Source: an uncultured Saprospiraceae bacterium (lineage in GTDB: Bacteria; Bacteroidota; Bacteroidia; Chitinophagales; Saprospiraceae). From it: a stretch of DNA of 64,000 nt. Location: NCBI GenBank assembly GCA_937997635.1, contig CALLFA010000053.1:25181-89180 (forward strand), in the 5' to 3' direction. The notes beneath the pieces are model-generated. The model made no database searches, was not told where the DNA came from, and saw nothing but the letters and a program-made list of their open reading frames with translations. The translations under genes were made by a program, and so were the position numbers. Below, in pieces: positions 1 through 64,000 of this stretch. Position 1 is the first letter of the stretch; each line of letters begins with the position of its first letter.

Positions 1-674
1 TATGCTCCTGTACACGAACTTGCTTTTACTTCTATCTCTTGTGTTTCGTAAGCGTGCGGCACTTCATCGTTGATCAATTTGATGGTTTGGAAATGCTCAT
101 AGTATCCTTGTACGGGATAAGCATTTGGCTTATACACACACCAATCGATCACAGTCCACTTTCTGATAATTTTTTTGCACCCACCACTTATAGTGAATAA
201 TTGATCTTTATACGTGTGTATCAAGTTAGAACATGAACCTCTAGCATACTGTGGCTCATCATAATAGTTAGGAAGATTTTTTGGAAGAATGTTGGGACTG
301 CAACCTTCTAAGACTAAGCCGTCCCTAGGCCAATAAATTGTTGGTTTTTGGCTTTGTTCACCGACATATATTGTCTGAGTGCATGAGAACCATTTTCCTC
401 CTGATTTATGTTTCCAGATGCGCTCAATGTATCCTGTCTTGCATTCATTGATGTGTCTGTGTACTTCTGGCTCTGGTAAGGTAATGACCTTGCCATAATA
501 ATCTTTAAAGTAAGCAGATCCATAAGCATCCAGATATCGTATATCGGCATCACAATCGAGCCATTTATCAGGCGGACAGGTAATTCCAGTAAATACATCT
601 TCTGTTGATGAATTGCTTAAAAGGGAAGTCGTGCATAGAAAAGCACAGAATAAACTGATTGTTAGCTTGTTCAT
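1..674 (-). CDS. Secreted Cys-rich repeat (adhesin-like) protein; the 5' end is complete and the 3' end runs off the window. It is absent from the supplied ORF track.
   Basis: I hand-translated the minus strand from the ATG (revcomp of cat at 672-674). The frame is open all the way to position 1. It begins MNKLTISLFCAFLCTTSLLSNSS (signal peptide), followed by Cys-containing modules ...CKTGYIERIWKH...CTQTIYV... and ...CKKIIRKWTVIDWC...QTIKLIND. The listed ORF 314..598 is a different frame of the same region. Confidence 0.55.
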   Translation of the reverse strand, partial: MNKLTISLFCAFLCTTSLLSNSSTEDVFTGITCPPDKWLDCDADIRYLDAYGSAYFKDYYGKVITLPEPEVHRHINECKTGYIERIWKHKSGGKWFSCTQTIYVGEQSQKPTIYWPRDGLVLEGCSPNILPKNLPNYYDEPQYARGSCSNLIHTYKDQLFTISGGCKKIIRKWTVIDWCVYKPNAYPVQGYYEHFQTIKLINDEVPHAYETQEIEVKASSCTGA

Positions 675-1328
675 GGTTTTTGAAACTTTAGTCGGTTGCG
701 AATTTAACACCTCAAAATGAATTAATTACATATTGCGTATATAAATAATATGTAAAGTGTTCGTCAAGACAGCAAATTCAATAATCGTTTCTTTGGAGAA
801 TATCATATACATACATTTATTTATATAACTATCTCTATGTCTGCAAGTTATGTTACTATCAGCTAATTTGGTATAATTCCAATAAGTAAAAAACATATAA
901 ATGTCCTTTTCATATGATATGTCGTCGCAATCATATAGCGTTGAATTGTTCTCATTACCCCTCTGAACTAGCGCACGACCATACACCTAATGGATGACGG
1001 TCAACCTGTACCAGCCGTATAGTCAAAGCCCATTCATTCATATACAAGTGCTGCTTCGAGAGTAGAAATGTCTATCGATTGAAGATTGATCTCTTGATAT
1101 GAATTTGGCTCTTCATACCACTTTGTCTTAATAAAAGGTTCAATTAACTGGTCGTACTTTTCTGACAACAAGGATTAACAGTTTGTCTCAACTACTCCAT
1201 ACTTCAGAATTTAAACTAAATGCTTCACTGGTATTTTCTTTTGCACTAATTTGTTCTTCATGGAGTATCAATGTAGCTATTCTTATCGTCAAAATAATAT
1301 GGCCAGAATTATATTCAGCATTTTATAG

Positions 1329-3692
1329 ATGAAAGGACTATTTAAAATAATAAAATGGGTCATTGGCGCGGTCATAGCTCTCATCATTATTTCTATATTA
1401 TTATCGATACTGTTTCGACAAAAAATAGAAACTGCCGCCTTAACACAACTGGATAAAATCACCAACAATCAACTGCAGTACGGGGAGGCCAATTTCAATT
1501 ACATCAATTCTTTTCCATCCATCTCCTTAGACTTGAGTAATCCCACCTTTTATGACAACAATTATGATGCAGCTTTGGAGCTGGAAGAATTTCAGGTGCG
1601 GTTGAATATTTTTAAATCCATCTTCTCCGATCCCGTCATTAGTCGTCTTGTCATTAAAAATGGATCTGTGACATTAAAAGAGCGCAATCAAAAATGGAAC
1701 ATTGAAGACTTGATGACAGGCTCTGGAGCTCCCTCAGAAAATACTGGACTTATCAATATAGATGAACTGATAGTTGAAAATTTTAAAGTCGTTGTCGATA
1801 GAGGCACAGCTGACCAAATTACACAGTTTACTTTAGTGGATGCTACTATGGAAATGAGCAGCGACAATCAACAAGTGAATATTTTTGCCCAAGGTCTGGT
1901 GTCCTTCGATTATGTAATCAATGATTCAGATCATCAATTAATTGACATTAACGATTCTTTTCAAGCTGATCTCAATTATAATAAATCTTCAAAAATTGTA
2001 ACCATAGCTCCGAGTCAACTCGACCAAGGATTAACCTTAGAAGGCTGGTTCAATACGCTAAATTCCAAACGAGATATTAGACTTGATATTCGCAATTGGG
2101 ATATTAATAAATTAAATACTTGGTTATCAGAATCAGAGACTGATGTTGAAAAACAGCTACGAGTCGATGGTAAATTAACAGGGCTTATTTCTTTTGATGA
2201 CATTTCTGCTATCGACTACACACTCTATATAAAAAATGGAGAAGTCATAAGGGGAGATGAACATCAGCTTGTGTTATCAGATATTCAATCTACATTAACA
2301 GGCAACCAAGAAGAATTATCTTTTAAGCAACTCGAGTTGGAAGTTGATGATGAAAAATTAGTTGCAGAAGTAAATTATTCGGTTACAAATAATATGCTTA
2401 CTTTTTTACGTGTGAATGGTAATGTTCCTGCGAAAAGTCTTCATACTCTTTCTAGAGATTCATCATTCCATGACATTAAAGGTGTTGTAGGACTCACATC
2501 ATTTGTCATTACAAATTATCCCTTAGAATCGGAACAGTCAGTATTGAATTATGTAAAGCTAGAAGGTGACATTAAGCACATAAAGTTGAATTCTAATACT
2601 GGCAAAGAGCTCCATATTAAAGAGGGCAACGTAAAAAATATTGGGGAGGAATTTCACTTCGATCATCTTCAAGTAGAAATGGACAATTCAGAATTTGAAA
2701 TAAATGGCCATTATGTCATAGAAGAAAATAGAAATGTCATTAAGTGTTCAATTAATGGAGATAAAATACAAGCAACTGATTTACTGTCATTCAATAATTC
2801 CACAGACACCACAACCACACAATCTAATTTTTTAGCAGACAATAGATTTTACCTCACACTAGATGTTGACAAACTTTGGTTTAATAAAATCAAAATGGGG
2901 AAAGTCAAGGCGAAACTTACAAGCATCAATGATGTACTAAAAACCAATTTCGAAGGCAGGGTGTTCGAAGGTGATGTAAAATCAGAGGGTCGTCTTGAAT
3001 TTGAAAATGGCAACTATCATTATCACTTCTCTATAGATGGTAAAAACATTGATCTGGAAGAATGTTTGGATCAGAATGAAAATTTTGGTCAAGAAGTCAT
3101 TTCCTCTGATAATTTAAAAGGCGACTTAAATACTTTATCCACATTTGATTTTTATTATGATAAAGAGTGGAATTTGTTACCAACAAAAACAAAAGGACTT
3201 ATTTCTGGAGAGATAAGCAATGGTCGCATTCAAGACCTGGAAATGATGACACAATTTTCCAAATTTGTGAACATTAAAGATTTGGAAGAAATCAAGTTCA
3301 CAGAAATAAATAACTACTTAGAAATTAAAGGCAAAAATTTATACATACCCACTATGTTTATTCAGAGCAACGCAGCCAATTTTACCTTAAGTGGTTATCA
3401 CTCCATTGAAAATGTGCAATTGTATTTCTTAAAAGTAAATGCTGGCCAGATATTGGCAAATAAATTTAAAAAGCACGATCCAACTAAACCTCCAAAACCT
3501 GACAGACGAAACGGTATGTTCAATATGCATTACGTAGTCAATGGCACCAGTGAAAGTTATGAATACAAAAGAGATCGCTCACGTGTGAAAGCTGCTTTTA
3601 AAAATGGTGAAGAAAGAAAACGTCTTATTTACAATGAGCTTGTCAGAGAGTTTGGGCAGAACGAAAGGCTTAGGTTTGAGGAGATTCAATAA
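1329..3692 (+). CDS. AsmA-like large membrane-anchored protein
   Basis: 787 aa with an N-terminal TM anchor (WVIGAVIALIIISILLSILF) and a long, beta-rich, N/D/K-rich body. The C-terminal region resembles the AsmA-like C-terminal domain. Assignment is by architecture only. Confidence 0.5.
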   Translation: MKGLFKIIKWVIGAVIALIIISILLSILFRQKIETAALTQLDKITNNQLQYGEANFNYINSFPSISLDLSNPTFYDNNYDAALELEEFQVRLNIFKSIFSDPVISRLVIKNGSVTLKERNQKWNIEDLMTGSGAPSENTGLINIDELIVENFKVVVDRGTADQITQFTLVDATMEMSSDNQQVNIFAQGLVSFDYVINDSDHQLIDINDSFQADLNYNKSSKIVTIAPSQLDQGLTLEGWFNTLNSKRDIRLDIRNWDINKLNTWLSESETDVEKQLRVDGKLTGLISFDDISAIDYTLYIKNGEVIRGDEHQLVLSDIQSTLTGNQEELSFKQLELEVDDEKLVAEVNYSVTNNMLTFLRVNGNVPAKSLHTLSRDSSFHDIKGVVGLTSFVITNYPLESEQSVLNYVKLEGDIKHIKLNSNTGKELHIKEGNVKNIGEEFHFDHLQVEMDNSEFEINGHYVIEENRNVIKCSINGDKIQATDLLSFNNSTDTTTTQSNFLADNRFYLTLDVDKLWFNKIKMGKVKAKLTSINDVLKTNFEGRVFEGDVKSEGRLEFENGNYHYHFSIDGKNIDLEECLDQNENFGQEVISSDNLKGDLNTLSTFDFYYDKEWNLLPTKTKGLISGEISNGRIQDLEMMTQFSKFVNIKDLEEIKFTEINNYLEIKGKNLYIPTMFIQSNAANFTLSGYHSIENVQLYFLKVNAGQILANKFKKHDPTKPPKPDRRNGMFNMHYVVNGTSESYEYKRDRSRVKAAFKNGEERKRLIYNELVREFGQNERLRFEEIQ

Positions 3693-3697
3693 TTTAG

Positions 3698-3737
3698 GTC
3701 AAGTGACAAGTTCAAGTGCAAGTGTCAAGTTCAAGTA
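3698..3737. repeat. Six tandem CAAGT-core repeats with 6-7 nt period
   Basis: The sequence gtCAAGTgaCAAGTtCAAGTgCAAGTgtCAAGTtCAAGT starts directly after the TAA stop at 3690-3692. Confidence 0.7.
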
Positions 3738-4097
3738 TCGGTATTTTCTTTGGCATTGACTAAATCGGAAGGTGTTTCCTGGTATTGCATTCAAGAAATG
3801 TTTCATTTTCATATGTATGGCATTATTGCTGCTGCTTTGATGCAATTGTGGATGAAAAAAGCAAATTTAAAACTGCAAATGGTTTTGTTGCAGAGTTTGC
3901 TGAAAAACCAAAAACCTATTGGACAAGTATATTTGGTGGGACATGTTTTGGGTTGATTAGCCAAATTTATTTTTTCCGAACTTTAGATGCCTCTTGCTCA
4001 AGTAAGCAATAGTAATGTAAGAATTATACAGATGTTAAGCCTAAACTCTATTTAGAACAGCTTTATTCCCCTACCTTACTAATCTCAAATTTTTGAC

Positions 4098-5378
4098 ATG
4101 AAAGAGGCTGCAACAGTATTTTTAATTCTAATTCCAGCGATCTATACACTTATCGTAGGAGAAGCCATCTATGCTTATGCCAAGGGTAATTTCAACTTCA
4201 GGAGCCTTGACACCATTTCTAGCCTAAGCGCAGGGATGACGAATGTCATTAAAAGTGTACTTGGATTAACCATTATCATAGTTGGATACAAATTTTTCTT
4301 TGAGCATTTTGCATTGGTCGAAAGACAGAAAGGGTGGGTTACATATTTGCTTGCATTAATAGGTCTTGACTTTGCTACGTACTGGTATCATCGGTTAGCG
4401 CATCATGTCAATATATTTTGGAATAGACATGTCATCCACCATTCGGGTGAAGAATTTAATATGGCGACAGCATTGAGACAATCCATCTCTAAGTTTGTCA
4501 ACATCAGTGTATTCTTTATGATACCCGCTGCTATTTTGGGTGTGCCTCCAATGGTGATTGCCATCGTGACGCCTTTCCATCTGTTTGTGCAAGTCTGGTA
4601 TCACACCATTCATGTTGGTAAATTGGGTTGGTTAGAATACATCATCGTGACGCCTTCTCAGCATCGTGTCCATCATGCGATTAACAAAATCTATATGGAC
4701 AAGAATCTGTCTCCTGTCTTCTGCATATGGGACAGACTATTTGGCACCTTTCAAGAAGAGTTGGAAGAAGAACCATGTGTCTATGGTGTCACCCGACAAG
4801 TAAAAACTTGGAATCCCATTAAAATAAACATCAGTCATCTGTGGCTACTGATTAAAGATGCATGGCGAGCAGAAAACGTATTCGACAAATTTAGAATTTG
4901 GTTTATGCCAACTGGCTGGAGACCAGAAGACGTCAAAGAAAAATATCCAGTTGTATCAGCAGATCCGTACACGTTTGAGAAATACGATACCAACGCTTCA
5001 TTGGCCATTAAAGTCTGGTCGTGGTTTCAATTTTCATTATTGGTATTCATGCTTTTCCATTTGTTGTTCATGATTGTAGAGATAGGTTCACCACAAATTT
5101 ATATCTATGGTATATTCATGCTCTTTTTTGTGTACAGTTATACAACGTTGATGGACTTGGATGCTTCTGCTATGTGGTTAGAAATCATTAAGTCAACCAT
5201 AGGCATTGGGATTATTTACCAAACTGGTTCTTGGTTTTCCATAGACAGCATGCTTCCGTTTGGCACCGTCATCTTTGCAGCATACTTTATCATATCAGCA
5301 GCTGTTGTTTCCTATTTTGTCCATTTCGACTTAGGTCAGAGGAATGAAAATTTCGGTGGTGAACTAAGCACCAACTAA
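4098..5378 (+). CDS. Fatty acid hydroxylase / sterol desaturase family membrane protein
   Basis: Histidine boxes HRLAHH, HVIHH and HRVHH are present in a polytopic membrane protein of 426 aa with a hydrophobic C-terminal extension. Confidence 0.85.
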   Translation: MKEAATVFLILIPAIYTLIVGEAIYAYAKGNFNFRSLDTISSLSAGMTNVIKSVLGLTIIIVGYKFFFEHFALVERQKGWVTYLLALIGLDFATYWYHRLAHHVNIFWNRHVIHHSGEEFNMATALRQSISKFVNISVFFMIPAAILGVPPMVIAIVTPFHLFVQVWYHTIHVGKLGWLEYIIVTPSQHRVHHAINKIYMDKNLSPVFCIWDRLFGTFQEELEEEPCVYGVTRQVKTWNPIKINISHLWLLIKDAWRAENVFDKFRIWFMPTGWRPEDVKEKYPVVSADPYTFEKYDTNASLAIKVWSWFQFSLLVFMLFHLLFMIVEIGSPQIYIYGIFMLFFVYSYTTLMDLDASAMWLEIIKSTIGIGIIYQTGSWFSIDSMLPFGTVIFAAYFIISAAVVSYFVHFDLGQRNENFGGELSTN

Positions 5379-5386
5379 TCGAACGG

Positions 5387-5947
5387 TTAAAAGCGCTTCC
5401 CAACAGATATGCCAATCAATCCAATCGCTCCTTGGCCGGTAGGCTCTCCTTCCGTACGTACATTCCATTCCCAACCAAAACCAAGAATAGGTCGAATAAC
5501 AATATCAGATGACGTCAAGATGGTGTAGCCAATACTTGCTGTTGGCTGCAATACGGTAATGCTTGTTTCGCCTTCTGTCATCGTATCGACATTGGTCCAA
5601 TCAATATTGCTAAACCAAAAGTCATTCTTAAACTCCAAATGCAAGCCACGAAAGTCATTCTTAAAATAATGCTGATAGCCAACACTAAAGCCTGGACCAC
5701 CACCCACTTCAGTCGTCTGCACCCCAAGGTCACGATGATCGAATGAATTGTAGCCTAGGCGTAAAGCAACTCTTCCGTTGTCACTTATTGCTCTGTCAAT
5801 TGTAATACCTGGAAGTATGCCTGTCGGATACACTTGCAGTTGAATAGAGACATCTGTTGTCCTTTGTGCTAGTGATATCTGCGCAAAAGATATGAGGCCA
5901 ATACCCAATATTATCAGTTGGCTAATTCGTTTTTTGAAATGGATCAT
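5387..5947 (-). CDS. Outer-membrane beta-barrel (porin-family) protein
   Basis: I chose the internal ATG at 5947, which gives the signal peptide MIHFKKRISQLIILGIGLISFAQISLAQ. The protein has an alternating beta-strand pattern and ends in an aromatic residue (...SVGKRF). Confidence 0.55.
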   Translation of the reverse strand: MIHFKKRISQLIILGIGLISFAQISLAQRTTDVSIQLQVYPTGILPGITIDRAISDNGRVALRLGYNSFDHRDLGVQTTEVGGGPGFSVGYQHYFKNDFRGLHLEFKNDFWFSNIDWTNVDTMTEGETSITVLQPTASIGYTILTSSDIVIRPILGFGWEWNVRTEGEPTGQGAIGLIGISVGKRF

Positions 5948-6214
5948 TAATAAGGCGGTTTTATGATTTAACAGATCAATATTAGGAAAAATATTTATGT
6001 GCTCTGGGATATTATTCAACAGGTGCTTAAAACAGATGTCTCACCATTGGCTACTAAGTTGAAAATTTCACGGGTTACGGATAATTGTTTGCAGTGCCTC
6101 TCGAAGGAGGAAGATGTGCTGTCATTACATATTGGGCAATCATGGAATCCTTTATGGATAGGCCTCTTGGGCTACGTTCTACATTACAACCTACACGTAG
6201 ATTTATAAATCAGA

Positions 6215-6469
6215 TTAATAACCATCTTGCCTATGCATCAGCTTTTCTACACTAACGATTTTGATAAAATCATCTATTTCATACAACAGTCTATATACCC
6301 CAACCCTAATTCGGTAAATATCATGTTTCCCTTGTAACTTTTTACAGTTTGTGGGACGAGGATTTTCTGATAGTCCTTTCATTGCTGAGTATATTTTAGG
6401 TACATACTCTTTGGGTATTGTTCTTAATTTTTTCGCCACATTTTTCTTAATCGTGACTTTATAACTCAT
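6215..6469 (-). CDS. Type II toxin, RelE/ParE family
   Basis: 84 aa. The C-terminal motif is IYRIRVGVYRLLYEIDDFIKIVSVEKLMHRQDGY. It overlaps the upstream small ORF by 11 nt. Confidence 0.85.
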   Translation of the reverse strand: MSYKVTIKKNVAKKLRTIPKEYVPKIYSAMKGLSENPRPTNCKKLQGKHDIYRIRVGVYRLLYEIDDFIKIVSVEKLMHRQDGY

Positions 6470-6653
6470 CGAGTAATCCTTCTGTTTTTAATTGCTGCCC
6501 TAATTCTTCTAAGGCAATACTGTCTTCATCCTTTACAGCCTCAACCATTAATGCATCATAAAAGTCTTCCCAAATTTCACCATGTTTTTCTAAATCGATT
6601 TGTACAAAACGCCTCTTATTATTTCGATCTGTTACATATAGTATCCCTTCCAT
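6459..6653 (-). CDS. Putative cognate antitoxin
   Basis: A 64-aa acidic protein encoded immediately upstream of, and overlapping, the RelE-like gene. This is the classic antitoxin-then-toxin order. Confidence 0.6.
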   Translation of the reverse strand: MEGILYVTDRNNKRRFVQIDLEKHGEIWEDFYDALMVEAVKDEDSIALEELGQQLKTEGLLDEL

Positions 6654-6802
6654 TTTAAATTGATTTTACTTTATCAAAGATAACGCTATTTATTTCGTTT
6701 TGATTCCTGGTAAACTTGCAGATTTTGTTAGTTCTTTAGAGCCTACACATGAAACAAACAATATCAGAGGTAGAAAATGTTTTATATTTCTTATAGATTT
6801 CT

Positions 6803-8206
6803 TCACCCTCCACTAACAATCTCCATCAATGTCGCACATATAATCGCCCCATAAGTACCCAATGCATATCCAAGCACAGCCATCAATACCCCTACAGGTG
6901 CAAGCGAGGTCGAAAAAGCAGAAGCTACCACAGGCGCAGAAGCCGCACCACCCACATTTGCTTGGCTACCGACAGCCACAAAGAAGAATGGTGCTTTTAT
7001 CAGTTTTGCCACGATAAGCAACAAGGTCACATGGACAAGCATCCATACAATGCCAATGGCAAACAACCCTAAGTTTTTGAAGACTTGGCCTAAATTCATT
7101 TTCATGCCAATGGTAGCGACTAGGATGTAGATAAAAATACTCCCCCAGCGCGAGGCCCCAATTCCTTCCAGTTTTCTGAATTTTGTAAAGGACAAAATGA
7201 GTCCAAAGGTGGTAGATATAACGATGAGCCAGAAAAAGTGGGACATAAGAGAATTGAGTCGAATTTTATTAAGTGTTTCTTCAAATCCTTTCATAAGAGG
7301 TGTGAGGATATCAGCGCCAAGATGTGAAAGCGCCACGCCTCCAAAGCCTACAGCCATTAGTGCAAATAAGGTTCGGGTAGAGGGCATCTCCAAGATACTT
7401 GCACGATAATCTGCCACACTATTCTTGAGGTTTTCTATCGAAGAATTATCCGCTTTGAGCCACCCATCAATCTTGTCTGAGATGTTTGCACCATACAGCA
7501 AAAATCCCATCCATATATTGGCAACGACGACATCGACAACAATCATCGTCCCGAAGAGATTGTCCTTTACTTCATAGATTTCTTTCATGGCAGTCTGATT
7601 GGCTCCTCCTCCAATCCAGCTGCCTGCCACTGTCGACAAGCCTCTCCAAACATCATCAGGATTTCCACCAATCACATTGGGAGCTACATAGGATATGACA
7701 AGTAAAGCAATAGGTCCACCGATAATGATCCCTAGTGTCGCCGTCAGAAACATGATGATTGCCTTAGATCCTAGCTTGCGTATGCCGCCAAAATCGATAC
7801 CCAAACAAAAGAAAACCAAACTGGCTGGTAAGAGATATCTGGATGCGACGTAGTATAAATTAGAATGTCCTTGTACTGCTTTATAATCAGAAGCAGGAAC
7901 ACCATGCTCACTTAGAAAATCTGTAATGCCATCATAACTCAAGCCTCTTGGAAGTATCAAGTTATGTTGTGCTAGTAAGTCAGTCAATCCATCGGTATAC
8001 CAGTGGGGAGCAATCAAGCCCAATGGCCAGTTGAGTAATGCAGGTATAAAATACGCCAACAATAATCCTGGGACAAACTTGTAAAACTTCGTCCAAAACG
8101 GCGTTTTTAAATGCTCTGTATGGAAAATCAGAGCCAGGACAACAATGAGAATTCCGAATGTAACGGCATCACTTGTAAAGACTGGCGAAATAGAGAGATA
8201 GGGCAT
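6803..8206 (-). CDS. DUF819 family integral membrane protein
   Basis: 467 aa and polytopic. Motifs GSWIGGGANQTAM and GSQANVGGAASAPVVASAF...LGYALGTYG resemble Bacillus YjcL/DUF819. Confidence 0.7.
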   Translation of the reverse strand: MPYLSISPVFTSDAVTFGILIVVLALIFHTEHLKTPFWTKFYKFVPGLLLAYFIPALLNWPLGLIAPHWYTDGLTDLLAQHNLILPRGLSYDGITDFLSEHGVPASDYKAVQGHSNLYYVASRYLLPASLVFFCLGIDFGGIRKLGSKAIIMFLTATLGIIIGGPIALLVISYVAPNVIGGNPDDVWRGLSTVAGSWIGGGANQTAMKEIYEVKDNLFGTMIVVDVVVANIWMGFLLYGANISDKIDGWLKADNSSIENLKNSVADYRASILEMPSTRTLFALMAVGFGGVALSHLGADILTPLMKGFEETLNKIRLNSLMSHFFWLIVISTTFGLILSFTKFRKLEGIGASRWGSIFIYILVATIGMKMNLGQVFKNLGLFAIGIVWMLVHVTLLLIVAKLIKAPFFFVAVGSQANVGGAASAPVVASAFSTSLAPVGVLMAVLGYALGTYGAIICATLMEIVSGG

Positions 8207-8252
8207 TGTATATTATTATAATGGGAAAATACACTTATCTCTACAGCTAATA

Positions 8253-8768
8253 TTAATAATTCTCTTTTAAGTTATTCAAATGATGATGGTTGTGATATGT
8301 CATCCAGAGCAATAATTCTCTTACAGTTAAATTACCTAAAAGAGGATGTGGCAATAGATGATCATCTAACTCCTGCTCTGTCCATGCATCAATGGCCTTA
8401 CTGACTTCATTGCTTTGAGCTTCAAATTGCGAAAGCAGCGACATTTTTTCCGTACGTGGATGTTTATTTCCAGTTGGGACTACATTAGGAGGTATTGCAG
8501 TTAATTTTTCACGATAATGAGCAACAATCGTGTCGTAGTCTTCACTCTGTCTGTTGGATGGTCCAAAACGTTCGATTATCATCGGTTTAGGCAAATTTAA
8601 GCCCATAGTGACCCTTGTAGCTGTTCCCATCAAATGGTCCAAATGTTGACTAGTATCCCATTTTCCTTCAGGACCTTGTTCAAATTTGGCATCATCGTGG
8701 GCTTGAATCCAGTCTATTGTTTCTTGAAAACTGGCAACTAATTTTTGTTTGAGAATAGGAATATTCAT
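8253..8768 (-). CDS. DinB/YfiT-like (DinB_2) metal-dependent four-helix protein; not a polymerase
   Basis: 171 aa with a His-triad pattern (QHLDHL ... TYHNHHHLNNL). Confidence 0.65.
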   Translation of the reverse strand: MNIPILKQKLVASFQETIDWIQAHDDAKFEQGPEGKWDTSQHLDHLMGTATRVTMGLNLPKPMIIERFGPSNRQSEDYDTIVAHYREKLTAIPPNVVPTGNKHPRTEKMSLLSQFEAQSNEVSKAIDAWTEQELDDHLLPHPLLGNLTVRELLLWMTYHNHHHLNNLKENY

Positions 8769-8938
8769 GAATAAATTTTTGAAAACACCACTTATTATAT
8801 AAATAATGAGCTATTCGACAGCTTTTTTGTTTTGTTTGGGCCTTTCCACTTTGATCTATGTTTTTTATAAAAAAGAATGTAATTCATTCATTTATAAGCC
8901 TTTATCTACTGATTTTAAACTTTTTGTCTTAAAAAACG

Positions 8939-8946
8939 TATCTTTG
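8939..8946 (+). promoter_or_regulatory. Bacteroidota -7 promoter motif TAnnTTTG
   Basis: tatctttg lies 38 nt upstream of the ATG at 8984. Confidence 0.3.
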
Positions 8947-8983
8947 CAGCCCTTTGAATGAAAAAAGCTAAACTGCTTCACAT

Positions 8984-9793
8984 ATGAGTAAGAAGAGAGT
9001 ATTGTTTATTACGCAGGAGATGAATCCTTACACAACGATATCGGAAATATCTGAAATAGTTGCCAAACTTCCGCAATTTACGCAGGAAAAAGGCATGGAA
9101 ATCAGAGTCCTGATGCCAAAGTACGGTGTCATCAATGAGCGAAGACATAGACTCCATGAAGTTGTCAGACTTTCTGGAATGAACATAATCGTGGATGATG
9201 ACGATTTTCCGTTAATTATAAAGGTTGCTTCCTTGCCAGGATCTAGATTACAAGTATACTTTTTAGATAACGAAGAATTCTTCAAACGTAAATTTGTCTT
9301 TGATGATGAAGATGAGAAACCATTTGAAGATAATCTCGATAGAATGGTGTTCTTCTGTAAAGGGGCAATGGAGACGGTAAAGAAATTCGGTTGGGCACCA
9401 GATTTGATCCATTGCCACGGCTGGATGACGAGTTTAGTGCCTTTGTATCTCAAGACGGTATACAAAGACGAACCGATTTTTGACCACTCAAAATTGATCT
9501 ATTCTTCATACAGCAATGACTACGAAAAAACCTTCAGTGATGCCTTTTTTACAAAGGCATTAATCAACAATTTGGAGGCTGAACAACTAGATGTATACAA
9601 GCATGGTGGAAAAATAAGTCTCAATGCAGGTGCAATAACATACGCAGATGCCGTTATACAAGGGAGCAAAAAATTGAAGAAAAACGTTCTTGATTTGACT
9701 GAGCAGAGAGATATTCCAAAATTACCGTTACAATCGGCTGAAGAATATCTTGAGGCTTACATAGAGTTTTATCAATCAATGATGGAAGAGTAG
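8984..9793 (+). CDS. Glycogen/starch synthase-like protein (short Bacteroidota form, Glyco_transf_5 domain only)
   Basis: 269 aa. The N-terminus is KRVLFITQEMNPYT, with HCHGWMTSLVPLYLK further in. The gene is followed by a DUF4270-like gene, as in other Bacteroidota. Confidence 0.75.
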   Translation: MSKKRVLFITQEMNPYTTISEISEIVAKLPQFTQEKGMEIRVLMPKYGVINERRHRLHEVVRLSGMNIIVDDDDFPLIIKVASLPGSRLQVYFLDNEEFFKRKFVFDDEDEKPFEDNLDRMVFFCKGAMETVKKFGWAPDLIHCHGWMTSLVPLYLKTVYKDEPIFDHSKLIYSSYSNDYEKTFSDAFFTKALINNLEAEQLDVYKHGGKISLNAGAITYADAVIQGSKKLKKNVLDLTEQRDIPKLPLQSAEEYLEAYIEFYQSMMEE

Positions 9794-9825
9794 TTCTTTT
9801 TTAGTTTAAATCCCTCCGGTAATAC

Positions 9826-11205
9826 ATGAATAAGTGGTTTTGTTTTTTAATACTTCTCTCTTTTCTATTTACTCAATGTAATGACACAACAATTGTTGGT
9901 TCAAGTATATTTGATGATGAAGAATTGAGTGTGACGAGCACGGATTCTTTAACTCTAATTGCGAGTACCTTTGCATTAGATTCAGTAAGAGTCTTTACGT
10001 TAGAAAATTCCAGTATCCAGACATTTCTAATTGGTGAATTAGAAGATCCGTTTTTAGGCACCATGACGTCTGCTTTAGTAACAGAAGTGCATTATCCAGT
10101 AGATTTACTTTCGGGGTTGATTTCAGTGCCGGATTATCAAGAAGATGACGTTCTTGACTCAATGGTTATTGCTTTGCAAGTTATTCCAGATAGATTTTAC
10201 GGTGATATAGAGTCTACATTTGATATTCAGGTTTTTCAATTGACAGAAAGTATAAATCAAGAACGTCGAATTTCTACAAATGATGAATTTAGCTTTAACC
10301 CAGAGCCAATAGCTGAATTGAATGATGTTAGAATAGCACAGGATTCTGTTGTTGTGTTTTTACCATCAGAAGGTACATCCACACGTGAATCCGCGCAATT
10401 GAGAATACCCTTAGGAGAAGAAATTGCCAACCAACTATTTAACGAATTAGGCGATTTTGCGAGGAATCCAGAATTTGTTGCTGCTTTCCCTGGAATACGA
10501 ATTGAAGCGACTCCAACATCAGGTAATTCCATGTTTGCTGCCAGTATTGCTAATAATCAATTCAATAGCACAATCCAGACATTCTACAAAAGAGACGGTA
10601 TTGCTTTGTTATATGAATATGCCCTAAATGATTTGACAGTTGGGGTTCCTTTAGGTCGTAAATTTAGTGATTTCGAAAGAGACTTTGACAGCAGTCCAAT
10701 AAGTCAATTTCTTGATGACACAGCTGCAGGAGATAGCCTCTTATTCATACAAGGTATGCTGGGCACATCAATAGAACTAGATATGTCTTCATTGCTTGAA
10801 CTAGAAGATGTCTTGATAAATTTAGCAACTCTAGAATTGACCGTTGCTCAACTACCAGGAGAAGACTTCTCTGTCACGCCTCCAATAGAAGCACTGGTGA
10901 TATCTACTTTAGGTGAAAATGGAGAATTTGTCTTATTATCAGAAATTACTGAAGGGTTACTCTTTGATCAATTGGCTCTCCGTTTTGGTGGCGAACTTGA
11001 AGAAGTCACAGATGGCAACGCGACGGTTTTTAGGTATACCATGAACATCACAAGGTCCCTTATTGAGATTTTTAATGGAGACTTACCTTCTACTATTTTT
11101 ATCACACCTCTATCGACAGCTGAGGAAGCAGGTAGGACAATCGTGTATGGCCCTGGACATTCAAGATTTCCTCTAAAGCTCCAATTGTCATTGACATCGC
11201 TTTAA
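9826..11205 (+). CDS. DUF4270-like lipoprotein
   Basis: It has a signal peptide with a lipobox-like Cys (LSFLFTQCN). It occupies the position between the glgA-like gene and glmS that DUF4270 occupies in the conserved Bacteroidota synteny. Confidence 0.5.
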   Translation: MNKWFCFLILLSFLFTQCNDTTIVGSSIFDDEELSVTSTDSLTLIASTFALDSVRVFTLENSSIQTFLIGELEDPFLGTMTSALVTEVHYPVDLLSGLISVPDYQEDDVLDSMVIALQVIPDRFYGDIESTFDIQVFQLTESINQERRISTNDEFSFNPEPIAELNDVRIAQDSVVVFLPSEGTSTRESAQLRIPLGEEIANQLFNELGDFARNPEFVAAFPGIRIEATPTSGNSMFAASIANNQFNSTIQTFYKRDGIALLYEYALNDLTVGVPLGRKFSDFERDFDSSPISQFLDDTAAGDSLLFIQGMLGTSIELDMSSLLELEDVLINLATLELTVAQLPGEDFSVTPPIEALVISTLGENGEFVLLSEITEGLLFDQLALRFGGELEEVTDGNATVFRYTMNITRSLIEIFNGDLPSTIFITPLSTAEEAGRTIVYGPGHSRFPLKLQLSLTSL

Positions 11206-11290
11206 GGATCTGAAAAGCAACAAACAAAAGCGGAAGCCGTATATTATTCAATAAATTGCATTAAATAGGCTATAAATGTGAAAGTTGTAG

Positions 11291-11485
<195 letters not shown>

Positions 11486-11492
11486 AGTTTAT

Positions 11493-12158
11493 ATGATGAG
11501 TGAGACACACGAAATGGAATACAATTCCCAGCAAGCGAAATTAAAAATATCTGAATACGGACGTAATATTCAGAACATGATCAACTACGCCAAAACAGTT
11601 GAAGACCAAGAAAAAAGACAGCGAATCGTAGAAGGTATTATTCAATTGATGATGCAGATATCCCCACAAACAAAAAATGTAGCTGAATACAAACAAAAAC
11701 TGTGGAATCACTTACTCTACATCGCAGACTATGATCTTGAAGTAGAATTACCTGAAGGTGTCATCATCAGTAAAGAGACAGTCAACATTAAGCCTGATCC
11801 GCTGACTTATCCAGAAAATAAATCACGCTACAGACACTATGGCAGCATAGTCCAGACATTGATTATGAAAGCTGTAGAAATGGAAGACCTTGAAATGAAA
11901 AAAGAATTTACTCAGGTCATTGCCTCTTACATGAAACTTGCATTCCGTACATGGAATCACGAAGCAAATATCAACGATAACGTCATCAAAGCAGATCTTA
12001 AAGAGATTTCTGATGGCCAACTTATCATGGACCCAGAAGAACCAATCAACTATCTGGCTTCTTCCTATGTCAAACCTAAACGCCCTCAAAATACCAAAGG
12101 TCGATCAAGTAAGGGCAAAAAGAAGAGCAACAATAACAACAGAAAAAGAAGAAGATAA
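11493..12158 (+). CDS. DUF4290-like protein
   Basis: 221 aa with a basic K/R/N-rich tail. It sits directly upstream of murA, as is usual in Bacteroidota. Confidence 0.55.
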   Translation: MMSETHEMEYNSQQAKLKISEYGRNIQNMINYAKTVEDQEKRQRIVEGIIQLMMQISPQTKNVAEYKQKLWNHLLYIADYDLEVELPEGVIISKETVNIKPDPLTYPENKSRYRHYGSIVQTLIMKAVEMEDLEMKKEFTQVIASYMKLAFRTWNHEANINDNVIKADLKEISDGQLIMDPEEPINYLASSYVKPKRPQNTKGRSSKGKKKSNNNNRKRRR

Positions 12159-12385
12159 CTACCAATCATATTCTCACTAAAGGCGTTCTTTTACTTGGCC
12201 AAACAACACGTTTGGTAGTTTCCCGCCTCATGGAGCAAGATAAGACTTGACATTGTTACAGATTAACCTAGTTATGAGATAGAATACCTATCCTATAATT
12301 CAGGTTATTATTTTAAAACATTATTAAAAATTGTAATATGTTTGTCGATCCAATTACCTTCGTTCCTACGATTAAAACTCAGCAT

Positions 12386-13699
12386 ATGTCAAATGCATTT
12401 AAAGTTCAGGGTGGTAAAAAGCTATCAGGACAAATTATACCTCAAGGTGCTAAAAATGAAGCCTTACAAGTCTTATGTGCTGTTCTTCTCACTAATAAAG
12501 AAGTCACCATAAGCAATCTACCCAATATTCTTGATGTACAGCGACTGATTACACTTATTGATGGACTAGGTGTGGATGTAAAAAAAGTGGACGATCACGA
12601 ATATGTCTTTAAAGCAGAAAATGTAGACCTCGACTATTTTGCTTCAGAAGAATACCAAACGAACGCTAAAAAAATACGTGGTTCAGTTATGTTGATGGGA
12701 CCACTACTTGCAAGATTTAAAAAAGCATTCCTACCAAAACCCGGGGGAGACAAAATTGGAAGGAGAAATCTGGACACCCATTTTCATGGATTCACAAAAC
12801 TTGGTGCAAAGTTTATCTATGATGAAGCCGAAGATAAATACTTACTTGAAGGTTCTGAATTGAAAGGCAAATACATCCTTATGGATGAAATCTCAGTAAC
12901 AGGATCTGCCAATCTTGTCATGGCAGCTGTCTTAGCGGAAGGACAAACAGAAATATATAATGCTGCATGCGAACCATATGTCCAACAACTCTGCAAAATG
13001 CTCAATCAAATGGGAGCAGACATTAGCGGTATTGGATCTAACCGATTGATCATCAATGGCGTCACTTCACTTGGAGGGACAACGCACAAAGTAGCACCAG
13101 ATATGATAGAGATTGGCAGTTTCATCGGACTGGCTGCGATGACTCAATCCGACATTACCATCAAAGGTGCATACGATGCGGACCTAGGCATCATCCCAAG
13201 AACATTCGAAAAAATTGGCGTCAAGCTTGAGCGAAAAGGTACAGACTTAATCATACCAGAGCAAGACAGATATGAGATAAGTTCGTTCATTGATGGTTCT
13301 ATATTAACGGTATACGATTCACCATGGCCGGGTTTCACACCTGACTTGATGAGTATCCTCTTAGTGATGGCTACACAAGCAAAAGGAAGTGTCTTGATCC
13401 ACCAGAAAATGTTTGAAAGCCGACTTTTCTTTGTTGATAAGCTGATAGACATGGGAGCTAAAATCATTTTGTGTGATCCACACAGAGCGACTGTTATCGG
13501 TCTCAATAGAGAAGCTCGATTGAGAGGCATCACGATGAGTTCGCCTGACATCAGGGCAGGAGTTGCGTTATTAATTGCAGCCTTATCGGCCAAAGGGGAA
13601 AGCACCATTTTGAACATCCAACAAATTGACAGAGGCTACGAAGCCATTGATACTAGACTTAATGCTATTGGTGCGCAGATAGATCGGGTGGAGGTATAA
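12386..13699 (+). CDS. murA: UDP-N-acetylglucosamine 1-carboxyvinyltransferase
   Basis: I chose the start MSNAFKVQGGKKLSG. The protein resembles MurA along its full length. The active-site loop is KPGGDKIGRRNLD. Confidence 0.95.
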   Translation: MSNAFKVQGGKKLSGQIIPQGAKNEALQVLCAVLLTNKEVTISNLPNILDVQRLITLIDGLGVDVKKVDDHEYVFKAENVDLDYFASEEYQTNAKKIRGSVMLMGPLLARFKKAFLPKPGGDKIGRRNLDTHFHGFTKLGAKFIYDEAEDKYLLEGSELKGKYILMDEISVTGSANLVMAAVLAEGQTEIYNAACEPYVQQLCKMLNQMGADISGIGSNRLIINGVTSLGGTTHKVAPDMIEIGSFIGLAAMTQSDITIKGAYDADLGIIPRTFEKIGVKLERKGTDLIIPEQDRYEISSFIDGSILTVYDSPWPGFTPDLMSILLVMATQAKGSVLIHQKMFESRLFFVDKLIDMGAKIILCDPHRATVIGLNREARLRGITMSSPDIRAGVALLIAALSAKGESTILNIQQIDRGYEAIDTRLNAIGAQIDRVEV

Positions 13700-14048
13700 T
13701 TGGCTTCTTATGTTGATGGTTTTACTTTAGATGCATCTACCACCACTCACCATTTTATCACCAACTGTTTATTTACTTTTTTGTTTTGATAAAAACGACG
13801 ACATAGTAGGAAATGCTCCTGCATCTACATTGGAGTCAGCACAATTTCCTGGAGAGTTCGTAACGAGTGATTCCACGCGTATACACTATATTAATGGATT
13901 GAACCCTTATATCAAACCATACATTTTAATTATTATGGAATTTACTCACCATTCTATACCAGTAACATTTCGTGGGTAATGTGTAGTCTTTTTGTTGTTA
14001 TAAAAGAAAGCAAATAATTCTAATTTACTGTAATTTTATTTTTAATCA

Positions 14049-15371
14049 GTGAATCGTCCAGCAGATAACATACCCTCCAATTCGGATAATGTATTTCTAG
14101 ACATAGAAAATTACAGGGTAAAAATATATAAGTGGGATAAGTACATTGCATCTTGTTTGCCGCTATTCATCTTGACACTACTTGCTTATACCATAGATGA
14201 AGATCCACTTATTCTTGTCGTAGGATTTAGTAATCTAATTTTGATCATCGTAAGTACTGCTAAGATTTCATCACATAGTTTTAGCCTCGCTAAGTTTATA
14301 CATTTTTTATCTGCATTTAGTGTCATAGTAATCGTTTCTATTATTTTTCCTTTTATCAGGAATGAATATTTGTTGATGCCATTAACTGGACTTACTGTAT
14401 TTACAACGTATCCATTTCAAAAACAAAAATGGAATTACATTATCGGGGGTCTATGTATGGTTACAGCAGTTTTGTTATTTTTTGTAGAGCAATCTCAAAC
14501 ATCTAAATATCCAGAGTTTGATTTTTTTAATCAGATTTTTGCACTTGTTATTTTATACATTATAATTGTTGAAATAGTTATGACGGCATTAGTCGGCAAT
14601 AAATACATTGATATTATAAATAGAAACACTAAAAGCTTAACCGCCCAAAAATTAGAATTGGAAAAATATATTGAGAGCAATCTGCAACTAGAGAACTTTG
14701 CACATTTAGCATCTCATGATTTAAAAACACCTTTAGCTAATGTGATTCGTTTTTCACAATTATTAGAATTAAAAACAAAGGATAAATTAACTGATAGGGA
14801 AAAACAACTTTTCCGATTTATTATAGACGGATCTAATCGCATGAGTGAGACCATAGATTCGTTATTTCAATTTTCGAAAGCAACTAATAAAAAGCTTGAA
14901 TATTCTAAATTCTCAATGGCCAGATTAATCAGTGATTTAAAATCTGACATTAAGGTCAATATTGATGATTCAAATGCAATAATTGATTACAAGCAAGATG
15001 ATATATTGTTAACTGGAGATAAAATTCTCATCAAACAACTCATGCATAATTTAATTTTAAATGGGCTTAAATTTAAGAAAGATGACGTATCTCCTCGAAT
15101 AAATATTGAGGTCAAAAATCAAAAATTGAACTGGTTGATTGAGGTTTCTGATAATGGTATTGGAATAGAGGAAGACTACAGAGAAAATATATTTTTATTA
15201 TTTAAACGTCTTCATGATAACTCAGCTTTCGAAGGAACTGGAGTTGGCCTTGCTATTTGCAAGAAAATAGTAGAGCAACATGGTGGAAAAATTGGGGTAG
15301 AAAGCCAGATAGGAGTTGGTAGTACTTTCTATTTTACCATTCCTAAAAAACTGCTTGGTTTAGCGGCATAA
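14049..15371 (+). CDS. Membrane sensor histidine kinase with no adjacent response regulator
   Basis: It has N-terminal TM helices, an H-box (FAHLASHDLKTPL), and N/G boxes (NLILNGLKF, DNGIGI, GTGVGLAICKKIVEQHGG). The start codon is GTG. Confidence 0.9.
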   Translation: MNRPADNIPSNSDNVFLDIENYRVKIYKWDKYIASCLPLFILTLLAYTIDEDPLILVVGFSNLILIIVSTAKISSHSFSLAKFIHFLSAFSVIVIVSIIFPFIRNEYLLMPLTGLTVFTTYPFQKQKWNYIIGGLCMVTAVLLFFVEQSQTSKYPEFDFFNQIFALVILYIIIVEIVMTALVGNKYIDIINRNTKSLTAQKLELEKYIESNLQLENFAHLASHDLKTPLANVIRFSQLLELKTKDKLTDREKQLFRFIIDGSNRMSETIDSLFQFSKATNKKLEYSKFSMARLISDLKSDIKVNIDDSNAIIDYKQDDILLTGDKILIKQLMHNLILNGLKFKKDDVSPRINIEVKNQKLNWLIEVSDNGIGIEEDYRENIFLLFKRLHDNSAFEGTGVGLAICKKIVEQHGGKIGVESQIGVGSTFYFTIPKKLLGLAA

Positions 15372-15513
15372 TTATCGCAGGAAGTAGCCGTTTTAATAGC
15401 TTTAAAATATTTTCTAAATCTCGGCCGAATTTTGCAGTAAATAGAAAACATGTTTTCATATTTGCAGTTGTATAACGTTTGATAAAAACGAACTCGAAAT
15501 AGCACGCTTGTAC

Positions 15514-16653
15514 ATGGCAAATACTCAAGACTCCAATCAAAATAATTCCCTAAAAGAGATTGCACAACTCTTTTTTAAACTAGGTCTCATAGCTTTTGGA
15601 GGTCCAGCATCTCACGTCGCCATGATGGAAGACGAAGTGGTCAAAAAGAGAAAATGGATGACTCAAGAACATTTCCTTGACCTAATGGGTGCGACAAATC
15701 TTATCCCTGGCCCAAACTCCACAGAAATGACCATGCACTGTGGTCACGAGAGAGGTGGCTGGAAAGGACTTTTTATCGCTGGTATTTGTTTCATCTTTCC
15801 GGCTGTTGTCATCACGTGTATTTTTGCTTGGGCATTTGTAAAGTATGGTCAACTCCCTGCTGTGGAGCCATTCATCTATGGCATCAAACCAGCTGTTATT
15901 GCCATCATCATTAGTGCAGCATACAGACTTGGTAAGAAGGCCATCAAAAACAATATGCTTGCGGTATTGGGGATCTTGACTCTAATCGCATGTCTATTTG
16001 GAGTCAACGAAATAGCAGCTCTATTTGCTTGTGGCTTTCTAGGACTTCTTATTCACTTTGCCAAAAGCAGCATGGCATCTGCCAATAGTGTTGCACCTTT
16101 ATTACTGCCTTTGTTTTTCGCCAAAATCAATATCGGAAGTTTAAAAATTCTACTGACATTTTTGAAAGTTGGAGCGATTCTATATGGCAGCGGATATGTG
16201 TTGTTTGCTTATTTGGATACAGAATTAGTTTCTAACGGTTGGCTGACAAGACAAGAGTTATTGGATGCCGTCGCGGTAGGGCAATTTACGCCTGGACCAG
16301 TGCTTTCAACAGCAACCTTTATCGGGTATCAGATGAACGGCATTTATGGAGCGCTTGCAGCCACAGTAGGTATATTCTTACCTTCATTCTTGTTTGTGTT
16401 GTTATTGAATCCGCTCATTCCAAAAATGAGACAATCAAAATGGATCAGTGCCTTTTTGGATGCTGTTAATGTTGCAGCCGTTGCACTTATCGTTGCGGTT
16501 TGTATTGAAATGGGAAAAGAAACGCTAACCGATTGGAAGACAATTGCGATAGCTGTTGCCAGCTTGATTGTAGTTTTCGGTTTCAAAAAACTCAATAGTG
16601 CATATATTGTTCTTGGCGGAGCAATTTTGGGATTTTTATTGTCGCTGATTTAA
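15514..16653 (+). CDS. chrA: Chromate transporter, ChrA family
   Basis: The motif FKLGLIAFGGPASHVAMMEDEVVKKRKWMT is present, along with a second CHR half (GQFTPGPVLSTATFIGY). I preferred the ATG at 15514 over the TTG at 15508. Confidence 0.9.
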   Translation: MANTQDSNQNNSLKEIAQLFFKLGLIAFGGPASHVAMMEDEVVKKRKWMTQEHFLDLMGATNLIPGPNSTEMTMHCGHERGGWKGLFIAGICFIFPAVVITCIFAWAFVKYGQLPAVEPFIYGIKPAVIAIIISAAYRLGKKAIKNNMLAVLGILTLIACLFGVNEIAALFACGFLGLLIHFAKSSMASANSVAPLLLPLFFAKINIGSLKILLTFLKVGAILYGSGYVLFAYLDTELVSNGWLTRQELLDAVAVGQFTPGPVLSTATFIGYQMNGIYGALAATVGIFLPSFLFVLLLNPLIPKMRQSKWISAFLDAVNVAAVALIVAVCIEMGKETLTDWKTIAIAVASLIVVFGFKKLNSAYIVLGGAILGFLLSLI

Positions 16654-16655
16654 TT

Positions 16656-17366
16656 CTAATTCCTGACACTCCAGATTTCATGAATCGGCTGACCCTTACT
16701 CGATAAACCAGAGTGATGCCAATGACCATCAATTAACTCATAATTAAAGTTAAGACTTACGCCAACTCTGGAATCGTCTCTCGAAAAGAATTTTATGTTT
16801 TCAATGTATTCTCCGTCTACAGTCGTATACGTGCCTCCACCTGTACCTTTGAATTCTTTTGTTTCAGTATTGTAGGCAATCCATTGGAATCGTGTTCCAG
16901 ATAATATCTTCATTGTCTTTCTCGGTCGGCTTGTATCCCTTGTTTGGGTCTCACCATCACGGACTCTTCCAGACATTAGCCAAGCGCCTTGCAGTTTGCC
17001 TGGTGCTCCATCATCAATTCTTGTCATCTCCATATCATGCCCTACAATACCCATTGTCTTATCATTTATATGGACCTTAAAGCTAACTTCAGTCCCGACA
17101 CGATCTGGCTTCTCTGTATCAAATTCTACCTTTTCTGTCATTGTATCTCCGTCCAGTTTCCAAGTGCCACCATTCGTACTTATAAATTTTCCAGTGGTTG
17201 CATCATAATTTGTCAGCACTTGATAGCTATCTGAAAAGATAACCACACTTTTGATTTTGTCACCATCATCCGTTGTGTGAAGTCCTTCCCATGCTCCAAT
17301 AAAGCTTTGGCTTGTCCCTGAAATAATGAACAACATGCTTATGAAAAGGAGAATCATGGATTTCAT
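16656..17366 (-). CDS. Secreted protein with an internal lipocalin-like domain duplication
   Basis: It has a signal peptide and two homologous halves (GAWEG...GGTWKLDGDT... and GAWLMSG...GGGTYTTVDGEY...). Confidence 0.5.
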   Translation of the reverse strand: MKSMILLFISMLFIISGTSQSFIGAWEGLHTTDDGDKIKSVVIFSDSYQVLTNYDATTGKFISTNGGTWKLDGDTMTEKVEFDTEKPDRVGTEVSFKVHINDKTMGIVGHDMEMTRIDDGAPGKLQGAWLMSGRVRDGETQTRDTSRPRKTMKILSGTRFQWIAYNTETKEFKGTGGGTYTTVDGEYIENIKFFSRDDSRVGVSLNFNYELIDGHWHHSGLSSKGQPIHEIWSVRN

Positions 17367-17491
17367 TTGTACCGTATTTGTTGATTGAAAATAGCTAAAA
17401 TAGTGGGCTGTTCGCTTTTAACTGCTAGCTTATTTTTTCATCTTTTTTGTTAAAACTTTGCATACCTATTTCATCATTCAATTATTTCTGT

Positions 17492-17499
17492 TAGATTTG
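17492..17499 (+). promoter_or_regulatory. Bacteroidota -7 promoter motif TAnnTTTG upstream of dinB
   Basis: tagatttg lies 60 nt upstream of the ATG at 17559. Confidence 0.3.
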
Positions 17500-17558
17500 T
17501 TGGCTTTTCCGTCAAGGAAGAGACGACTATTTCGACACACTAAAAACAGTAGTTATTC

Positions 17559-18701
17559 ATGTTCGACCGCGCTGTCTTACATCTAGACCTCGACTGCTTT
17601 TTCGTATCAGTTGAGTGTCTTAAAAATTCTTCCTTTAAAGGAAAACCGCTGATCATCGGCGGGACCAGTCGGCGTGGCGTCGTAGCTTCTTGCAGTTATG
17701 AAGCAAGACGATTTGGTGTACATTCTGCGATGCCCATGAAGATGGCATTGCGTCTGTGTCCTGATGCGTTAGTCATTAAAGGTGATGGCGATAGCTACTC
17801 TTATTATTCAAAACTCGTTACCGAAATCATTGCGGACGATGCCCCTCTCTTAGAGAAAGCATCCATCGACGAGTTCTATATTGACCTTACGGGAATGGAC
17901 CGCTACTTCGGTTGTCTGTCTTGGTCTAAAGAACTTCGTTACCGCGTCATTAAAGAATCCGGATTGCCAATATCCTTTGGTCTATCCGTCAACAAGCTGG
18001 TCTCAAAAGTGGGCGCCGGCGAAGGCAAACCAAATGGTGAAACAGAAGTGCCCCGCGGCACGGAAAAAGCATTTCTGTCACCTTTGCCTGTTCGTAAAAT
18101 TCCTGGCGTCGGCAAAGAAACCAACAAGAAGCTCAGTTTCATGGGCGTGCGCCAAGTCAAAACACTCAGCCAAATTCCTGTCCGCCTACTCGAGCGCGAA
18201 TTCGGTAAATTCGGCCGCAACCTCTGGGAAAAAGCCAATGCCATAGACAGCACTCCTGTCATCCCCTATAGCGAAAAAAAATCCATCTCCAAAGAGCGCA
18301 CCTTCATGGAAGACACGCTCGACCTACAGATGATCAGACATAAATTAATGGGCCTCGTAGACAAACTCGCCTACGAACTCCGTAACACGTATAAACTAAC
18401 ATCCTGCGTCACCGTAAAAATCAGATACGCCGATTTTAATACCTATACCAAGCAACGCCGCATTGCCTATACAGCAAACGACAGACAATTAATCTGCCAC
18501 ACCCACGAGTTGTTTGACAGCCTCTACGACAGACGCCAACTCATCCGGTTGATCGGCGTAAAGTTTAGCGGACTCGTGCCTGGCCATTACCAAATCAGCT
18601 TATTTGATGACAGTATGAAAGCGATTAGTTTGTTGGAGCAGCGGGATCGGATTCGGAAGCGGTTTGGGGAAGACTCTATTGGATTTGCAGCAGCTATTTA
18701 G
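17559..18701 (+). CDS. dinB: Y-family DNA polymerase IV, apparently catalytically competent
   Basis: The N-terminus is VLHLDLDCFFVSVE. SIDEFYIDLTG provides the catalytic D/E residues, and the KPNG motif is present. 380 aa. Confidence 0.9.
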   Translation: MFDRAVLHLDLDCFFVSVECLKNSSFKGKPLIIGGTSRRGVVASCSYEARRFGVHSAMPMKMALRLCPDALVIKGDGDSYSYYSKLVTEIIADDAPLLEKASIDEFYIDLTGMDRYFGCLSWSKELRYRVIKESGLPISFGLSVNKLVSKVGAGEGKPNGETEVPRGTEKAFLSPLPVRKIPGVGKETNKKLSFMGVRQVKTLSQIPVRLLEREFGKFGRNLWEKANAIDSTPVIPYSEKKSISKERTFMEDTLDLQMIRHKLMGLVDKLAYELRNTYKLTSCVTVKIRYADFNTYTKQRRIAYTANDRQLICHTHELFDSLYDRRQLIRLIGVKFSGLVPGHYQISLFDDSMKAISLLEQRDRIRKRFGEDSIGFAAAI

Positions 18702-18710
18702 CTGCTGCAA

Positions 18711-18824
18711 AAGTGATGAATCCCGCGCGTGCCGCGGGAAGTGATGAAACCTGCGTAGCCGCAGGAAGTGATGAGTCCCGCGCATGCGGCGGGAAATGAT
18801 GGGCCCGCCTGGCGGCGAGGCGGG
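18711..18824 (+). repeat. Array of four tandem 27-31 nt units, each a conserved head (AAGTGATGAA-like) plus a GC-rich hairpin
   Basis: The units are aagtgatgaatCCCGCGcgtgcCGCGGG, aagtgatgaaaCCTGCGtagcCGCAGG, aagtgatgagtCCCGCgcatgcgGCGGG and aaatgatgggCCCGCCtggcGGCGaGGcggg. The array starts 10 nt after the dinB stop codon. Confidence 0.85.
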
Positions 18825-18912
18825 TGTGTATGGGGAGTGTGCTTGCCTGTCGACAAGACACTTAGAGGGTGAGCTACGGCAGCAAATTTTTTATAATTAG
18901 AAAACTATACAA

Positions 18913-19266
18913 ATGAAAAAGAGAATAATTGAAGAGAAAAGTTTTGATTTTGCGCTTGCGATTATTGAGTTGTATAAAACATTAAGTGCGCAAAACGAAT
19001 ATGTATTTGCCAAGCAAATTTTAAGATCGGGTACGAGTATTGGCGCTAATGTGCAAGAAGCTCAGGCGGCACAAAGTAAGAAAGACTTTATTGCTAAAAT
19101 GTCAATCTCATTAAAAGAAGCAAGGGAGACTTTGTACTGGTTAAGGCTCCTAGAAACAAGCCGTTTGATCAACTTTGACTTCACCAAACTAAAGGCAGAA
19201 ATACACGACATTATCCGCATTCTAACAGCCATTATCAAAACCGCACAAAAGAATCAACAAAGTTAA
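18913..19266 (+). CDS. Four-helix-bundle protein (23S rRNA intervening-sequence protein / Avd family)
   Basis: 117 aa. The sequence FDFALAIIELYKTL...ILRSGTSIGANVQEAQAAQSKKDFIAKMSISLKEARETLYWLRLL carries the family signature. Confidence 0.85.
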   Translation: MKKRIIEEKSFDFALAIIELYKTLSAQNEYVFAKQILRSGTSIGANVQEAQAAQSKKDFIAKMSISLKEARETLYWLRLLETSRLINFDFTKLKAEIHDIIRILTAIIKTAQKNQQS

Positions 19267-19294
19267 TCAGTGTGAAGAAGCCTAAGCCACATCT

Positions 19295-19451
19295 GCCTCG
19301 CCGCCAGGCGGACACATCACCTTTGCCGAACTGGCCTCACCGCCAGGCGGGCCCACCACTTCCCGCGGCACGCGCGGGATTCATAACTTCCCGCGGCATA
19401 CGCGGGATTCATCACTCAACACTTCCCGCGGCAACGCGGGTTTCATCACTT
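19295..19451 (-). repeat. Array of five hairpin units of the same family, inverted relative to 18711..18824
   Basis: The reverse complement reads aagtgatgaaaCCCGCGttgcCGCGGG, ...agtgatgaatCCCGCGtatgcCGCGGG, aagttatgaatCCCGCGcgtgcCGCGGG, aagtggtgggCCCGCCtggcGGtGaGG and ggtgatgtgtCCGCCtggcGGCGaGG. Confidence 0.85.
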
Positions 19452-19481
19452 TATTCAAATACATATCATGTATTTGAATAA
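19451..19481 (+). promoter_or_regulatory. Perfect 14-bp inverted repeat (3-nt spacer) that includes the dnaE2 start codon
   Basis: The sequence is ttattcaaatacat-atc-ATGtatttgaataa. The right arm begins with the ATG at 19468. It is a candidate operator or a hairpin that sequesters the start codon. Confidence 0.4.
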
Positions 19482-22400
19482 TCATACATATTACAGCCTC
19501 CGCCACGGCACCCTCTCCCCAGAAGAGCTCGCCGCACACGCCGCCCAACACGGCATCACCAGCCTTGCACTCACCGACATCAACAACACCTCTTGTGCTT
19601 ACCAATTCATCAAAGCTTGTGAGAAGAATAAAATCAAACCAGTACTCGGCATCGAATTTCGTGATACACCACAAACACCAAAACTAGACACTGATTCAAA
19701 TAATAAAACTCAAGAGCCAAAACCCTACACAAACAATTCAACACCTACCTTGTCGGCAGGCAGATTCAACATTAAACAGTCAACATTACTCTACGTCGGG
19801 ATAGCTAAAAACAACGAAGGATGGCGCGAACTCTGCGAACATCTGACACACAGCTCACTAGAGAATACGCCGTTGCCAGTTCATGCACCTGCGTTTGAGA
19901 ATGCCTATATCATCTATCGAAAATTACCGCCGCATAAAGGCATCAACCAACTGCGGGACAATGAATACATCGGGGTGACGCCTGATGAGGTTAACCGTTT
20001 GTATTCGTCTTATCTAAAAGACCACAAAGATAAATTGGTGGTGTTTGCTCCTGTTACTTTTTTGGATCAGGATGGATTTAAAGTGCATAAGTTGCTTCGA
20101 TGTATCGACCTAAATATCATCATTGGGAAACTTGATCGGCAACATCATGGAAAAGCCAATGAAGTCTTTCACACTCCTGAGCAATTGGAAAAAATATATG
20201 AGCAGTATCCAGAGCTTATAGTGAACGCGAAAAAGATCATGGACAGTTGTTCGATTGATATGTGCGATAAGTCGACGAATAATCGAAAGACATTTACGGG
20301 CTCTCATGCGGGTGATGTCGAGTTGCTCCACAAGCTGTCTGTAAACGGTTGCTTGCGTCGCTATGGCAAACACAACCGCAAAGCCATGACCCGAACATTG
20401 AAGGAATTAAAGGTGATTCACAAGCTTGGCTTTGCGCCGTACTTTTTGATTACGTGGGACATTGTGCGGTATGCACAAACGGCAGGATATCATCACGTCG
20501 GTCGTGGGAGTGGTGCCAATTCTATCGTCGCCTATAATCTGTACATCACCGATGTTGATCCGCTTGATTTGGATCTCTACTTTGAACGATTCATCAATCC
20601 GCATAGGAGTTCGCCACCAGATTTTGATATTGACTTTTCTTGGGATGAGCGCGACGATGTGACGGATTATATTTTTAAACGGTATGGCACAGAACACACG
20701 GCGCTGCTTGCCACATACAACACCTTTAAAGGCAAGTCCATCATTAGAGAATTGGGCAAAGTTGTTGGTTTGCCAAAAGCCGACATCGACATCATAGTGA
20801 ATGAGCCATACAATGATGCCAAGCACCATCCCTTTGCCAAACACATCTTTCGCTACGGTGGTATGATGGAAGGATTTCCCAATTATCTCTCCATTCACGC
20901 GGGTGGGATATTGATAAGTGAAAAGCCACTCAACTACCACACGGCTTTGCAGATGATGCCAAAGGGGTTTCCTGTGACACACTTCGACATGTATGGTGCC
21001 GAAGATTTGGAATTCCATAAATACGATGTGTTGAGTCAACGGGGACTTGGACACATCAAAGATGCTGTGAAGTTGATCGAACAAAATAAGGGCATGGCTG
21101 TGGATATCCACAACATTCCAAAATTAAAAGAAGATCCGCAGGTTAAAGAGCAGCTAAAATCAGGGCAATGCATCGGTTGCTTTTATATCGAGTCTCCTGC
21201 GATGCGAGGCTTGCTTACTAAGTTGAAATGCGACAACTACATTCATCTGGTCGCTGCCAGTTCCATCATCCGTCCTGGTGTTGCCAAATCTGGAATGATG
21301 CGTGAATACATCAAGCGATTCCACGACCCCGATAGCTTTAATCACATCCACCCCGTTTTTGAAGAACACTTAGGAGAGACCTTTGGCGTGATGGTGTATC
21401 AAGAAGATGTGATGAAAATTGTCCATCATTTTTCAGGATTAGATTTAGATGAATCTGATGTCTTACGACGAATTATGACTGGCAAGAAGAAGAGTTCTGA
21501 TACCTTCCATCGGCTACGTGAAAAATATTACCTCAACTGCAAAGAGCGCGGTTATCCACAAGCATTGAGTGAAGAAGTGTGGCGGCAGATCGCAAGTTTT
21601 AGCGGCTACTCCTTTTGCAAGGCACACTCTGCCAGTTTTGCCGTAGAGTCTTTTCAAAGTTTGTATCTCAAGACCTATTATCCCAAAGAATTTATGGTTG
21701 CGGTCATCAATAACTTTGGTGGCTTTTATCGTACTGAAGTCTATGTACACGAAGCGAGAATGTGTGGCGCAAACATCGAAGCCCCTTGTGTCAACAACAG
21801 CACTTACTTAACTAATATATATGACAATGATGTCTACATTGGCCTCATCCACATTGCGGACCTCCAGCGCAAACTTGGGCAACAGATCGTACACGAGCGA
21901 TTGGTCAATGGCGAGTATCGCAGCATGCAAGATTTTGTCAGTCGCATTGACATCCGTAAAGATCAATTGGAAATTTTAATCCGCATCGGCGCCTTCCGAT
22001 TCACGGGCATGAATAAATACGAATTGATGTGGGAGAAAAATGCTGTCCACAATCCTATCATCAAACACTACGGAGAGAAAAGTCTGTTTGAAGTGGAAGC
22101 CGAAACCTTTAGTTTGCCAAGTTTGACAGAAGGCGAATACGAACAAGCCTTTGACGAAATTGAATTGCTTGGCTTTCCTTTGTGTTCGCCCTTCGATTTA
22201 TTGACGACGGAGTATCGCGGGCAAATTGTAGCCAAAGATTTGAAGAAATGCATCGGCAAGCGCGTACAAATGATGGGCTATTACGTTGCACAAAAACATG
22301 TCACGACAGTTAATCGCAAACACATGAGTTTTGGTACGTGGCTAGATTGTGAAGGCCGATTTTTTGACACCACACATTTTCCACCAGCGCTTGCTGCTCA

Positions 22401-22521
22401 TCCGTTTCGAGGTAGAGGTTGTTATCTGATCACTGGAAAGATTGTCGAAGATTTTGGCTTTCCTGGTTTGGAAGTGGAGAAGATGGAGAAGCTGGCTTAT
22501 GTGAAGGATGGACGTTATTAA
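19468..22521 (+). CDS. dnaE2: Error-prone DNA polymerase III alpha-like (DnaE2/ImuC type)
   Basis: 1017 aa. It has a PHP N-terminus (HTYYSLRHG...ALTDINN) and a polymerase core (GRGSGANSIVAYNLYITDVDPL, PPDFDIDFS). There is no long C-terminal tau/beta region. It is paired with a Y-family polymerase gene. Confidence 0.9.
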   Translation: MYLNNHTYYSLRHGTLSPEELAAHAAQHGITSLALTDINNTSCAYQFIKACEKNKIKPVLGIEFRDTPQTPKLDTDSNNKTQEPKPYTNNSTPTLSAGRFNIKQSTLLYVGIAKNNEGWRELCEHLTHSSLENTPLPVHAPAFENAYIIYRKLPPHKGINQLRDNEYIGVTPDEVNRLYSSYLKDHKDKLVVFAPVTFLDQDGFKVHKLLRCIDLNIIIGKLDRQHHGKANEVFHTPEQLEKIYEQYPELIVNAKKIMDSCSIDMCDKSTNNRKTFTGSHAGDVELLHKLSVNGCLRRYGKHNRKAMTRTLKELKVIHKLGFAPYFLITWDIVRYAQTAGYHHVGRGSGANSIVAYNLYITDVDPLDLDLYFERFINPHRSSPPDFDIDFSWDERDDVTDYIFKRYGTEHTALLATYNTFKGKSIIRELGKVVGLPKADIDIIVNEPYNDAKHHPFAKHIFRYGGMMEGFPNYLSIHAGGILISEKPLNYHTALQMMPKGFPVTHFDMYGAEDLEFHKYDVLSQRGLGHIKDAVKLIEQNKGMAVDIHNIPKLKEDPQVKEQLKSGQCIGCFYIESPAMRGLLTKLKCDNYIHLVAASSIIRPGVAKSGMMREYIKRFHDPDSFNHIHPVFEEHLGETFGVMVYQEDVMKIVHHFSGLDLDESDVLRRIMTGKKKSSDTFHRLREKYYLNCKERGYPQALSEEVWRQIASFSGYSFCKAHSASFAVESFQSLYLKTYYPKEFMVAVINNFGGFYRTEVYVHEARMCGANIEAPCVNNSTYLTNIYDNDVYIGLIHIADLQRKLGQQIVHERLVNGEYRSMQDFVSRIDIRKDQLEILIRIGAFRFTGMNKYELMWEKNAVHNPIIKHYGEKSLFEVEAETFSLPSLTEGEYEQAFDEIELLGFPLCSPFDLLTTEYRGQIVAKDLKKCIGKRVQMMGYYVAQKHVTTVNRKHMSFGTWLDCEGRFFDTTHFPPALAAHPFRGRGCYLITGKIVEDFGFPGLEVEKMEKLAYVKDGRY

Positions 22522-22543
22522 ACCTGCCTAGCGACAGGCAGGT
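22522..22543 (+). terminator. 7-bp GC-rich stem-loop directly after the dnaE2 stop codon (terminator or REP-like element)
   Basis: The sequence is ACCTGCC-tagcgaca-GGCAGGT followed by ttaac. The T-tract is weak. Confidence 0.35.
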
Positions 22544-22783
22544 TTAACATTCAACATTGCCAAACCCAACGGATGAGTCTCACACTTTGTGTAAGACACG
22601 AACGCTTAAAAAGCGAGCTTGCAAACACCCAAACAGTGAGCTTGCCAACGCCCGAAATAGCTGGACCAACTCATCGAATGAATTCGACGGTACACAAGAC
22701 ACGAACGCTCTTGGAAAAAGGAAAACGTTTTAGGAATATGCACCACTCTTTCTTATTAATAATAGGAGTAAGTCTTATAAGAA

Positions 22784-24634
22784 TTACCACCCAATCCCAT
22801 AATCCTCCCCAAAATTACTTGATCCACCCCACATGCTTCCTTGTTCCCAATCAAAATAAATGGCATTCATAGGGCCAGAAGTTCGATCACTGAACTGTAA
22901 GGTATAGCCCATTTTTTTCAATTCGCGGCGCGTCCAGATAGGAGTGTCGTCTCTCAACAACATGACACCTGGTCGTGTTTCATGTTTGCCAAAAGAGCCT
23001 TTCATTTGAAAACTATTGATGTTGGCGGCTTCAACGGCCTCTTGCACATTCATACCGTACTCCACCATATTTAAAAAGAACTGTAGGGAATTTTGATCTT
23101 GGCTATCGCCACCTTGGATGGCAAATGAAATATAGGGCTTACCATCTTTCAATGCCATAGAAGGAGTCAATGTCGCTCTTGGACGCTTGCCTGGCTCAAC
23201 AACATTGAATGGATTTTCTTCCTCATCCAATACAAAACTTTGCATGCGTTGGCTAAGCCCGACGCCGGTATTTCCAGCAATGACAGCAGGCACCCAACCA
23301 CCGCTCGGGGTAATGGATACGACCCAGCCATCTTTGTCTGCTGCTTGGATGGAGGTTGTCCCTAAATAGAAATTGTCATCTATAAATTCGTCGGATGAGG
23401 AACGCAGTGGCGCGACAGAAGACACACTAACCGTGTCCATTTTCTTAATGTATTCTTTATAAGGATTAGCTCCGCTGCCTTTTTGAAAGGGATATGGATC
23501 ACCAGGAAGTGTGTTCGGATCATTTTGTTCCCAGTTGATTTCTTTGACTCTGCTTTTTGCATAGTCTTTGGAGAGCAATCCTTCCATTGGTTCTTTTGGT
23601 TCGTAGTAAGGGTCACCATAGTAAAAATCTCTATCAGCGAATGCCATATTCATGACTTGATACAGCCCGTGCGTATATTTAGCTGAATTGTATTGCATGC
23701 ATTCCATGTCTAGTTGTTCCATCATATTGAGCGCCTGTAGCATGACAGGCCCTTGTACCCAAGAGGTCAATTTATAGACATCCACACCTTTGTAATTGAC
23801 CTTGTCTGGTTTCTCGATATACACTTCCCAATTTGCCAGATCTTCTTTTGTGATCAAGCCACCTTGTTCTTGCGTACCTCGCACCAGTTCATCCGCAATA
23901 TCACCTTTGTAGAATCGATCATAGGCGGCATAAATCGCTTCCTTTCTTGATTTGCCATTTTGCAAGGCTTGTTTTTCTGCTTCGACCAGTTTGAGTAATG
24001 TTTGTTTGAGATCCTGTTGTACAAAGATTTCACCTTCATTTGGTGCTTCTCTGTCTTGGCCCAGATTAGTCAGATAAATCTCTTTAGAGTATGGCCAGTC
24101 TTTGATTTTTTCTTTGTGTGTTTCAATTCGATCTGCAGTTTGTGCTTCCATTGGATAACCGTCAGCCATGTCAATTGCAGGTGCTAAGACTTCTGCAAGG
24201 CTCATTGTCCCATACTCAGCCAACATAGTCATTAAGCCACCGGGTGTTCCTGGTGTTACTGCAGCCAATGGACCAAACTGTGGGGGGTATTTCATATCTT
24301 TTTCTTTAAAGAAATTGGCCGTTGCGCCAGTTGGAGCGACACCAAGTGCGTTGATGCCGATGACTTCTTTTGTCTTCGGATTATAAATGAGCGCTTGTGT
24401 TTCTCCTCCCCAGCTTAAGACATCCCACATGGTACAAGTCGCAGCGAGCATGCCACAAGCCGCATCTATGGCATTGCCACCGTCGTTGAAGATTTTGGCC
24501 CCAGCTGTGGCGCCGAGAGGTTTGCCTGTGATGGCCATCCATTCTTTGGCGTGTAGGATTGGTTTTTGGGTGGGTTGGCTGATCAGTTCAAGGCTAGATA
24601 GGAGAATCAATGTTAAAAGCAGTTTGGAGTGCAT
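22784..24634 (-). CDS. ggt: Gamma-glutamyltransferase, periplasmic
   Basis: 616 aa with a signal peptide. The autoprocessing/nucleophile region is YLGTTSIQAADKDGWVVSITPSGG. The protein resembles the GGT family along its full length. Confidence 0.9.
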   Translation of the reverse strand: MHSKLLLTLILLSSLELISQPTQKPILHAKEWMAITGKPLGATAGAKIFNDGGNAIDAACGMLAATCTMWDVLSWGGETQALIYNPKTKEVIGINALGVAPTGATANFFKEKDMKYPPQFGPLAAVTPGTPGGLMTMLAEYGTMSLAEVLAPAIDMADGYPMEAQTADRIETHKEKIKDWPYSKEIYLTNLGQDREAPNEGEIFVQQDLKQTLLKLVEAEKQALQNGKSRKEAIYAAYDRFYKGDIADELVRGTQEQGGLITKEDLANWEVYIEKPDKVNYKGVDVYKLTSWVQGPVMLQALNMMEQLDMECMQYNSAKYTHGLYQVMNMAFADRDFYYGDPYYEPKEPMEGLLSKDYAKSRVKEINWEQNDPNTLPGDPYPFQKGSGANPYKEYIKKMDTVSVSSVAPLRSSSDEFIDDNFYLGTTSIQAADKDGWVVSITPSGGWVPAVIAGNTGVGLSQRMQSFVLDEEENPFNVVEPGKRPRATLTPSMALKDGKPYISFAIQGGDSQDQNSLQFFLNMVEYGMNVQEAVEAANINSFQMKGSFGKHETRPGVMLLRDDTPIWTRRELKKMGYTLQFSDRTSGPMNAIYFDWEQGSMWGGSSNFGEDYGIGW

Positions 24635-25001
24635 ATATTTAAAGTTTGATTTTGATCTTTCAAAATACGAATTAGCTACTTAGTAAAGTAATCTTTTAAA
24701 CAGCTAGTTTTTCTAAGATAGAATGGATAGTAATGCTGCAGTTATCCTTAAAGATTTAGTCACAAAGTGTCACTTTTTGAAAACCTGTTACTCTAATGAG
24801 TAGTTGACGTTTTTTGAAATACATTACCTGTTTTAATAATGTGCTTTAAAATTTGTATGTTTCAACATCATATTTGCTTGATGAGGAAATTATTTTGCTA
24901 AATTTAAATACCTAAATCAAATATTTTCTTCTTAATAAGCTGGCCACTTTATTAGTAGCTTTATAGGAAAATGTAAAAACATAACAGATTTAGAGAACTT
25001 T

Positions 25002-25640
25002 ATGGAGAGTAAAGGACTTTGGGAAACTGCAATAGAAGAATCCATAAAAGGAGACAATACGCTATTCAATAAGCTCTTTTTAGATCTTTATGAATCTAAG
25101 TATAGAGCTGCATTGCGGAAATTTGTTGATGATAGTTATGAAGTTGAAGAAGTGTATACAATAACGATGACTAAGTTTTGGGAAAGATTTGTAGTCCAGA
25201 GAGAAGTGCTGCCAAAAACAAATATTTAAGGATACATATATCGAATGGCCTACAATACAAATTTTCATATCAGAAGGCATGGAAGAATGGAAAAGTCTAT
25301 AGATTTAACACTCGAAAATGAACCTGGAATATCTAAGCTTGTACATAGTGTTGAGTATCCCAACTATTTGGACGCAAATGAACAGGACTCGTTGAAGAGA
25401 TCAAAATTACTTCGAGCGGCAATAGAGAAGTTAGATGAGATGTGTAAAAGTATAATTAGTGAGAATGTCATGGGCGGGATGAAATTAAAGGAATTAGTGT
25501 CTGAGTTGTCGTACAAGGGATCATATAGCGGCTTAGTGCAAAAGAAGAAACGGTGCATTAAAAAGCTGTCAAAATTAATTTATATCGAAATGAAAGCATC
25601 TGGAATCTCTGAAGAAGAAATAACTCAAAATGAAAACTGA
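25002..25640 (+). pseudogene. ECF-like sigma-70 family factor interrupted by one in-frame TAA (25227-25229)
   Basis: ORFs 25002..25229 and 25245..25640 are in the same frame. The junction reads ...LPKTNI*GYIYRMAYNTNFHIRR, which is a region 2.3/2.4-like motif. The region 4 HTH is LDEMCKSIISENVMGGMKLKELVSELS...SGLVQKKKRCIKKL. Confidence 0.7.
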
Positions 25641-26394
25641 ACGATTAGAACAAGCATATAACTTTGATTTGTCACCTGAAGAGTTAGATAAACTGAATCA
25701 ATCTGATGTGCAAAAAATAAGAGAGTACATGGCTGCTCGGACTATTTCTAATAATATAATGGAAACAGAATACTCTGAAGCATTGATTCTAAAAAAACAA
25801 GAATTTAAAACATTACTGCAAGAAGCATCTACAAACAATGCTATTCATGGTACAAATGAATTAACAAAAGAGTTGCCTAAAAATAACTTCAAATATACTT
25901 CACTGTTAATTGTCCTTGTCCTTGGTCTAATCACAGCTTTCTTTTTCTATCAATCGAATCAATCTCTTAAGGCCAATAATGTCCAAAATGAGATAGAACT
26001 CTATGCCGATAATATAATCAACATTGACTATTTGGAAAAAATCGAACGAGATGAGACCAAGATAAAAAGTGAGTTACTAGAATTTTTTCAAGCAAAGGAA
26101 TATGACGCGCTTTTAACTGCACTTGAGACGGAGAAGCTGAATGATGATAACAATAAACTATTAAAAGCTTATTCCTATTTGAAATTAGGGAAAGTAGCAT
26201 TAGCAGACCAACAAATAGCTTCGATAGATGTCGCAAATGTATTGCAACCGGATTTATATTACTGGATTGCTGTATGGATTAATGTGGAGCAAGAAAAGTA
26301 TGATGAAGCTGAAAACTTACTTGATAAACTAATAAATAATGAATATCCGTCTTCGGAGGGAGCTCAGGAGATTAAAGATAAATTACAAGACTAA
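25630..26394 (+). CDS. Anti-sigma-like single-pass membrane protein with an outside TPR-like domain
   Basis: It overlaps the end of the sigma gene by 11 nt. It has an ~85-aa N-terminal soluble part, one TM (YTSLLIVLVLGLITAFFFY) and a C-terminal helical-repeat region. Assignment is by architecture and position only. Confidence 0.45.
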   Translation: MKTERLEQAYNFDLSPEELDKLNQSDVQKIREYMAARTISNNIMETEYSEALILKKQEFKTLLQEASTNNAIHGTNELTKELPKNNFKYTSLLIVLVLGLITAFFFYQSNQSLKANNVQNEIELYADNIINIDYLEKIERDETKIKSELLEFFQAKEYDALLTALETEKLNDDNNKLLKAYSYLKLGKVALADQQIASIDVANVLQPDLYYWIAVWINVEQEKYDEAENLLDKLINNEYPSSEGAQEIKDKLQD

Positions 26395-26433
26395 CATCGT
26401 AAATAGTAAATTTGAATTCTTAAATTAAATAAC

Positions 26434-26946
26434 ATGAATGCCATAACCTTCAAACTAATATTAATCTTTATTTTTTCCTTTTTAATTTCAACCACTCTCA
26501 GTGGTCAAAGAGGAGGAGGTACTTAGACATCTCCAGAGAGATCTGGATCAGTGTTAACTCAAAACACCAGACAAGAATGTTATCAATTGCATTCTGACAA
26601 TATAATAGATTGGATTGGATGTTTATGCGCAGAGAATCCGGCAGATGAACTTTGTGAATCTGACTATTCTCAATATTCCAATGTTGATAGTTTGCCTACT
26701 GTAACTTATGAAAGAGACAACCTAATTATTGACACAAAAATTATTAATGTAACATCTGTAAGCGTGCGAATATTTAATATGAATACTGCTGTAGTAGAAT
26801 ATGCTGCAACGCTCAGTAACTTATCAGAATCTCGATTTAAGTCTATAGTTCAAATTAGTGACATTAACTTAGAGAATGGATTGTATTTAGTGGCTCTGAA
26901 TATTGATGGATTTCCAAGTAGAGCTCAGATCTTTGTTAGAAATTAA
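26434..26946 (+). pseudogene. Small secreted protein with a T9SS type A CTD-like tail, interrupted by one in-frame TAG (26524-26526)
   Basis: The ATG at 26434 encodes the signal peptide MNAITFKLILIFIFSFLISTTLSGQ. The TAG is in the same frame as ORF 26551..26946 (offset 117 nt). The tail is VSVRIFNMNTAVV...LENGLYLVALNIDGF...QIFVRN. Confidence 0.5.
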
Positions 26947-26960
26947 TTCCGTTGCTTGAG

Positions 26961-29579
26961 ATGAATAGATTTGAAAGAATTAGCACAGTTTGTATACAAT
27001 CTTTGCTGATTCTTTCAATCTCTTTGATAGGTCAAGACCCGAACTCGCTAACCTCCAAACAACTGTCTCTAGAATATTATGAAGAAGGGTATAAAATTCT
27101 ACAATCTGTATATGAAAATAATTCTCCTTATGCTGATGCAATTCCATTATTTGAAAAATCAGCATTCTATGCGCGAAAAGACAAAGATTATAATTCGGAA
27201 TTATACGCACTAGACCATATTGCTTATATTTATTTAGTACTTAATGACTATGGCTCTGCTAGCCGTGTGTTAGGGGAATGTTATGCCAAATATGCTGCAA
27301 TTGAAAATAATAACGATCAATATCTATTAGCTGATTTAAATTTCATTAAAAGTTATTTGCTATTTCGTTCTGGAGAAAATGATCAAAGTCTTTATTACGT
27401 TAGCTTATTGGACAAATATCTAAAAAGAGGAGGTAAATTCTCTTACAAATCTGAAAATGTATATAGAAATCTAGCTTTTAATTACCAAGAGATTGGAGAT
27501 TATCACAAAGCCATTGAAGTTTTTCAATATGTTGTTGATACTAATCCGAAAATTACAATCTTTGAACATGCCACATATCTTTCAAATATAGCTGGATGTT
27601 ATATCGAGCTAGGTGAATCTGAAAAGGCAAATGAGTTTTTATTAAAATCGGAGTCTTTATTATTTAAGAACGAAGATGCAATAACATTGGATTTTTACAA
27701 AAGTGCATTCTTTGAGGAAAAAGCAAGGTTTTTAATAAAATCAGAAAAGTATGAGCTTGCAAAGAGGAACTTACTTCAACAAGAAAAACTTAAGAATAGA
27801 ACGTTGGAAGACATAAATCGACTAATTCTCTATGGAGATATGTTGGTACAGCAAGATTCTTTTGTATCTGCGGCAAAATTTTATGAAGAAGCCATTTCAC
27901 TTTGCGAATCCGAATTGAATCATAACGTTTATAAACAAGCTCAGATTTTCGTTAAGTCTGGTGAAAATGCCTTGAATTTTGATAATGATTATGCAATTGC
28001 CCAACTAGATAATTGTGTTGATTTACTGACACACTCTCAAAACCTGGAGTCAGTAGATTTAGATTCCATTACTAGCCATCGAATATTAATAGAAGGATTA
28101 TTTAATTTAAGCACAGCTCATATCGTTCGTAATGATTTGGTTAAGTCAGAGTATTACGCTCTCCAAGCATTTAGAATTGCTAAGTATTTATTAGAATACA
28201 GCTTTGTAAATCCAGAGTCAAAATTTTACTATGTATTTTATTATCGACAACACGTCTCGAAGATTCTAGACTTACTCATCGAAAATAATGCAACAGAAAC
28301 TGCTTATAAACTTATGGCAGAGAGTAAGTCATTACTGTTTAGAATAGAATACGATCAGATTAATAACAATCAACAACCACTTGAAAGTCTTAGTGCTGGT
28401 TTTTCTAATGAGAAAGAAGTCGTTGATGTCAATCTAGTGAAAAAATTATTAAAAAGGAATAAGAAGAACAAATCGAATCTAATCGATTATTTTGTTTACA
28501 AAGATAAGTTGTACATCTTTCATTTTTCTAAAAATCAATTGCAAGTAATAACGAAGAAAATCGAGCAAAAGCACCGAGATCAAATAGTATCCCTTTATAC
28601 TGATATGAGTGATGTGAATACGAATTCCTTTGATTCTATTTTATTTCACTCAAATCAATTGTATGAGTTGTTACTCAAAGATGTATTGGCAAATAGTAAA
28701 AGACATGCAAAAAATTTGGTGATCATTCCAGATGAAGAATTACACTACGTTCCCTTTGAAGTATTAGCTAAACAAAATGAGAAGGAGATTGCTCAAAACA
28801 GATATGATCAGATAAACTATCTCATTAATGATTATGATGTTTCTTATCACTATTCATCTCTACTAATGACAGATGACCGTGAACTGAGTCAAGAATATAT
28901 TGGCTTTGCACCGTTCAATAAAAAGAGTACTTCAAAAGATAATTTTTCATTCTTACCTAACAGTGAAGAAGAAATTGACTATGCTAACCAATTGTTTGAA
29001 GGAACAGTGTTTAACGAATCCTCCGCTGATACGACACAGTTGTTTCATGCTCTACATCAAGGAGGGATTCTTCATATAGCCACACACACATCAGAAGACA
29101 GCCTTGTTAAAAATTTGAATCGATTGGTTTTATCTGACGGTATGATTGGATCGGAAAGAATTGATAGCATAGCCTGTGATTTAGCAGTATTAAGTGCTTG
29201 CAAAACAGCACATGGTGAACTCAAGAAGGGAGAAGGCCTCATTAGTATTTCCCGTACATTTTTATCAAGAGGAGCCAAAAGTGTCTTGACATCTTTATGG
29301 AACGTCAATGATAAAAGTGCCCTAACCATATCTTCTTTGTTCTTTGATCGATTACATCAAGGCAACAATATTGGAAATTCATTATCAAGTTCGAAGAGAA
29401 AGTATCTCGAAACAATCAATTCGCCCATCCAAGCACATCCTTATTATTGGGCAGGTTTTGTTAATATAGGTAATCATCAATTGAAAATACAAAAGGGCTT
29501 TGATCCATTGTTGATGATACTTTTTTTATCGATAAGCATTCTGATTTATTTTTATTGGAAAAAAGTGTCATCTAATTGA
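26961..29579 (+). CDS. TPR-CHAT caspase-like protease, membrane anchored
   Basis: 872 aa counted from the ATG at 26961. It has a signal peptide (ISTVCIQSLLILSISLIGQ) and a long TPR-like region. The CHAT His/Cys dyad context is GILHIATHT and DLAVLSACKTAHGE, and ...LWNVNDKSA follows. There is a C-terminal TM (LLMILFLSISILIYFYW). Confidence 0.85.
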   Translation: MNRFERISTVCIQSLLILSISLIGQDPNSLTSKQLSLEYYEEGYKILQSVYENNSPYADAIPLFEKSAFYARKDKDYNSELYALDHIAYIYLVLNDYGSASRVLGECYAKYAAIENNNDQYLLADLNFIKSYLLFRSGENDQSLYYVSLLDKYLKRGGKFSYKSENVYRNLAFNYQEIGDYHKAIEVFQYVVDTNPKITIFEHATYLSNIAGCYIELGESEKANEFLLKSESLLFKNEDAITLDFYKSAFFEEKARFLIKSEKYELAKRNLLQQEKLKNRTLEDINRLILYGDMLVQQDSFVSAAKFYEEAISLCESELNHNVYKQAQIFVKSGENALNFDNDYAIAQLDNCVDLLTHSQNLESVDLDSITSHRILIEGLFNLSTAHIVRNDLVKSEYYALQAFRIAKYLLEYSFVNPESKFYYVFYYRQHVSKILDLLIENNATETAYKLMAESKSLLFRIEYDQINNNQQPLESLSAGFSNEKEVVDVNLVKKLLKRNKKNKSNLIDYFVYKDKLYIFHFSKNQLQVITKKIEQKHRDQIVSLYTDMSDVNTNSFDSILFHSNQLYELLLKDVLANSKRHAKNLVIIPDEELHYVPFEVLAKQNEKEIAQNRYDQINYLINDYDVSYHYSSLLMTDDRELSQEYIGFAPFNKKSTSKDNFSFLPNSEEEIDYANQLFEGTVFNESSADTTQLFHALHQGGILHIATHTSEDSLVKNLNRLVLSDGMIGSERIDSIACDLAVLSACKTAHGELKKGEGLISISRTFLSRGAKSVLTSLWNVNDKSALTISSLFFDRLHQGNNIGNSLSSSKRKYLETINSPIQAHPYYWAGFVNIGNHQLKIQKGFDPLLMILFLSISILIYFYWKKVSSN

Positions 29580-30206
29580 TATTGCTTACACTATGAAATG
29601 ATCATACTTTTCGTAATCATGTATTAATAATGTATAAGGGGGCTGTAACAGTTATTCTAAATGTACAATGAGAAGATAAGTGCTGTTCAAAAAATAATCT
29701 TTGTTCTTAGGCCCATTATAATTTATGCATACCCAGAATCTAATTCCGTTATCTTTTCTAGAACGATCGCAAATAAGTTAAAAACTGCCCTCAACTCTTC
29801 CAGATCTTTCATGATGCCTCTACGCACAAAATACAATTCGTCAATACCCTCAGAATAGAGTTTATTTTGTAATAAGCCATCGTTGTCTTTTATAGTTAGC
29901 ATAGTGTTCTCCGTATGTGAAGATGAATTCTCCTCTCGCAGATTGATTTTATGGTACCGATTAAGACCAAATTATCAATTAATGTCTGGTGCAAACGACA
30001 CTTTATACCCAACGGATTTGAGTATGAGCTGTTAACAATGAGGCCATTTTTTCAAGATCAAGGCGTAAAACGTAGGAATAGTGGTACTATTATGAGGCTT
30101 TACAACGCAGATATTGATAAAATGGGCAGTAGTAAATGGGTCACACTCAAGTGCGCTGGGTATATATAAAAGAAAATTTTCATACATCTTGGCAGCAAAA
30201 AAACAG

Positions 30207-30214
30207 TACTTTTG
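30207..30214 (+). promoter_or_regulatory. Bacteroidota -7 promoter motif TAnnTTTG
   Basis: tacttttg lies 27 nt upstream of the ATG at 30241. Confidence 0.3.
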
Positions 30215-30240
30215 TATCTCATGAAGTTACCAATCACTGA

Positions 30241-32136
30241 ATGAGCGATAAGATCAAACACGAATGCGGACTTGGATTTATCCGTCTTCTAAAGCCTCTG
30301 GACCACTATGCCAAAAAGTACGGCACATCACTTTACGGCTTATATAAATTACAATTGTTGATGCAAAAAATGCGTAACCGTGGACAAGACGGTGCAGGTA
30401 TTGCAACAATCAAATTGGATGTCCAACCTGGACACAGATACATCAGTCGTAAGCGATCAAATTCCAGTCAATATCTCAAGGATTTATTTGATGACATCAA
30501 TGGGTATTTCAATGACCTGACTGAAGTTCAAAAAAATGATCCGCAGTGGATGAAAGATAATTTGCCTTATACAGGTGAATTGTTAATGGGACATTTGCGG
30601 TATGGCACACATGGCTCCAATTCCATTGAAAGCGTACATCCATTCTTAAGGTTAAACAATTGGAAAAACAGAAATCTAGCTGTTGCAGGAAATTTCAACC
30701 TGACTAATGTTGATGAGTTGTTCGATGAGTTGGTGGCATTGGGTCAGTATCCGAAAGAGAAATCTGATACAGTAACTGTCATGGAAAAGATTGGTCATTT
30801 TCTTGACGAGGAAATCCAGCGATTATTTTCTTGGTTTAAACCAGAAGGCTATACCAATCAAGAATTGAACGATTTGATTTGTGAAAACTTGGACGTACAG
30901 CGAGTCCTTCAAAAAGCGAGTCGCAAATGGGATGGTGGATACATCATGGGTGGCATGATCGGTCATGGCGATGCATTTATCCTTAGAGATCCACATGGCA
31001 TCCGACCAGGATACTTTTACCAAGATGATGAAAAAGTGATTTTTGCTTCTGAGAAACCTGCCATTCAGACGAGCTTCGATATACTACATGGAGAAGTCAA
31101 AGAGCTCCAACCAGGTCACGCATTAATCATTAAGAAGAATGGCTCTGTTGAAGAAAAATTAATCAATACACAAAAAGAACGCAAATCTTGTTCATTTGAA
31201 CGAATTTATTTTTCTAGAGGCAACGACCGAAATATTTATACAGAACGAAAAAAACTAGGTGAATTACTGGCGCCAAGAGTCCTTGATGCTGTTGATCACG
31301 ACTTGGAAAATACCATATTTTCTTTCATTCCAAATACTGCCGAAACCGCTTTTTTTGGTATGGTTGAAGGCCTACAAAATGAATATGCAAAGGTCCAGAA
31401 AAAGAGAATCTTAGAGAAAGGGGCTTCGATTACTCAAGAAGAATTAGATACCATTTTACAACTGAACCCACGAGTAGAAAAGGTAGTCGTCAAAGATGCC
31501 AAAATGAGGACGTTTATCGCAGATGATAAATCTCGCGGTCAGTTGGTATCAAGTGTGTATGACGTGACATATGGGATGGTCAGAAATGGCATTGATCGTC
31601 TTGTTTTAATGGATGATTCTATTGTCAGAGGCACCACCCTAAAGGATAGTATACTTACCAATCTCTATAGATTAAAGCCTAGACAAATCGTAATTGTTTC
31701 TTCTGCTCCCCAGATTCGTTATCCGGATTGTTACGGTATTGACATGTCGAAGATGGGTAATTTTGCCGCTTTTCGTTCACTGGTAAGTTTACTTAAATCC
31801 GATGGTAAAGAAGATCTTCTCGAACAATGCTACCACAAATGTCTGACTGATGCCGACATCAAAGAAGGTCAAGTTGAAAATCATGTCAAAGCACTTTATG
31901 CCTTATATACGCAAGAACAAATCTCACAACGAATGGCAGAAATGCTACGGCCTGAACATGTCGACTGTGAAGTAAAAATTATTTTCCAAACCATACACAA
32001 TCTGCATGCAGCTGCACCAGAACACACAGGAGATTGGTATTTTTCTGGTGATTATCCGACGCTAGGAGGACAGCGAATTGTAAATAAGGCGTTTATCAAT
32101 TTTATGGAGAAAAAAGACGTAAGGGCTTATTCTTAA
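30241..32136 (+). CDS. purF: Amidophosphoribosyltransferase (long, ~630-aa Bacteroidota form; class II Ntn amidotransferase plus PRT domain)
   Basis: The N-terminus is ...KHECGLGF, with the Ntn Cys. RNRGQDGAGIA is present, and the PRPP-binding loop is RLVLMDDSIVRGTTLK. Confidence 0.8.
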   Translation: MSDKIKHECGLGFIRLLKPLDHYAKKYGTSLYGLYKLQLLMQKMRNRGQDGAGIATIKLDVQPGHRYISRKRSNSSQYLKDLFDDINGYFNDLTEVQKNDPQWMKDNLPYTGELLMGHLRYGTHGSNSIESVHPFLRLNNWKNRNLAVAGNFNLTNVDELFDELVALGQYPKEKSDTVTVMEKIGHFLDEEIQRLFSWFKPEGYTNQELNDLICENLDVQRVLQKASRKWDGGYIMGGMIGHGDAFILRDPHGIRPGYFYQDDEKVIFASEKPAIQTSFDILHGEVKELQPGHALIIKKNGSVEEKLINTQKERKSCSFERIYFSRGNDRNIYTERKKLGELLAPRVLDAVDHDLENTIFSFIPNTAETAFFGMVEGLQNEYAKVQKKRILEKGASITQEELDTILQLNPRVEKVVVKDAKMRTFIADDKSRGQLVSSVYDVTYGMVRNGIDRLVLMDDSIVRGTTLKDSILTNLYRLKPRQIVIVSSAPQIRYPDCYGIDMSKMGNFAAFRSLVSLLKSDGKEDLLEQCYHKCLTDADIKEGQVENHVKALYALYTQEQISQRMAEMLRPEHVDCEVKIIFQTIHNLHAAAPEHTGDWYFSGDYPTLGGQRIVNKAFINFMEKKDVRAYS

Positions 32137-32422
32137 TTGAAATAAGAAATAGCTGGTTAATGACAACTCATTAAACACCTTCCAGGCAGGTGCAGCATTA
32201 ACATGTTTTGAATAACAGCGGTCAAACTGTAGTTCATCGAAATTAATTAAACACTTAAAATTTAACATTAACGGGCTATTTTTTATTCCACAATGTTCAT
32301 TTATCAAGATGTTTTTAACAGCACTCATACTATAGTTTGCCGAAACTAATTAAACATTAACTGCATATCAGGTTTTTATATATTATAAAAATGTTTAATT
32401 TTACTTATTAATCAATCTTGTT

Positions 32423-32992
32423 ATGGGACGAGTTATAAAAATTATCATCTGGATATTCATTCTCATCATACTCTATCTTATTCTTTCTGTTACTTATAAT
32501 CAATGCACCAAAACAAGTAAAGATATGCTTGATAAGGCTAAGAATGGTGTTGAAAATGTAACGGAAACAGTATCTGATGTGGCAGAAAATGCCAATGAAG
32601 AGTTTTTTAGTGACGAAGGTGCTTATGATGAAGAAAATAGCGACCTCGCAGATCAATTATTCGATGATGAAGAGCCTGAATATGAGGAGGAAGTGAAAGC
32701 AGAAGTGAGGAAAACGACGCCTACTCCAAAACCAAGGCAAGCGCAAACCTATACTTCCTCAGACGGGAAATACATGGTGGTTGCTGGCAATTTCTTGGTA
32801 GAAGCCAATGCTGGCAATATGGTCAAGAAACTAAATAATCTTGGTTACAGTGCCGAGTCAGTTGTGTTTGACGAATCACAATATTATACTGTGCTGGCAA
32901 CGAGGAGTAATGATTACAACAAGGTCTTGTCTGTCTCCAGTCAATTAAAATCCAAAGGGATTGACAACTACGTCAAATCTCAAAAATTCTGA
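32423..32992 (+). CDS. SPOR domain-containing membrane protein
   Basis: It has an N-terminal TM, an acidic linker and a C-terminal SPOR-like fold (YMVVAGNFLVEANAGNMVKKLNNLGYSAESV...YYTVLATRSNDYNKVLSVSSQLKSKG). Confidence 0.75.
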   Translation: MGRVIKIIIWIFILIILYLILSVTYNQCTKTSKDMLDKAKNGVENVTETVSDVAENANEEFFSDEGAYDEENSDLADQLFDDEEPEYEEEVKAEVRKTTPTPKPRQAQTYTSSDGKYMVVAGNFLVEANAGNMVKKLNNLGYSAESVVFDESQYYTVLATRSNDYNKVLSVSSQLKSKGIDNYVKSQKF

Positions 32993-32995
32993 TCG

Positions 32996-33679
32996 ATGTG
33001 TGGGAGATCTTCACTTACTGTTACAGAGAAAGAGTTAGAAAAACGATTCAATGCTACGTTCTATAGCGAAGATCTTGAGCGATACAATCCTCTACCTAAT
33101 TTTAATGTTGCGCCTACGCACATGCATCCAGTGATGACAAATCTGGATCAAGAACACCTCCAATTTTTCAGGTGGGGATTGATTCCGTTTTGGGCGAAAG
33201 ACATCAAGGTCGGTTATAAGATGATCAATGCCAGAAAAGAAACACTACTAGAAAAAAACACATTCAAAAATGCTGTCAATAAAAAACGGTGTATTGTGCC
33301 TTTTGATGGATTCTATGAATGGAAAAAAACGGAAGACGGCAAACAACCGTATAGAATAGTTACAACAGATACAGACATTTTTAGCGTCGCCGGTTTATGG
33401 GAACGATGGAAATCTCCTGAAGGTCAAGACATCTATTCCTTTACCTTAATCACACAAGAACCGAATGAATTAATGACAGACATTCACAATCGGATGCCTG
33501 CCATATTGTTGCCAGATCAAGAGCGAGATTGGTTGGATATGACAATCCCTGCCGAAGAAGCTATACAGATGTTGGAGCCCTATCCTTCAGAGTTGATGAA
33601 GGCGTATCGGGTGTCGAAGAGGGTTGGCAATGTACGTGAAAACGACAAGGAATTAATTCATGAAGTGAATGAATCATGA
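32996..33679 (+). CDS. SOS response-associated peptidase (SRAP/YedK family abasic-site sensor)
   Basis: The N-terminus MCGRSSL carries the catalytic Cys2. FYEWKK and HNRMPAIL motifs are present. 227 aa. Confidence 0.9.
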   Translation: MCGRSSLTVTEKELEKRFNATFYSEDLERYNPLPNFNVAPTHMHPVMTNLDQEHLQFFRWGLIPFWAKDIKVGYKMINARKETLLEKNTFKNAVNKKRCIVPFDGFYEWKKTEDGKQPYRIVTTDTDIFSVAGLWERWKSPEGQDIYSFTLITQEPNELMTDIHNRMPAILLPDQERDWLDMTIPAEEAIQMLEPYPSELMKAYRVSKRVGNVRENDKELIHEVNES

Positions 33680-33950
33680 TGAATGCTCCTTTGTCGCAAG
33701 TTATGAATGCTCCTTTGTCGCAAGTTATGAATGCGCCCTATGTCGCAAGTGATGAATGCGCCTTTCAGTTGCAAGTGATGAATACTCCCTATCGGGAGTA
33801 AGTGTGGAGTCCCGCTTTTTAGGAATTAATTCACGAAGTGAATGAATAATGATGAATGCTCCTATGTCGCAAGTTATGAATGCGCCTTTCAGTTGCAAGT
33901 GATGAATGCTCCCTATCGGGAGTAAGTGTGGAGTCCCGCTTGATGCGGGA
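33680..33950 (+). repeat. Hairpin-repeat array of the same head motif family, including two identical 24-nt units and a second copy of the SRAP 3' end
   Basis: 33680-33703 and 33704-33727 are identical (tgaatgctcctttgtcgcaagtta). Degenerate units follow, with heads aagtgatgaat / aagttatgaat and hairpins CTCCCtatcGGGAG and TCCCGCttgatGCGGGA. The segment gaattaattcaYgaagtgaatgaatNatga occurs at 33650-33679 (end of the gene) and again at 33823-33852. Confidence 0.85.
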
Positions 33951-34101
33951 AGTGTAGGGCATTTTGGAAGAAGGATGCTTTTCGGAAATAGAATCACGTA
34001 TTTAATTGCTGAGGCGAAGACGCCTGCAGCGACAAACACTAGAACTTGAACAGTCAACATGGTAGAAATGTACTACCGGGTAAAAAAGGTGTTGCTCAAC
34101 C

Positions 34102-35436
34102 TTAATGCTCGTCGACGATAATTTCACCATGCTTCATCACGAAATCAACATCGGAAAGTAAATTAATCCAACGCAAAACATCTCCTTTTACTGCAATGAT
34201 GTCAGCTTTTTTGCCTTCACTGATTGTACCATAGGTGTCATCCACACCCATCATTTTGGCTGGCCAATACGTCGCTGATTTAATGGCATACATGGCATCG
34301 ATACCAAATTCATTTACCCAAACATCCAATTCATTCCACGTAGACTGGCAATGAAATTTCATAGGGATGCCGCTGTCGGTGCCGACCAACAACACGACTC
34401 CTGCTTCTATCAACTGTTTGACCTTAGTCTCTAATGTCGGTTTGCGACTTGGCGTCAATTGAAAATATGGCAGACGACCAGGATGAAGAATCGACTGTTC
34501 AATATCCTCGATGATGTCTTGCGGCAAATCCAAATGCCAACAATCATTATCCAACATTTCTGGGTTGTCTCGGACATATTCATAATTATATAAACCTTCT
34601 ACTGTTGGCGTCCAGTATAGTGGACCAAGATTCATCTGTGCTGTTCGTTCGCGAATCATAGCCATCACATCATCGGGATATCGTGGAGCAGATGATAAGC
34701 CTGTATGTTCGAAATTATCTACACCAGCTGCGAGTCCTCTTCGTATTTCTTCTGGTCGGTGTGAATGACCAACTACGGTTAAGTTGTGTTTATGTGCTTC
34801 ATCGACAACGGCCTTAACTTCTTCCATTGTCATCTGGTCTTGGTCTATCAACTTTATGCAATCCACGCCTGCGTCAGCTAATCGTCTAACTTTCTGTCTT
34901 GCGTCAGAAGCTCCTGTTACGCCCCAGCGAAATGCTTCTGTACCTGGATAGGGTTCGTGTTGTATGAATGGACCAGACATGTACATAGTTGGGCCTGGTA
35001 TTTCGCCCCGATTGATCCGATCGCGCACGTCTAAACTAGCCTCTAATGGTGCACCCAAATCTCTTGCACTTGTAATTCCTGCTCTAAGCAATTGATGTGC
35101 TGAAGCTGGTATGACGACATTTGCAAAGCGTTTGATGTAGGCGGTATCCCAATGTGCATAATCACTATGACCATTTATCATCAGGTGGACGTGCATGTCC
35201 CACAGTCCTGGCAACACACTCATGCCTTCTGTGGAAATGACTTCGGCGTCTGCTGGGATGTCTGTATTTCCTTGGTGGCCGACGTGCGTGATTTCGTCGT
35301 CTTCGACAAGAATGACGCTATTGTGGATTGGTTTTCCGCCGAAGCCGTCTATGAGTGTACCGCCGACGAGGGCTTTGGTTTGGGCGAAAAGAAATAAGGG
35401 GGATAGGGCTAATAATAATTGAATGATGAATTTCAT
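34102..35436 (-). CDS. Amidohydrolase family metallo-hydrolase, secreted
   Basis: It has a signal peptide. LPGLWDMHVHL is the HxH metal site, and there is a TIM-barrel amidohydrolase pattern (VVGHSH, GTDSG). Confidence 0.85.
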   Translation of the reverse strand: MKFIIQLLLALSPLFLFAQTKALVGGTLIDGFGGKPIHNSVILVEDDEITHVGHQGNTDIPADAEVISTEGMSVLPGLWDMHVHLMINGHSDYAHWDTAYIKRFANVVIPASAHQLLRAGITSARDLGAPLEASLDVRDRINRGEIPGPTMYMSGPFIQHEPYPGTEAFRWGVTGASDARQKVRRLADAGVDCIKLIDQDQMTMEEVKAVVDEAHKHNLTVVGHSHRPEEIRRGLAAGVDNFEHTGLSSAPRYPDDVMAMIRERTAQMNLGPLYWTPTVEGLYNYEYVRDNPEMLDNDCWHLDLPQDIIEDIEQSILHPGRLPYFQLTPSRKPTLETKVKQLIEAGVVLLVGTDSGIPMKFHCQSTWNELDVWVNEFGIDAMYAIKSATYWPAKMMGVDDTYGTISEGKKADIIAVKGDVLRWINLLSDVDFVMKHGEIIVDEH

Positions 35437-35530
35437 ATTAGAGATATTGAAGCTCTTAAAAATAGGGATAATTACAGCATTTACTTATGCATTCTTAATT
35501 GAATTTTATTCCCCTAGTAAAACGCTGTCT

Positions 35531-36862
35531 TTAAAGTACTTGAGATGTGTTTTGCCCTAGCTCATTTTCATTCTTACTTCTAAGCAACAATGTACACACA
35601 GCCGCAATAATCAATAAAACGCCAGCAAATGAAATCGCATTCCGAGGGTCATTACCCAAAAAGTTTTTCAGGATATAGCCAAAGGTCAAGGTCTGAATGA
35701 TCATTGGAATGACAATCATCATATTGATGATACCCATATAAACACCATAGCGCTCTTTCGGAATATCTTTAATCACCATCAAATATGGAATCCCCATCAT
35801 ACTCGCCCATCCAATCCCAAAACCAGCAATTGCAAAGAACAAGACATGTTTATTTGCAATGTGCGGAAACCATAAAAAGCCAATTGCAGCCAGCACCAAA
35901 CAAATGGCATGTACGTATTTAGGATTGTATTTTTTGGCAAATCCTACGAGTAAAAAAGCAACTAAAAATGTGACAATATTATACCAGCCATTAACTAGTC
36001 CTGACCAACTTACCGCCTCACTGTAGGCAGCTTCATTGCTGGATGGCGTTGCATTCCAAACAGAAAGAGCAATACTTTTAGATGAGTTTTGCCAATAGCA
36101 AAATAAGGCATACCATTGGAACAAGTAGATTAGTGCTAGCTGCCACATGACACTAGGCATATCTTTTATGGCAGCAAAAATCTCAATAAGGGGATCAAAC
36201 ACACTTCGCTTTTCATTTCGCAATACGAGTAATTCTTCTTCAGTAGGTGGCATCTCTTCTGTCTTACTCATACTCCATAAAATAGATGCAATAGAACAAA
36301 AGGCACCCAAGAAAAAAGAAGCATATACCCATGTGGGTAACGAACCAGTTTTACCAACTATAATTAATGGAAAAATGAAGAGAGATAAATTGGATAAGGT
36401 TTGGCCTAGGCCAGTAAAAAAGCTTTGCATCTGAAAACCTAAAGGTTGCTGCTCTTCTACCAACTGGTCCGCAATCAATGCTCGGTATGGTTCCATCGCA
36501 GTATTATTACCAGCATCTAGTATCCATAACAATCCAGCCGCCATCCATAAAGAACTACTAAACGGAAACGCCAATAGTGTCAAACTACACAGTATCGCAC
36601 CAATTAAAAAATAAGGTTTTCGTCGTCCAAGTTTGGGGCTCCACGTTTTGTCACTCATCGCACCAACTATTGGTTGAACAATAAGTCCCGTTACTGGTCC
36701 CGCTAGGTGCAATATTGGTATCTGGTCTGGCGAAGCACCTAAGAAATCGTAAATCGGTGTAACTGCACTTTGTTGTAGCCCAAAACTATACTGAATGCCA
36801 AAAAATCCAACATTCATATGAAGTATCTGCCAGAAACTTAATTTGGGTTTATTCAATTGCAT
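35531..36862 (-). CDS. SLC45/GPH-like MFS sugar:cation symporter
   Basis: It has 12 predicted TM helices, and the motif QPIVGAMSDKTWSPKLGRRKPYFLIGA is typical of sucrose/SLC45-type carriers. Confidence 0.8.
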   Translation of the reverse strand: MQLNKPKLSFWQILHMNVGFFGIQYSFGLQQSAVTPIYDFLGASPDQIPILHLAGPVTGLIVQPIVGAMSDKTWSPKLGRRKPYFLIGAILCSLTLLAFPFSSSLWMAAGLLWILDAGNNTAMEPYRALIADQLVEEQQPLGFQMQSFFTGLGQTLSNLSLFIFPLIIVGKTGSLPTWVYASFFLGAFCSIASILWSMSKTEEMPPTEEELLVLRNEKRSVFDPLIEIFAAIKDMPSVMWQLALIYLFQWYALFCYWQNSSKSIALSVWNATPSSNEAAYSEAVSWSGLVNGWYNIVTFLVAFLLVGFAKKYNPKYVHAICLVLAAIGFLWFPHIANKHVLFFAIAGFGIGWASMMGIPYLMVIKDIPKERYGVYMGIINMMIVIPMIIQTLTFGYILKNFLGNDPRNAISFAGVLLIIAAVCTLLLRSKNENELGQNTSQVL

Positions 36863-36971
36863 TATCAGATTTAAAGATGAGGTATGTTATATAAATATAC
36901 AGTGTTGATATATTCATTCCTCGGAAAATTTGCATGGACGAACGTCGTTTTCATTCGACTATATTTAGACA

Positions 36972-37370
36972 CTATTCTTCTTCAGCAGATGGCTCCAATA
37001 ATTTTCTATCATTCAAAAAGTGGTACCATCGAAACATCTTCTTCATGTCTCTCAGGTATACGCGATTCTCATCGTAATCAGGAATGATGTTTTTGAAAGC
37101 AGCCTTTAATTCATCATCACTTTTATCTGGAGTTGGAATTTTATCTGGAGCAATTTTCAACATTTTTTCAAATACCTCTCTTAGTGGAATGGTATCTTCT
37201 GTGGTATATATCGCTATCGATTCTAAAGGCGTAAACTGATACTTTCTTGAAGAACAAAAACGCCCTTTACCACTATCTATATCTTCTACGATCAAACCAT
37301 TTGATCTGTTGCCAATCATTTTGAAAAGGCCTGGCAAACCTGAAACCGAAAGTATTTTTGTTAAGTCCAT
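36972..37370 (-). CDS. DUF5606-like protein
   Basis: 132 aa. The N-terminus MDLTKILSVSGLPGLFKMIGNRSNGLIVEDIDSGK matches my recollection of the Bacteroidota DUF5606 family. Confidence 0.55.
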   Translation of the reverse strand: MDLTKILSVSGLPGLFKMIGNRSNGLIVEDIDSGKGRFCSSRKYQFTPLESIAIYTTEDTIPLREVFEKMLKIAPDKIPTPDKSDDELKAAFKNIIPDYDENRVYLRDMKKMFRWYHFLNDRKLLEPSAEEE

Positions 37371-37416
37371 GAGTGCAAAAATACATTTCTATATGCAATT
37401 GACGTATCTTTCGCGC

Positions 37417-38130
37417 ATGTCAATGAGACTTAATAAATACATTGCTCATTGCGGCATTTGTTCGCGCCGCAAAGCAGTTGATCTAGTCAAGGGAGGTCGA
37501 GTCACCGTAAATGGTAAAGTGGAGACCAATCCAGCCTACGAAGTAGACCCCAAAGACAAAGTCAAATTCGATAATAAGACGGTCAAAGTAGAGAAGGAAA
37601 AGGTGTATATCTTGATGAATAAGCCTAAAAACACCTTGACGACAGTGTCTGATGATCGAGGAAGGCGAACCGTTTTAGACATCGTTTCCAAGAGAGTGAC
37701 CCAGCGAGTGTATCCTGTTGGTCGCTTAGATAGAAATACAACAGGGTTACTTTTATTGACCAATGATGGCGATTTGGCAAAGAAATTATCTCATCCTTCT
37801 CACGGGGTCAAAAAAATCTATCACGCTACTTTAGACCGCAATTTACTTCCTTCCGATTTAGACAAAATAGCGAGAGGCATAGAATTAGACGATGGTCTAG
37901 CTGAGGTTGATCATGTCGGCTACATAGATGGCGAATCCAAGAATCAAGTGATGCTAGAACTCCACTCTGGCAGAAATAGAATCATCAGACGGATTTTTGA
38001 GCATCTGGATTATACCGTGTCAAAACTTGATCGTATTTATATGGGAGGCTTGACCAAGAAGGATATACCGAGGGGATGGTTTCGGGAGTTAACGCCGAAG
38101 GAATTGATTATGTTGAAGCATTTTGTGTAG
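37417..38130 (+). CDS. rluB: Pseudouridine synthase, RsuA/RluB family, with an S4 domain
   Basis: I chose the start MSMRLNKYIAHCGICSRRKAVDLVKGGRVTVNG (S4 domain). The catalytic loop is YPVGRLDRNTTGLLLLTNDG. Confidence 0.9.
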   Translation: MSMRLNKYIAHCGICSRRKAVDLVKGGRVTVNGKVETNPAYEVDPKDKVKFDNKTVKVEKEKVYILMNKPKNTLTTVSDDRGRRTVLDIVSKRVTQRVYPVGRLDRNTTGLLLLTNDGDLAKKLSHPSHGVKKIYHATLDRNLLPSDLDKIARGIELDDGLAEVDHVGYIDGESKNQVMLELHSGRNRIIRRIFEHLDYTVSKLDRIYMGGLTKKDIPRGWFRELTPKELIMLKHFV

Positions 38131-38133
38131 GGA

Positions 38134-38346
38134 TTAAGTTGAAGTTATTTTGAGTTGAGATTGAGATGATTCGTACGTTATTAGGTTTTTATTTTTCAAT
38201 AACCACCTCGTCCAGCTGATGGCGTCCACCCTTCCAAAGAGGGGAATTTTCATACTCCAATGGGCATGACCCATCGCTTCCTTTGCAGATGTTTTAATGA
38301 TTGCTTGCAGACCCTCTTGTTCTTTATCATTCCTTAGTTTTTTCAT
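38134..38346 (-). pseudogene. Chimeric ORF whose 5' part is a diverged copy of the pth 3' end
   Basis: RNDKEQEGLQAIIKTSAKEA matches the Pth C-terminus WNEKEREGLPAIIKNSAEA at about 13 of 18 residues. At the DNA level, 38275-38333 aligns with 39560-39615. The rest of the ORF runs into a repeat element. Confidence 0.55.
38241..38286. repeat. ~45-nt repeat containing a palindrome, copy 1
   Basis: ggggaattttcatactccaatgggcatgacccatcgcttcctttgc matches 39438-39482. Confidence 0.8.
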
Positions 38347-39186
38347 TTAAAACTTGCCGTTCCTATTCTTCCAATACTTTTTTGGTGGTATAGTACTTAT
38401 AACATCCCAATGTTCTGCAACAATACCATTCTCCAGTCTGAACAAATCGAAATAAGCTATAGTATCATTTTCAAAATAACCCTCATTCATTGTTAGTACG
38501 AAATTGCCTTCTCCAATTACTTTATGAATTTTTGTAAAGCCTACATTTATATTTTCACGTTTATACTTATACAGCAGATTCTTAATGCTATGCAATCCAT
38601 CAGCAACATTTGAATTATGTTGGATGTAGATGTCCCCATTAAAGTATTTATCAACTTTATCTATTTTTTTCTGTATCAATAGCGTGGTTAGAAATTCAAC
38701 GATTATTTCTTTATTTCGTTTAGTAAATTCCTTGTCCATTATTCTAATTGGTCCGTCAATTTGTGACCTTCCACTTGAATTTGTTGGATTAATTTTTTCT
38801 GCATTCTCCCAATGCTCGACGATAAGGCCCTCAGCAAAGCGAAAGACATCATATACTATTTCAGGTTTTCGTGAATTATAAACTGACTGCACAAATACAT
38901 AATCATTGTCTTCAATGACTCTGACAATTTCAATACTTAGTCCCTGTTTAATTTTATTCTCTAGGTGTTTGACAAATGCCTCTTTACCATCAACTATAGT
39001 TAAATTATGATGCTTAAATGATGTGGAATGGAGTAACGAAAATGCGTTACTTGATAGACCATTCAATCCTTCTACAAACTTTATTGCTAATTCTCTATTA
39101 CTGTAGGCCTTGCTTTCAACCTCCTGGCAATAACATGCTAGATTTAATAAAGTAAGAAAACTAATGAATACTAATAACTGCCTCAT
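38347..39186 (-). CDS. Secreted tandem SnoaL-like / NTF2-fold protein
   Basis: It has a signal peptide and two NTF2-like halves, each ending in an xVEHWE / VAEHWD motif (LIVEHWENAEK, IVAEHWDVIS). Confidence 0.65.
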   Translation of the reverse strand: MRQLLVFISFLTLLNLACYCQEVESKAYSNRELAIKFVEGLNGLSSNAFSLLHSTSFKHHNLTIVDGKEAFVKHLENKIKQGLSIEIVRVIEDNDYVFVQSVYNSRKPEIVYDVFRFAEGLIVEHWENAEKINPTNSSGRSQIDGPIRIMDKEFTKRNKEIIVEFLTTLLIQKKIDKVDKYFNGDIYIQHNSNVADGLHSIKNLLYKYKRENINVGFTKIHKVIGEGNFVLTMNEGYFENDTIAYFDLFRLENGIVAEHWDVISTIPPKKYWKNRNGKF

Positions 39187-39274
39187 AGTACTTTCTTTGC
39201 TACAAAATTATCTATAGTGTTGTTAATAGGAACTATCAAAAAAAGCGGCATTACTATACTTATCGGAAAGTACC

Positions 39275-39313
39275 AATGGTATTGTTGAAATTGATCATGT
39301 CGGCTATATTTAA
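39275..39313 (+). pseudogene. Short relic resembling an internal segment of rluB
   Basis: aatggtattgttgaaattgatcatgtcggctatatttaa matches rluB 37891-37926 at 28 of 36 nt, including a 16-nt exact run (ttgatcatgtcggcta). The translations are NGIVEIDHVGYI* and DGLAEVDHVGYI. Confidence 0.4.
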
Positions 39314-39437
39314 TTAATAAGCTTGTCAATTACGAGGATGTAAATTCTCCTCCATTGGAGGAGTGGTCCCACTGTAGAGTGGGAGCGAGGTGGTTTTTTA
39401 TTCAGGCCATTCAGGTGATAAATGGTAAGTTTATAAA

Positions 39438-39482
39438 GGGAATTTTATACTCCAATGGGTCATGACCCATTGCTTCATTTGC
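39438..39482. repeat. ~45-nt repeat containing a perfect 16-nt palindrome, copy 2
   Basis: The sequence is gggaattttatactccaatgggtcatgacccattgcttcatttgc, and atgggtcatgacccat is a perfect palindrome. It lies 20 nt downstream of the pth stop on the minus strand. Confidence 0.8.
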
Positions 39483-39502
39483 ATCTTAATTAAAAAAGCA
39501 TA

Positions 39503-40063
39503 TCATTTATTAAACTGATTCATGGTATGACCAATCCCTATTGTCGCATAACTTTTCACCGCTTCCGCAGAATTTTTGATGATCGCTGGTAATCCTTCTC
39601 TCTCTTTTTCATTCCATTTACCCAAAACAAAATCGACTTGTTGTCCTTTGTGAAAGTCATTGCCTATACCAACACGCAACCTTGAATACCCTGATGTGCC
39701 CAAGACTTGTGTAATGTCTTTTAATCCATTGTGCCCACCATCGCTGCCTTTACCTTTCAATCGAAGTTGGCCAAATTTTAAATTCATGTCATCTACGATC
39801 ACCAATAAGTTTGCTGGTAGAATCTTCTTTTTCTGTCCCCAGTAGTTAACTGCTTTTCCACTGCGGTTCATATAAGTGGATGGTTTGAGCAAGACGAGCG
39901 TCCGACCCTTATGTTTTATTTCAGCGATATCTCCAAGCGTATCATTTTTGAATGTTGTCTTTCCCCATTCTGCTAAATAATCGACGACGTCAAAACCAAC
40001 ATTGTGTCTGGTGTTGTCGTATTCTCTTCCCATATTGCCCAAACCTACAATCAAGTACTTCAT
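39503..40063 (-). CDS. pth: Peptidyl-tRNA hydrolase
   Basis: I chose the start MKYLIVGLGNMGREYDNTRHNVGF. This is the canonical Pth N-terminus with the catalytic His. The upstream in-frame ATG at 40117 would sit almost on the predicted transcription start site. Confidence 0.9.
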   Translation of the reverse strand: MKYLIVGLGNMGREYDNTRHNVGFDVVDYLAEWGKTTFKNDTLGDIAEIKHKGRTLVLLKPSTYMNRSGKAVNYWGQKKKILPANLLVIVDDMNLKFGQLRLKGKGSDGGHNGLKDITQVLGTSGYSRLRVGIGNDFHKGQQVDFVLGKWNEKEREGLPAIIKNSAEAVKSYATIGIGHTMNQFNK

Positions 40064-40124
40064 AGGATCTTCTTTCTCTTCTTCTTTTTTAAATAATGAT
40101 GTTATCCACTTCAACATACATAAA

Positions 40125-40132
40125 CAAAGGTA
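40125..40132 (-). promoter_or_regulatory. Bacteroidota -7 promoter motif TAnnTTTG for pth
   Basis: The minus strand reads tacctttg, about 60 nt upstream of the ATG at 40063. Confidence 0.3.
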
Positions 40133-40200
40133 GAGTTCCTTTTGCGGAATGAAAACAAATGTAGATTAGTAATTTAACATGAAGTGTTCTTGTGAAACTG

Positions 40201-43200
40201 CTAATTGTTTAAACGGTACAATTGAGCTTTGTCATCGTTCATGCCAACGAGAAGAAATTCGTCATTGATGATGATCATGTCACTGACCGAGCCTTTGATT
40301 AACAAGCCTGATTTTTTCTGCGACACTGTTTGAAATCCGTCCGGTTTATTTAATAAGACAAGACCATAATCGCCGTCCTGTGACCCTAGACTACTTGTAT
40401 AGCTGAAGTTATTGCCTGCAAGAATTAAATCCTTGCGGCCGTCTTTATCAATATCAATTGACAGAAGTGAATTGACAGATGAAAATTGTGCTTCTTTAGC
40501 TAAGGCGTGTCTATCAAAATCTCCATTTCCTTTATTATAAAAAATAGACGATTCATATACCTCACTTGATCCAACAATCGTAAAGGACTCGTCAAAGTCA
40601 GCAGACTGCATTCTTTGATAAAAGTCCGCATAGTTGGTAAAGGATTGCTTGAATACAGGCAATTGTTTGAATAACTCATCTGCACTGTGTAACATCTCAT
40701 CACCTGAGAAAACAACTAGATCATGAGACATTTGCTGCTTCGTATTCACCCTGCGTATGGTTGCTTCTTTGTCAGAAAGAATGTTATTTGTTCCAATATT
40801 ACCAGCGACAAAATCAATAAAGCCATCGTTATTGAAATCGTCTACCACCAAAGATTGCCACATACCTGCGGAACCATGAAGCTCTCTTTTTGCAAACCCT
40901 CCTTTATTGTTGACGAGGATTAGAATTGGTGCCCATTCACGTGCAATGATCAAGTCTTGATCGTCGTCGTTGTCAATATCTGCCCAAATAGCATCTGTAA
41001 CTTGTCCAACAAACTCTAAATGCTCATTACCATATGACTTGAACTTATCATCATTAGATTCGGTTTTTCCATTATTGACCAACAATTGTGATCTGCCTCC
41101 AAACTGGTGTATGTTGTTTTTTCTGTGAAGGGGATCAAACTGATTTGTATGGTTTTTTCCAAATCGAGAACCTATGAATACGTCTACATCATTATCATTA
41201 TCGAAATCTGCTGTAGCAATTGTGCTTGGGTTTTCAGAGTATGGGATGAGATCTTGGTAAAACTCAAAGCCGTTTTCATTATCATAAATGCGCAAAATTG
41301 CTTTACCATGTTGAGAACTGCATATGAGCATTTCTTCATCTCCATCTAAGTCCATGTCTACTGACGACGCAACTGATTCTTCAATTGGGGTTTGATTTGA
41401 CCACACATCTTGATACCATGAAACGAATGTGCCATTAGTTTGGGACTGCAATGCAGTACTTGGATACCCTCTACTATTTCCAAAATAAACATCATCCAAA
41501 CCATCATTATTGAAATCACCTATCGCAAGCGGAGGCCCATGTCTTCGAAACTCCTGAAATTCCAGTTGGTTGCTTGATTCTTTAAAGTTGTTGTGGTGCC
41601 GCAAGGATAAACGTACTGTATCCAATTCAAAAAATGGGGTCACATCTTCATTTAAAACTTTAGCGACAGCTTCTTCAGATTGGATAATCGAATGCATTTT
41701 ATTTATAGCCAAATTTTTGAGTATGGTCTGTTTCTTGTTTGGCCAAGTTACTACTGCAGAATCAATCTTCGTAGAATTCTCCAGTCCAAACACCAAAACA
41801 TGGTCAGACTGTGACATCATCCCATTCGCTGGGTTGAGTTCTTTGTAATACGTTTGACCATCAGAAAACAACATAATTTTTGATCCGATTGCAAACGGAT
41901 TCTGTTGTATTCCTTGTAATTTAATTTTTACATAATTGTTTCTACTACTGTTTTCATACAGCTCGGCATAGTCGTTAATGTTTGACGTCACAATATCAAG
42001 GTCTCCGTCTAAATCAAAATCAGCAGTTGCTGCTCCTGTGGAACTTCCTACGGTTGAAAATGATTGTTGTGAAAATTTCAGCCCATCATGTTGAACAAAT
42101 AATCTGTTGGTCGCCAAACCTGATGGCATTTGAGCAGCTAATTCAAGATCTGGAGCTGAAACCTGAATTTGCTCATTGGCAATAAAATTCAAATAGTCTA
42201 AATCATTTGGCCGACGCAAAATCCCATTGCTGACAAAGACATCTTTCTTGCCATCATTTGTAAAATCTTCAATGATGGTCGACCAACTCCAATCTGTTTT
42301 ATCTATTCCCGAAAACTCACTAATCTCACTGTAATACGGAACACCATCTTGAATCACCCTTCCCAATTGCAGTTGGTTATGTGGCAGCTGATAATGATAA
42401 CCAATTTGTTGTTTAAAATTGTAAATGCTCGTTGGGTCGTGACTGACTGTCGTCTTCAAAATTGAAGCATCATCAGGCTTCATATCTAATGTAACTATAT
42501 CAGGAATACCATTATCATCAACATCTGCAATATCGACTCCCATTGAAAATTGGCTGGTGTGATAAGTGCTTTGTTTCATGGTCTCTATAAAGGTCTTATC
42601 TCCTTGATTTAAATAAATGTAATCGTGCTCATGAAAATCATTGGCAATATAGATGTCTGGATACCCATCATTATTTAAATCAGAAATCGCAATGCCTAAC
42701 CCATAGCCTATTCTACTAGCATAGATATTTGATGATACAGTCACATTCACAAAATATCCATCTTTGTTTTCATAAAATCGATCTCCTTTTTCAGCATCCA
42801 ATTCATGACGCAAATCAGATTTCCCATAATTAGACGTTTGATGAACAGAGTGATTCAGCAAGTACATGTCTAAGTCACCATCTAAATCGTAATCGAAAAA
42901 AGCGGCGTGTGTAGAAAAACCAGAATAGGAGAGACCATATTTTTCTGTTTCTTCGACAAATGAAGGAAATCCCTTATCATCAATCCCCTGATTAATCAAC
43001 AGTCTATTGTGTCCTTTAAACGATTTGTAATTACCAACTTGGCATATAAATATATCTAATAAACCATCAGCATTAATATCGACGAAAGAAATACCAGTAC
43101 CCCACCCCATTATTGAATCAAATCCAAGCTCAGTAGAAGCGTTTGTAAACGATAAAGTACTGTCTGCATTATTGATATATAAAGCTGGACTACTTTGATT

Positions 43201-43449
43201 TGAATTAAAGATAAGATCTGGATAACCGTCATTATTCACATCGCCAGCAGCGACGCCAGCTCCATTATAGCAATAGAGGTATTGTATGATGTTTATGGAG
43301 TCGCTTTCAACCAGATCATTTCTAAAATCAATGCCAGTCTGATGGTGGTCAAGTTCATTGAATAGTTGTTCGACTGAGGTTAACTCATCCTGATCACAAG
43401 AGCTACAGACGACAACCACAAGTATGAGAATTGTACAGATGTTTTTCAT
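40201..43449 (-). CDS. FG-GAP/VCBS repeat plus ASPIC-UnbV (CRTAC1-like) lipoprotein, paralog 3
   Basis: 1082 aa with a lipobox (VVVCSSC). It has repeated NNDGYPDI / DxDxDGDxD calcium-type FG-GAP motifs and a central UnbV/ASPIC-like segment (NNYVKIKLQGIQQNPFAIGSKI). Confidence 0.8.
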   Translation of the reverse strand: MKNICTILILVVVVCSSCDQDELTSVEQLFNELDHHQTGIDFRNDLVESDSINIIQYLYCYNGAGVAAGDVNNDGYPDLIFNSNQSSPALYINNADSTLSFTNASTELGFDSIMGWGTGISFVDINADGLLDIFICQVGNYKSFKGHNRLLINQGIDDKGFPSFVEETEKYGLSYSGFSTHAAFFDYDLDGDLDMYLLNHSVHQTSNYGKSDLRHELDAEKGDRFYENKDGYFVNVTVSSNIYASRIGYGLGIAISDLNNDGYPDIYIANDFHEHDYIYLNQGDKTFIETMKQSTYHTSQFSMGVDIADVDDNGIPDIVTLDMKPDDASILKTTVSHDPTSIYNFKQQIGYHYQLPHNQLQLGRVIQDGVPYYSEISEFSGIDKTDWSWSTIIEDFTNDGKKDVFVSNGILRRPNDLDYLNFIANEQIQVSAPDLELAAQMPSGLATNRLFVQHDGLKFSQQSFSTVGSSTGAATADFDLDGDLDIVTSNINDYAELYENSSRNNYVKIKLQGIQQNPFAIGSKIMLFSDGQTYYKELNPANGMMSQSDHVLVFGLENSTKIDSAVVTWPNKKQTILKNLAINKMHSIIQSEEAVAKVLNEDVTPFFELDTVRLSLRHHNNFKESSNQLEFQEFRRHGPPLAIGDFNNDGLDDVYFGNSRGYPSTALQSQTNGTFVSWYQDVWSNQTPIEESVASSVDMDLDGDEEMLICSSQHGKAILRIYDNENGFEFYQDLIPYSENPSTIATADFDNDNDVDVFIGSRFGKNHTNQFDPLHRKNNIHQFGGRSQLLVNNGKTESNDDKFKSYGNEHLEFVGQVTDAIWADIDNDDDQDLIIAREWAPILILVNNKGGFAKRELHGSAGMWQSLVVDDFNNDGFIDFVAGNIGTNNILSDKEATIRRVNTKQQMSHDLVVFSGDEMLHSADELFKQLPVFKQSFTNYADFYQRMQSADFDESFTIVGSSEVYESSIFYNKGNGDFDRHALAKEAQFSSVNSLLSIDIDKDGRKDLILAGNNFSYTSSLGSQDGDYGLVLLNKPDGFQTVSQKKSGLLIKGSVSDMIIINDEFLLVGMNDDKAQLYRLNN

Positions 43450-45368
43450 TCTTCGCTAGCTATCACTGCTACTTGGCCAGAAATGCTTGTTGTATTGCCA
43501 TCAACAAACCGCAACACTGCGTGCCACACATAGCTTGTCTCTTGTACAACTTGACCATTGTAAGTCCCATTCCAGCCAATGGTATCATCATTAATTGGAT
43601 AATCAGTTTCTTCGTATACCAAGCCACCCCATCTGTCAAAAATCCTAAAGGACTCTACTTGACCTCCTACAGATGAAGAAATAAATAAGACATCGTTGAT
43701 GTTATCTCCATTTGGACTAAATGCATTTGGTACGTAAATATTTTTCTGTACATCAACTTCAACTCTGATATCGTCCATCAATTCACAACCATTGACATCA
43801 ACAATCTGTACAGAAAATGTGGAGCTTTCCAGTGGCCTCACCCAGATGCCATCACAATTCTCACAGTCCAGTTCAAGTCCATTTTGAAACCATTGAACTT
43901 GATCAGGAATTCCTCGATTGAGGACAGGCATCAGAAACACAGAGTCTCCCAAGGTCAATAACATATCCTCGCCCAAATCAGCCTGTTTTGCTTCTGGAAA
44001 TGTGTTCACCTCAGCAATACCATCAAATTGAACACACACTCCATTTGCACGTAAAGCATAATCGCCTGGCTGATCAACAATAACCGAATCGGCATTACTC
44101 CCATCAAACCATTCATAGGAAGTCGCCTCTATAGGAGAATAGATGATTGCTTCCGTTCCTTCACAATTGAAGAAAATGCTTTCTGAAAAATCAATGTCAT
44201 TTTCAGATATGACTTCTCCCCCAGTTGGATCAAGTTCATCAGTGGTTGATGGATCATCTGTTAACTGACGATCTTGAAAAGCAAAACGCAAAGACGAATG
44301 AAAGCCGTGACTTTCAAAATCGCCAATAAAATCTGTCGGAGGTTCCACCACCAAGTCTATCGTATTCTCGCCTAATACATACGTAAAGCGATCCATCTTG
44401 AAAATATTAGGCTCCGAAATATCAATTAATGGTTGAATCAAACTATTCTCGACAGTTAGAATTTTAAACCCTGCTGGGAATGTATCTCGGAATTCACTCA
44501 TGATTTGACCGATTCCCAATCGATTATTAAAGGTATAGTGAACTTCAAATGGTTCGCATGGAATAATTTCTTGGGGTGCTACTTCTTTGGTAAAATCAAA
44601 GGTATATGGACAAGAACAACCATCTGCGCTTGTACCTTCTGGCCCTTTTAACAAAAATTCCATTTCACCAGACCCTTTATCAAATTGAAAAAGCCCTCTT
44701 GATGGTGAATAACCAAATAGGATGCCTTCTTGATTAAAAAAAAGTGCGTCTATACTGGGCTCGCCTGTACTGGCAAAATTTATTGATGATACGCTGCCAC
44801 CAATCCCGACTGTTGCCAACTGTGTTTGTAATTGATCAAATGCATATGTCGCTCCTGTAAGCGGATCAGTTGCAAGATCGGTCATGCGCACGGAGTTCTG
44901 ACCAGTTACACCTAAAAATCCAACTCTTTGATTTCCGAGTGATAAGTTTACACTATAAAATCGCGTATCACTTTGAAAATTTTCATCATATCCGAAAAAA
45001 AACAAACCACTACCATTAGCCGAAATGTCACCTGATTGAATATCAAAATCGTTATCCAAATCGGGTGGTTTGCTAATGACACGAATGGTTCCTGCCCCAT
45101 CAATTTGAATTAATTCACGCTCATCGACGTCTAAAGCATAAAGACGTTTGTCTCTGACATTGTATGACAAGGCTGTCAGCCTGCGTCGTTCAGACAAACT
45201 GATTTCTGTAAATTGAAAATCATTCGATTCTTGATCAATCCGATATAAGCGCGAGTTGCCTTCAGATTGATTATAAATCACCAGATAGAAGGCACCATCA
45301 CATTCTACATCCTGTGCTGTCAAAGCTATGGATGACATAATGATTACAGATGCTATCAGCAATCTCAT
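43446..45368 (-). CDS. T9SS type B (gliding-motility CHU_C) sorting-domain protein with an N-terminal propeller-like region
   Basis: It has a signal peptide. The C-terminus is IYVPNAFSPNGDNINDVLFI...FRIFDRWGGLVYE...GWNGTYNG. There are 4-nt overlaps with both neighbouring genes. Confidence 0.8.
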   Translation of the reverse strand: MRLLIASVIIMSSIALTAQDVECDGAFYLVIYNQSEGNSRLYRIDQESNDFQFTEISLSERRRLTALSYNVRDKRLYALDVDERELIQIDGAGTIRVISKPPDLDNDFDIQSGDISANGSGLFFFGYDENFQSDTRFYSVNLSLGNQRVGFLGVTGQNSVRMTDLATDPLTGATYAFDQLQTQLATVGIGGSVSSINFASTGEPSIDALFFNQEGILFGYSPSRGLFQFDKGSGEMEFLLKGPEGTSADGCSCPYTFDFTKEVAPQEIIPCEPFEVHYTFNNRLGIGQIMSEFRDTFPAGFKILTVENSLIQPLIDISEPNIFKMDRFTYVLGENTIDLVVEPPTDFIGDFESHGFHSSLRFAFQDRQLTDDPSTTDELDPTGGEVISENDIDFSESIFFNCEGTEAIIYSPIEATSYEWFDGSNADSVIVDQPGDYALRANGVCVQFDGIAEVNTFPEAKQADLGEDMLLTLGDSVFLMPVLNRGIPDQVQWFQNGLELDCENCDGIWVRPLESSTFSVQIVDVNGCELMDDIRVEVDVQKNIYVPNAFSPNGDNINDVLFISSSVGGQVESFRIFDRWGGLVYEETDYPINDDTIGWNGTYNGQVVQETSYVWHAVLRFVDGNTTSISGQVAVIASEE

Positions 45369-48300
45369 ATATTTATTTGGTACACCTGCATAGGTCCATC
45401 ATTATTTACGACAAGCAAATATTCTTGATCACCTTGTTTCATCACTTTCAGATGCCTCACTTGCTTGTCTAATGTTAATCCAAATTTTCCATTATGCCAA
45501 AATTTATATTCCAGATCCTCTTCTTGCGACAGTACAATGCCATACCCAGCATCATATCTCCCTACTTCTGGTTTGGCGTAATAAAAATTTCCACCCAAGA
45601 TTAGGCTGTTTTTCCCATCATTCGTCAAGTTTGTTGAGGCCATCGCATATACAGGTGTTAGCTGTGCTTGATTAGGCAACGCTTTCAATTCAAATGAAGT
45701 GCCATTATTGATTAAGATACTAGAAGACATCACAGTTGCTTTTTTAGTAATTGCATTTTGCATGGCTTCTGGAGGAAAAATATCATCAATAGATTCATTT
45801 TGGAATTCTTCGTATTTAAGATATTTCTTTCTTAAGGCTGGAATTTGCATGGCCAAGTCATGTTTTAAAACCAACGGATACGATTCTTCTCCAAAATACC
45901 GACTGATGATTGGTTCTGCAGAACCATTGCGATCAAAGTCATTGACCACCATAGTAACAGGTTTTTCATCTGATGCCTTAAATCGGGAATTATGACCATG
46001 GTTGCCAAGAATAAAATCTTGGTCTCCATCACCATCAATATCCAAGGGTTTTATCATATTCCACCAACCTTCGGTTCCTGACAAGCCCATTTCTACAGAT
46101 TGGTTAACGAGTTTGCCATTTCGATTTTCAAAATAGCTAATGCCCATCCATTCACCGACTATCAGTAAATCTTGGTCACCATCTTCGTCTGCATCTGTCC
46201 AAGTGGCATCTGTGATCATTCCCAATTGTTTCAATTCAGGTGCTAGCTGTTTTGCTTGGTCTGTAAATTTTCCCTTTCCATCATTCATCAATAAAAAACC
46301 ATCTGCTGGAACACCCACTAACTTGGGAACAGCACGAGAACCAACAAACAAATCCTGATCTCCATCATTATCCACATCAGCAGCAGTGACGACAGATGAG
46401 TTCTGAAATTTGAAGCTCGGTAAAATCTGACTGGATTTAGTGAATGTGCCATTGCCATTATTCAAATATAGACGGTCAATTAAAGGAGCTGCATTTGCTG
46501 CAAATTCGTTGCTGCCACTAGCCACATATAAATCTATATCGCCATCATTGTCAGCATCAAAACACGTACAGTCAACATCTTCAGTGTCCTTATCTTTTGT
46601 GAAAATAGCTTGTGTAGACTTTCGAAATCTTGCGCCGGTTCGGCCGAAGTAAAGTTCGCCTGCTTGGCCATGTGCTCCACCAACATAAAAATCATCCTTG
46701 CCATCGCCATTAAAATCAGCAGTACAAAAGGCAGGACCTTCCGCTGATAACATATGGTACAAAAGTCTGTCGCGATCAAAGTCTACGTACGCATTTTCTT
46801 TATGGATAAAATTGATTCCGCTCTTACTAGTAATGTCCTCAAATTGTTGTTTTGCTTGAGGCTTGTTTTGTATTTCTGAAGGAATTGATTCAAACTGTTG
46901 ACTGTTGTGGTTGATGGTAATGGTCTGATTTGGCAATACCTTCAGTGGTGGTTGTTTTTTACCATTTAGCCAAGTAACAAAAACCTCTACACTATCTGCT
47001 GTAGCAAGACCAAAGTGCGCCCGAGGATCTACTGATGATTGAAACCCTCTGACAGGCACTTGTTCGTGATAGACGTAATTACCATTTTGTATAACCTCGA
47101 CTTTTGCACCAATGCCTTGTGTATTACCACCAGGTCCTTCTAATATTACTTTTAAATAATGGTGATTTTTATGGGTATCATTGGTGTTGATATAGACAGA
47201 AGCAACATCATTGACATTATTGATCACCAAATCCATATCGCCATCATTATCCAGATCAGCATAGGCAGAACCATTGCTGTGACTTGGTTCGTCTAAACCC
47301 CAATTGGTAGTCTCATTATTGAATGTAAGATTCCCATCATTCCGATACATATAATTGGAAATCTTATTTGACGGGATTACTTCTGTCAATGTTTGAAAGT
47401 CCACTCCGTCTTTTGAAATAACTTTTCTAGCCATTTCTTCTGTTGAAATGTAGTTGATGTAGTCTTGATCAGTGAGGTCTTTATGGATTCCATTGGCAAT
47501 AAACAAATCGCGAAAACCATCATTATCAAAATCGCATATTAACGCACCCCAGCTCCAATCGGTAGCTTCGACACCAGCCAAACGGCCAATCTCACTAAAG
47601 CTTTTATTTTGATTGTTGAGTTGCAGCATGTTTCTTGTAAATTGGTGATAGTATCCGTTCTCTAAATTGTATTGGTACTTGTCCCAATTTTCAAATGTTG
47701 TTTTCGTTTTTAAGCGATCGTGTGGCTCTGGCAACATTTCGGTGACAAATATATCTGGGTAGCCGTCATTATTAATGTCTGCCATATCTGCTCCCATCGA
47801 TGCACCGCTGATGGACTTCATTTGTTGTTCTAGATCTTCTGAGAAGGTGCCATCTCCGTTATTCATATAAATGTAATCGCGTTCGAAAAAGTCATTGGAG
47901 ATATATAAGTCTTGCCAGCCATCCAAATCAATGTCTCCTACAGTTACACCCAGACCAAAGCCGATGATGCTACCATAAATTCCGGCTTCTTCACTGACAT
48001 CGGTAAATACACCTCCATCATTACGAAACAATTTATCCCCGCCTTCTTCACTACGTATTGGCCGTTGGTTCTTCCTTAGGTTAAAACTTCCAATTGCTTG
48101 GAATGAATTATTGAGTAAATAGACATCGAGATCATTGTCATTATCAAAATCAAAAAATGCTGCGTGCGTTGAGAATCCATTATCAGCTAAACCATAAGCC
48201 TTTGCTTCTTCTTTAAACGTGCCATCACCTTGATTTATAAATAATTCATTTTGCTTATTGTCACCTTCTATATCGCCTGAGTTGCAGACATAAATATCGA

Positions 48301-48685
48301 TGAGTCTGTCTCCATTGATATCCACCATACTGACGCCTGTTGACCAACTTTTCTCACCGCCGACTCCTGCTTTATCAGTCACATCTGTAAATGTGAGATC
48401 ACCGTTATTTATATAGAGTTTATTTTTTTCCATGTTGGCCGTCAGGTAAATATCTACGAAGCCATCATTGTTGACATCAGCAATGCCGACACCACCTCCG
48501 TTATAAAAGTTACGGTAAGTATAGATATTGAAGTCCTGTCTAAATTCGAGTTTGTTTTCAAAGTCAATGCCACTTTTATTAGAAGTTAATGCATAGAATT
48601 GCTTGTCAGTGATGGCTTCAGTATTTTCTTCACACGCCATACAACACAGCATCAGTACAAAAACAAAAGCAACAGTACTCTTCAT
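45365..48685 (-). CDS. FG-GAP/VCBS repeat plus ASPIC-UnbV (CRTAC1-like) lipoprotein, paralog 2
   Basis: 1106 aa with a lipobox (LCCMAC). It has the same motif set (VNNDGFVDIY, DLDGWQDLY, HHYLKVILEGPGGNTQGIGAKVEV). Confidence 0.8.
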   Translation of the reverse strand: MKSTVAFVFVLMLCCMACEENTEAITDKQFYALTSNKSGIDFENKLEFRQDFNIYTYRNFYNGGGVGIADVNNDGFVDIYLTANMEKNKLYINNGDLTFTDVTDKAGVGGEKSWSTGVSMVDINGDRLIDIYVCNSGDIEGDNKQNELFINQGDGTFKEEAKAYGLADNGFSTHAAFFDFDNDNDLDVYLLNNSFQAIGSFNLRKNQRPIRSEEGGDKLFRNDGGVFTDVSEEAGIYGSIIGFGLGVTVGDIDLDGWQDLYISNDFFERDYIYMNNGDGTFSEDLEQQMKSISGASMGADMADINNDGYPDIFVTEMLPEPHDRLKTKTTFENWDKYQYNLENGYYHQFTRNMLQLNNQNKSFSEIGRLAGVEATDWSWGALICDFDNDGFRDLFIANGIHKDLTDQDYINYISTEEMARKVISKDGVDFQTLTEVIPSNKISNYMYRNDGNLTFNNETTNWGLDEPSHSNGSAYADLDNDGDMDLVINNVNDVASVYINTNDTHKNHHYLKVILEGPGGNTQGIGAKVEVIQNGNYVYHEQVPVRGFQSSVDPRAHFGLATADSVEVFVTWLNGKKQPPLKVLPNQTITINHNSQQFESIPSEIQNKPQAKQQFEDITSKSGINFIHKENAYVDFDRDRLLYHMLSAEGPAFCTADFNGDGKDDFYVGGAHGQAGELYFGRTGARFRKSTQAIFTKDKDTEDVDCTCFDADNDGDIDLYVASGSNEFAANAAPLIDRLYLNNGNGTFTKSSQILPSFKFQNSSVVTAADVDNDGDQDLFVGSRAVPKLVGVPADGFLLMNDGKGKFTDQAKQLAPELKQLGMITDATWTDADEDGDQDLLIVGEWMGISYFENRNGKLVNQSVEMGLSGTEGWWNMIKPLDIDGDGDQDFILGNHGHNSRFKASDEKPVTMVVNDFDRNGSAEPIISRYFGEESYPLVLKHDLAMQIPALRKKYLKYEEFQNESIDDIFPPEAMQNAITKKATVMSSSILINNGTSFELKALPNQAQLTPVYAMASTNLTNDGKNSLILGGNFYYAKPEVGRYDAGYGIVLSQEEDLEYKFWHNGKFGLTLDKQVRHLKVMKQGDQEYLLVVNNDGPMQVYQINI

Positions 48686-48690
48686 ATGGT

Positions 48691-49257
48691 TTATTTGCCA
48701 GTAGTTAAAATGTCATCAAGATTCGTTAAATCAGAGAAAAGGAATTCTATTCGTTGTTCCTTGGTATAATAGATTACCAACCGACGGTTGCCATCAATTT
48801 TAGCATATGCTTTACCAGTTCCTGGCGATTTAATGGGAAAAAATCCTGGTCCATACCAACGTTCGAACATCCCTTTGACATCTTCAATTAATACATCTGA
48901 CCAAAGTTCTTTATTCCATGGCGACCAACCAATGTATTGGATAAATCCGATCATGGATTGAATTTTGTCGTTTTTAAATTTCGGGTAAAACTCAAACCCT
49001 GCTTCATACTTTAAGTCTGTGATTTTTTGATACACTGTGGTATTCTGAGAACCTTCTCTTGCCAGCCCTTGCTTATTCAATTCCCAACACTTGTCATAAA
49101 ATACTTTTGACTCCATGCCAAAATGAAACCCATGAAACAAGGTATCATTTTTAATTCCAGAAGCTAATCCTCGCTTAACAGCTTTATGGTATTCTGACTT
49201 TGGCTTGCAAGCGATCACAATACTCAACAGTAAAATCCCTACAAGTATCTTATTCAT
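48691..49257 (-). CDS. Small lipoprotein of unknown function
   Basis: I chose the start MNKILVGILLLSIVIAC, which contains a lipobox. The gene is embedded between two CRTAC1-like genes. Confidence 0.5.
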   Translation of the reverse strand: MNKILVGILLLSIVIACKPKSEYHKAVKRGLASGIKNDTLFHGFHFGMESKVFYDKCWELNKQGLAREGSQNTTVYQKITDLKYEAGFEFYPKFKNDKIQSMIGFIQYIGWSPWNKELWSDVLIEDVKGMFERWYGPGFFPIKSPGTGKAYAKIDGNRRLVIYYTKEQRIEFLFSDLTNLDDILTTGK

Positions 49258-52200
49258 GTCTGTTAAATATTTTGGGTGAATCATTATTCAAAAAAAATAT
49301 GAGTTGTTCTTTTGTTTTAGTCTGCAAATGTACAATTCCTCGAGTTTCACCAGTAACTAAAATTCCAGATTTTGATGTTTGTAGCGACTCAAACTTGCGA
49401 TCTGTTGTCTGCGTCATTGCTAGACCAACACTAGCAGCTTGAATACCAATTTCAGGCTTTTGGTTGTATTGATTTCCTCCACAAATGATATCTAATTTTC
49501 CATCTTTATTTATATCCAATGTTTCAAAAGCCATAACGACAGAATATTGTGCTTCTTTTGGTAAAGGCTCAAATTTAAATACAAGATTTCCTTCATTCCA
49601 ATACACACCAGATCTAAATTCTTGCATTTTATAAACAAGGCCTGACTTGAGTTGTTCTGGAGTAAAAATATCAGCTATCTGTTGTCCAGCATAACTTTTA
49701 AAATCAGGGTATTTCTTTGCTAGATAAGGCAGTTGTTTTAATAAATCAATTCGTTGGGCAATCGGATATTCATTGGTTTCTTTAACCACAGAAAATACTT
49801 GTTCAATTTTTCCATTCTGATCAAAATCATTAACATACAATTTGAATGTATCAGCCTCAGAAAATCGATTGTTCAGTCCATAGTTGCCAACGAGTATGTC
49901 CTGATCACCATCTTGATCAAGATCTGCCACATGAAGCGCAGACCATAAACCAACGGAACCAAAATCTTTTCTACTAAAGGAACCATCCTCATTGAGAAAT
50001 AAGATAGGTTTCATCCATTCGCCTATACAAATGATATCCTCATCACCGTCCTTATCAATATCTGTGGCTTCTACTGCGGTCAACATGCCAAGGTCTTCAA
50101 ATACCGGTTGTTCTGAACGTTTCAACTTACCAGTTCCATCATTTTTTAAGACATACAAATTTGATGGAATCCCATAAGCTGCGTGTTGCACAAAAGTACT
50201 GACAATTAAATCCTGTTCTCCAGTCTTACCATTATCAAGTGTTGCCACGGAAGAACTGTTTTCAAATCGGAAGGATGGTAAAATTTGATTGCTTACAGTC
50301 ATATTTTTACCTGCGTTGTTTATATACAAGCGATCAGCAAGCTTCGCATTGTTGGGCCCAAATTCTGTACTTCCACTAGTGACATATAGATCCAAGTAGC
50401 CGTCGCTATTCACATCAGTGCACGCACAGTCAGTATCTTCTGAGGCCTTGTGTTTTTGAAAATCTGAAGACTTAATTTCGCGAAAAGATCCATTTGATCT
50501 GCTGTAAAATAATCGGCCAGCTTGTCCTGCAGCACCACCAATAAATACATCTTTGTTGCCGTCATTGTTAAAATCTCCAGTACATACTGCCGGACCTAGA
50601 TTGTTGTGCATTTGAAACAACAGTGCCTCTTTATCAAAATCAGACGATGGCACTTCTTTATGTTTGAATGGTAAAGGCGATTGTTTATCGAGTTGATATA
50701 GTGGTTTAGGAGATGGGGATTCCACTATTGATTCTCCACGGACATATGATACTAATCTTCGAGTATTGGCGTCCACATTTGTAATAGATGTTCTTGTGTA
50801 GTCTGGCCACTGCACAATTAGTGAATCAACTGTATCCGCCGACCCTAAACCAAAATGAGCAATGGGTGGAATTGAAGACATAAAGCCTCTGGCTGTAAAT
50901 ATCTCCACAGTTTGGACTTGATCATTCTGATACAACAGCACTTTGGCACCAATACCAAAAGGGTTGGCTTCTTTATACTTCAGTTGCACGCTTAGATAAT
51001 TGCTTGATTCGATCGTGTTCTCGTAAATAAATGGTGCAGCATTGATGTTGTTAACGACCAAGTCAAGATCGCCATCATTATCAAGATCAGCGTAAGAAGC
51101 GCCATTGCTAAATCCCTTTTCATTCAATCCCCAAGCTTGAGCCACATCTTGAAACTGTAAATCACCTTCATTTTTAAATACTTGATTTGGTATTGCTTCA
51201 GATGGAATTTTGGCAATCAATGATTCAATGCCACCTTTTTCATCAAAGAGTATTTGTCGTACTTGATCTGGATTCGAATAAAAATTGATGTAGTCTTGAT
51301 CTAATAAATCTTTATAAATACCATTGGCTACAAATATGTCTTTATTGCCATCATTATCCATATCAAACAATAGAGCTCCCCAACTCCAATCTGTGGCCTC
51401 TACACCAGCAAGTCTTCCTACTTCTGCAAATTGCTTGCCTGCTAGGTTCAGTTGGAGTACATTTCGTCCAAATTGACGATGATAGCCATTGTCAATTGTT
51501 GCGGCATACTTATTCCAGTTTTCAAATTGTGCTTTTGATTTTAATCGTTGTTCTGTTGCTGGTAACATTTCTGTTACGAAGATTTCAGGAAAACCATCGT
51601 TATTCAGGTCCGCAATATCAGCGCCCATAGACCCCATACTCAGCTCGGATATGTAAGATTCCACAGATTCAGTAAATGAACCGTTCTTATTGTTGATGTA
51701 CAAATAGTCCTTTTCAAAAAAATCATTGCTGACGAAAATGTCAGGCCATCCATCATTGTTGACATCACCTATAGTCACACCTAGTCCAAAACCTATGGCA
51801 CTTCCATATATGCCAGCTTTTTCACTAACATCTTCAAATAATAAGTTGCCAGTTTCAATTAGTTGGTTTTTAAATAATTTATTTCCGCCTTCAGGATCTC
51901 TTTTTTCTCGTTGATTTGGCCTAAGGTCATAATTGCCAACACTACGGAATGAATTGTTTAATAAATAACAATCAAGATCACCATCTAGGTCGTAATCAAA
52001 AAAGGCTGCATGCGTAGACAATCCCAAATCATCGAGACCTGCTTCTTTCGATTGTTCTTTAAATGTCAATGGACCTTCCTCAGAATTACCTTGATTAATA
52101 AACAATTCATTATGTCGGTTATCTCCTTCAATATCGCCGCTTTTACACACATAGATGTCAGTGAGACCGTCTCCATTGACATCGGCCAGACTGACACCAG

Positions 52201-52561
52201 TGGACCATACATTTTGAGAAGTGACTCCCGCACTAGACGAGACATCTTCAAATTGAAAACCTCCTTGATTGATGTATAAAGCATTGTCGACTTGGTTACC
52301 ACAAAGAAAGATATCCTGTAAGCCGTCATTATTAAAATCGCTAATGCCGACTCCCGCACCATTGTAAAAATTTCGAAAGGTGTATACATTGACATCTTTT
52401 GAATCTTGTAAGTTATTCTGAAATGTTATGCCTATATCGGAAGGATTATGTTTGAAAAATAAAGTAGCCCCTTTGTTAATTTCTACTGCCGATTCCTGGC
52501 AAGAAGCTAAGAACAGAAAGCTCGATAAGCAGTAAAAAATATTTTTTGAGACTGAGACCAT
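49250..52561 (-). CDS. FG-GAP/VCBS repeat plus ASPIC-UnbV (CRTAC1-like) lipoprotein, paralog 1
   Basis: I chose the internal ATG at 52561 (MVSVSKNIFYCLSSFLFLASC, lipobox). The longer ORF would run through a terminator and into susD. The motif set matches the two paralogs. Confidence 0.8.
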   Translation of the reverse strand: MVSVSKNIFYCLSSFLFLASCQESAVEINKGATLFFKHNPSDIGITFQNNLQDSKDVNVYTFRNFYNGAGVGISDFNNDGLQDIFLCGNQVDNALYINQGGFQFEDVSSSAGVTSQNVWSTGVSLADVNGDGLTDIYVCKSGDIEGDNRHNELFINQGNSEEGPLTFKEQSKEAGLDDLGLSTHAAFFDYDLDGDLDCYLLNNSFRSVGNYDLRPNQREKRDPEGGNKLFKNQLIETGNLLFEDVSEKAGIYGSAIGFGLGVTIGDVNNDGWPDIFVSNDFFEKDYLYINNKNGSFTESVESYISELSMGSMGADIADLNNDGFPEIFVTEMLPATEQRLKSKAQFENWNKYAATIDNGYHRQFGRNVLQLNLAGKQFAEVGRLAGVEATDWSWGALLFDMDNDGNKDIFVANGIYKDLLDQDYINFYSNPDQVRQILFDEKGGIESLIAKIPSEAIPNQVFKNEGDLQFQDVAQAWGLNEKGFSNGASYADLDNDGDLDLVVNNINAAPFIYENTIESSNYLSVQLKYKEANPFGIGAKVLLYQNDQVQTVEIFTARGFMSSIPPIAHFGLGSADTVDSLIVQWPDYTRTSITNVDANTRRLVSYVRGESIVESPSPKPLYQLDKQSPLPFKHKEVPSSDFDKEALLFQMHNNLGPAVCTGDFNNDGNKDVFIGGAAGQAGRLFYSRSNGSFREIKSSDFQKHKASEDTDCACTDVNSDGYLDLYVTSGSTEFGPNNAKLADRLYINNAGKNMTVSNQILPSFRFENSSSVATLDNGKTGEQDLIVSTFVQHAAYGIPSNLYVLKNDGTGKLKRSEQPVFEDLGMLTAVEATDIDKDGDEDIICIGEWMKPILFLNEDGSFSRKDFGSVGLWSALHVADLDQDGDQDILVGNYGLNNRFSEADTFKLYVNDFDQNGKIEQVFSVVKETNEYPIAQRIDLLKQLPYLAKKYPDFKSYAGQQIADIFTPEQLKSGLVYKMQEFRSGVYWNEGNLVFKFEPLPKEAQYSVVMAFETLDINKDGKLDIICGGNQYNQKPEIGIQAASVGLAMTQTTDRKFESLQTSKSGILVTGETRGIVHLQTKTKEQLIFFLNNDSPKIFNRHE

Positions 52562-52565
52562 TGGT

Positions 52566-52605
52566 GAAATAAAAAGACCCGCAATACTATAAGCATTGCG
52601 GGTCT
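52566..52605 (-). terminator. Intrinsic terminator after susD
   Basis: There is a perfect 11-bp stem, agacccgcaat (52575-52585) and attgcgggtct (52595-52605), with a 9-nt loop. On the minus strand it is followed by TTTTTATTT. Confidence 0.75.
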
Positions 52606-52625
52606 GTAATATTTGAACTAGTTTA

Positions 52626-54194
52626 TTAGTAACATGGATTTTGTACCAAGTTAGGATTCGCATCAGTTTGTGATCTAGGAATTGGGAATATTTCCTTACA
52701 TTCATCTTGTGCAGCTTTAGCCCACCATTCGTCTGTAAACTTTCCAAATCTGATTAGGTCAGTTCTTCTCACTGTTTCTGAGAAAAGTTCTCTACCTCTT
52801 TCAGCTAAGATATTTTCTTCTGTTAAAGCGTCAAAAGGAGCAACATCAGCTCTGTCTCTGATTTGATTGACAAGAGCCAATGCCTCAGAATCGCCAGCAT
52901 TCATTCTAAATAATGCTTCAGCTCTCATAAGAAGCACATCAGCATATCTCATTAATGGGAAATCATTATTCATGTTTGGCTGTCCACCAATTTCGAACTC
53001 GAATTTACTGTTTCTTGCACCTGCTTCTCTCCAAGCTTCTGGGAATAACTCATTTATTTCTGGTCTAATGGTAAATAGCAACCCATCAGGATCGACACCT
53101 GAAGCAGCAGTCCCATCATCCTCTAATCGTTTATTACCTGATACATCAAACTGAGGACCCCAAAGGAAATTACCTCTAACGTTTGAAGGACCAGCTTCCG
53201 TATTAGACTGACCTTTACGTAGATCAGTATCTTCATAAGAATTGAAAAATTCTTCAACTGTACACCATCCATTCCAAGGTTGTGCAGCCAATGAATACGT
53301 TTCTTGATTCAAATAACTTAAGGTCTGCATAACAATATTCAAACCTCCGGCAAATACAGCATCGTAAGGAATCGCCCAGATAAACTCTGAAGAACCAGCA
53401 TTGTCAACTGAGAAATTTGCGAAATAATCTCCTTCTAATGAATAATTGCCAGAGTTGATGACTTGTGATGCCATATCTGCAGCTTTCTGCCATTCAGGAG
53501 AGCCTTTGTAGACTTCAGCATTTAGATATAATCTCGTTAATGCCGTACGAATAACATTTTGATTTACTCTACCATATGTAGACTGATCTACATTAGGGGA
53601 TACTTGACTCAAAGCAGCTAAAAGTTCAGACTCAACGAAGGCATACACTTCTGCTCTTGAGTTGGTTGGAGGTGCAGGATCTGCATCAGCAAAACCAGTA
53701 ACAATTGGCACATTACCAAACATATCCAACAACCATAAGTAATAGATTGCACGTAGTCCTTGTAACTCACCAATGAATGGATCTGTCAGAGGGTTTTGCA
53801 ATTCTTCAAATTGAAAGATTAGTCTATTCGTTGCACTGACTCCTCCAAATAAGAAACCCCATGTCGTGTTGACTGTTGGATCTTCAGAAGTCCACTCTTG
53901 CTGATGTAATCTGACCCAGTGACCACCATCACCCCAGTCTGGTCCTCTTGTCGGAACGACCATTTCATCAGATGAAACTTCTTGTGCAGCCCATGGCCCA
54001 GTAGTGCCCATGTAACCATATAAAGAAGTGTAAGCGCCTCCAAGGGCTGAAATTAGTTCTTCTTCTGTTTGGAAGAAGTTATCCGCTGTCACTGCACTAA
54101 ACAACTCTTCTTCGAGGTCTGTGCAGGCAGGCAGGAAAGTGACCACAAACAGTGCCACCATCATAATTTTAAATGAAAATTTGTAGAAATTCAT
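52626..54194 (-). CDS. susD: SusD/RagB family nutrient-binding outer-membrane lipoprotein
   Basis: 522 aa with a lipobox (FLPAC). It has a TPR-like SusD fold pattern (LRAIYYLWLLDMFGNVPI, MRYADVLLMRAEA). It lies immediately downstream of susC. Confidence 0.9.
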   Translation of the reverse strand: MNFYKFSFKIMMVALFVVTFLPACTDLEEELFSAVTADNFFQTEEELISALGGAYTSLYGYMGTTGPWAAQEVSSDEMVVPTRGPDWGDGGHWVRLHQQEWTSEDPTVNTTWGFLFGGVSATNRLIFQFEELQNPLTDPFIGELQGLRAIYYLWLLDMFGNVPIVTGFADADPAPPTNSRAEVYAFVESELLAALSQVSPNVDQSTYGRVNQNVIRTALTRLYLNAEVYKGSPEWQKAADMASQVINSGNYSLEGDYFANFSVDNAGSSEFIWAIPYDAVFAGGLNIVMQTLSYLNQETYSLAAQPWNGWCTVEEFFNSYEDTDLRKGQSNTEAGPSNVRGNFLWGPQFDVSGNKRLEDDGTAASGVDPDGLLFTIRPEINELFPEAWREAGARNSKFEFEIGGQPNMNNDFPLMRYADVLLMRAEALFRMNAGDSEALALVNQIRDRADVAPFDALTEENILAERGRELFSETVRRTDLIRFGKFTDEWWAKAAQDECKEIFPIPRSQTDANPNLVQNPCY

Positions 54195-54221
54195 GATTTA
54201 TTAGTTTCTCTTTATTTAATC

Positions 54222-57173
54222 TTAAAAACCTAAGTTTACACCAAACGTAAATGCTCGTGAAGAAAAATACTCATTTCTTCTGTCTATACCAGGAGCTAAT
54301 GATCCAAAGTCACTAGTATCTTCTAATCGTGGCTCTGGAGAAACTCCAGTATAACCTGTAATCGTTATTAAATTCTGACCTGTTACATAAACTCTCGCTT
54401 TCGAAAATCCACTTGGCAAAGTGCTAGTCGGTAACGTGTAACCTAAAGTTAGGTTATCTAGTTTAATAAAATCAGCTTTTTCTACGTGTCTGCTCGAAAA
54501 TTGGGGCTGATCTACTAGGTTTGGTATGTCAGCGGACGTATCTAAAATGTTATATGCACTGATTTGTCCTGGTGCTTCATAGAAAGCTCTGAATGTATTT
54601 ACTAAATCATGACCTAACACCCCTCTGAAAAAGACATTCAAATCAAGATTGCCAAAATTGAAGGTATTGTTAAAACCTAAGTTCCAATCAGGGAAGCCAT
54701 TTCCAATAATATCTCTATCTAAAATATCATCAACATTGCCATCACCATCAACATCTATGAAATTCCAAAGGCCGTCTTCTCCAACTGGTTGGTCTTCATT
54801 AATAACGAGCCCTAATATTTGACCAATTGGTGCTCCTTCTTCCAGTCTGACCAATGGTGTTCCATTTTGACCAGGAGAACCTAGATTCGCCCCGTCTTGG
54901 AACCCACCAAGTGATACACCACGTGTGTCATCTGTTAATGATACAAGTGTTGGTAAAAACTGTCTGTTTGCAGTAACTGAAGCTGTCCAAAAGTCGTTAA
55001 CGACATAATTTAATGCAACTTCAATACCATCATTTTTAATTTCGCCAACATTAAAGAATGTCTGACCAAATAAGTTTGGCGGCTGAGGCACATTAAATAA
55101 GAATATACCATCATCAGTGGTTGATGTATAATATTCTACAGAACCTGTAAATTTATAGTCGTTTATTGCGAAATCAACACCAACGTTAATATCCGTTTTG
55201 ACTTCCCATTTTAGATTAGGATTAGGATTAGAAATAGGACCAAATGAAGAAGTAAAGGCTCCATTAAAAAAGAAGTTACCTGTTTGGCCAAATCGTTGCA
55301 ATGACAGTAAGTCTTCACCTACATTATTTCCTGTGACTCCAAATCCAGCTCTTAATTTCAATTGATCAAATCCAGAAAGACCTGCTGCTTTTACAAGATC
55401 TACACCTGCACTAACCGCTGGAAATAAACCCCACTGGTTATCTTCTCCAAACCTTGATGAACCATCACGTCTCAAACTTGCTGTGACAAAATAAGTATCG
55501 TTGATATTTGCATTGACACGTCCAAAGAAGGAAATAAGTCTGTTGGTATTTCTATAAGAAAACACACTACCAAGACCATTCGCAAAATCTTGAGCGGCAC
55601 CAAGATTGTCGGTAGTAAATGCATCTGTCAAGAAGTTTCCACCTGTTGCACCAAAGCCACTAAACTCAAAATCCTGATATTCATACCCACCTAAAATTTT
55701 CAGCTCGACACCCCCGTCAAGTTCAGTTTTGTAGTTTCCTTCTATTCTGAATAATTGATCTTGAGACTCATCATTTCGTTTAGTCGCTCGACCTGTTCTG
55801 TCAGCACCAATAAAAAAACTGTTTCTGTCAAAAAATTCATCAAAAGTCGTATTTGATCGTTGTGATGAGTAAAAGACACCAACACTCAAATCGTCAGTCA
55901 AACTATAATCACCTCTTACATTCGCTGTCAGTGTTTTGATCTCATTAGCTCTTGAATTTTGTTCGATAATTGCAACTGGATTAAAATAATCAAACAATCG
56001 TTGCTGATAATACCCATCGAATTCCGCAAACTGAGGATCATTTACATCTCTTATGAAAGGTGTAGTAGGATTAAAAATGGTTGCATATCTGAAAGCCTCA
56101 TCAAATCCAAGTGATGCATCTTCTGTGCTTGTAGAAATCGTTGCTGTTATTTTTAATCTATCATTTAAAGCCTTTTGAGAAATAATGCCTCTCAAGTTCA
56201 GTCGGTCAAATCCTGTTGTTTTCGCAATACCTTTGATGTCTCTAAAGTTGGCAGACACACGGTAGCTGGTTTGATTTGTCCCACCACTTAACGCTAAATT
56301 GTGCGTATGTGACACACCGACTTGCGTTAGCTCATCAAATAAATCAATATCGCCACCTAGATCGGTTCCTTGGGCGATTCCAAAATTCCTGTATTGATCT
56401 GCATCTAAAACATCTGGAACACGATCCACGACATCAAAAGATACTTGACCATTATATGATACTGTAGATGTACCTGCCTCTCCTTTTTTCGTTGTCACTA
56501 AAATAACACCAGAAGCACCACGAGTACCGTAAATAGCCGCAGCAGAAGCATCTTTCAATACTTCTATCGAAGCGATGTCCTGTGGTTCGATACTATTCAG
56601 ATCACCACCTAAGACACCATCAATCACTACAAGTGGTTCTGTAGATGCACCAACAGTTGATAAACCTCTTAGTCTGATGTTAAAGTCTCCGTTAGGGTTT
56701 GATCCAGGACGAGAAATCACAAGACCAGCAACTTTTCCTTGTAATAGCTGTGTAACATCATTCACATTACCTTTGTTGAAGTCTTCGGCTTTGACAGAGA
56801 CAATGGAGCTAGTCACTTCTCTTGATTTTTGCGTACCATAACCTGTTACGACAATTTCATCGAGAAGCTCTCCCGCAGCTAATGATACATTTAATGTGTT
56901 GCTTGCTCCAAGAGGAACACTTTGTGTGGCAAATCCTGCGTAAGATACTTCCAATGCTTGTGCATCAGCAGGCACATCTAGAGAAAAGGTACCATCTAAA
57001 TCAGTGATGGTTCCTATCGTGGTACCGCCCACCATAATGTTGGCGCCAATCAACGGTTCATTACTGCTGCCATCTGTAATGGTACCAGTAATCGTCCTTT
57101 GGGCATTGGTGCTAAATGATAAAAAAAGCACAAATAGAAAGGACAACCCTGATAGGGTTAATAGTTTTTTCAT
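54222..57173 (-). CDS. susC: SusC/RagA family TonB-dependent receptor
   Basis: 983 aa. It has a signal peptide, a CarboxypepD_reg-like N-terminus (TITGTITDGSSNEPLIGANI), a TonB box/plug (DEIVVTGYGTQK) and a C-terminal barrel ending in F. Confidence 0.92.
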   Translation of the reverse strand: MKKLLTLSGLSFLFVLFLSFSTNAQRTITGTITDGSSNEPLIGANIMVGGTTIGTITDLDGTFSLDVPADAQALEVSYAGFATQSVPLGASNTLNVSLAAGELLDEIVVTGYGTQKSREVTSSIVSVKAEDFNKGNVNDVTQLLQGKVAGLVISRPGSNPNGDFNIRLRGLSTVGASTEPLVVIDGVLGGDLNSIEPQDIASIEVLKDASAAAIYGTRGASGVILVTTKKGEAGTSTVSYNGQVSFDVVDRVPDVLDADQYRNFGIAQGTDLGGDIDLFDELTQVGVSHTHNLALSGGTNQTSYRVSANFRDIKGIAKTTGFDRLNLRGIISQKALNDRLKITATISTSTEDASLGFDEAFRYATIFNPTTPFIRDVNDPQFAEFDGYYQQRLFDYFNPVAIIEQNSRANEIKTLTANVRGDYSLTDDLSVGVFYSSQRSNTTFDEFFDRNSFFIGADRTGRATKRNDESQDQLFRIEGNYKTELDGGVELKILGGYEYQDFEFSGFGATGGNFLTDAFTTDNLGAAQDFANGLGSVFSYRNTNRLISFFGRVNANINDTYFVTASLRRDGSSRFGEDNQWGLFPAVSAGVDLVKAAGLSGFDQLKLRAGFGVTGNNVGEDLLSLQRFGQTGNFFFNGAFTSSFGPISNPNPNLKWEVKTDINVGVDFAINDYKFTGSVEYYTSTTDDGIFLFNVPQPPNLFGQTFFNVGEIKNDGIEVALNYVVNDFWTASVTANRQFLPTLVSLTDDTRGVSLGGFQDGANLGSPGQNGTPLVRLEEGAPIGQILGLVINEDQPVGEDGLWNFIDVDGDGNVDDILDRDIIGNGFPDWNLGFNNTFNFGNLDLNVFFRGVLGHDLVNTFRAFYEAPGQISAYNILDTSADIPNLVDQPQFSSRHVEKADFIKLDNLTLGYTLPTSTLPSGFSKARVYVTGQNLITITGYTGVSPEPRLEDTSDFGSLAPGIDRRNEYFSSRAFTFGVNLGF

Positions 57174-57241
57174 GAGTGTAGAATTTAAATTTCAATAAGT
57201 ATTTATAAATAAATAGCTCACAATAATAATGAACATTGCTG

Positions 57242-57255
57242 TTATTACGTAATAA
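57242..57255. promoter_or_regulatory. Candidate LacI-family operator
   Basis: ttattacgtaataa is a perfect 14-bp palindrome with a central CG. It lies in the divergent lacI-type/susC intergenic region. Confidence 0.35.
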
Positions 57256-57377
57256 ATTATATTCCTACTGTCTGCCATCTGGCACGTTTCTGATACCGAA
57301 AACCTTTACGGAAGCAGAATTTTTGTATATGAGAATCTTAGTTTACCAAATCAGAGAAAAATTTCGATATTTACTAA

Positions 57378-58397
57378 ATGAGTGATAAGGCTCGATTAAT
57401 CGATATTGCAAGAGCGCTAAATATCTCCACCACTACGGTATCTCGGGCGCTAAATAATAAGTCTGACATCAATGCAAAGACAAAGGAGGCAGTTCTACAC
57501 CTTGCTAAACAATTAGACTATCAACCAAACAAGCTTGCCATTTCTCTGCGCAAGAAAATGAGCTTCAAATCAATCGGCGTGATTTTACCTAATGTGGGCC
57601 ATTATTTCTTTTCTACGGTATTAAAAGGAATCATGCGCAATGCGCACCTCAACAATCATCTTGTTATTGTAGGTGAATCTGCTGAGAGTAACAGTCAAGA
57701 GCAAAAATTAGTAGAAGAATTTGTCAACTATGGTGTCAATGGTATTCTGATTGCTCCTGGACGAGAAAGTAAGAACGAGGATATCACAGCGTTGTTGGAG
57801 TCAAAAAGAACCCCGTACGTACTGATGGATCGGATTTTTCCAAATTATACTGGCAATTACGTCTTGAGTGATGATTTTAAAGGAGCAGAAATCGCAACCA
57901 CTCACCTAATTGAAAATGGAAAGAGGAGAATTGCTCATATCGGAAGCTTACACAATTGTTCTGTAGGGTACCAACGTTTTAGCGGATACCTTTCTGCTTT
58001 GGATAATAATGGAATCTCAAAAGATGATTCTATTATCAGAGAATGTCTGACAACAAAAATGGAGGAAGGCTATAAGGCTACCCAAGAATTGCTTGCTCTG
58101 GAAAATCCGCCTGATGCTATTTTTACAGTGACGGATGATGTTGCTGCAGGCGTTTTGGATTATTGCCATAGACACCAGATTGAAGTACCTAAACAACTGG
58201 CTGTGGTAGGATACAGCAACTCTGAACTCAGTTCTATAATCAAACCAAAACTAACCACCATCGAACAGAAGGGGGAGCGGATGGGAGAACTAGCTTTTGA
58301 TTTCTTCTTTGCATCTTATAAGGATAAAGAAACGATTCACCAAAAGACATTTGAATCTAAGCTGATTGTGCGGGAGTCTAGTGTGAGCATCAAATAG
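57378..58397 (+). CDS. LacI family transcriptional regulator
   Basis: The HTH is RLIDIARALNISTTTVSRALNNKSDI. The C-terminal domain resembles a periplasmic-binding-protein sugar-binding domain. 339 aa. Confidence 0.92.
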   Translation: MSDKARLIDIARALNISTTTVSRALNNKSDINAKTKEAVLHLAKQLDYQPNKLAISLRKKMSFKSIGVILPNVGHYFFSTVLKGIMRNAHLNNHLVIVGESAESNSQEQKLVEEFVNYGVNGILIAPGRESKNEDITALLESKRTPYVLMDRIFPNYTGNYVLSDDFKGAEIATTHLIENGKRRIAHIGSLHNCSVGYQRFSGYLSALDNNGISKDDSIIRECLTTKMEEGYKATQELLALENPPDAIFTVTDDVAAGVLDYCHRHQIEVPKQLAVVGYSNSELSSIIKPKLTTIEQKGERMGELAFDFFFASYKDKETIHQKTFESKLIVRESSVSIK

Positions 58398-58445
58398 ATT
58401 TGACCAACCATCAAAACAGTCTATAATAAATGGCCAAAATAAATA

Positions 58446-58475
58446 ACAGGTTGTCCTCTTTCGAGAACAACCTGT
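58446..58475. terminator. Stem-loop between the convergent lacI-type and TBDR genes
   Basis: The sequence is acaggttgtcctc-tttc-gagaacaacctgt (13-bp stem, 1 mismatch). On the minus strand it is followed by TTATTTATTTT. Confidence 0.5.
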
Positions 58476-58535
58476 ATATATTAAATCAGAATAAACCGTG
58501 TTGTAGTCTATAGGCGTTACTTCACCTACAGCGTT

Positions 58536-61358
58536 CTATAGTCTGTATGACAGACCTAGAGAAATTGAAGTGCCTGGCGAATAAGCTGCAAAGGTTTGAT
58601 TTTCTGCACCAAAAGATTCGTACTCACGTCTGACTTTAGAGTTCAGCAAGTTTGTTGCTGAAAGACTCAATCTCATTCGTTGATCATCGCCAACCTGTCT
58701 TGATACTTTCGCATTTAAACTGTGGAATGGCTGCTCAAACACATCTGGGTTTTGCGCAATACCGACAATAGCCAAACGCTTCCCTTGTACATTATAGCTA
58801 AGGTTAGCTTCCCATCCTTGATCAGGTAAGTTATAATTCAAATACGTATTAATGATGTAAGGTGATTGACCTTGCATTTGTCTTGTCTCTCCGATGACTT
58901 CGCCTGGTCTTGCATTTCTTACTCTTGATTCAAATTCTCCACCTTCAGATTTGTCTAACTCCACTGCGGAATGCACAAAAGTCAAATTCGCACCAAAGCT
59001 TAATGCCTGATCGATGAAGTCAAGAGACTTTCTTGCTTCTAATTCGATCCCTGCAACTGTTGCATTCCCTACGTTTCTTGGTGTGATGTTATCTGGAGCA
59101 ATCTCTGAGAAAGCCACCAATTCGATTGGGTTATTAAATGTCTTGTAGAATGCACTTACCGCAAACAACTGACCTCTTTCTTGGAATGACTCCCATCTTA
59201 AATCAAAATTATTGATGTCAGTCGGAACCAGATCAAGATTACCAATGAATGTTCTGTCAGATAAAGCATCGTAAATCTGTGCAAGAGAAACTTCCTTAAA
59301 TGAAGGTCTCGCCAATGTTCTTGAGAAAGAAGCTCTCAGATTTGTTTTGTCAGTCAAGCTGTAAATGAAATTAGCCGCAGGCAACACACTCCATTTATTG
59401 ATCAATTCCTCATTGTTGAAGATTCGGTTACCAATGTTATTTTGGCCAGTATAAATATGTGTGAAGTTTTCAACTCTCGCACCGTATATCGCTTTTAGCT
59501 TATCGCTAATTGGAAATTCATTCATGATATAGGCACCTATGGTATTTTGATCAGCAGAATACGTATTTGCTGGTTCAAAATTACCTGTGACAAAAACGCC
59601 TGTTCTTGACTCTGGTGTCCATATATTTTCTGGAGCTAAAATTTCATCTGCATTACCACTAAAATTAATGTCGTCTCCATTTCTTGTTAAGAATTCAAAA
59701 TTCTGGATGCCGAAATCTCTTGTCTTCGTGACATAGCTACCACCAAATTTCAACTTAGCTTCTTTTTCACCGACTTGGAATTTTTTTGTCAGATCTAATT
59801 TGCTGGCATAGTTGGTTTCTTCCAATCCTCTGAAAATACGCGTTGGGACAGCACCTTCAGATGGCTCGATTGAAAAAATGCCACCTTCATCTCTGAACTG
59901 AGCCAAACGGACATCTTTATCGTCTATTTGAGAAAAGGTAGGTGCTAATTTCCACTCAACTTCAAAATTGCCTTTGTCGAAAGAGTGCTTACCCGTTAAT
60001 AAGGCATTGGTGATTGCACGTTCTGTATATTCTAAGTTATCTCTGATGATGGTGTTGTCAGAAGTGATGAATGTCTGTCTGACAAATTCACCTGCTCTTG
60101 ATTCACCATTTTGGATTCTCATTAAAGACAAGCCAATTTTGTGGTTATCCCATTTTACGGCAGTACCCACTAAACCAGTAGCGATCACATTATTTGAAGA
60201 CAATTGTCCTCGCTGTGTTCTGTTAGCTAAAAGTTCAATGACATTATCGTCATCAAAATCTGGCTTTAAGAAAGTGTTGAATTCTTGGTCATCGTAAAAA
60301 GTATTGGTGTTCTTGTAGTTTAACGCTACGTTGTATCCAATCTTCATCTTCTTTGTCTCGATTTGATTACCTGCGGAAAATCCAAAACTGTAATCTAAAA
60401 ATTGAGACTGGTTCTGCGCTTCCCAAGTATTGTTAAATGCACTTGTCAATACGGGTAAACTGGTTGAATTACTTGCGGTTCTTGGTATGGTTCGCTGCGG
60501 GTTAAAAGGAATGTCTCTTAATCCATTATCAAATCCTAGGAAATCTGTGCTACTACCTTGGTAGCTTAGTGCATTTTCATTCAAGTGCATACCTGGGTTA
60601 TAACTCAAGCTACCTGAAATATTGATGGTCTTCGAATCTGGAAAATCTTTGGTTATCAAATTGACAACACCTCCAGTAAAATCTGCAGGCATATCAGGGG
60701 TAAATGATTTTACCACGATAATGTTATCGATCAAGTTAGTCGGAAAGACATCCAACTGTAGTGTGTTTCTATCAGGATCGAGTCCTGGTACATCCATACC
60801 ATTCAAAATGGATTTAGTATACCTATCTCCTAATCCTCTGACGAAGACATATTTACCACCTTGTACGGATACACCAGTGACTCTTTTTATCGCAGATGCC
60901 GCGTTACTGTCACCGATTCTCCTGAATGCTTGTGAGGAAATTCCATCTAATAAATTGGCTGATTTTTTCTGAAGCGTCAATACGGCAGTTTCTGTATTTC
61001 TTATTTGTTTAGCCGTAACAACTATTTCATCAAGCATTTGTGATTCTTCCTTCAAAGTAACGTCAAGAATGGTTACTTCACCGTCCACGATTTCTACTTC
61101 ACTAACGGTCAAGCTAGCAAATCCAATAAAAGAATATTCCACAGTGTACGAACCTGCAGGTAAGGACAGAGTATAGGCTCCGTCAAGATCACTTGTCGTA
61201 CCACCTGATGTCTCTGTTATAAAAACGGTAGCAAAAGGAACTGTCTGACCTGTAGCTTCTTCATTCACGATACCTCTGAGAGTACCCTGACCAATTGAAG
61301 CAAAAGAAGAGAGTAAAAGAGAGAATAAAAAGACAATAGTTACAAATTGTTTATTCAT
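58536..61358 (-). CDS. TonB-dependent receptor (non-SusC type) with a CarboxypepD_reg-like N-terminus
   Basis: 940 aa. It has a signal peptide, the motif GTLRGIVNEEATGQTVPFATV, the plug DEIVVTAKQIRNTE, and a barrel ending in LSYRL. Confidence 0.85.
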   Translation of the reverse strand: MNKQFVTIVFLFSLLLSSFASIGQGTLRGIVNEEATGQTVPFATVFITETSGGTTSDLDGAYTLSLPAGSYTVEYSFIGFASLTVSEVEIVDGEVTILDVTLKEESQMLDEIVVTAKQIRNTETAVLTLQKKSANLLDGISSQAFRRIGDSNAASAIKRVTGVSVQGGKYVFVRGLGDRYTKSILNGMDVPGLDPDRNTLQLDVFPTNLIDNIIVVKSFTPDMPADFTGGVVNLITKDFPDSKTINISGSLSYNPGMHLNENALSYQGSSTDFLGFDNGLRDIPFNPQRTIPRTASNSTSLPVLTSAFNNTWEAQNQSQFLDYSFGFSAGNQIETKKMKIGYNVALNYKNTNTFYDDQEFNTFLKPDFDDDNVIELLANRTQRGQLSSNNVIATGLVGTAVKWDNHKIGLSLMRIQNGESRAGEFVRQTFITSDNTIIRDNLEYTERAITNALLTGKHSFDKGNFEVEWKLAPTFSQIDDKDVRLAQFRDEGGIFSIEPSEGAVPTRIFRGLEETNYASKLDLTKKFQVGEKEAKLKFGGSYVTKTRDFGIQNFEFLTRNGDDINFSGNADEILAPENIWTPESRTGVFVTGNFEPANTYSADQNTIGAYIMNEFPISDKLKAIYGARVENFTHIYTGQNNIGNRIFNNEELINKWSVLPAANFIYSLTDKTNLRASFSRTLARPSFKEVSLAQIYDALSDRTFIGNLDLVPTDINNFDLRWESFQERGQLFAVSAFYKTFNNPIELVAFSEIAPDNITPRNVGNATVAGIELEARKSLDFIDQALSFGANLTFVHSAVELDKSEGGEFESRVRNARPGEVIGETRQMQGQSPYIINTYLNYNLPDQGWEANLSYNVQGKRLAIVGIAQNPDVFEQPFHSLNAKVSRQVGDDQRMRLSLSATNLLNSKVRREYESFGAENQTFAAYSPGTSISLGLSYRL

Positions 61359-61464
61359 GATTTACTGATTTAAAATAGTCACTCCGTTTTGTCTTTTTAG
61401 GTAATGACTAAGTGTTTGTTTATTCTGAAAAAAATATGTGTCAAAAAGTATTTAATTAACTATA

Positions 61465-62871
61465 TTAAAAATCCAATGCACCAGATTGTCGAGCTGTCGT
61501 CCAACCAAATACACTGGTATCTGCACCAACAGTATTCTCTCCAGCTTGAACTACATTAACTGCTGCTTGGTCTTCCGGAGTGAAGTCTGGAAAAACAGCC
61601 TCAACAGTAGCCCCAACAGTAGAAGAAAACTCAAAACCTGAGAATGTCAGTTCGCCATCGGCATATGCTGCCACGGTATTATCACCTGAAAAAGCGAAGT
61701 CACCTTCACCATTGTCAGCAGGTAAGGCAGAGAAGCCAAAGAAGTAGGCGTTATTGATCGATCCTGTGGCACCATCTCTCATGTTTCCAAGTTCATCGTC
61801 GAAGCCCCTTACGGTAAGATCGTTTAGTGTAAATGACCCAGGGAATGATCCTTCAGGACCATCAAATTCTAAACAATGATCTGTACCTCCAAAGGCAATA
61901 ACAACAGCGTTATCAATTCTGCCTGCATAAGCTTGATCAAGATCAATGGCGTCATCATCTGCTGCCCAAACCAATAGATTAGAACAGTTAACGGTCCCAC
62001 CAAACAACTCAATACCATCGTCAAGGGTTGCTGTAACTTCGATATGGTCGACAATTGTACCAGCACCAACACCACCGAACGTAAGACCGTTAATTTCATT
62101 ATCAGAACCAATAGACACACCTCCGTGTCTGACTGATATGTAAGTCATGATACCAGAATCATCCATTGGATCTGATCCACCGTATGTTCCGAATCCATCA
62201 TCTACAGGTATGCCTTCAATGTTAGAAGTTTCCGAATCACCATCGACAGAGATAGGTGCTCTACCTAAAACGATCAATCCTCCCCATAGACCATTTTCAT
62301 TTTCATCTAAATTTGGACTTACAATTTCTCCAGAAGTGATGTTATCCAAAATAGAGGTGAATATGATTGGCGCATCTGGTGTTCCTTGCGCATCGATTCT
62401 TGCACCTTGCTGAATGATTAAAGCCGAGGCGAGTGTGCCATTACCTTCTGCACCTTTTATGATGGTGCCAGGTTCTATGGTCAAGGTTACATTTTCTTCT
62501 ACAACGACTTTATTGGCTAAAATATATTCTGTGTCCGCTGTCCAAGTTTCATCAACAGATATAAATCCTGTTTTGGTTTCTGTAAAACCACTTACCTGGA
62601 CACATTCGTTATCAACGCAGTCAAAATTATTTGGGCAAGATCCTCCACAAGGTTGCGTGGCATCAATAGTGATACAGGTACAATCAGCAGCCAGTATTTC
62701 ACCGGACAGACAGACATTCAGACAATCTGGTGGATTTTCTGGGAAACATAGGCAATCTAAGGATTGAATTTGATTGGCTCCGCAAGTAGTATCACAGCTG
62801 TTCTCTGATTCGCAGCTCGTGATCAACATAAGGCTAAGTAAAAAAGTTAATGGGTAAAGAAACTTTATCAT
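61465..62871 (-). CDS. Lipoprotein with a Cys-rich N-terminal module and a beta-helix-like body; unknown function
   Basis: I chose the start MIKFLYPLTFLLSLMLITSC, which contains a lipobox. About 17 Cys residues fall in the first ~90 mature residues. The body then reads WTADTEYILANKVVVEENVTLTIEPGTIIKG. The gene lies immediately upstream of the TBDR in the same orientation. Confidence 0.55.
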   Translation of the reverse strand: MIKFLYPLTFLLSLMLITSCESENSCDTTCGANQIQSLDCLCFPENPPDCLNVCLSGEILAADCTCITIDATQPCGGSCPNNFDCVDNECVQVSGFTETKTGFISVDETWTADTEYILANKVVVEENVTLTIEPGTIIKGAEGNGTLASALIIQQGARIDAQGTPDAPIIFTSILDNITSGEIVSPNLDENENGLWGGLIVLGRAPISVDGDSETSNIEGIPVDDGFGTYGGSDPMDDSGIMTYISVRHGGVSIGSDNEINGLTFGGVGAGTIVDHIEVTATLDDGIELFGGTVNCSNLLVWAADDDAIDLDQAYAGRIDNAVVIAFGGTDHCLEFDGPEGSFPGSFTLNDLTVRGFDDELGNMRDGATGSINNAYFFGFSALPADNGEGDFAFSGDNTVAAYADGELTFSGFEFSSTVGATVEAVFPDFTPEDQAAVNVVQAGENTVGADTSVFGWTTARQSGALDF

Positions 62872-63065
62872 AATTGGGTTTGCAATTTTATGATGCAAAA
62901 TTAGTTTACCAATATATCTTAGGTTTTAAGCAAGTATTAAGTAATTATGAATAATGTTAAGTGAATGTTATGTCCTTGTTATCTAAGCATTTTCTGAATA
63001 GAAATAAGAAAAGGCCACCTTTGAATAAAGGCAGCCTTCACATTTTTCATAAACGTTTTATATCT

Positions 63066-64000
63066 CTATATCTCTCCGATGACCGCTTCAGTCACATTAA
63101 TAATGTGATCACCAACTCTTTCCATAGCATGGAAAATATTATTATAAATCATAGCCGCTTTCACATTGTAATCGTCGTTACCAAGATTGGATAAATGCTC
63201 TTCACGTAATGTATTTCTAAATGCATTAATTTCTTTTTCTTTTGCTTTTGCTTCGTCTTTGGTGACATTCGCATAATTAGGATTATTTAAATTTCTGATC
63301 ATAATCTCAAAAGCTTCATCAATTAGCAAACTCATAGCATTTAGATTCTCTCTTTGCTTTGGTGTGAAGTAGTTCTTCTCTTCATTCTTTATTTCTAATG
63401 ATTTAGAAATTTGGAAATACACATCACCAATTCTTTCTAAATCATTAGCGATATTGATTATAGAACGAAGACTCTGGCTAGTGTTTTTTGTAATTTTGCT
63501 ACTCGATAGTTTGGTAATGTACTCCGTGACTTCTACCTCCATTCGATCACTAATCTTCTCATACTTCTTGATTTTTTTCAATAATTTTTTCTGCTTTTTG
63601 GGTTCAACAGAATTAATCAAATTAGTTGTAAATCCAGACATACGAGAAATCACACTTCCAAAGTGACCAGCTTCTTTCTGTAACTCTAAAAGTGCTAACT
63701 CAGGCGTCTTACTTGCGGTCCCGATAAACTTCAAGGAGAAATCATCTTCATCTTCTGCACTGCCTTTTACTGACCATATGGCAACTTTAACCAACCATGG
63801 AACAAAAGGCAATAGGAGTAACACATTGACCAAATTGAAGAACGTATGGAATGCTGCCAGTTTGTACGTATTCATAATGTCAACATCACTCAGATCATCC
63901 GTCTTCAATTTTTTATTGCTTTCAAAAATGTGTGTAAAATTTTCTACAATTACATTGATGAGTTCCATAGCCCACGGCAGAGCTATTACCATCCAAGACA
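63066..64000 (-). CDS. Na/Pi cotransporter family protein with C-terminal PhoU-like repeats; the 5' end lies outside the window
   Basis: The C-terminal PhoU-type motifs are IANDLERIGDVYFQI and IFHAMERVGDHIINV. The upstream membrane segment continues past position 64000. Confidence 0.8.
   Translation of the reverse strand, partial: SWMVIALPWAMELINVIVENFTHIFESNKKLKTDDLSDVDIMNTYKLAAFHTFFNLVNVLLLLPFVPWLVKVAIWSVKGSAEDEDDFSLKFIGTASKTPELALLELQKEAGHFGSVISRMSGFTTNLINSVEPKKQKKLLKKIKKYEKISDRMEVEVTEYITKLSSSKITKNTSQSLRSIINIANDLERIGDVYFQISKSLEIKNEEKNYFTPKQRENLNAMSLLIDEAFEIMIRNLNNPNYANVTKDEAKAKEKEINAFRNTLREEHLSNLGNDDYNVKAAMIYNNIFHAMERVGDHIINVTEAVIGEI

Follow-up and report, generated by a model that had tools for sequence, protein, structure and literature searches.

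The window, that is, the whole stretch of 64,000 nucleotides analysed here, carries three consecutive plus-strand genes: a dinB-like gene, a small gene for a four-helix-bundle (4HB) protein and a dnaE2-like gene. The dinB-like gene (17559..18701, 380 aa) encodes a Y-family DNA polymerase IV with the Pfam domains IMS, IMS_C and IMS_HHH, and its ORF scored 303 bits against the NCBIfam DNA polymerase IV model PRK02406 (cutoff 256). The dnaE2-like gene (19468..22521, 1017 aa) encodes a DnaE-type polymerase with the Pfam domains PHP, DNA_pol3_alpha, finger and HHH_6. It passed the superfamily cutoff of TIGR00594, and its 478 bits against the error-prone-polymerase model NF004225 were below the cutoff of 939. 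The 766-bp spacer between the dinB ORF, which ends at 18701, and the DnaE-type ORF, which starts at 19468, had been predicted to hold a 117-aa 4HB gene with four repeat units on its left and five inverted units on its right; the gene (18913..19266, plus strand) and both arrays were found there.

Both junctions with the polymerase genes are perfect local palindromes, which were absent from the original prediction. At the end of dinB (18684..18711, plus strand), two 13-nt arms (18684-18696 and 18699-18711) are separated by a 2-nt loop; the dinB stop codon TAG lies inside this palindrome, and its right half touches the first head of the left array. An imperfect version is present in contig L008 and none in L006, and a shortened copy, GATTTGCAGCAGCTGCTGCAAA, recurs within the strain variants L001 and L005. 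At the start of dnaE2 (19451..19481, plus strand), the arms are 14 nt long (19451-19464 and 19468-19481) with a 3-nt loop, and the start codon and first codons of dnaE2 form the right half. A version with 11-nt arms, TTCAAATACAT nnn ATGTATTTGAA, is kept in L006 and L008 and absent from L090.

Four-helix-bundle proteins of the S23p/Avd type are among the commonest bacterial proteins annotated without a function, and at least thousands of relatives of the 4HB protein were found at E ≤ 0.001. The 117-aa ORF matched Pfam 23S_rRNA_IVP with an E value of 1.3e-25 and 90.1 bits (cutoff 33.8; residues 5-105 of the 106-position model) and TIGR02436, 'four helix bundle protein', with 108.8 bits (cutoff 24), which assigns it on sequence grounds to the PF05635/TIGR02436 (S23p/Avd) family. 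In an alignment of 26 sequences, 34 columns were invariant, including T41-N46, E49 and K68-E72, and the core motifs TSIGANvqEA and KEARET-YW were shared with the relatives. A dN/dS of 0.09-0.11 against the L006 and L008 orthologues points to purifying selection and thus to a functional protein. The gene matched PF05635 only and encodes no Y1 (IS200/IS605-like) transposase, so a REP/REPIN-RAYT gene was rejected. The best PDB match was 2RLD (E 4.6e-28), an entry with five identical chains, and for the X. campestris S23p a toroidal homopentamer has been reported (PMC4990558, citing Lin 2006).

The left array (18711..18824, plus strand) has four units with boundaries at 18711, 18739, 18766 and 18794, each made of a head, AAGTGATGAA (core AGTGATG), and a GC-rich hairpin. 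The right array (19295..19451, minus strand) contains inverted units of the same family with five strong heads (19450, 19423, 19416, 19388 and 19360) and a weaker inner one, the two inner units belonging to the GCCTCNCCGCCAGGCGG type. The predicted unit of head plus GC-rich hairpin was thus seen in both arrays. The pattern AAGTGATGAANCCCGCG, allowing up to 3 mismatches, occurred six times against 0.28 expected, and all six occurrences were in the two arrays, which have 60-69% G+C compared to 38% in the window. As a hairpin follows each head, the period is 27-28 nt and not directly tandem: the left heads (18712, 18740, 18767 and 18795) are spaced by 28/27/28 nt, and only the right heads at 19423 and 19416 sit 7 nt apart. 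A '28 = 4 x 7' rule was discarded, as related arrays have 24-27-nt periods. The left-array hairpins are predicted to fold locally with -9 to -14 kcal/mol each; across the units the stem sequences differ, the architecture is constant and each unit is self-complementary. Recombination among units was seen in strain variants. The left arm of this organism occurs in three haplotypes. The Logan contigs L003 and L004 start within the left array, an example of how heptamer and hairpin arrays break assemblies.

From the left array to the ATG runs a leader (18825..18912, plus strand) with a G-rich part, paired with 19270-19295 in the minimum free energy (MFE) fold, and an A/T-rich last 30 nt with TATAAT at 18892-18897. 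A consensus promoter scan of this leader gave no passing call. The complementarity between the left and right arms had been put at about 80 percent and was somewhat higher, with 64 nt at 88%, 44 nt at 89% and 36 nt at 94%. The core of the stem that is predicted to enclose the ORF spans 18758..19397 on the plus strand, with 64-nt arms at 18758-18821 and 19334-19397 (88%). Folding of 18690-19470 as RNA gave an MFE of -324.3 kcal/mol versus -218.2 +/- 8.5 kcal/mol for shuffled sequences (z = -12.5), in line with the long stem around the ORF that had been suggested.

Such a stem would suit a model in which the arms serve only to pair in the dinB-dnaE2 transcript, where an RNase III cut would free the 4HB mRNA and separate the two polymerase messages, the heptamers being incidental. 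The homologues in 23S rRNA carry tandem heptamers ahead of the ORF and have a 28-bp terminal stem that is cut by RNase III (PMC4990558). L006 and L008, the two closest relatives of this locus, are likewise predicted to form a closing stem, with different arm sequences. However, the L006 arms are complementary over only ~20 nt. The self-complementarity of the units is likewise unexplained by pairing alone, as is the use of the same units in a second array of the window (33677..33950, plus strand), which lies in one orientation without a partner. The long-stem reading therefore stood as far as a predicted stem is concerned and failed to account for these two features.

This second array, which was not mentioned in the original prediction, has AAGTKATGAA heads with weak to strong hairpins, lacks a 4HB gene and contains a tandem duplication in which the 3' end of the upstream SRAP-like gene is copied again. 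Similar heads without a 4HB gene are also present in the window at 22546-22559 and 3696-3740. Gene-less inverted doublets were seen in other genomes, with none in the 64-kb window.

A 4HB cassette was found at the same dinB-dnaE2 site in four other genomes with DinB 95%, 92%, 91% and 78% identical to that of the window, which speaks against a recent insertion. In these relatives the heads are kept in inverted orientation and the hairpins differ or are absent. As dinB dS between the window and its relatives is ~0.9, neutral sequence between these genomes is nearly randomised. In L091 and L099 (DinB 84%), dinB and dnaE2 are kept without the 4HB cassette, the spacer being filled by a VapBC-like pair in L091 and by unrelated sequence in L099. 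The comparison of spacers proposed with the original prediction thus yielded the 4HB cassette in four relatives and no empty site in seven related spacers, every one of which is occupied by something. In the metagenome collection, a pattern of dinB end, spacer of ≤61 nt and dnaE2 start had no match and the dinB-end pattern alone hit one unrelated contig, both searches missing the known site-bearing contigs as well.

Among 4HB proteins, one from an rnf context is 70% identical to that of the window, and that of L090, from the same dinB site, only 62-64%. These values would favor a DNA-level mobile element, in which the arrays act as REPIN/MITE-like terminal repeats moved by a recombinase in trans or by the 4HB protein, with the dinB-dnaE2 spacer as a hot spot. 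The alternative fillings in L091 and L099 and the recombination among units in strain variants fit this as well. However, identities of 60-70% lie within the family plateau and thus do not establish a phylogenetic incongruence. For both L006 and L090, non-synonymous divergence was ~4.2 times as high in the 4HB gene as in dinB, which is compatible with vertical descent; on these two grounds the idea of independent insertions at the dinB site was dropped. Checked for the marks of a transposon or MITE, the locus showed inverted arms and no evident direct duplication at the ends, and neither a transposase nor a target-site duplication or empty site turned up. Nor were near-identical copies seen at different places.

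To view the cassette across its gene family, 78-83 loci were retrieved by protein motifs only; they are the best 80 of more than 600 tblastn candidates and not a random sample. In this set, inverted arms hugging the ORF (upstream sequence against reverse-complemented downstream sequence, score ≥28) were detected at 54 of 78 unrelated loci, compared to 7 of 78 in direct orientation and 2 of 142 displaced controls. The predicted IVS-like cassette in a protein-coding operon was borne out, and its layout, an S23p/Avd-family ORF within inverted arms, is the usual one for the gene family. Both neighbours were on the cassette strand at 62 of 75 of these best-80 loci and both on the opposite strand at 6, by crude ORF calling, and the median spacers between cassette and neighbours were 56 and 54 nt. 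The operon hosts are unrelated: dinB|dnaE2, rnfC|rnfD (a compact cassette of ~430 nt at L094 3958-4390) and a thiolase-like gene with the next gene. In ~600 kb, 13 arms-only elements were identified, and ORF-less '5+5' hairpins also exist.

Unrelated hosts and arms-only elements are what a mobile element would leave behind, and the ORF-less hairpins would be its non-autonomous forms. Against it, the 62:6 excess of co-oriented loci suggests that selection acts on the transcript, and the cassettes are old and stably inherited, being shared by four Weeksellaceae genera in one case and by five genomes at the dinB site; we therefore regard mobility at the DNA level as improbable. An even weaker case can be made for the 4HB protein as a dedicated, vertically inherited partner of DinB and DnaE2, for instance an ImuA stand-in, with the arrays as regulatory sequences of the operon. 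The gene is at the exact position in five genomes (DinB 78-100% identical) and under purifying selection. Yet dinB or dnaE2 was a neighbour at 0 of 80 family loci from other species (best 80 of more than 600), the same design occurs in the rnf operon and beside the thiolase-like gene, and the dinB-dnaE2 pairs of L091 and L099 do without it. The junction palindromes are also unlike the Bacteroidetes SOS boxes, fitting neither CTAA-N5-TTAG nor GGA-N5-TCC (PMC8565304), so an SOS operator was rejected; CTAA-N5-TTAG had no exact occurrence in the window. We give hardly any credence to a partnership of this kind.

Heptamers were the common feature of the family arms. Among the best 80 of more than 600 loci, 142 of 175 tandem arrays within 200 nt of 4HB ORFs had a period of 7, 14 or 21, and period-7 arrays were ~12 times denser beside these ORFs. 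The family heptamer is ARTKNWR (A.81; R, A.71 / G.28; T.93; K, T.62 / G.36; then N, W and R) with an information content of 5.7 bits. The window head AGTGATG fits this consensus; the heads found here, AGTGATG, AATGATG, AGTTATG, AGTGTTG and AGTGGTG, scored 4.7-7.8 bits, with four upstream (plus) and five downstream (minus). What is conserved is this short head and not the GC hairpins, which give way to unrelated hairpins in relatives and are missing in most of the family.

Copy number rarely exceeded five. In the best-80 set there were 377 in-phase heptamer runs compared to 44 in block shuffles, and the counts (124 with three copies, 97 with four, 130 with five, 18 with six and 5 with seven) peaked at five and fell sharply at six. 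In the same set the cutoff appeared on both sides of the ORF (left, 26 with five and 4 with six; right, 26 and 6), and it was also seen in arrays far from any 4HB gene. The heptamer model was built from the very arrays in which it then served for counting; the shuffle control and the lengths of TRF arrays, which peaked at 31-34 nt in these best-80 loci, are independent of the model. Array orientation was mirror-symmetric around the ORF at 46 of 79 loci in this set of the best 80 of more than 600.

One orthologous cassette was followed through four Weeksellaceae genomes of four genera. Its arms were invariant at 30 of 34 and 25 of 30 positions (83-88%), mismatched positions included, and third codon positions of the upstream gene at only 3 of 21 (14%), so that conservation in the arms is like that of first and second codon positions. 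In the L056/L026 (Chryseobacterium/Elizabethkingia) cassette, the upstream arm is AATTATAGATTTTAAATTATAAATTTTAGAT. These data bear on the idea that the arrays are generic genome repeats, slippage products or REP-like hairpins, fortuitously associated with the gene. Such repeats exist: similar heads lie at 33677-33950, 22546-22559 and 3696-3740 without a 4HB gene, and heptamer arrays between genes have been described from Bacteroidetes and Cyanobacteria (PMC4679880). However, the ~12-fold density beside 4HB ORFs, the mirror symmetry and the codon-like conservation of the arms make a chance association very unlikely.

The family data also bear on pairing as the sole function of the arms. Some arms are perfectly mirrored (34/34 in L054), and the ORF-less hairpins would be expected if only the stem mattered. 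On the other hand, pairing leaves the conserved A-R-T-K core, the 7-nt period and the sharp five-copy limit unexplained, and mismatches between the arms have been kept in different genera and not repaired. Arm mismatches showed no excess of the G:U type (62 versus 96 of the A:C type), a weak test as the mismatches chiefly reflect heptamer variants. Taken together, we consider a purely stem-forming role of the arms unlikely, though less so than mobility.

The locus is thus largely shown to be a lineage-specific form of a widespread cassette, in which a PF05635 gene lies between co-directional host genes and within mirror-image ARTKNWR arrays, typically five heptamers per side. We did not find this design described, and its basic plan is that of rRNA intervening sequences. 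The full-text literature outside subscription journals yielded no report of a link between PF05635 genes and inverted heptamer arrays, and Rfam had no gathering-score match in the 64-kb window or in 13 related loci.

As an explanation, we prefer an IVS-type cassette that is read from the host transcript, whose heads are cis elements and whose GC hairpins are a lineage-specific addition; we give this reading an even chance of being right. The cassette, for which no promoter was demonstrated, would be read within the dinB-dnaE2 transcript, and this could account for the near-constant co-orientation with its neighbours. The heads would be its functional elements in cis. With a count of five, a period of 7 nt, conservation of the first four positions and the homopentameric ring known from this protein family, we suggest one pentameric ring per array, which may bind single-stranded nucleic acid with one head per subunit. 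In this lineage the hairpins would fold out locally, and the heads would thereby remain adjacent. As the arrays are inverted, the transcript could also fold back and loop the cassette out, by analogy in the geometry that is cut by RNase III in the rRNA IVS. Competition between protein binding and fold-back may provide autoregulation, or control over the disturbance that the cassette causes in its host operon.

Three observations run against this explanation. The motif is in the RNA only in the upstream array, the downstream array being its complement, so in a model of single-stranded RNA binding the second array is explained solely by fold-back. On the left, this locus has only four strong heads instead of five, and the head spacing of 24-28 nt in the hairpin variants does not strictly follow multiples of 7. 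A constraint other than the ring could also set the limit at five, which may reflect a constraint on stem length of ~35 bp instead of the number of subunits. A broader version, in which PF05635 pentamers are sequence-specific readers of five heptamers with one repeat for each subunit, and cassettes, ORF-less 5+5 hairpins and many intergenic heptamer repeats of Bacteroidota and Cyanobacteria form one unrecognised, phylum-spanning class of elements with the 23S rRNA IVS as a special case, is a tentative idea that we think less likely than not.

The origin of rRNA IVSs, which first brought the 4HB proteins to light, has, to our knowledge, been a standing question since the 1990s. If 4HB genes are generally operon cassettes with five-fold arms, the rRNA IVSs would be one landing site among many, and many intergenic heptamer arrays would gain a candidate function. 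The five-fold repeats of the arms would then match the five-fold symmetry of the protein, and binding of a pentamer to a 35-nt array would be cheaply testable. The element interrupts a mutagenic dinB-dnaE2 pair and may affect the co-expression of both polymerases. Arrays of this type might also, speculatively, mimic CRISPR arrays in association screens.

The arrays themselves were rejected as a CRISPR array because they have no spacers: the units abut, and no CRISPR-DR family was matched even at E ≤ 1. A kink-turn or C-box was considered; the Rfam matches of the spacer at E ≤ 1 were at chance level, the C/D-box snoRNA model being triggered by GUGAUGA, and the idea was dropped since the family-wide heptamers lack that motif. 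RAYT genes are flanked by inverted REP copies, each a head and a hairpin. REPINs are gene-less inverted doublets of the REP repeat dispersed in intergenic spacers (PMC3116915). The cassette resembles the REPIN-RAYT system in having a single small gene between inverted repeats of conserved head and hairpin. It differs in that the 4HB gene encodes no tyrosine transposase of the IS200/IS605 type and lacks any known catalytic motif, in that its repeats are five-fold tandem heptamers and in that recent copying was not found. Intergenic heptamer repeats occur in Beggiatoaceae, Cyanobacteria and Bacteroidetes with no known function; the TAACTGA arrays and cyanobacterial STRR have a period of 7 and mostly 2-6 copies, 'forward' and just 5' of start codons (PMC4679880). 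In contrast to the cassettes, the TAACTGA arrays consist of one particular heptamer and were not linked in that paper to PF05635 or to mirror-image pairs, and the heads in the window are spaced by hairpins.

Avd of diversity-generating retroelements (DGRs) is homologous to 4HB proteins (PMC10053308). The four-helix-bundle fold is shared with the protein described here; heptamer arms, however, are no DGR feature. A DGR was rejected at this locus, as no RVT was among the precomputed Pfam matches of called genes within 10 kb on either side; a template/variable repeat pair was absent from the spacer (18650-19520), where the only repeats are the arrays, and none was noticed within 10 kb. Avd reportedly forms a ring of five subunits and binds both nucleic acid and protein (Alayyoubi et al. 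2013). TRAP is an 11-subunit ring that binds the (G/U)AG repeats of the single-stranded trp leader RNA; each subunit takes one repeat, and an alternative fold of the RNA competes with binding. It is a mechanistic analogy only, its protein fold being unrelated and its repeats triplets, and binding by the 4HB protein is putative.

The 23S rRNA IVSs of Coxiella burnetii, Leptospira, Xanthomonas and Brucella share with the cassette a PF05635 ORF inside stem-forming terminal inverted repeats. They are part of a host RNA, as the window cassette would be by analogy. The host there is 23S rRNA (helix 25 or 45) and here a protein-coding operon; a strict 23S rRNA IVS was rejected, as the neighbours are protein-coding and Rfam detected no rRNA in the 64-kb window. 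The arms of the window cassette also differ in that they repeat a conserved motif, the copies of which alternate with GC hairpins in this lineage, and RNase III cleavage is proposed only by analogy. The Coxiella IVS has strain-variable tandem heptamers upstream of its ATG (PMC4990558), although its heptamer, GACAGAT, does not fit ARTKNWR. At 428-444 nt, the Coxiella IVS is in the same size class as the ~430-nt rnfC|rnfD cassette of L094.

The 766-bp gap between the Y-family polymerase ORF (dinB, 17559-18701) and the DnaE-type ORF (dnaE2, 19468-22521) of the window, which comes from a metagenome-assembled genome, was occupied as originally predicted by a 117-aa four-helix-bundle (4HB) ORF (18913-19266). 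The 4HB protein matched Pfam 23S_rRNA_IVP (E 1.3e-25), TIGR02436 'four helix bundle protein' (108.8 bits, cutoff 24) and 2RLD, a Bacteroides protein of solved structure (E 4.6e-28). The proposed flanking arrays were also recovered, with four units on the left (18711-18824), each a head AAGTGATGAA followed by a GC hairpin, and the same unit family inverted on the right (19295-19451), where the minus strand carries five strong heads. The head-plus-stem pattern occurred six times, all inside the two arrays, compared with 0.28 expected by chance. The arms, which had been described as complementary, were 86-94% complementary across 36-83 nt, and RNA folding of 18690-19470, the check suggested in the original prediction, enclosed the ORF in a long stem (-324 kcal/mol vs -218 +/- 8.5 for shuffles, z = -12.5). 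Both junctions were marked by a perfect local palindrome, which takes in the stop codon of dinB at one and the start codon of dnaE2 at the other. With its S23p-type protein and enclosed-ORF design, this is, as had been proposed, a cassette of the 23S rRNA intervening sequence (IVS) type outside rRNA, hosted by the dinB-dnaE2 spacer.

Heads were also found elsewhere in the window. A second array (33677-33950), downstream of an SRAP-like gene (32996-33679), contained AAGTKATGAA heads in a single orientation, their hairpins ranging from weak to strong, with no 4HB gene and no inverted partner. Here a tandem duplication (33648-33741 / 33821-33916, ~91% identical) had re-copied the last ~30 nt of the SRAP-like gene with units. 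These units bear on the possibility that the arms are purely an RNase III stem, as the fold of the cassette might suggest. Such a long stem has no need for self-complementary units, but every window unit was self-complementary, and the units at 33677-33950 have no inverted partner; we consider this explanation unlikely. Straight after the dnaE2 stop (22522-22559), a GC hairpin AACCTGCCTAGCGACAGGCAGGTT was followed by TAACATTCAACATT, two inverted heptamers of the family type described below. Short head-like repeats were noted past a stop codon at 3696-3740 (CAAGTGACAAGTTCAAGTGCAAGTGTCAAGTTCAAGT) and at ~38.1 kb (38100-38170; ATGTTGAAG / AAGTTGAAG / TTGAGTTGAG).

The two 4HB proteins most similar to that of the window (81% and 77% identity) were encoded at the same dinB-dnaE2 position, in loci L006 and L008, where DinB was 95% / 92% and DnaE2 89% / 83% identical and the outer neighbours differed. 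The head repeats were again inverted in both spacers: L006 had AGTGTTGAGTGTTGAGTGATGA on the left and four ~60-nt units with CACTCAACAC heads on the right, and L008 had ~25-nt units (AAGTGGTGAA plus hairpin) together with the reverse complement of these. In sequence, the hairpins were unrelated to those of the window, and a closing stem was predicted in both loci too. Since dinB synonymous divergence between the window and these relatives was ~0.9, unconstrained DNA would be close to randomised, and the retained heads, head orientation and hairpin architecture thus indicate constraint. The protein is under purifying selection (4HB gene dN/dS = 0.09-0.11 vs relatives). The start codon and first codons of dnaE2 pair with the stretch directly before them (TTCAAATACAT nnn ATGTATTTGAA) in the window (19451-19481), L006 (4651-4677) and L008 (987-1013); this hairpin, which could limit dnaE2 translation, was absent in the related locus L090 and had no match to the SOS boxes reported for Bacteroidetes.

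Among other relatives, the spacer held a 4HB gene with plain heptamer arms in L090 and L092 (DinB 91% and 78% identical to the window), a VapBC-like toxin-antitoxin pair in L091 (84%) and 583 nt of unrelated sequence in L099 (84%). This varied content bears on the idea that the cassette is a DNA-level mobile element, which we regard as distinctly improbable; metagenome pattern scans, which also missed known carriers of the site, found no short 'empty' dinB-dnaE2 spacer. It is very improbable that the 4HB protein is a dedicated mutasome subunit, as its place between dinB and dnaE2 in several relatives might suggest; none of the best 80 of >600 family loci was near dinB or dnaE2. The L091 spacer (6147-7040) consisted of an 80-aa gene and a PIN_3 gene, with no 4HB cassette; just past the dinB stop, ATGAAGTAATCTAAATCACTTCA resembles one head facing one inverted head and is possibly a cassette remnant. 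Two cassettes flanked a single dinB in L092, one (4451-4804, minus strand) between a LexA-like regulator region and dinB, and one (6295-6648), with ten GTTGAAT copies on its left, between dinB and dnaE2.

Among contigs from the window's own population, only the left arm varied. The third left unit was recombined differently in L002, and L001 carried 177 extra nt, in which two additional units and a diverged leader accompany the opening 29 nt of a 4HB ORF; this fragment was fused to GATTTGCAGCAGCTGCTGCAAA, a shortened dinB-end palindrome, and followed by further units. The downstream-end junction of the extra segment was also present on the independent short-read contig L005. In the natural population, the arrays are active in recombination. 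The third left unit of the window reads as a recombinant of two corresponding L001 units, there are two inner units of the same type in its right arm, and the make-up of both arms would fit descent from two partly overlapping cassettes. Array duplications repeatedly took in a few codons from the start or end of a neighbouring gene (L001 9640-9860, L005 1-70, L090 6150-6240 with the ATGATCAGTATGAGAA start region present twice, and L057 5690-5840), which suggests slippage or template switching beginning in the arrays.

The family was surveyed with protein motifs only, using one genome per species, and the best 80 of >600 candidate loci, from many phyla, supplied the counts in this and the next two paragraphs. 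When the 150 nt upstream of each ORF were aligned to the reverse complement of the 150 nt downstream, inverted arms (score >=28) were found at 54/78 loci, compared with 7/78 in direct orientation and 2/142 displaced control pairs (Wilcoxon p = 3e-12), and they sat tight against the 4HB ORF. That the arrays are generic repeats unrelated to the 4HB gene, for which the second window array might speak, is hardly credible. By simple gene calling, both neighbours lay on the cassette strand at 62/75 loci and both opposite at 6/75, with median spacers of 56 and 54 nt. An rnfC/rnfD cassette filled gaps of 43 and 39 nt with four heptamers per side. In a Weeksellaceae cassette common to Epilithonimonas, Chryseobacterium, Elizabethkingia and a fourth genome, the arms were invariant at 30/34 and 25/30 positions, including mismatched ones, compared with 3/21 for third codon positions in the gene upstream.

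The period was 7, 14 or 21 in 142/175 tandem arrays <=200 nt from 4HB ORFs. Unsupervised alignment gave the heptamer consensus A (.81), R, T (.93), K, N, W, R (5.7 bits), with which the window AGTGATG agrees. With a model trained on the same arrays it later counted, in-phase heptamer runs numbered 377 vs 44 in block shuffles, and runs of three, four, five, six and seven copies 124, 97, 130, 18 and 5. This five-copy limit held on both ORF sides and in arrays far from any 4HB gene, and TRF array lengths, independent of the motif model, peaked at 31-34 nt.

Arms-only elements without an ORF ('>5<5' hairpins) numbered 13 in the surveyed 600 kb. Such 5+5 hairpins were very dense in some genomes; L057 (Ferruginibacter MAG) had four within 8 kb (73-141, 1530-1601, 2478-2547, 5638-5709), each located in a short spacer whose end lies just ahead of the following gene's ATG. 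In L055 (Acidobacteriota MAG; 4376-4512, 4941-5146, 6256-6443), blocks of five inverted heptamers alternated repeatedly with a constant 17-19-nt spacer TTGATTCGAAGTRGTACCT, a higher-order repeat made from the five-copy module.

Read against the family, the window heads are the lineage's version of the family heptamer, and the GC hairpins an addition peculiar to its group of genomes. Local hairpin folding would bring the heads side by side, like plain heptamer arrays. Because of the 62:6 orientation bias, and because a consensus scan called no promoter in front of the window 4HB ORF, the gene is probably expressed by read-through from the host operon. The five-fold count, heptamer period and conserved core, together with the pentamer that PMC4990558 reports for X. 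campestris S23p and the presence of five chains in 2RLD, suggest that the protein's pentameric ring may bind the heads, one per subunit; the left array of the window has four strong heads, not five. The inverted arrangement would let the host transcript fold back as in rRNA IVSs, whose stem is cut by RNase III (PMC4990558). Arm mismatches showed no excess of G:U-compatible ones (62 vs 96; a weak test), so base pairing alone seems unlikely as the selected property. A pure RNase III stem and a DNA-level mobile element could each hold alongside this overall reading.

In full-text literature, with most subscription journals outside its coverage, no paper tying PF05635 genes to inverted heptamer arrays was found, and the repeat structure and copy number of the arms seem to have gone unnoticed. 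A figure legend of a large clustering screen places '23S rRNA IVP' among CRISPR-array-linked protein domains (PMC10910872); speculatively, 4HB-type arrays scored as CRISPR arrays could create such an association. Among the closest known things are the heptamer repeats, so far unexplained, in intergenic regions of Beggiatoaceae, Cyanobacteria and Bacteroidetes (PMC4679880). REPIN-RAYT systems likewise have a gene flanked by its own inverted head-and-hairpin repeats but a different protein, whereas Avd of diversity-generating retroelements shares the fold, with no retroelement at the window cassette, where the Pfam hits of called genes up to 10 kb away included no reverse transcriptase. The rRNA IVS with S23p is alike in both protein and enclosed-ORF design and differs in its host RNA.

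Follow-up and report, generated by a model that had tools for sequence, protein, structure and literature searches.

Described systems that couple proteolysis to sigma factor release

The classical switches based on regulated intramembrane proteolysis are RpoE/RseA of Escherichia coli, which is operated by DegS and RseP, and SigW/RsiW of Bacillus subtilis, which is operated by PrsW. Their site-1 protease, either the serine protease DegS or the metalloprotease PrsW, is not linked to the sigma factor pair. An ECF sigma factor usually drives transcription of the operon that encodes it.

A different arrangement is found in Myxococcus xanthus, where DdvA is a transmembrane anti-sigma factor with a periplasmic TPR-CHAT moiety (PDB 8ROT; PMC11506125, PMC6061681). 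According to one proposal, this moiety serves DdvA as its site-1 protease; once it is removed, DdvA is degraded by RseP (PMC11506125). CHAT-dependent cleavage has not been observed in DdvA, whose catalytic dyad could be mutated without a phenotype in the conditions that were tried. The bulk of the TPR-CHAT is believed to keep RseP away sterically (PMC11506125). Fused DdvA-like proteins have been found only in Myxococcota and in one Comamonas (PMC11506125), and DdvS and DdvA control a CBASS/CRISPR defense island (PMC11506125, PMC6061681). In type III-E CRISPR systems, Csx29 cleaves Csx30, the inhibitor that holds CASP-sigma (PMC10028731). A preliminary description of the locus studied here had recounted the type III-E case correctly, and it knew of no characterized example of a CRISPR-independent, protease-gated sigma switch in Bacteroidota. 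For this idea DdvA is a precedent (PMC11506125).

Gene content of the Saprospiraceae locus

We analyzed a 64,000-nucleotide stretch of DNA from an uncultured Saprospiraceae bacterium (the window). Four co-directional genes on its forward strand encode, in this order, a divergent ECF-type sigma factor (25002..25640), a single-pass membrane protein (gene 2, 25630..26394), a small secreted protein (gene 3, 26434..26946) and a TPR-CHAT protease (26961..29579). The coordinates and spacing reported earlier are accurate: the first two genes overlap by 11 nt, and the following gaps measure 39 nt and 14 nt. The neighbors are housekeeping genes (gamma-glutamyltranspeptidase, PurF, DnaE2-like and SRAP). 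The promoter presumably lies on the forward strand within the 367 nt (24635..25001) that separate the sigma start from the divergently oriented gamma-glutamyltranspeptidase gene, where a scan for the sigma-70 consensus found sites no more numerous than in shuffled sequence.

Translation of the sigma gene, 212 codons long, reveals a single in-frame TAA at 25227-25229 (codon 76), which falls within sigma region 2 and splits the open reading frame into pieces of 75 and 131 aa. The near-identical contig L001 has a G at position 25227 (GAA, Glu) and encodes an intact 212-aa product; L002 shares the TAA of the window, and the sigma genes of relatives are intact. The nonsense codon is recent and still polymorphic in the population. 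The preliminary description had only hinted at it by speaking of a repaired sigma gene. Its assignment of the product as ECF-like holds for a family-specific profile (58.7 bits, positions 9-180 of 191), which was built from CHAT-adjacent sigma factors with the window clade left out, but not for the curated models. Pfam Sigma70_r2 remained below threshold (E=0.22), as did TIGR02937 (E=9.6e-10, 38.3 bits, cut-off 42.9), and TIGR02985 scored far under its cut-off despite E=1.9e-12.

The product of gene 2 is 254 aa long. Its topology was predicted solely from hydropathy and the positive-inside rule, which give one transmembrane helix at aa 90-107 (nt 25897-25950), a preceding head of about 89 aa in the cytoplasm and a TPR-like C-terminal domain in the periplasm. 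This agrees with the anti-sigma architecture proposed earlier, but no curated anti-sigma model matches the protein and the zinc motif is absent. It is called anti-sigma-like only for its position and its architecture. A profile HMM of proteins encoded downstream of the related sigma genes aligns with its full length (34.8 bits, positions 9-246 of 247), although only with the filters off. When the alignment of gene 2 with 19 relatives was used as a profile, all PDB matches were TPR proteins. In this alignment Arg140 (nt 26047-26049) and Trp212 are nearly invariant. The position of Arg140 lies 21-35 aa past the transmembrane helix and is occupied by Arg in 35/40 and by Lys in 3/40 family members, so that 38 of the 40 partner proteins carry a basic residue next to the membrane. 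Judging by this conservation, Arg140 is possibly the site of CHAT cleavage. The residue could instead be structural, for example by capping the first TPR helix.

Gene 3 (170 codons), which encodes a Cys-rich protein, is likewise disrupted: its reading frame contains a TAG at 26524-26526, immediately past the signal peptide. The TAG is present in the window and in L001, and L002 does not differ from the window anywhere in gene 3, so all three assemblies are affected. The signal peptide had been recognized in the preliminary description; the interruption is absent from it. Intact homologs are 165-206 aa long and have a signal peptide and four conserved Cys residues. The T9SS-type tail described earlier scores below threshold on both models, Por_Secre_tail (E=7e-4, 20.2 bits, cut-off 27) and TIGR04183 (14.3 bits, cut-off 23). 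However, the AlphaFold2 (AF2) model of the protein (pLDDT 83.7) is a seven-stranded sandwich, for which Foldseek returned the C-terminal domains of RgpB and mirolase at E of about 2-4e-3, with DUF3244 proteins as the best matches. As modeled, the C-terminal beta-sandwich thus resembles a T9SS sorting domain. In Aquimarina mytili the protease adjoins an S8 peptidase with a Por_Secre_tail domain (E=2.7e-10).

The 872-aa product of the last gene is a TPR-CHAT caspase-like protease, as had been proposed. It matches Pfam CHAT (PF12770) with E=6e-45 and 154 bits (cut-off 24), and it also matches TPR_12. A predicted signal sequence (aa 1-24, ...SLIG|QD) is followed by a TPR superhelix (about aa 30-470), the CHAT domain (nt 28653-29474), and a predicted C-terminal transmembrane helix (aa 850-866, nt 29508-29558) with a short basic tail. 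Hydrophobic N- and C-termini are common to most members of the CHAT family. The motifs GILHIATHT and LAVLSACKTAHG align correctly with the family-invariant H705, H709 and C747, and the predicted catalytic residues are His709 (nt 29085-29087) and Cys747 (nt 29199-29201). The dyad is invariant in 18/18 and in 88/88 relatives. In a Foldseek search, the AF2 model (pLDDT 73.6) matched Csx29 (8eey_B, E=2e-14), separase (9hn0_B, E=5e-14) and DdvA (8rot_A, E=2.8e-11).

Comparison with the described systems

In DdvS/DdvA as in the window, an ECF sigma factor is paired with a single-pass membrane partner, a TPR-CHAT domain of the same fold carries a His/Cys dyad at the periplasmic face of the inner membrane (fold and location being predictions for the window), and the proposed logic is a CHAT site-1 cut of the juxtamembrane linker followed by RseP-type intramembrane cleavage. 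However, the anti-sigma-like part and the TPR-CHAT part, which are fused in DdvA, are here two proteins, each with an anchor of its own, and the protease of the window has both a signal peptide and a C-terminal transmembrane helix. The CHCC/HxxxCxxC zinc motif is missing from the partner, which has a periplasmic TPR domain of its own. Finally, the module is found in Bacteroidota and sits among housekeeping genes rather than next to CBASS/CRISPR genes.

In craspase (Cas7-11 and Csx29 with Csx30 and CASP-sigma), too, an ECF-like sigma factor and the protein that inhibits it are genetically linked to a TPR-CHAT protease. Cleavage of this inhibitor is thought to free the sigma factor, and Csx29 is the best structural match of the window's protease, albeit with only about 11-12% identity in the structural alignment. 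The module has no Cas7-11, crRNA, Csx30 or Csx31, and its activation cannot be RNA-guided. Furthermore, its putative inhibitor is a membrane protein, and its protease has a predicted periplasmic location and membrane anchor, whereas that of craspase is cytoplasmic.

With the classical pairs the module shares a sigma gene overlapped by the gene of a single-pass protein whose N-terminal domain is cytoplasmic, and the expectation of a site-1 cut outside the membrane and a site-2 cut within it. It differs in its candidate site-1 protease, a caspase-like cysteine protease of clan CD whose gene lies beside the pair, and in its anti-sigma-like protein, for which no similarity to RseA or RsiW could be detected.

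Conservation of the module

Co-occurrence of the genes is strongly positive in both directions, although many of the sampled loci are phylogenetically related and the counts given here therefore overstate the number of independent events. Starting from the CHAT domain, we found an ECF-like sigma gene within 3 kb at 50/79 Bacteroidota loci, and at 31 of the 43 that have at least 3 kb on both sides. Per 10 kb there were 1.34 sigma genes in the vicinity of the CHAT gene and 0.15 farther off. The sigma genes close to CHAT are almost always followed, usually with an overlap of 3-10 nt, by the gene of a single-pass protein of 240-260 aa, which has its one transmembrane helix at about aa 75-105 and a TPR domain in the periplasm. 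In the reciprocal search from the partner family, a sigma gene lay directly upstream at 31/31 metagenome loci and a CHAT gene within 1.5 kb at every one of the 17 loci whose flank measures 3.5 kb or more.

The adjacency of the sigma and CHAT genes is kept across convergent, divergent and co-directional orders. The commonest layout has the CHAT gene and the sigma operon converging, so that the protease is transcribed separately. The four-gene order of the window recurs in L012 and L003 and in L093, and in part in L092, where only the end of gene 2 is followed by gene 3. In the window clade the protease belongs to the sigma factor's operon, which also fits a protease that is an output of the switch.

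Comparison with the L012 ortholog gave a dN/dS of 0.17 for the sigma gene; the values are 0.165 for gene 2 and 0.11-0.17 for the CHAT gene, which speaks for long-term constraint. Gene 3 differs from its L012 ortholog (34% identity, dN/dS = 0.40). It is missing from the commonest layout, and other lineages carry unrelated secreted proteins in its stead. Gene 3 is a lineage-specific accessory, an optional and fast-evolving passenger of one clade. Because it is absent or replaced outside its lineage, its product, suggested earlier as one of two possible targets, is unlikely to be a general substrate of the protease.

A proposed envelope switch and its alternatives

We propose that the module is a three-component envelope switch, a reading to which we assign a probability of about 0.45. 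The partner, translationally coupled to the ECF-type sigma factor, would hold it by its cytoplasmic N-terminus. The protease would use its signal peptide for export and its C-terminal helix as an anchor in the inner membrane. A periplasmic signal sensed by the TPR arrays would activate the CHAT domain, which would then, as site-1 protease, cut the juxtamembrane segment of the partner, possibly after Arg140. Removal of the remaining stub by regulated intramembrane proteolysis would release the sigma factor. That the CHAT domain would cut the anti-sigma-like protein, one of the two targets named in the preliminary description, is plausible.

The protease could also be an output of the sigma factor, namely an envelope protease that is induced together with the operon and processes surface or T9SS cargo, for instance the product of gene 3, with the sigma factor being freed by an unlinked site-1 protease. 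The habit of ECF sigma factors to transcribe their own operon suits this explanation, as do the CHAT genes of the window clade, L014, L027 and L039, which come after sigma and anti-sigma and share their strand, and the secreted T9SS-type neighbors of some lineages (gene 3 and the A. mytili peptidase). We nevertheless consider it unlikely. Such neighbors are absent at most loci and are not homologous between lineages, the commonest layout implies separate transcription, and the near-obligate one-to-one adjacency (17/17) is unexpected for an output gene. The element GGT[TG]AC, which precedes many related sigma genes at a distance of 38-44 nt, points in the same direction: it occurs upstream of 24/56 sigma genes versus 4/61 CHAT genes, with a background of 3.7%, and this enrichment at the sigma genes only speaks for CHAT as a regulator and not a target. 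It was not found in 24635..25001, upstream of the window's sigma gene.

Alternatively, the TPR-CHAT protein may be mainly a periplasmic sensor or steric co-inhibitor that binds the TPR domain of the partner, as RseB binds RseA. It would then cleave itself or a signal protein rather than the anti-sigma-like protein. Periplasmic TPR arrays in both proteins are suited to such binding, and the steric role ascribed to the TPR-CHAT of DdvA, together with its silent dyad mutants, is in line with it. Two observations make this explanation rather doubtful. His, His and Cys are invariant in all 88 relatives, which argues that catalysis is under selection, and the near-invariant basic residue next to the membrane is more readily explained by a substrate site than by a docking surface.

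That the locus is a decaying remnant without function is improbable. Nonsense codons in two of the four genes, the lower GC content of the region (32-36% versus 39-44% in the flanks) and the very few close relatives of the CHAT and gene 2 proteins among 5.8 billion proteins would agree with it, but intact orthologous four-gene operons exist in other lineages, three of the genes are constrained as described above, and the sigma lesion is one polymorphic base. The idea that the genes are chance neighbors is refuted by the two-way neighborhood tests. Inactivity of the window copy as such is already part of the switch explanation: because of the nonsense codons in the sigma gene and gene 3, this copy is probably switched off, and they preclude any claim of activity in the source organism.

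An anti-phage or conflict system akin to craspase or to the DdvA-controlled island is very improbable, as the Csx29-like fold and the DdvS/DdvA precedent are outweighed by housekeeping neighbors, by a protease predicted to lie outside the cytoplasm and away from nucleic-acid sensors, by the lack of matches to PADLOC models for any of the four proteins, and by the absence of a CRISPR array or cas-like gene among the window ORFs scanned, the last as stated earlier.

In summary, the sigma factor, its single-pass partner and the TPR-CHAT protease, predicted to be extracytoplasmic, form a CRISPR-independent unit, as the preliminary description had suggested. This module is undescribed in the literature searched. 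It is a true conserved functional unit, widespread in Bacteroidota, and a split variant of the DdvA design.

Layout of the locus and identity of the protease

Four co-directional reading frames lie on the forward strand of the window: a sigma-like gene with an in-frame TAA (25002-25640), gene 2 (25630-26394), which overlaps the sigma gene by 11 nt, gene 3 with an in-frame TAG (26434-26946), which follows after a gap of 39 nt, and, 14 nt further on, the gene of an 872-aa CHAT protein (26961-29579). The frames and spacings agree exactly with those of the preliminary description, which was largely right about the four genes. However, two of the four are interrupted by nonsense codons, the first of which it had only hinted at and the second of which it had missed.

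The TPR-CHAT identity of the last gene product is unambiguous. The protein matches the Pfam CHAT profile PF12770 with an E-value of 6e-45 (154.3 bits, cut-off 24) over profile positions 5-289 of 289, and it also matches TPR_12. The His/Cys dyad that had been called intact is correctly aligned: H705, H709 and C747 (GILHIATHT / LAVLSACKT) are invariant in an alignment of the window protease with 17 relatives, and their equivalents are present in 88 of 88 family ORFs. Close relatives are few, as the homolog search gave one at 85% identity in the sister species and the next at 30% or less over the CHAT domain. A sequence search of the PDB with the protease returned only designed TPR proteins, and it was the fold search that reached Csx29 and DdvA. 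An AlphaFold2 model (pLDDT 73.6, pTM 0.65) gave as its top Foldseek matches in the PDB Csx29, separase, craspase and DdvA with E-values of 2e-14 to 3e-11, among them the craspase protease Csx29 (8eey_B, E=2e-14), separase (9hn0_B, E=5e-14) and the Myxococcus anti-sigma factor DdvA (8rot_A, E=2.8e-11); the corresponding TM-scores were modest (0.26-0.45), as is expected for flexible superhelices. As modelled, the protein has a TPR-CHAT fold of the separase/craspase type, and it is predicted to be proteolytically active.

Most proteases of the family are 940-1100 aa long and begin with a hydrophobic N-terminus; at the C-terminal end a hydrophobic segment precedes basic residues. The N-terminal segment of the window protein and of its close relatives terminates in ...SLIG|QD, ...PLIA|QD or ...SLTC|QD, and Gln at the +1 position is typical of Bacteroidota signal peptidase I substrates. 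Judged by hydropathy and the positive-inside rule, the TPR-CHAT body would be periplasmic and tethered by its C-terminus to the inner membrane.

Tandem paralog pairs are common among the TPR-CHAT genes of this family. We found them in the compared loci L003 (1644-2105), L004 (6001-12038), L005 (1065-8297), L023, L037, L064, L065, L075 and L077, and the tandem pairs of Aureispira/Saprospiraceae have no sigma gene within their flanks. The window, unlike these loci, holds a single copy.

The sigma factor and its membrane partner

The first gene had been described as an ECF-like sigma factor. With its stop codon masked, the product does not pass the curated models for regions 2 and 4: Pfam Sigma70_r2 gives E=0.22, TIGR02937 38.3 bits (cut-off 42.9) and TIGR02985 47.7 bits (cut-off 126.4; E=1.9e-12). 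The E-values on the TIGR models are significant (1e-9 to 1e-12), yet the scores stay under the curated thresholds. On the other hand, an HMM trained on the sigma ORFs beside other CHAT genes, with the window clade left out, matches the window protein nearly end to end with 58.7 bits (positions 9-180 of 191). A member of that CHAT-adjacent set, the sigma factor of locus L021, passes Sigma70_r2 (28.5 bits vs 24), that of locus L060 scores exactly at the cut-off (24.0 vs 24), and that of L006 carries Sigma70_ECF, r4_2 and r4 domains. Given the family profile match and at least one member of the set that passes the Pfam sigma model, the window gene is best regarded as a divergent ECF-type sigma factor.

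Gene 2 had been assigned an anti-sigma architecture. This is borne out by its position directly downstream of the sigma gene, by the coupling through the 11-nt overlap (3-10 nt in most relatives) and by its predicted single-pass topology, but not by a model or a motif: none of the anti-sigma models matched, and the N-terminal part contains no Cys. A search for HxxxCxxC in the first 80 aa of the sigma-adjacent partners also gave no match, although this pattern is unreliable as it also missed the motif that is visible in L006 and L008. The protein has about 89 residues ahead of one transmembrane segment (aa 90-107), with basic residues on the N-terminal side of the latter, and a TPR-like C-terminal domain. 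Partner proteins in general have one transmembrane segment at about aa 75-105, preceded by basic residues, from which hydropathy and the positive-inside rule predict a cytoplasmic N-terminus and a periplasmic TPR domain. Against the PDB, the family profile gave only TPR matches, for the C-terminal half of the partner. A profile of sigma-downstream proteins matches the partner in L004 with E=2e-34, and it aligns gene 2 end to end with 34.8 bits only when the HMMER bias filter is off. A word-index homolog search with gene 2 found its own species cluster only.

The most conserved polar position of the partner family is an Arg located 21-35 residues after the transmembrane segment, just ahead of the TPR domain. 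Of 40 partner sequences, 35 have Arg here and 3 have Lys; the window residue is Arg140 (IERDE), and both exceptions are partners of a different, beta-rich zinc type. Cleavage after Arg is known from several clan CD proteases, such as separase, metacaspases and gingipain R, which makes Arg140 a concrete candidate for the P1 site of a cleavage. It is equally possible that this Arg has a structural role.

Single-pass partners with a beta-rich C-terminal domain in place of TPR repeats were observed beside CHAT-adjacent sigma factors in L006 (9277-9978), L008 (5986-6699), L044 (8960-9682) and L084 (9292-10023), and those of L006 and L008 carry the canonical HxxxCxxC zinc anti-sigma motif. The lineages concerned, Melioribacteraceae among them, lie outside Bacteroidota or branch deeply. 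These loci suggest that the CHAT association may reach more than one anti-sigma family.

Conservation of the neighborhood

Strong evidence comes from the co-occurrence of the three genes, which the preliminary description had named as a check of its proposal and which we found in both directions of search. Among five contexts of distant protease relatives in loci L004-L011, two (L006 and L008) have an ECF sigma factor and a single-pass HxxxCxxC protein of about 230-240 aa adjoining the CHAT gene; L004 has a sigma factor and a 242-aa single-pass TPR-type partner resembling gene 2, and the contexts of L005 and L010 have no sigma factor. We then scanned genomes, one per species, with a four-sequence alignment of the CHAT domain and obtained 535 CHAT-domain relatives, of which the best 79 loci were kept. 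Nearly all of these 79 are from Bacteroidota (Saprospiraceae, Flavobacteriaceae, Cyclobacteriaceae, Chitinophagaceae, Prolixibacteraceae and others), the nearest genome relatives of the window CHAT and sigma genes being those of a Saprospiraceae MAG (L013, L014), and the loci with a sigma gene near CHAT include cultured Aquimarina, Zobellia, Maribacter and Roseivirga. By local HMMs, an ECF-like sigma ORF is present in the flanks of 55 of the 79 kept loci and within 3 kb of the CHAT gene in 50; among the 43 loci that extend at least 3 kb on both sides, 31 have a sigma gene within 3 kb. Sigma genes number 1.34 per 10 kb in the vicinity of the CHAT gene and 0.15 per 10 kb at greater distance. Almost always, the next gene after the sigma gene, which mostly overlaps it by 3-10 nt, encodes a 240-260-aa protein with a single transmembrane segment at about residue 75-105.

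The reciprocal scan started from the partner. With a Flavobacteriaceae-type sub-alignment of this protein, metagenomes yielded 31 partner loci, and all 31 have a sigma gene directly upstream. A CHAT gene lies within 1.5 kb in 17 of the 17 loci with at least 3.5 kb of flank, and each locus without a CHAT gene ends right behind the partner gene. The same metagenome scan with the partner alignment of the window clade gave no matches. The order of the trio varies, the convergent arrangement being the commonest, with divergent and co-directional ones also seen. Many of the sampled loci are related to each other, so the counts of both scans do not represent independent events. Even so, the spread of the association over several families and several arrangements makes a functional coupling of sigma factor, partner and CHAT protease the only reasonable reading.

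A sequence element recurs upstream of the sigma genes. GGT[TG]AC is found upstream of 24 of 56 related sigma genes, in 16 cases at a distance of 38-44 nt from the start codon (L018, L022, L025, L036, L042, L047, L048, L060, L071, L078, L080, L083 and others), as against 4 of 61 CHAT genes and a background of 3.7% per 150 nt. It is often followed by an A/T-rich sequence, and in Chitinophagaceae loci a second box, (G/T)TACAAAT, follows about 16 nt past it. The element may be the autoregulatory ECF promoter of this related sigma group. Its enrichment at sigma but not CHAT genes fits an autoregulated sigma operon with a separately expressed protease, in which the protease is a regulator and not a target. 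In the window clade the element is absent, and it is uninformative on the window locus itself.

State of the module in the window lineage

The TAA at 25227-25229 divides the sigma product into pieces of 75 and 131 aa, and the TAG at 26524-26526 lies directly behind a signal-peptide-like start of 30 aa in gene 3. A comparison with L001, a near-identical contig of another assembly, shows 47 differences between about 19,000 and 37,900, position 25227 among them. In L001 this position is G, which gives GAA (Glu) and an intact sigma gene of 212 codons. A third assembly, L002, carries the TAA, whereas the sigma ORF is intact in the orthologs of L012 and L093. In gene 3 the window and L001 share the TAG, and L002 does not differ from the window over this gene.

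Two other explanations of the stop codons were considered. Recoding of both can be dismissed, since one is TAA and the other TAG, the other window genes are intact and have normal stops, and the sister strain has GAA at the first site. Sequencing error is unlikely because the TAG occurs in the window and in L001, with L002 identical to the window there, and because the TAA occurs in two of three assemblies that differ at other sites. The lesions are thus real and recent, and they arose in the window lineage first in gene 3 and then, in part of the population, in the sigma gene.

In the sister species (L012 and L003, from one JGI metagenome) the same locus lies beside the same gamma-glutamyltranspeptidase (GGT) gene with all four genes intact, and a second CHAT paralog follows the four-gene set. 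By tblastn, no remnant of such a second paralog was found downstream of the window CHAT gene. Between the window and the sister species, dN/dS is 0.17 for the sigma gene, 0.165 for gene 2 and 0.11-0.17 for the CHAT gene, compared with 0.03 for the flanking GGT gene. Until recently, therefore, purifying selection acted on all three core genes. Gene 3 is fast-evolving (dN/dS 0.40, 34% identity). The window copy of the module is probably inactive, and the small population-genetic point to be made is that this lineage is in the course of losing it.

Across 24001-30000 the module has a GC content of 32-36%, against 39-44% in the genes on either side. The low-GC module occupies the same chromosomal position in the sister species, which argues against a recent insertion.

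Gene 3 and its replacements

The preliminary description counted gene 3, a protein with a T9SS CTD-like tail, as a fourth part of the module. The tail scores below both curated cut-offs (PF18962, Por_Secre_tail, 20.2 bits vs 27; TIGR04183 14.3 vs 23), and the gene 3 ortholog in L012 has no Pfam match at E<0.01. The AlphaFold2 model (pLDDT 83.7) consists of three short helices and a seven-stranded beta-sandwich, which in Foldseek resembles the CTDs of RgpB (7pq4, E=2.3e-3) and mirolase (8qb1, E=4e-3), with better scores for DUF3244 and GH2 Ig-like domains. A T9SS tail is plausible, but not proven. The signal segment of gene 3 and its homologs ends in ...SG|QR or ...SA|QR, and in the window it is cut off from the remainder by the TAG.

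The four-gene order with a gene 3 homolog recurs in L012/L003 and in L093, where the identities to the window are 44% (sigma), 36% (gene 2), 26% (gene 3) and 49% (CHAT), and partially in L092, a 714-nt contig that is limited to the end of gene 2 and the gene 3 behind it. In L014 the position is taken by an unrelated 134-aa secreted protein. In Aquimarina mytili KCTC 23302 (L027, 4351-5958) the gene between the anti-sigma-like and CHAT genes encodes an S8 subtilase of 535 aa, which has a poly-Asp stretch and clearly carries a T9SS sorting domain (Por_Secre_tail, E=2.7e-10). The module has there acquired a second protease that is unrelated to the first. Most loci have nothing at this position. 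Gene 3 is accessory and not part of the core.

Chromosomal surroundings

The window is a normal chromosomal stretch. It contains a SusC/SusD locus with FG-GAP/ASPIC proteins, a CHU_C T9SS-tailed protein, a Y-family polymerase and DnaE2-like pair, SRAP and PurF, the last with 65-66% identity to Saprospiraceae or Portibacter lacus proteins and 92-93% to metagenome proteins. The absence of cas genes and of a CRISPR array noted earlier was confirmed: no CRISPR-like repeats or array were found within the window, the PADLOC models gave no match to the module, and the window ORFs, as seen by Pfam (most ORFs of at least 120 aa) or the L001 annotation, are housekeeping genes, part of a polysaccharide-utilization locus (PUL) or of unknown function, with no cas-type gene among them.

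Three other regions deserve mention. At 17559-22521, where the local GC content rises to 44-47%, a Y-family polymerase (IMS domains, 380 aa) and a DnaE2-like PHP/pol III alpha protein (1017 aa) look like an error-prone "mutasome" pair. Their genes are parted by a small 23S-rRNA-intervening-sequence-protein gene (PF05635) that is flanked by 28-nt tandem repeats (18711-18801 and 19358-19416). At 33677-33909, just 3' of the SRAP (YedK-like) gene, a 24-nt unit (TGATGAATGC.CCT.TGTCGCAAG) occurs in about seven copies in two blocks. A related core, AAGTGATGAA, is found in the repeats at 18711-18801, and its presence in both regions suggests a dispersed REP-like element. On the minus strand, 40201-57173 is a polysaccharide-utilization-like locus of unusual composition: after a SusC/SusD pair come three large FG-GAP/ASPIC (UnbV) proteins and one DUF6923 protein, the latter bearing a CHU_C type B T9SS signal.

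Comparison with known systems and proposed mechanism

The closest characterized system is the DdvS/DdvA pair of Myxococcus xanthus, an ECF sigma factor and its anti-sigma factor. DdvA combines in one protein a cytoplasmic zinc anti-sigma domain, a transmembrane helix, a flexible linker and a periplasmic TPR-CHAT domain with a His/Cys dyad (PMC11506125). Its authors propose a signal-induced autoproteolysis by CHAT in trans followed by RseP cleavage; they showed that RseP degrades the protein after removal of TPR-CHAT, but did not observe the CHAT cut itself (PMC11506125). The window module has the same parts in the same predicted compartment. However, the single polypeptide that defines the DdvA family is here split over the genes at 25630-26394 and 26961-29579, which a further gene separates, the partner lacks the zinc motif and has an extra periplasmic TPR domain, and the genes reside among housekeeping genes of a member of Bacteroidota. 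By analogy, the module plausibly works like DdvA.

The type III-E craspase, whose description as background to the original proposal was correct (PMC10028731), is a more distant analogy, as the window has no Cas7-11, array, Csx30 or Csx31 and the predicted compartment differs. The best-supported reading of the locus is a CRISPR-independent sigma switch gated by a predicted extracytoplasmic protease, as had been proposed. At the level of functional linkage it is strongly backed by the gene neighborhoods, while for the catalytic step, a CHAT-gated release of the sigma factor, we would put the probability at about 0.45. In such a switch the membrane-tethered periplasmic CHAT protease would be the cognate site-1 protease of the TPR-bearing anti-sigma factor and would cut it after the conserved juxtamembrane Arg. 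Extended to the phylum, this would mean that activation of ECF factors by a periplasmic CHAT site-1 protease, with a cut after the juxtamembrane Arg, is widespread in Bacteroidota, that these proteases form a new class of RIP site-1 proteases, and that they are a free-standing ancestor or derivative of the fused DdvA. We offer this wider proposal tentatively and consider it rather more apt to fail than to hold.

The statement that Bacteroidota have no characterized example agrees with the literature searched, where we found no paper on a sigma/anti-sigma/CHAT module in this phylum, although an earlier listing in the ECF Hub is possible. CHAT is not mentioned in the main text of the ECF reclassification paper (PMC7826278); its supplements or the ECF Hub may list an ECF group that has a CHAT neighbor. 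The idea itself, however, is already embodied by DdvA, and for this reason the module is not categorically new. What is new is a split and far more widespread variant of the DdvA design that is without a characterized member.

Bacteroidota have the most ECF sigma factors per genome of any phylum, about 22 on average according to the reclassification paper (PMC7826278). For most of these factors the activating signal and the site-1 protease are unknown, and a candidate site-1 protease encoded beside its sigma/anti-sigma pair is a directly testable system. The value of the finding is at the level of the family and its testability in cultured Flavobacteriaceae rather than in the window locus. If the proposed mechanism is true, it would provide a simpler two-protein model for research on DdvA, in which protease and substrate are separable and cleavage can be tested in trans. 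Furthermore, the coupling of a sigma factor to a caspase-like protease, as in type III-E CRISPR systems and DdvA, would then be a general design of bacterial signaling and not a peculiarity of defense islands.
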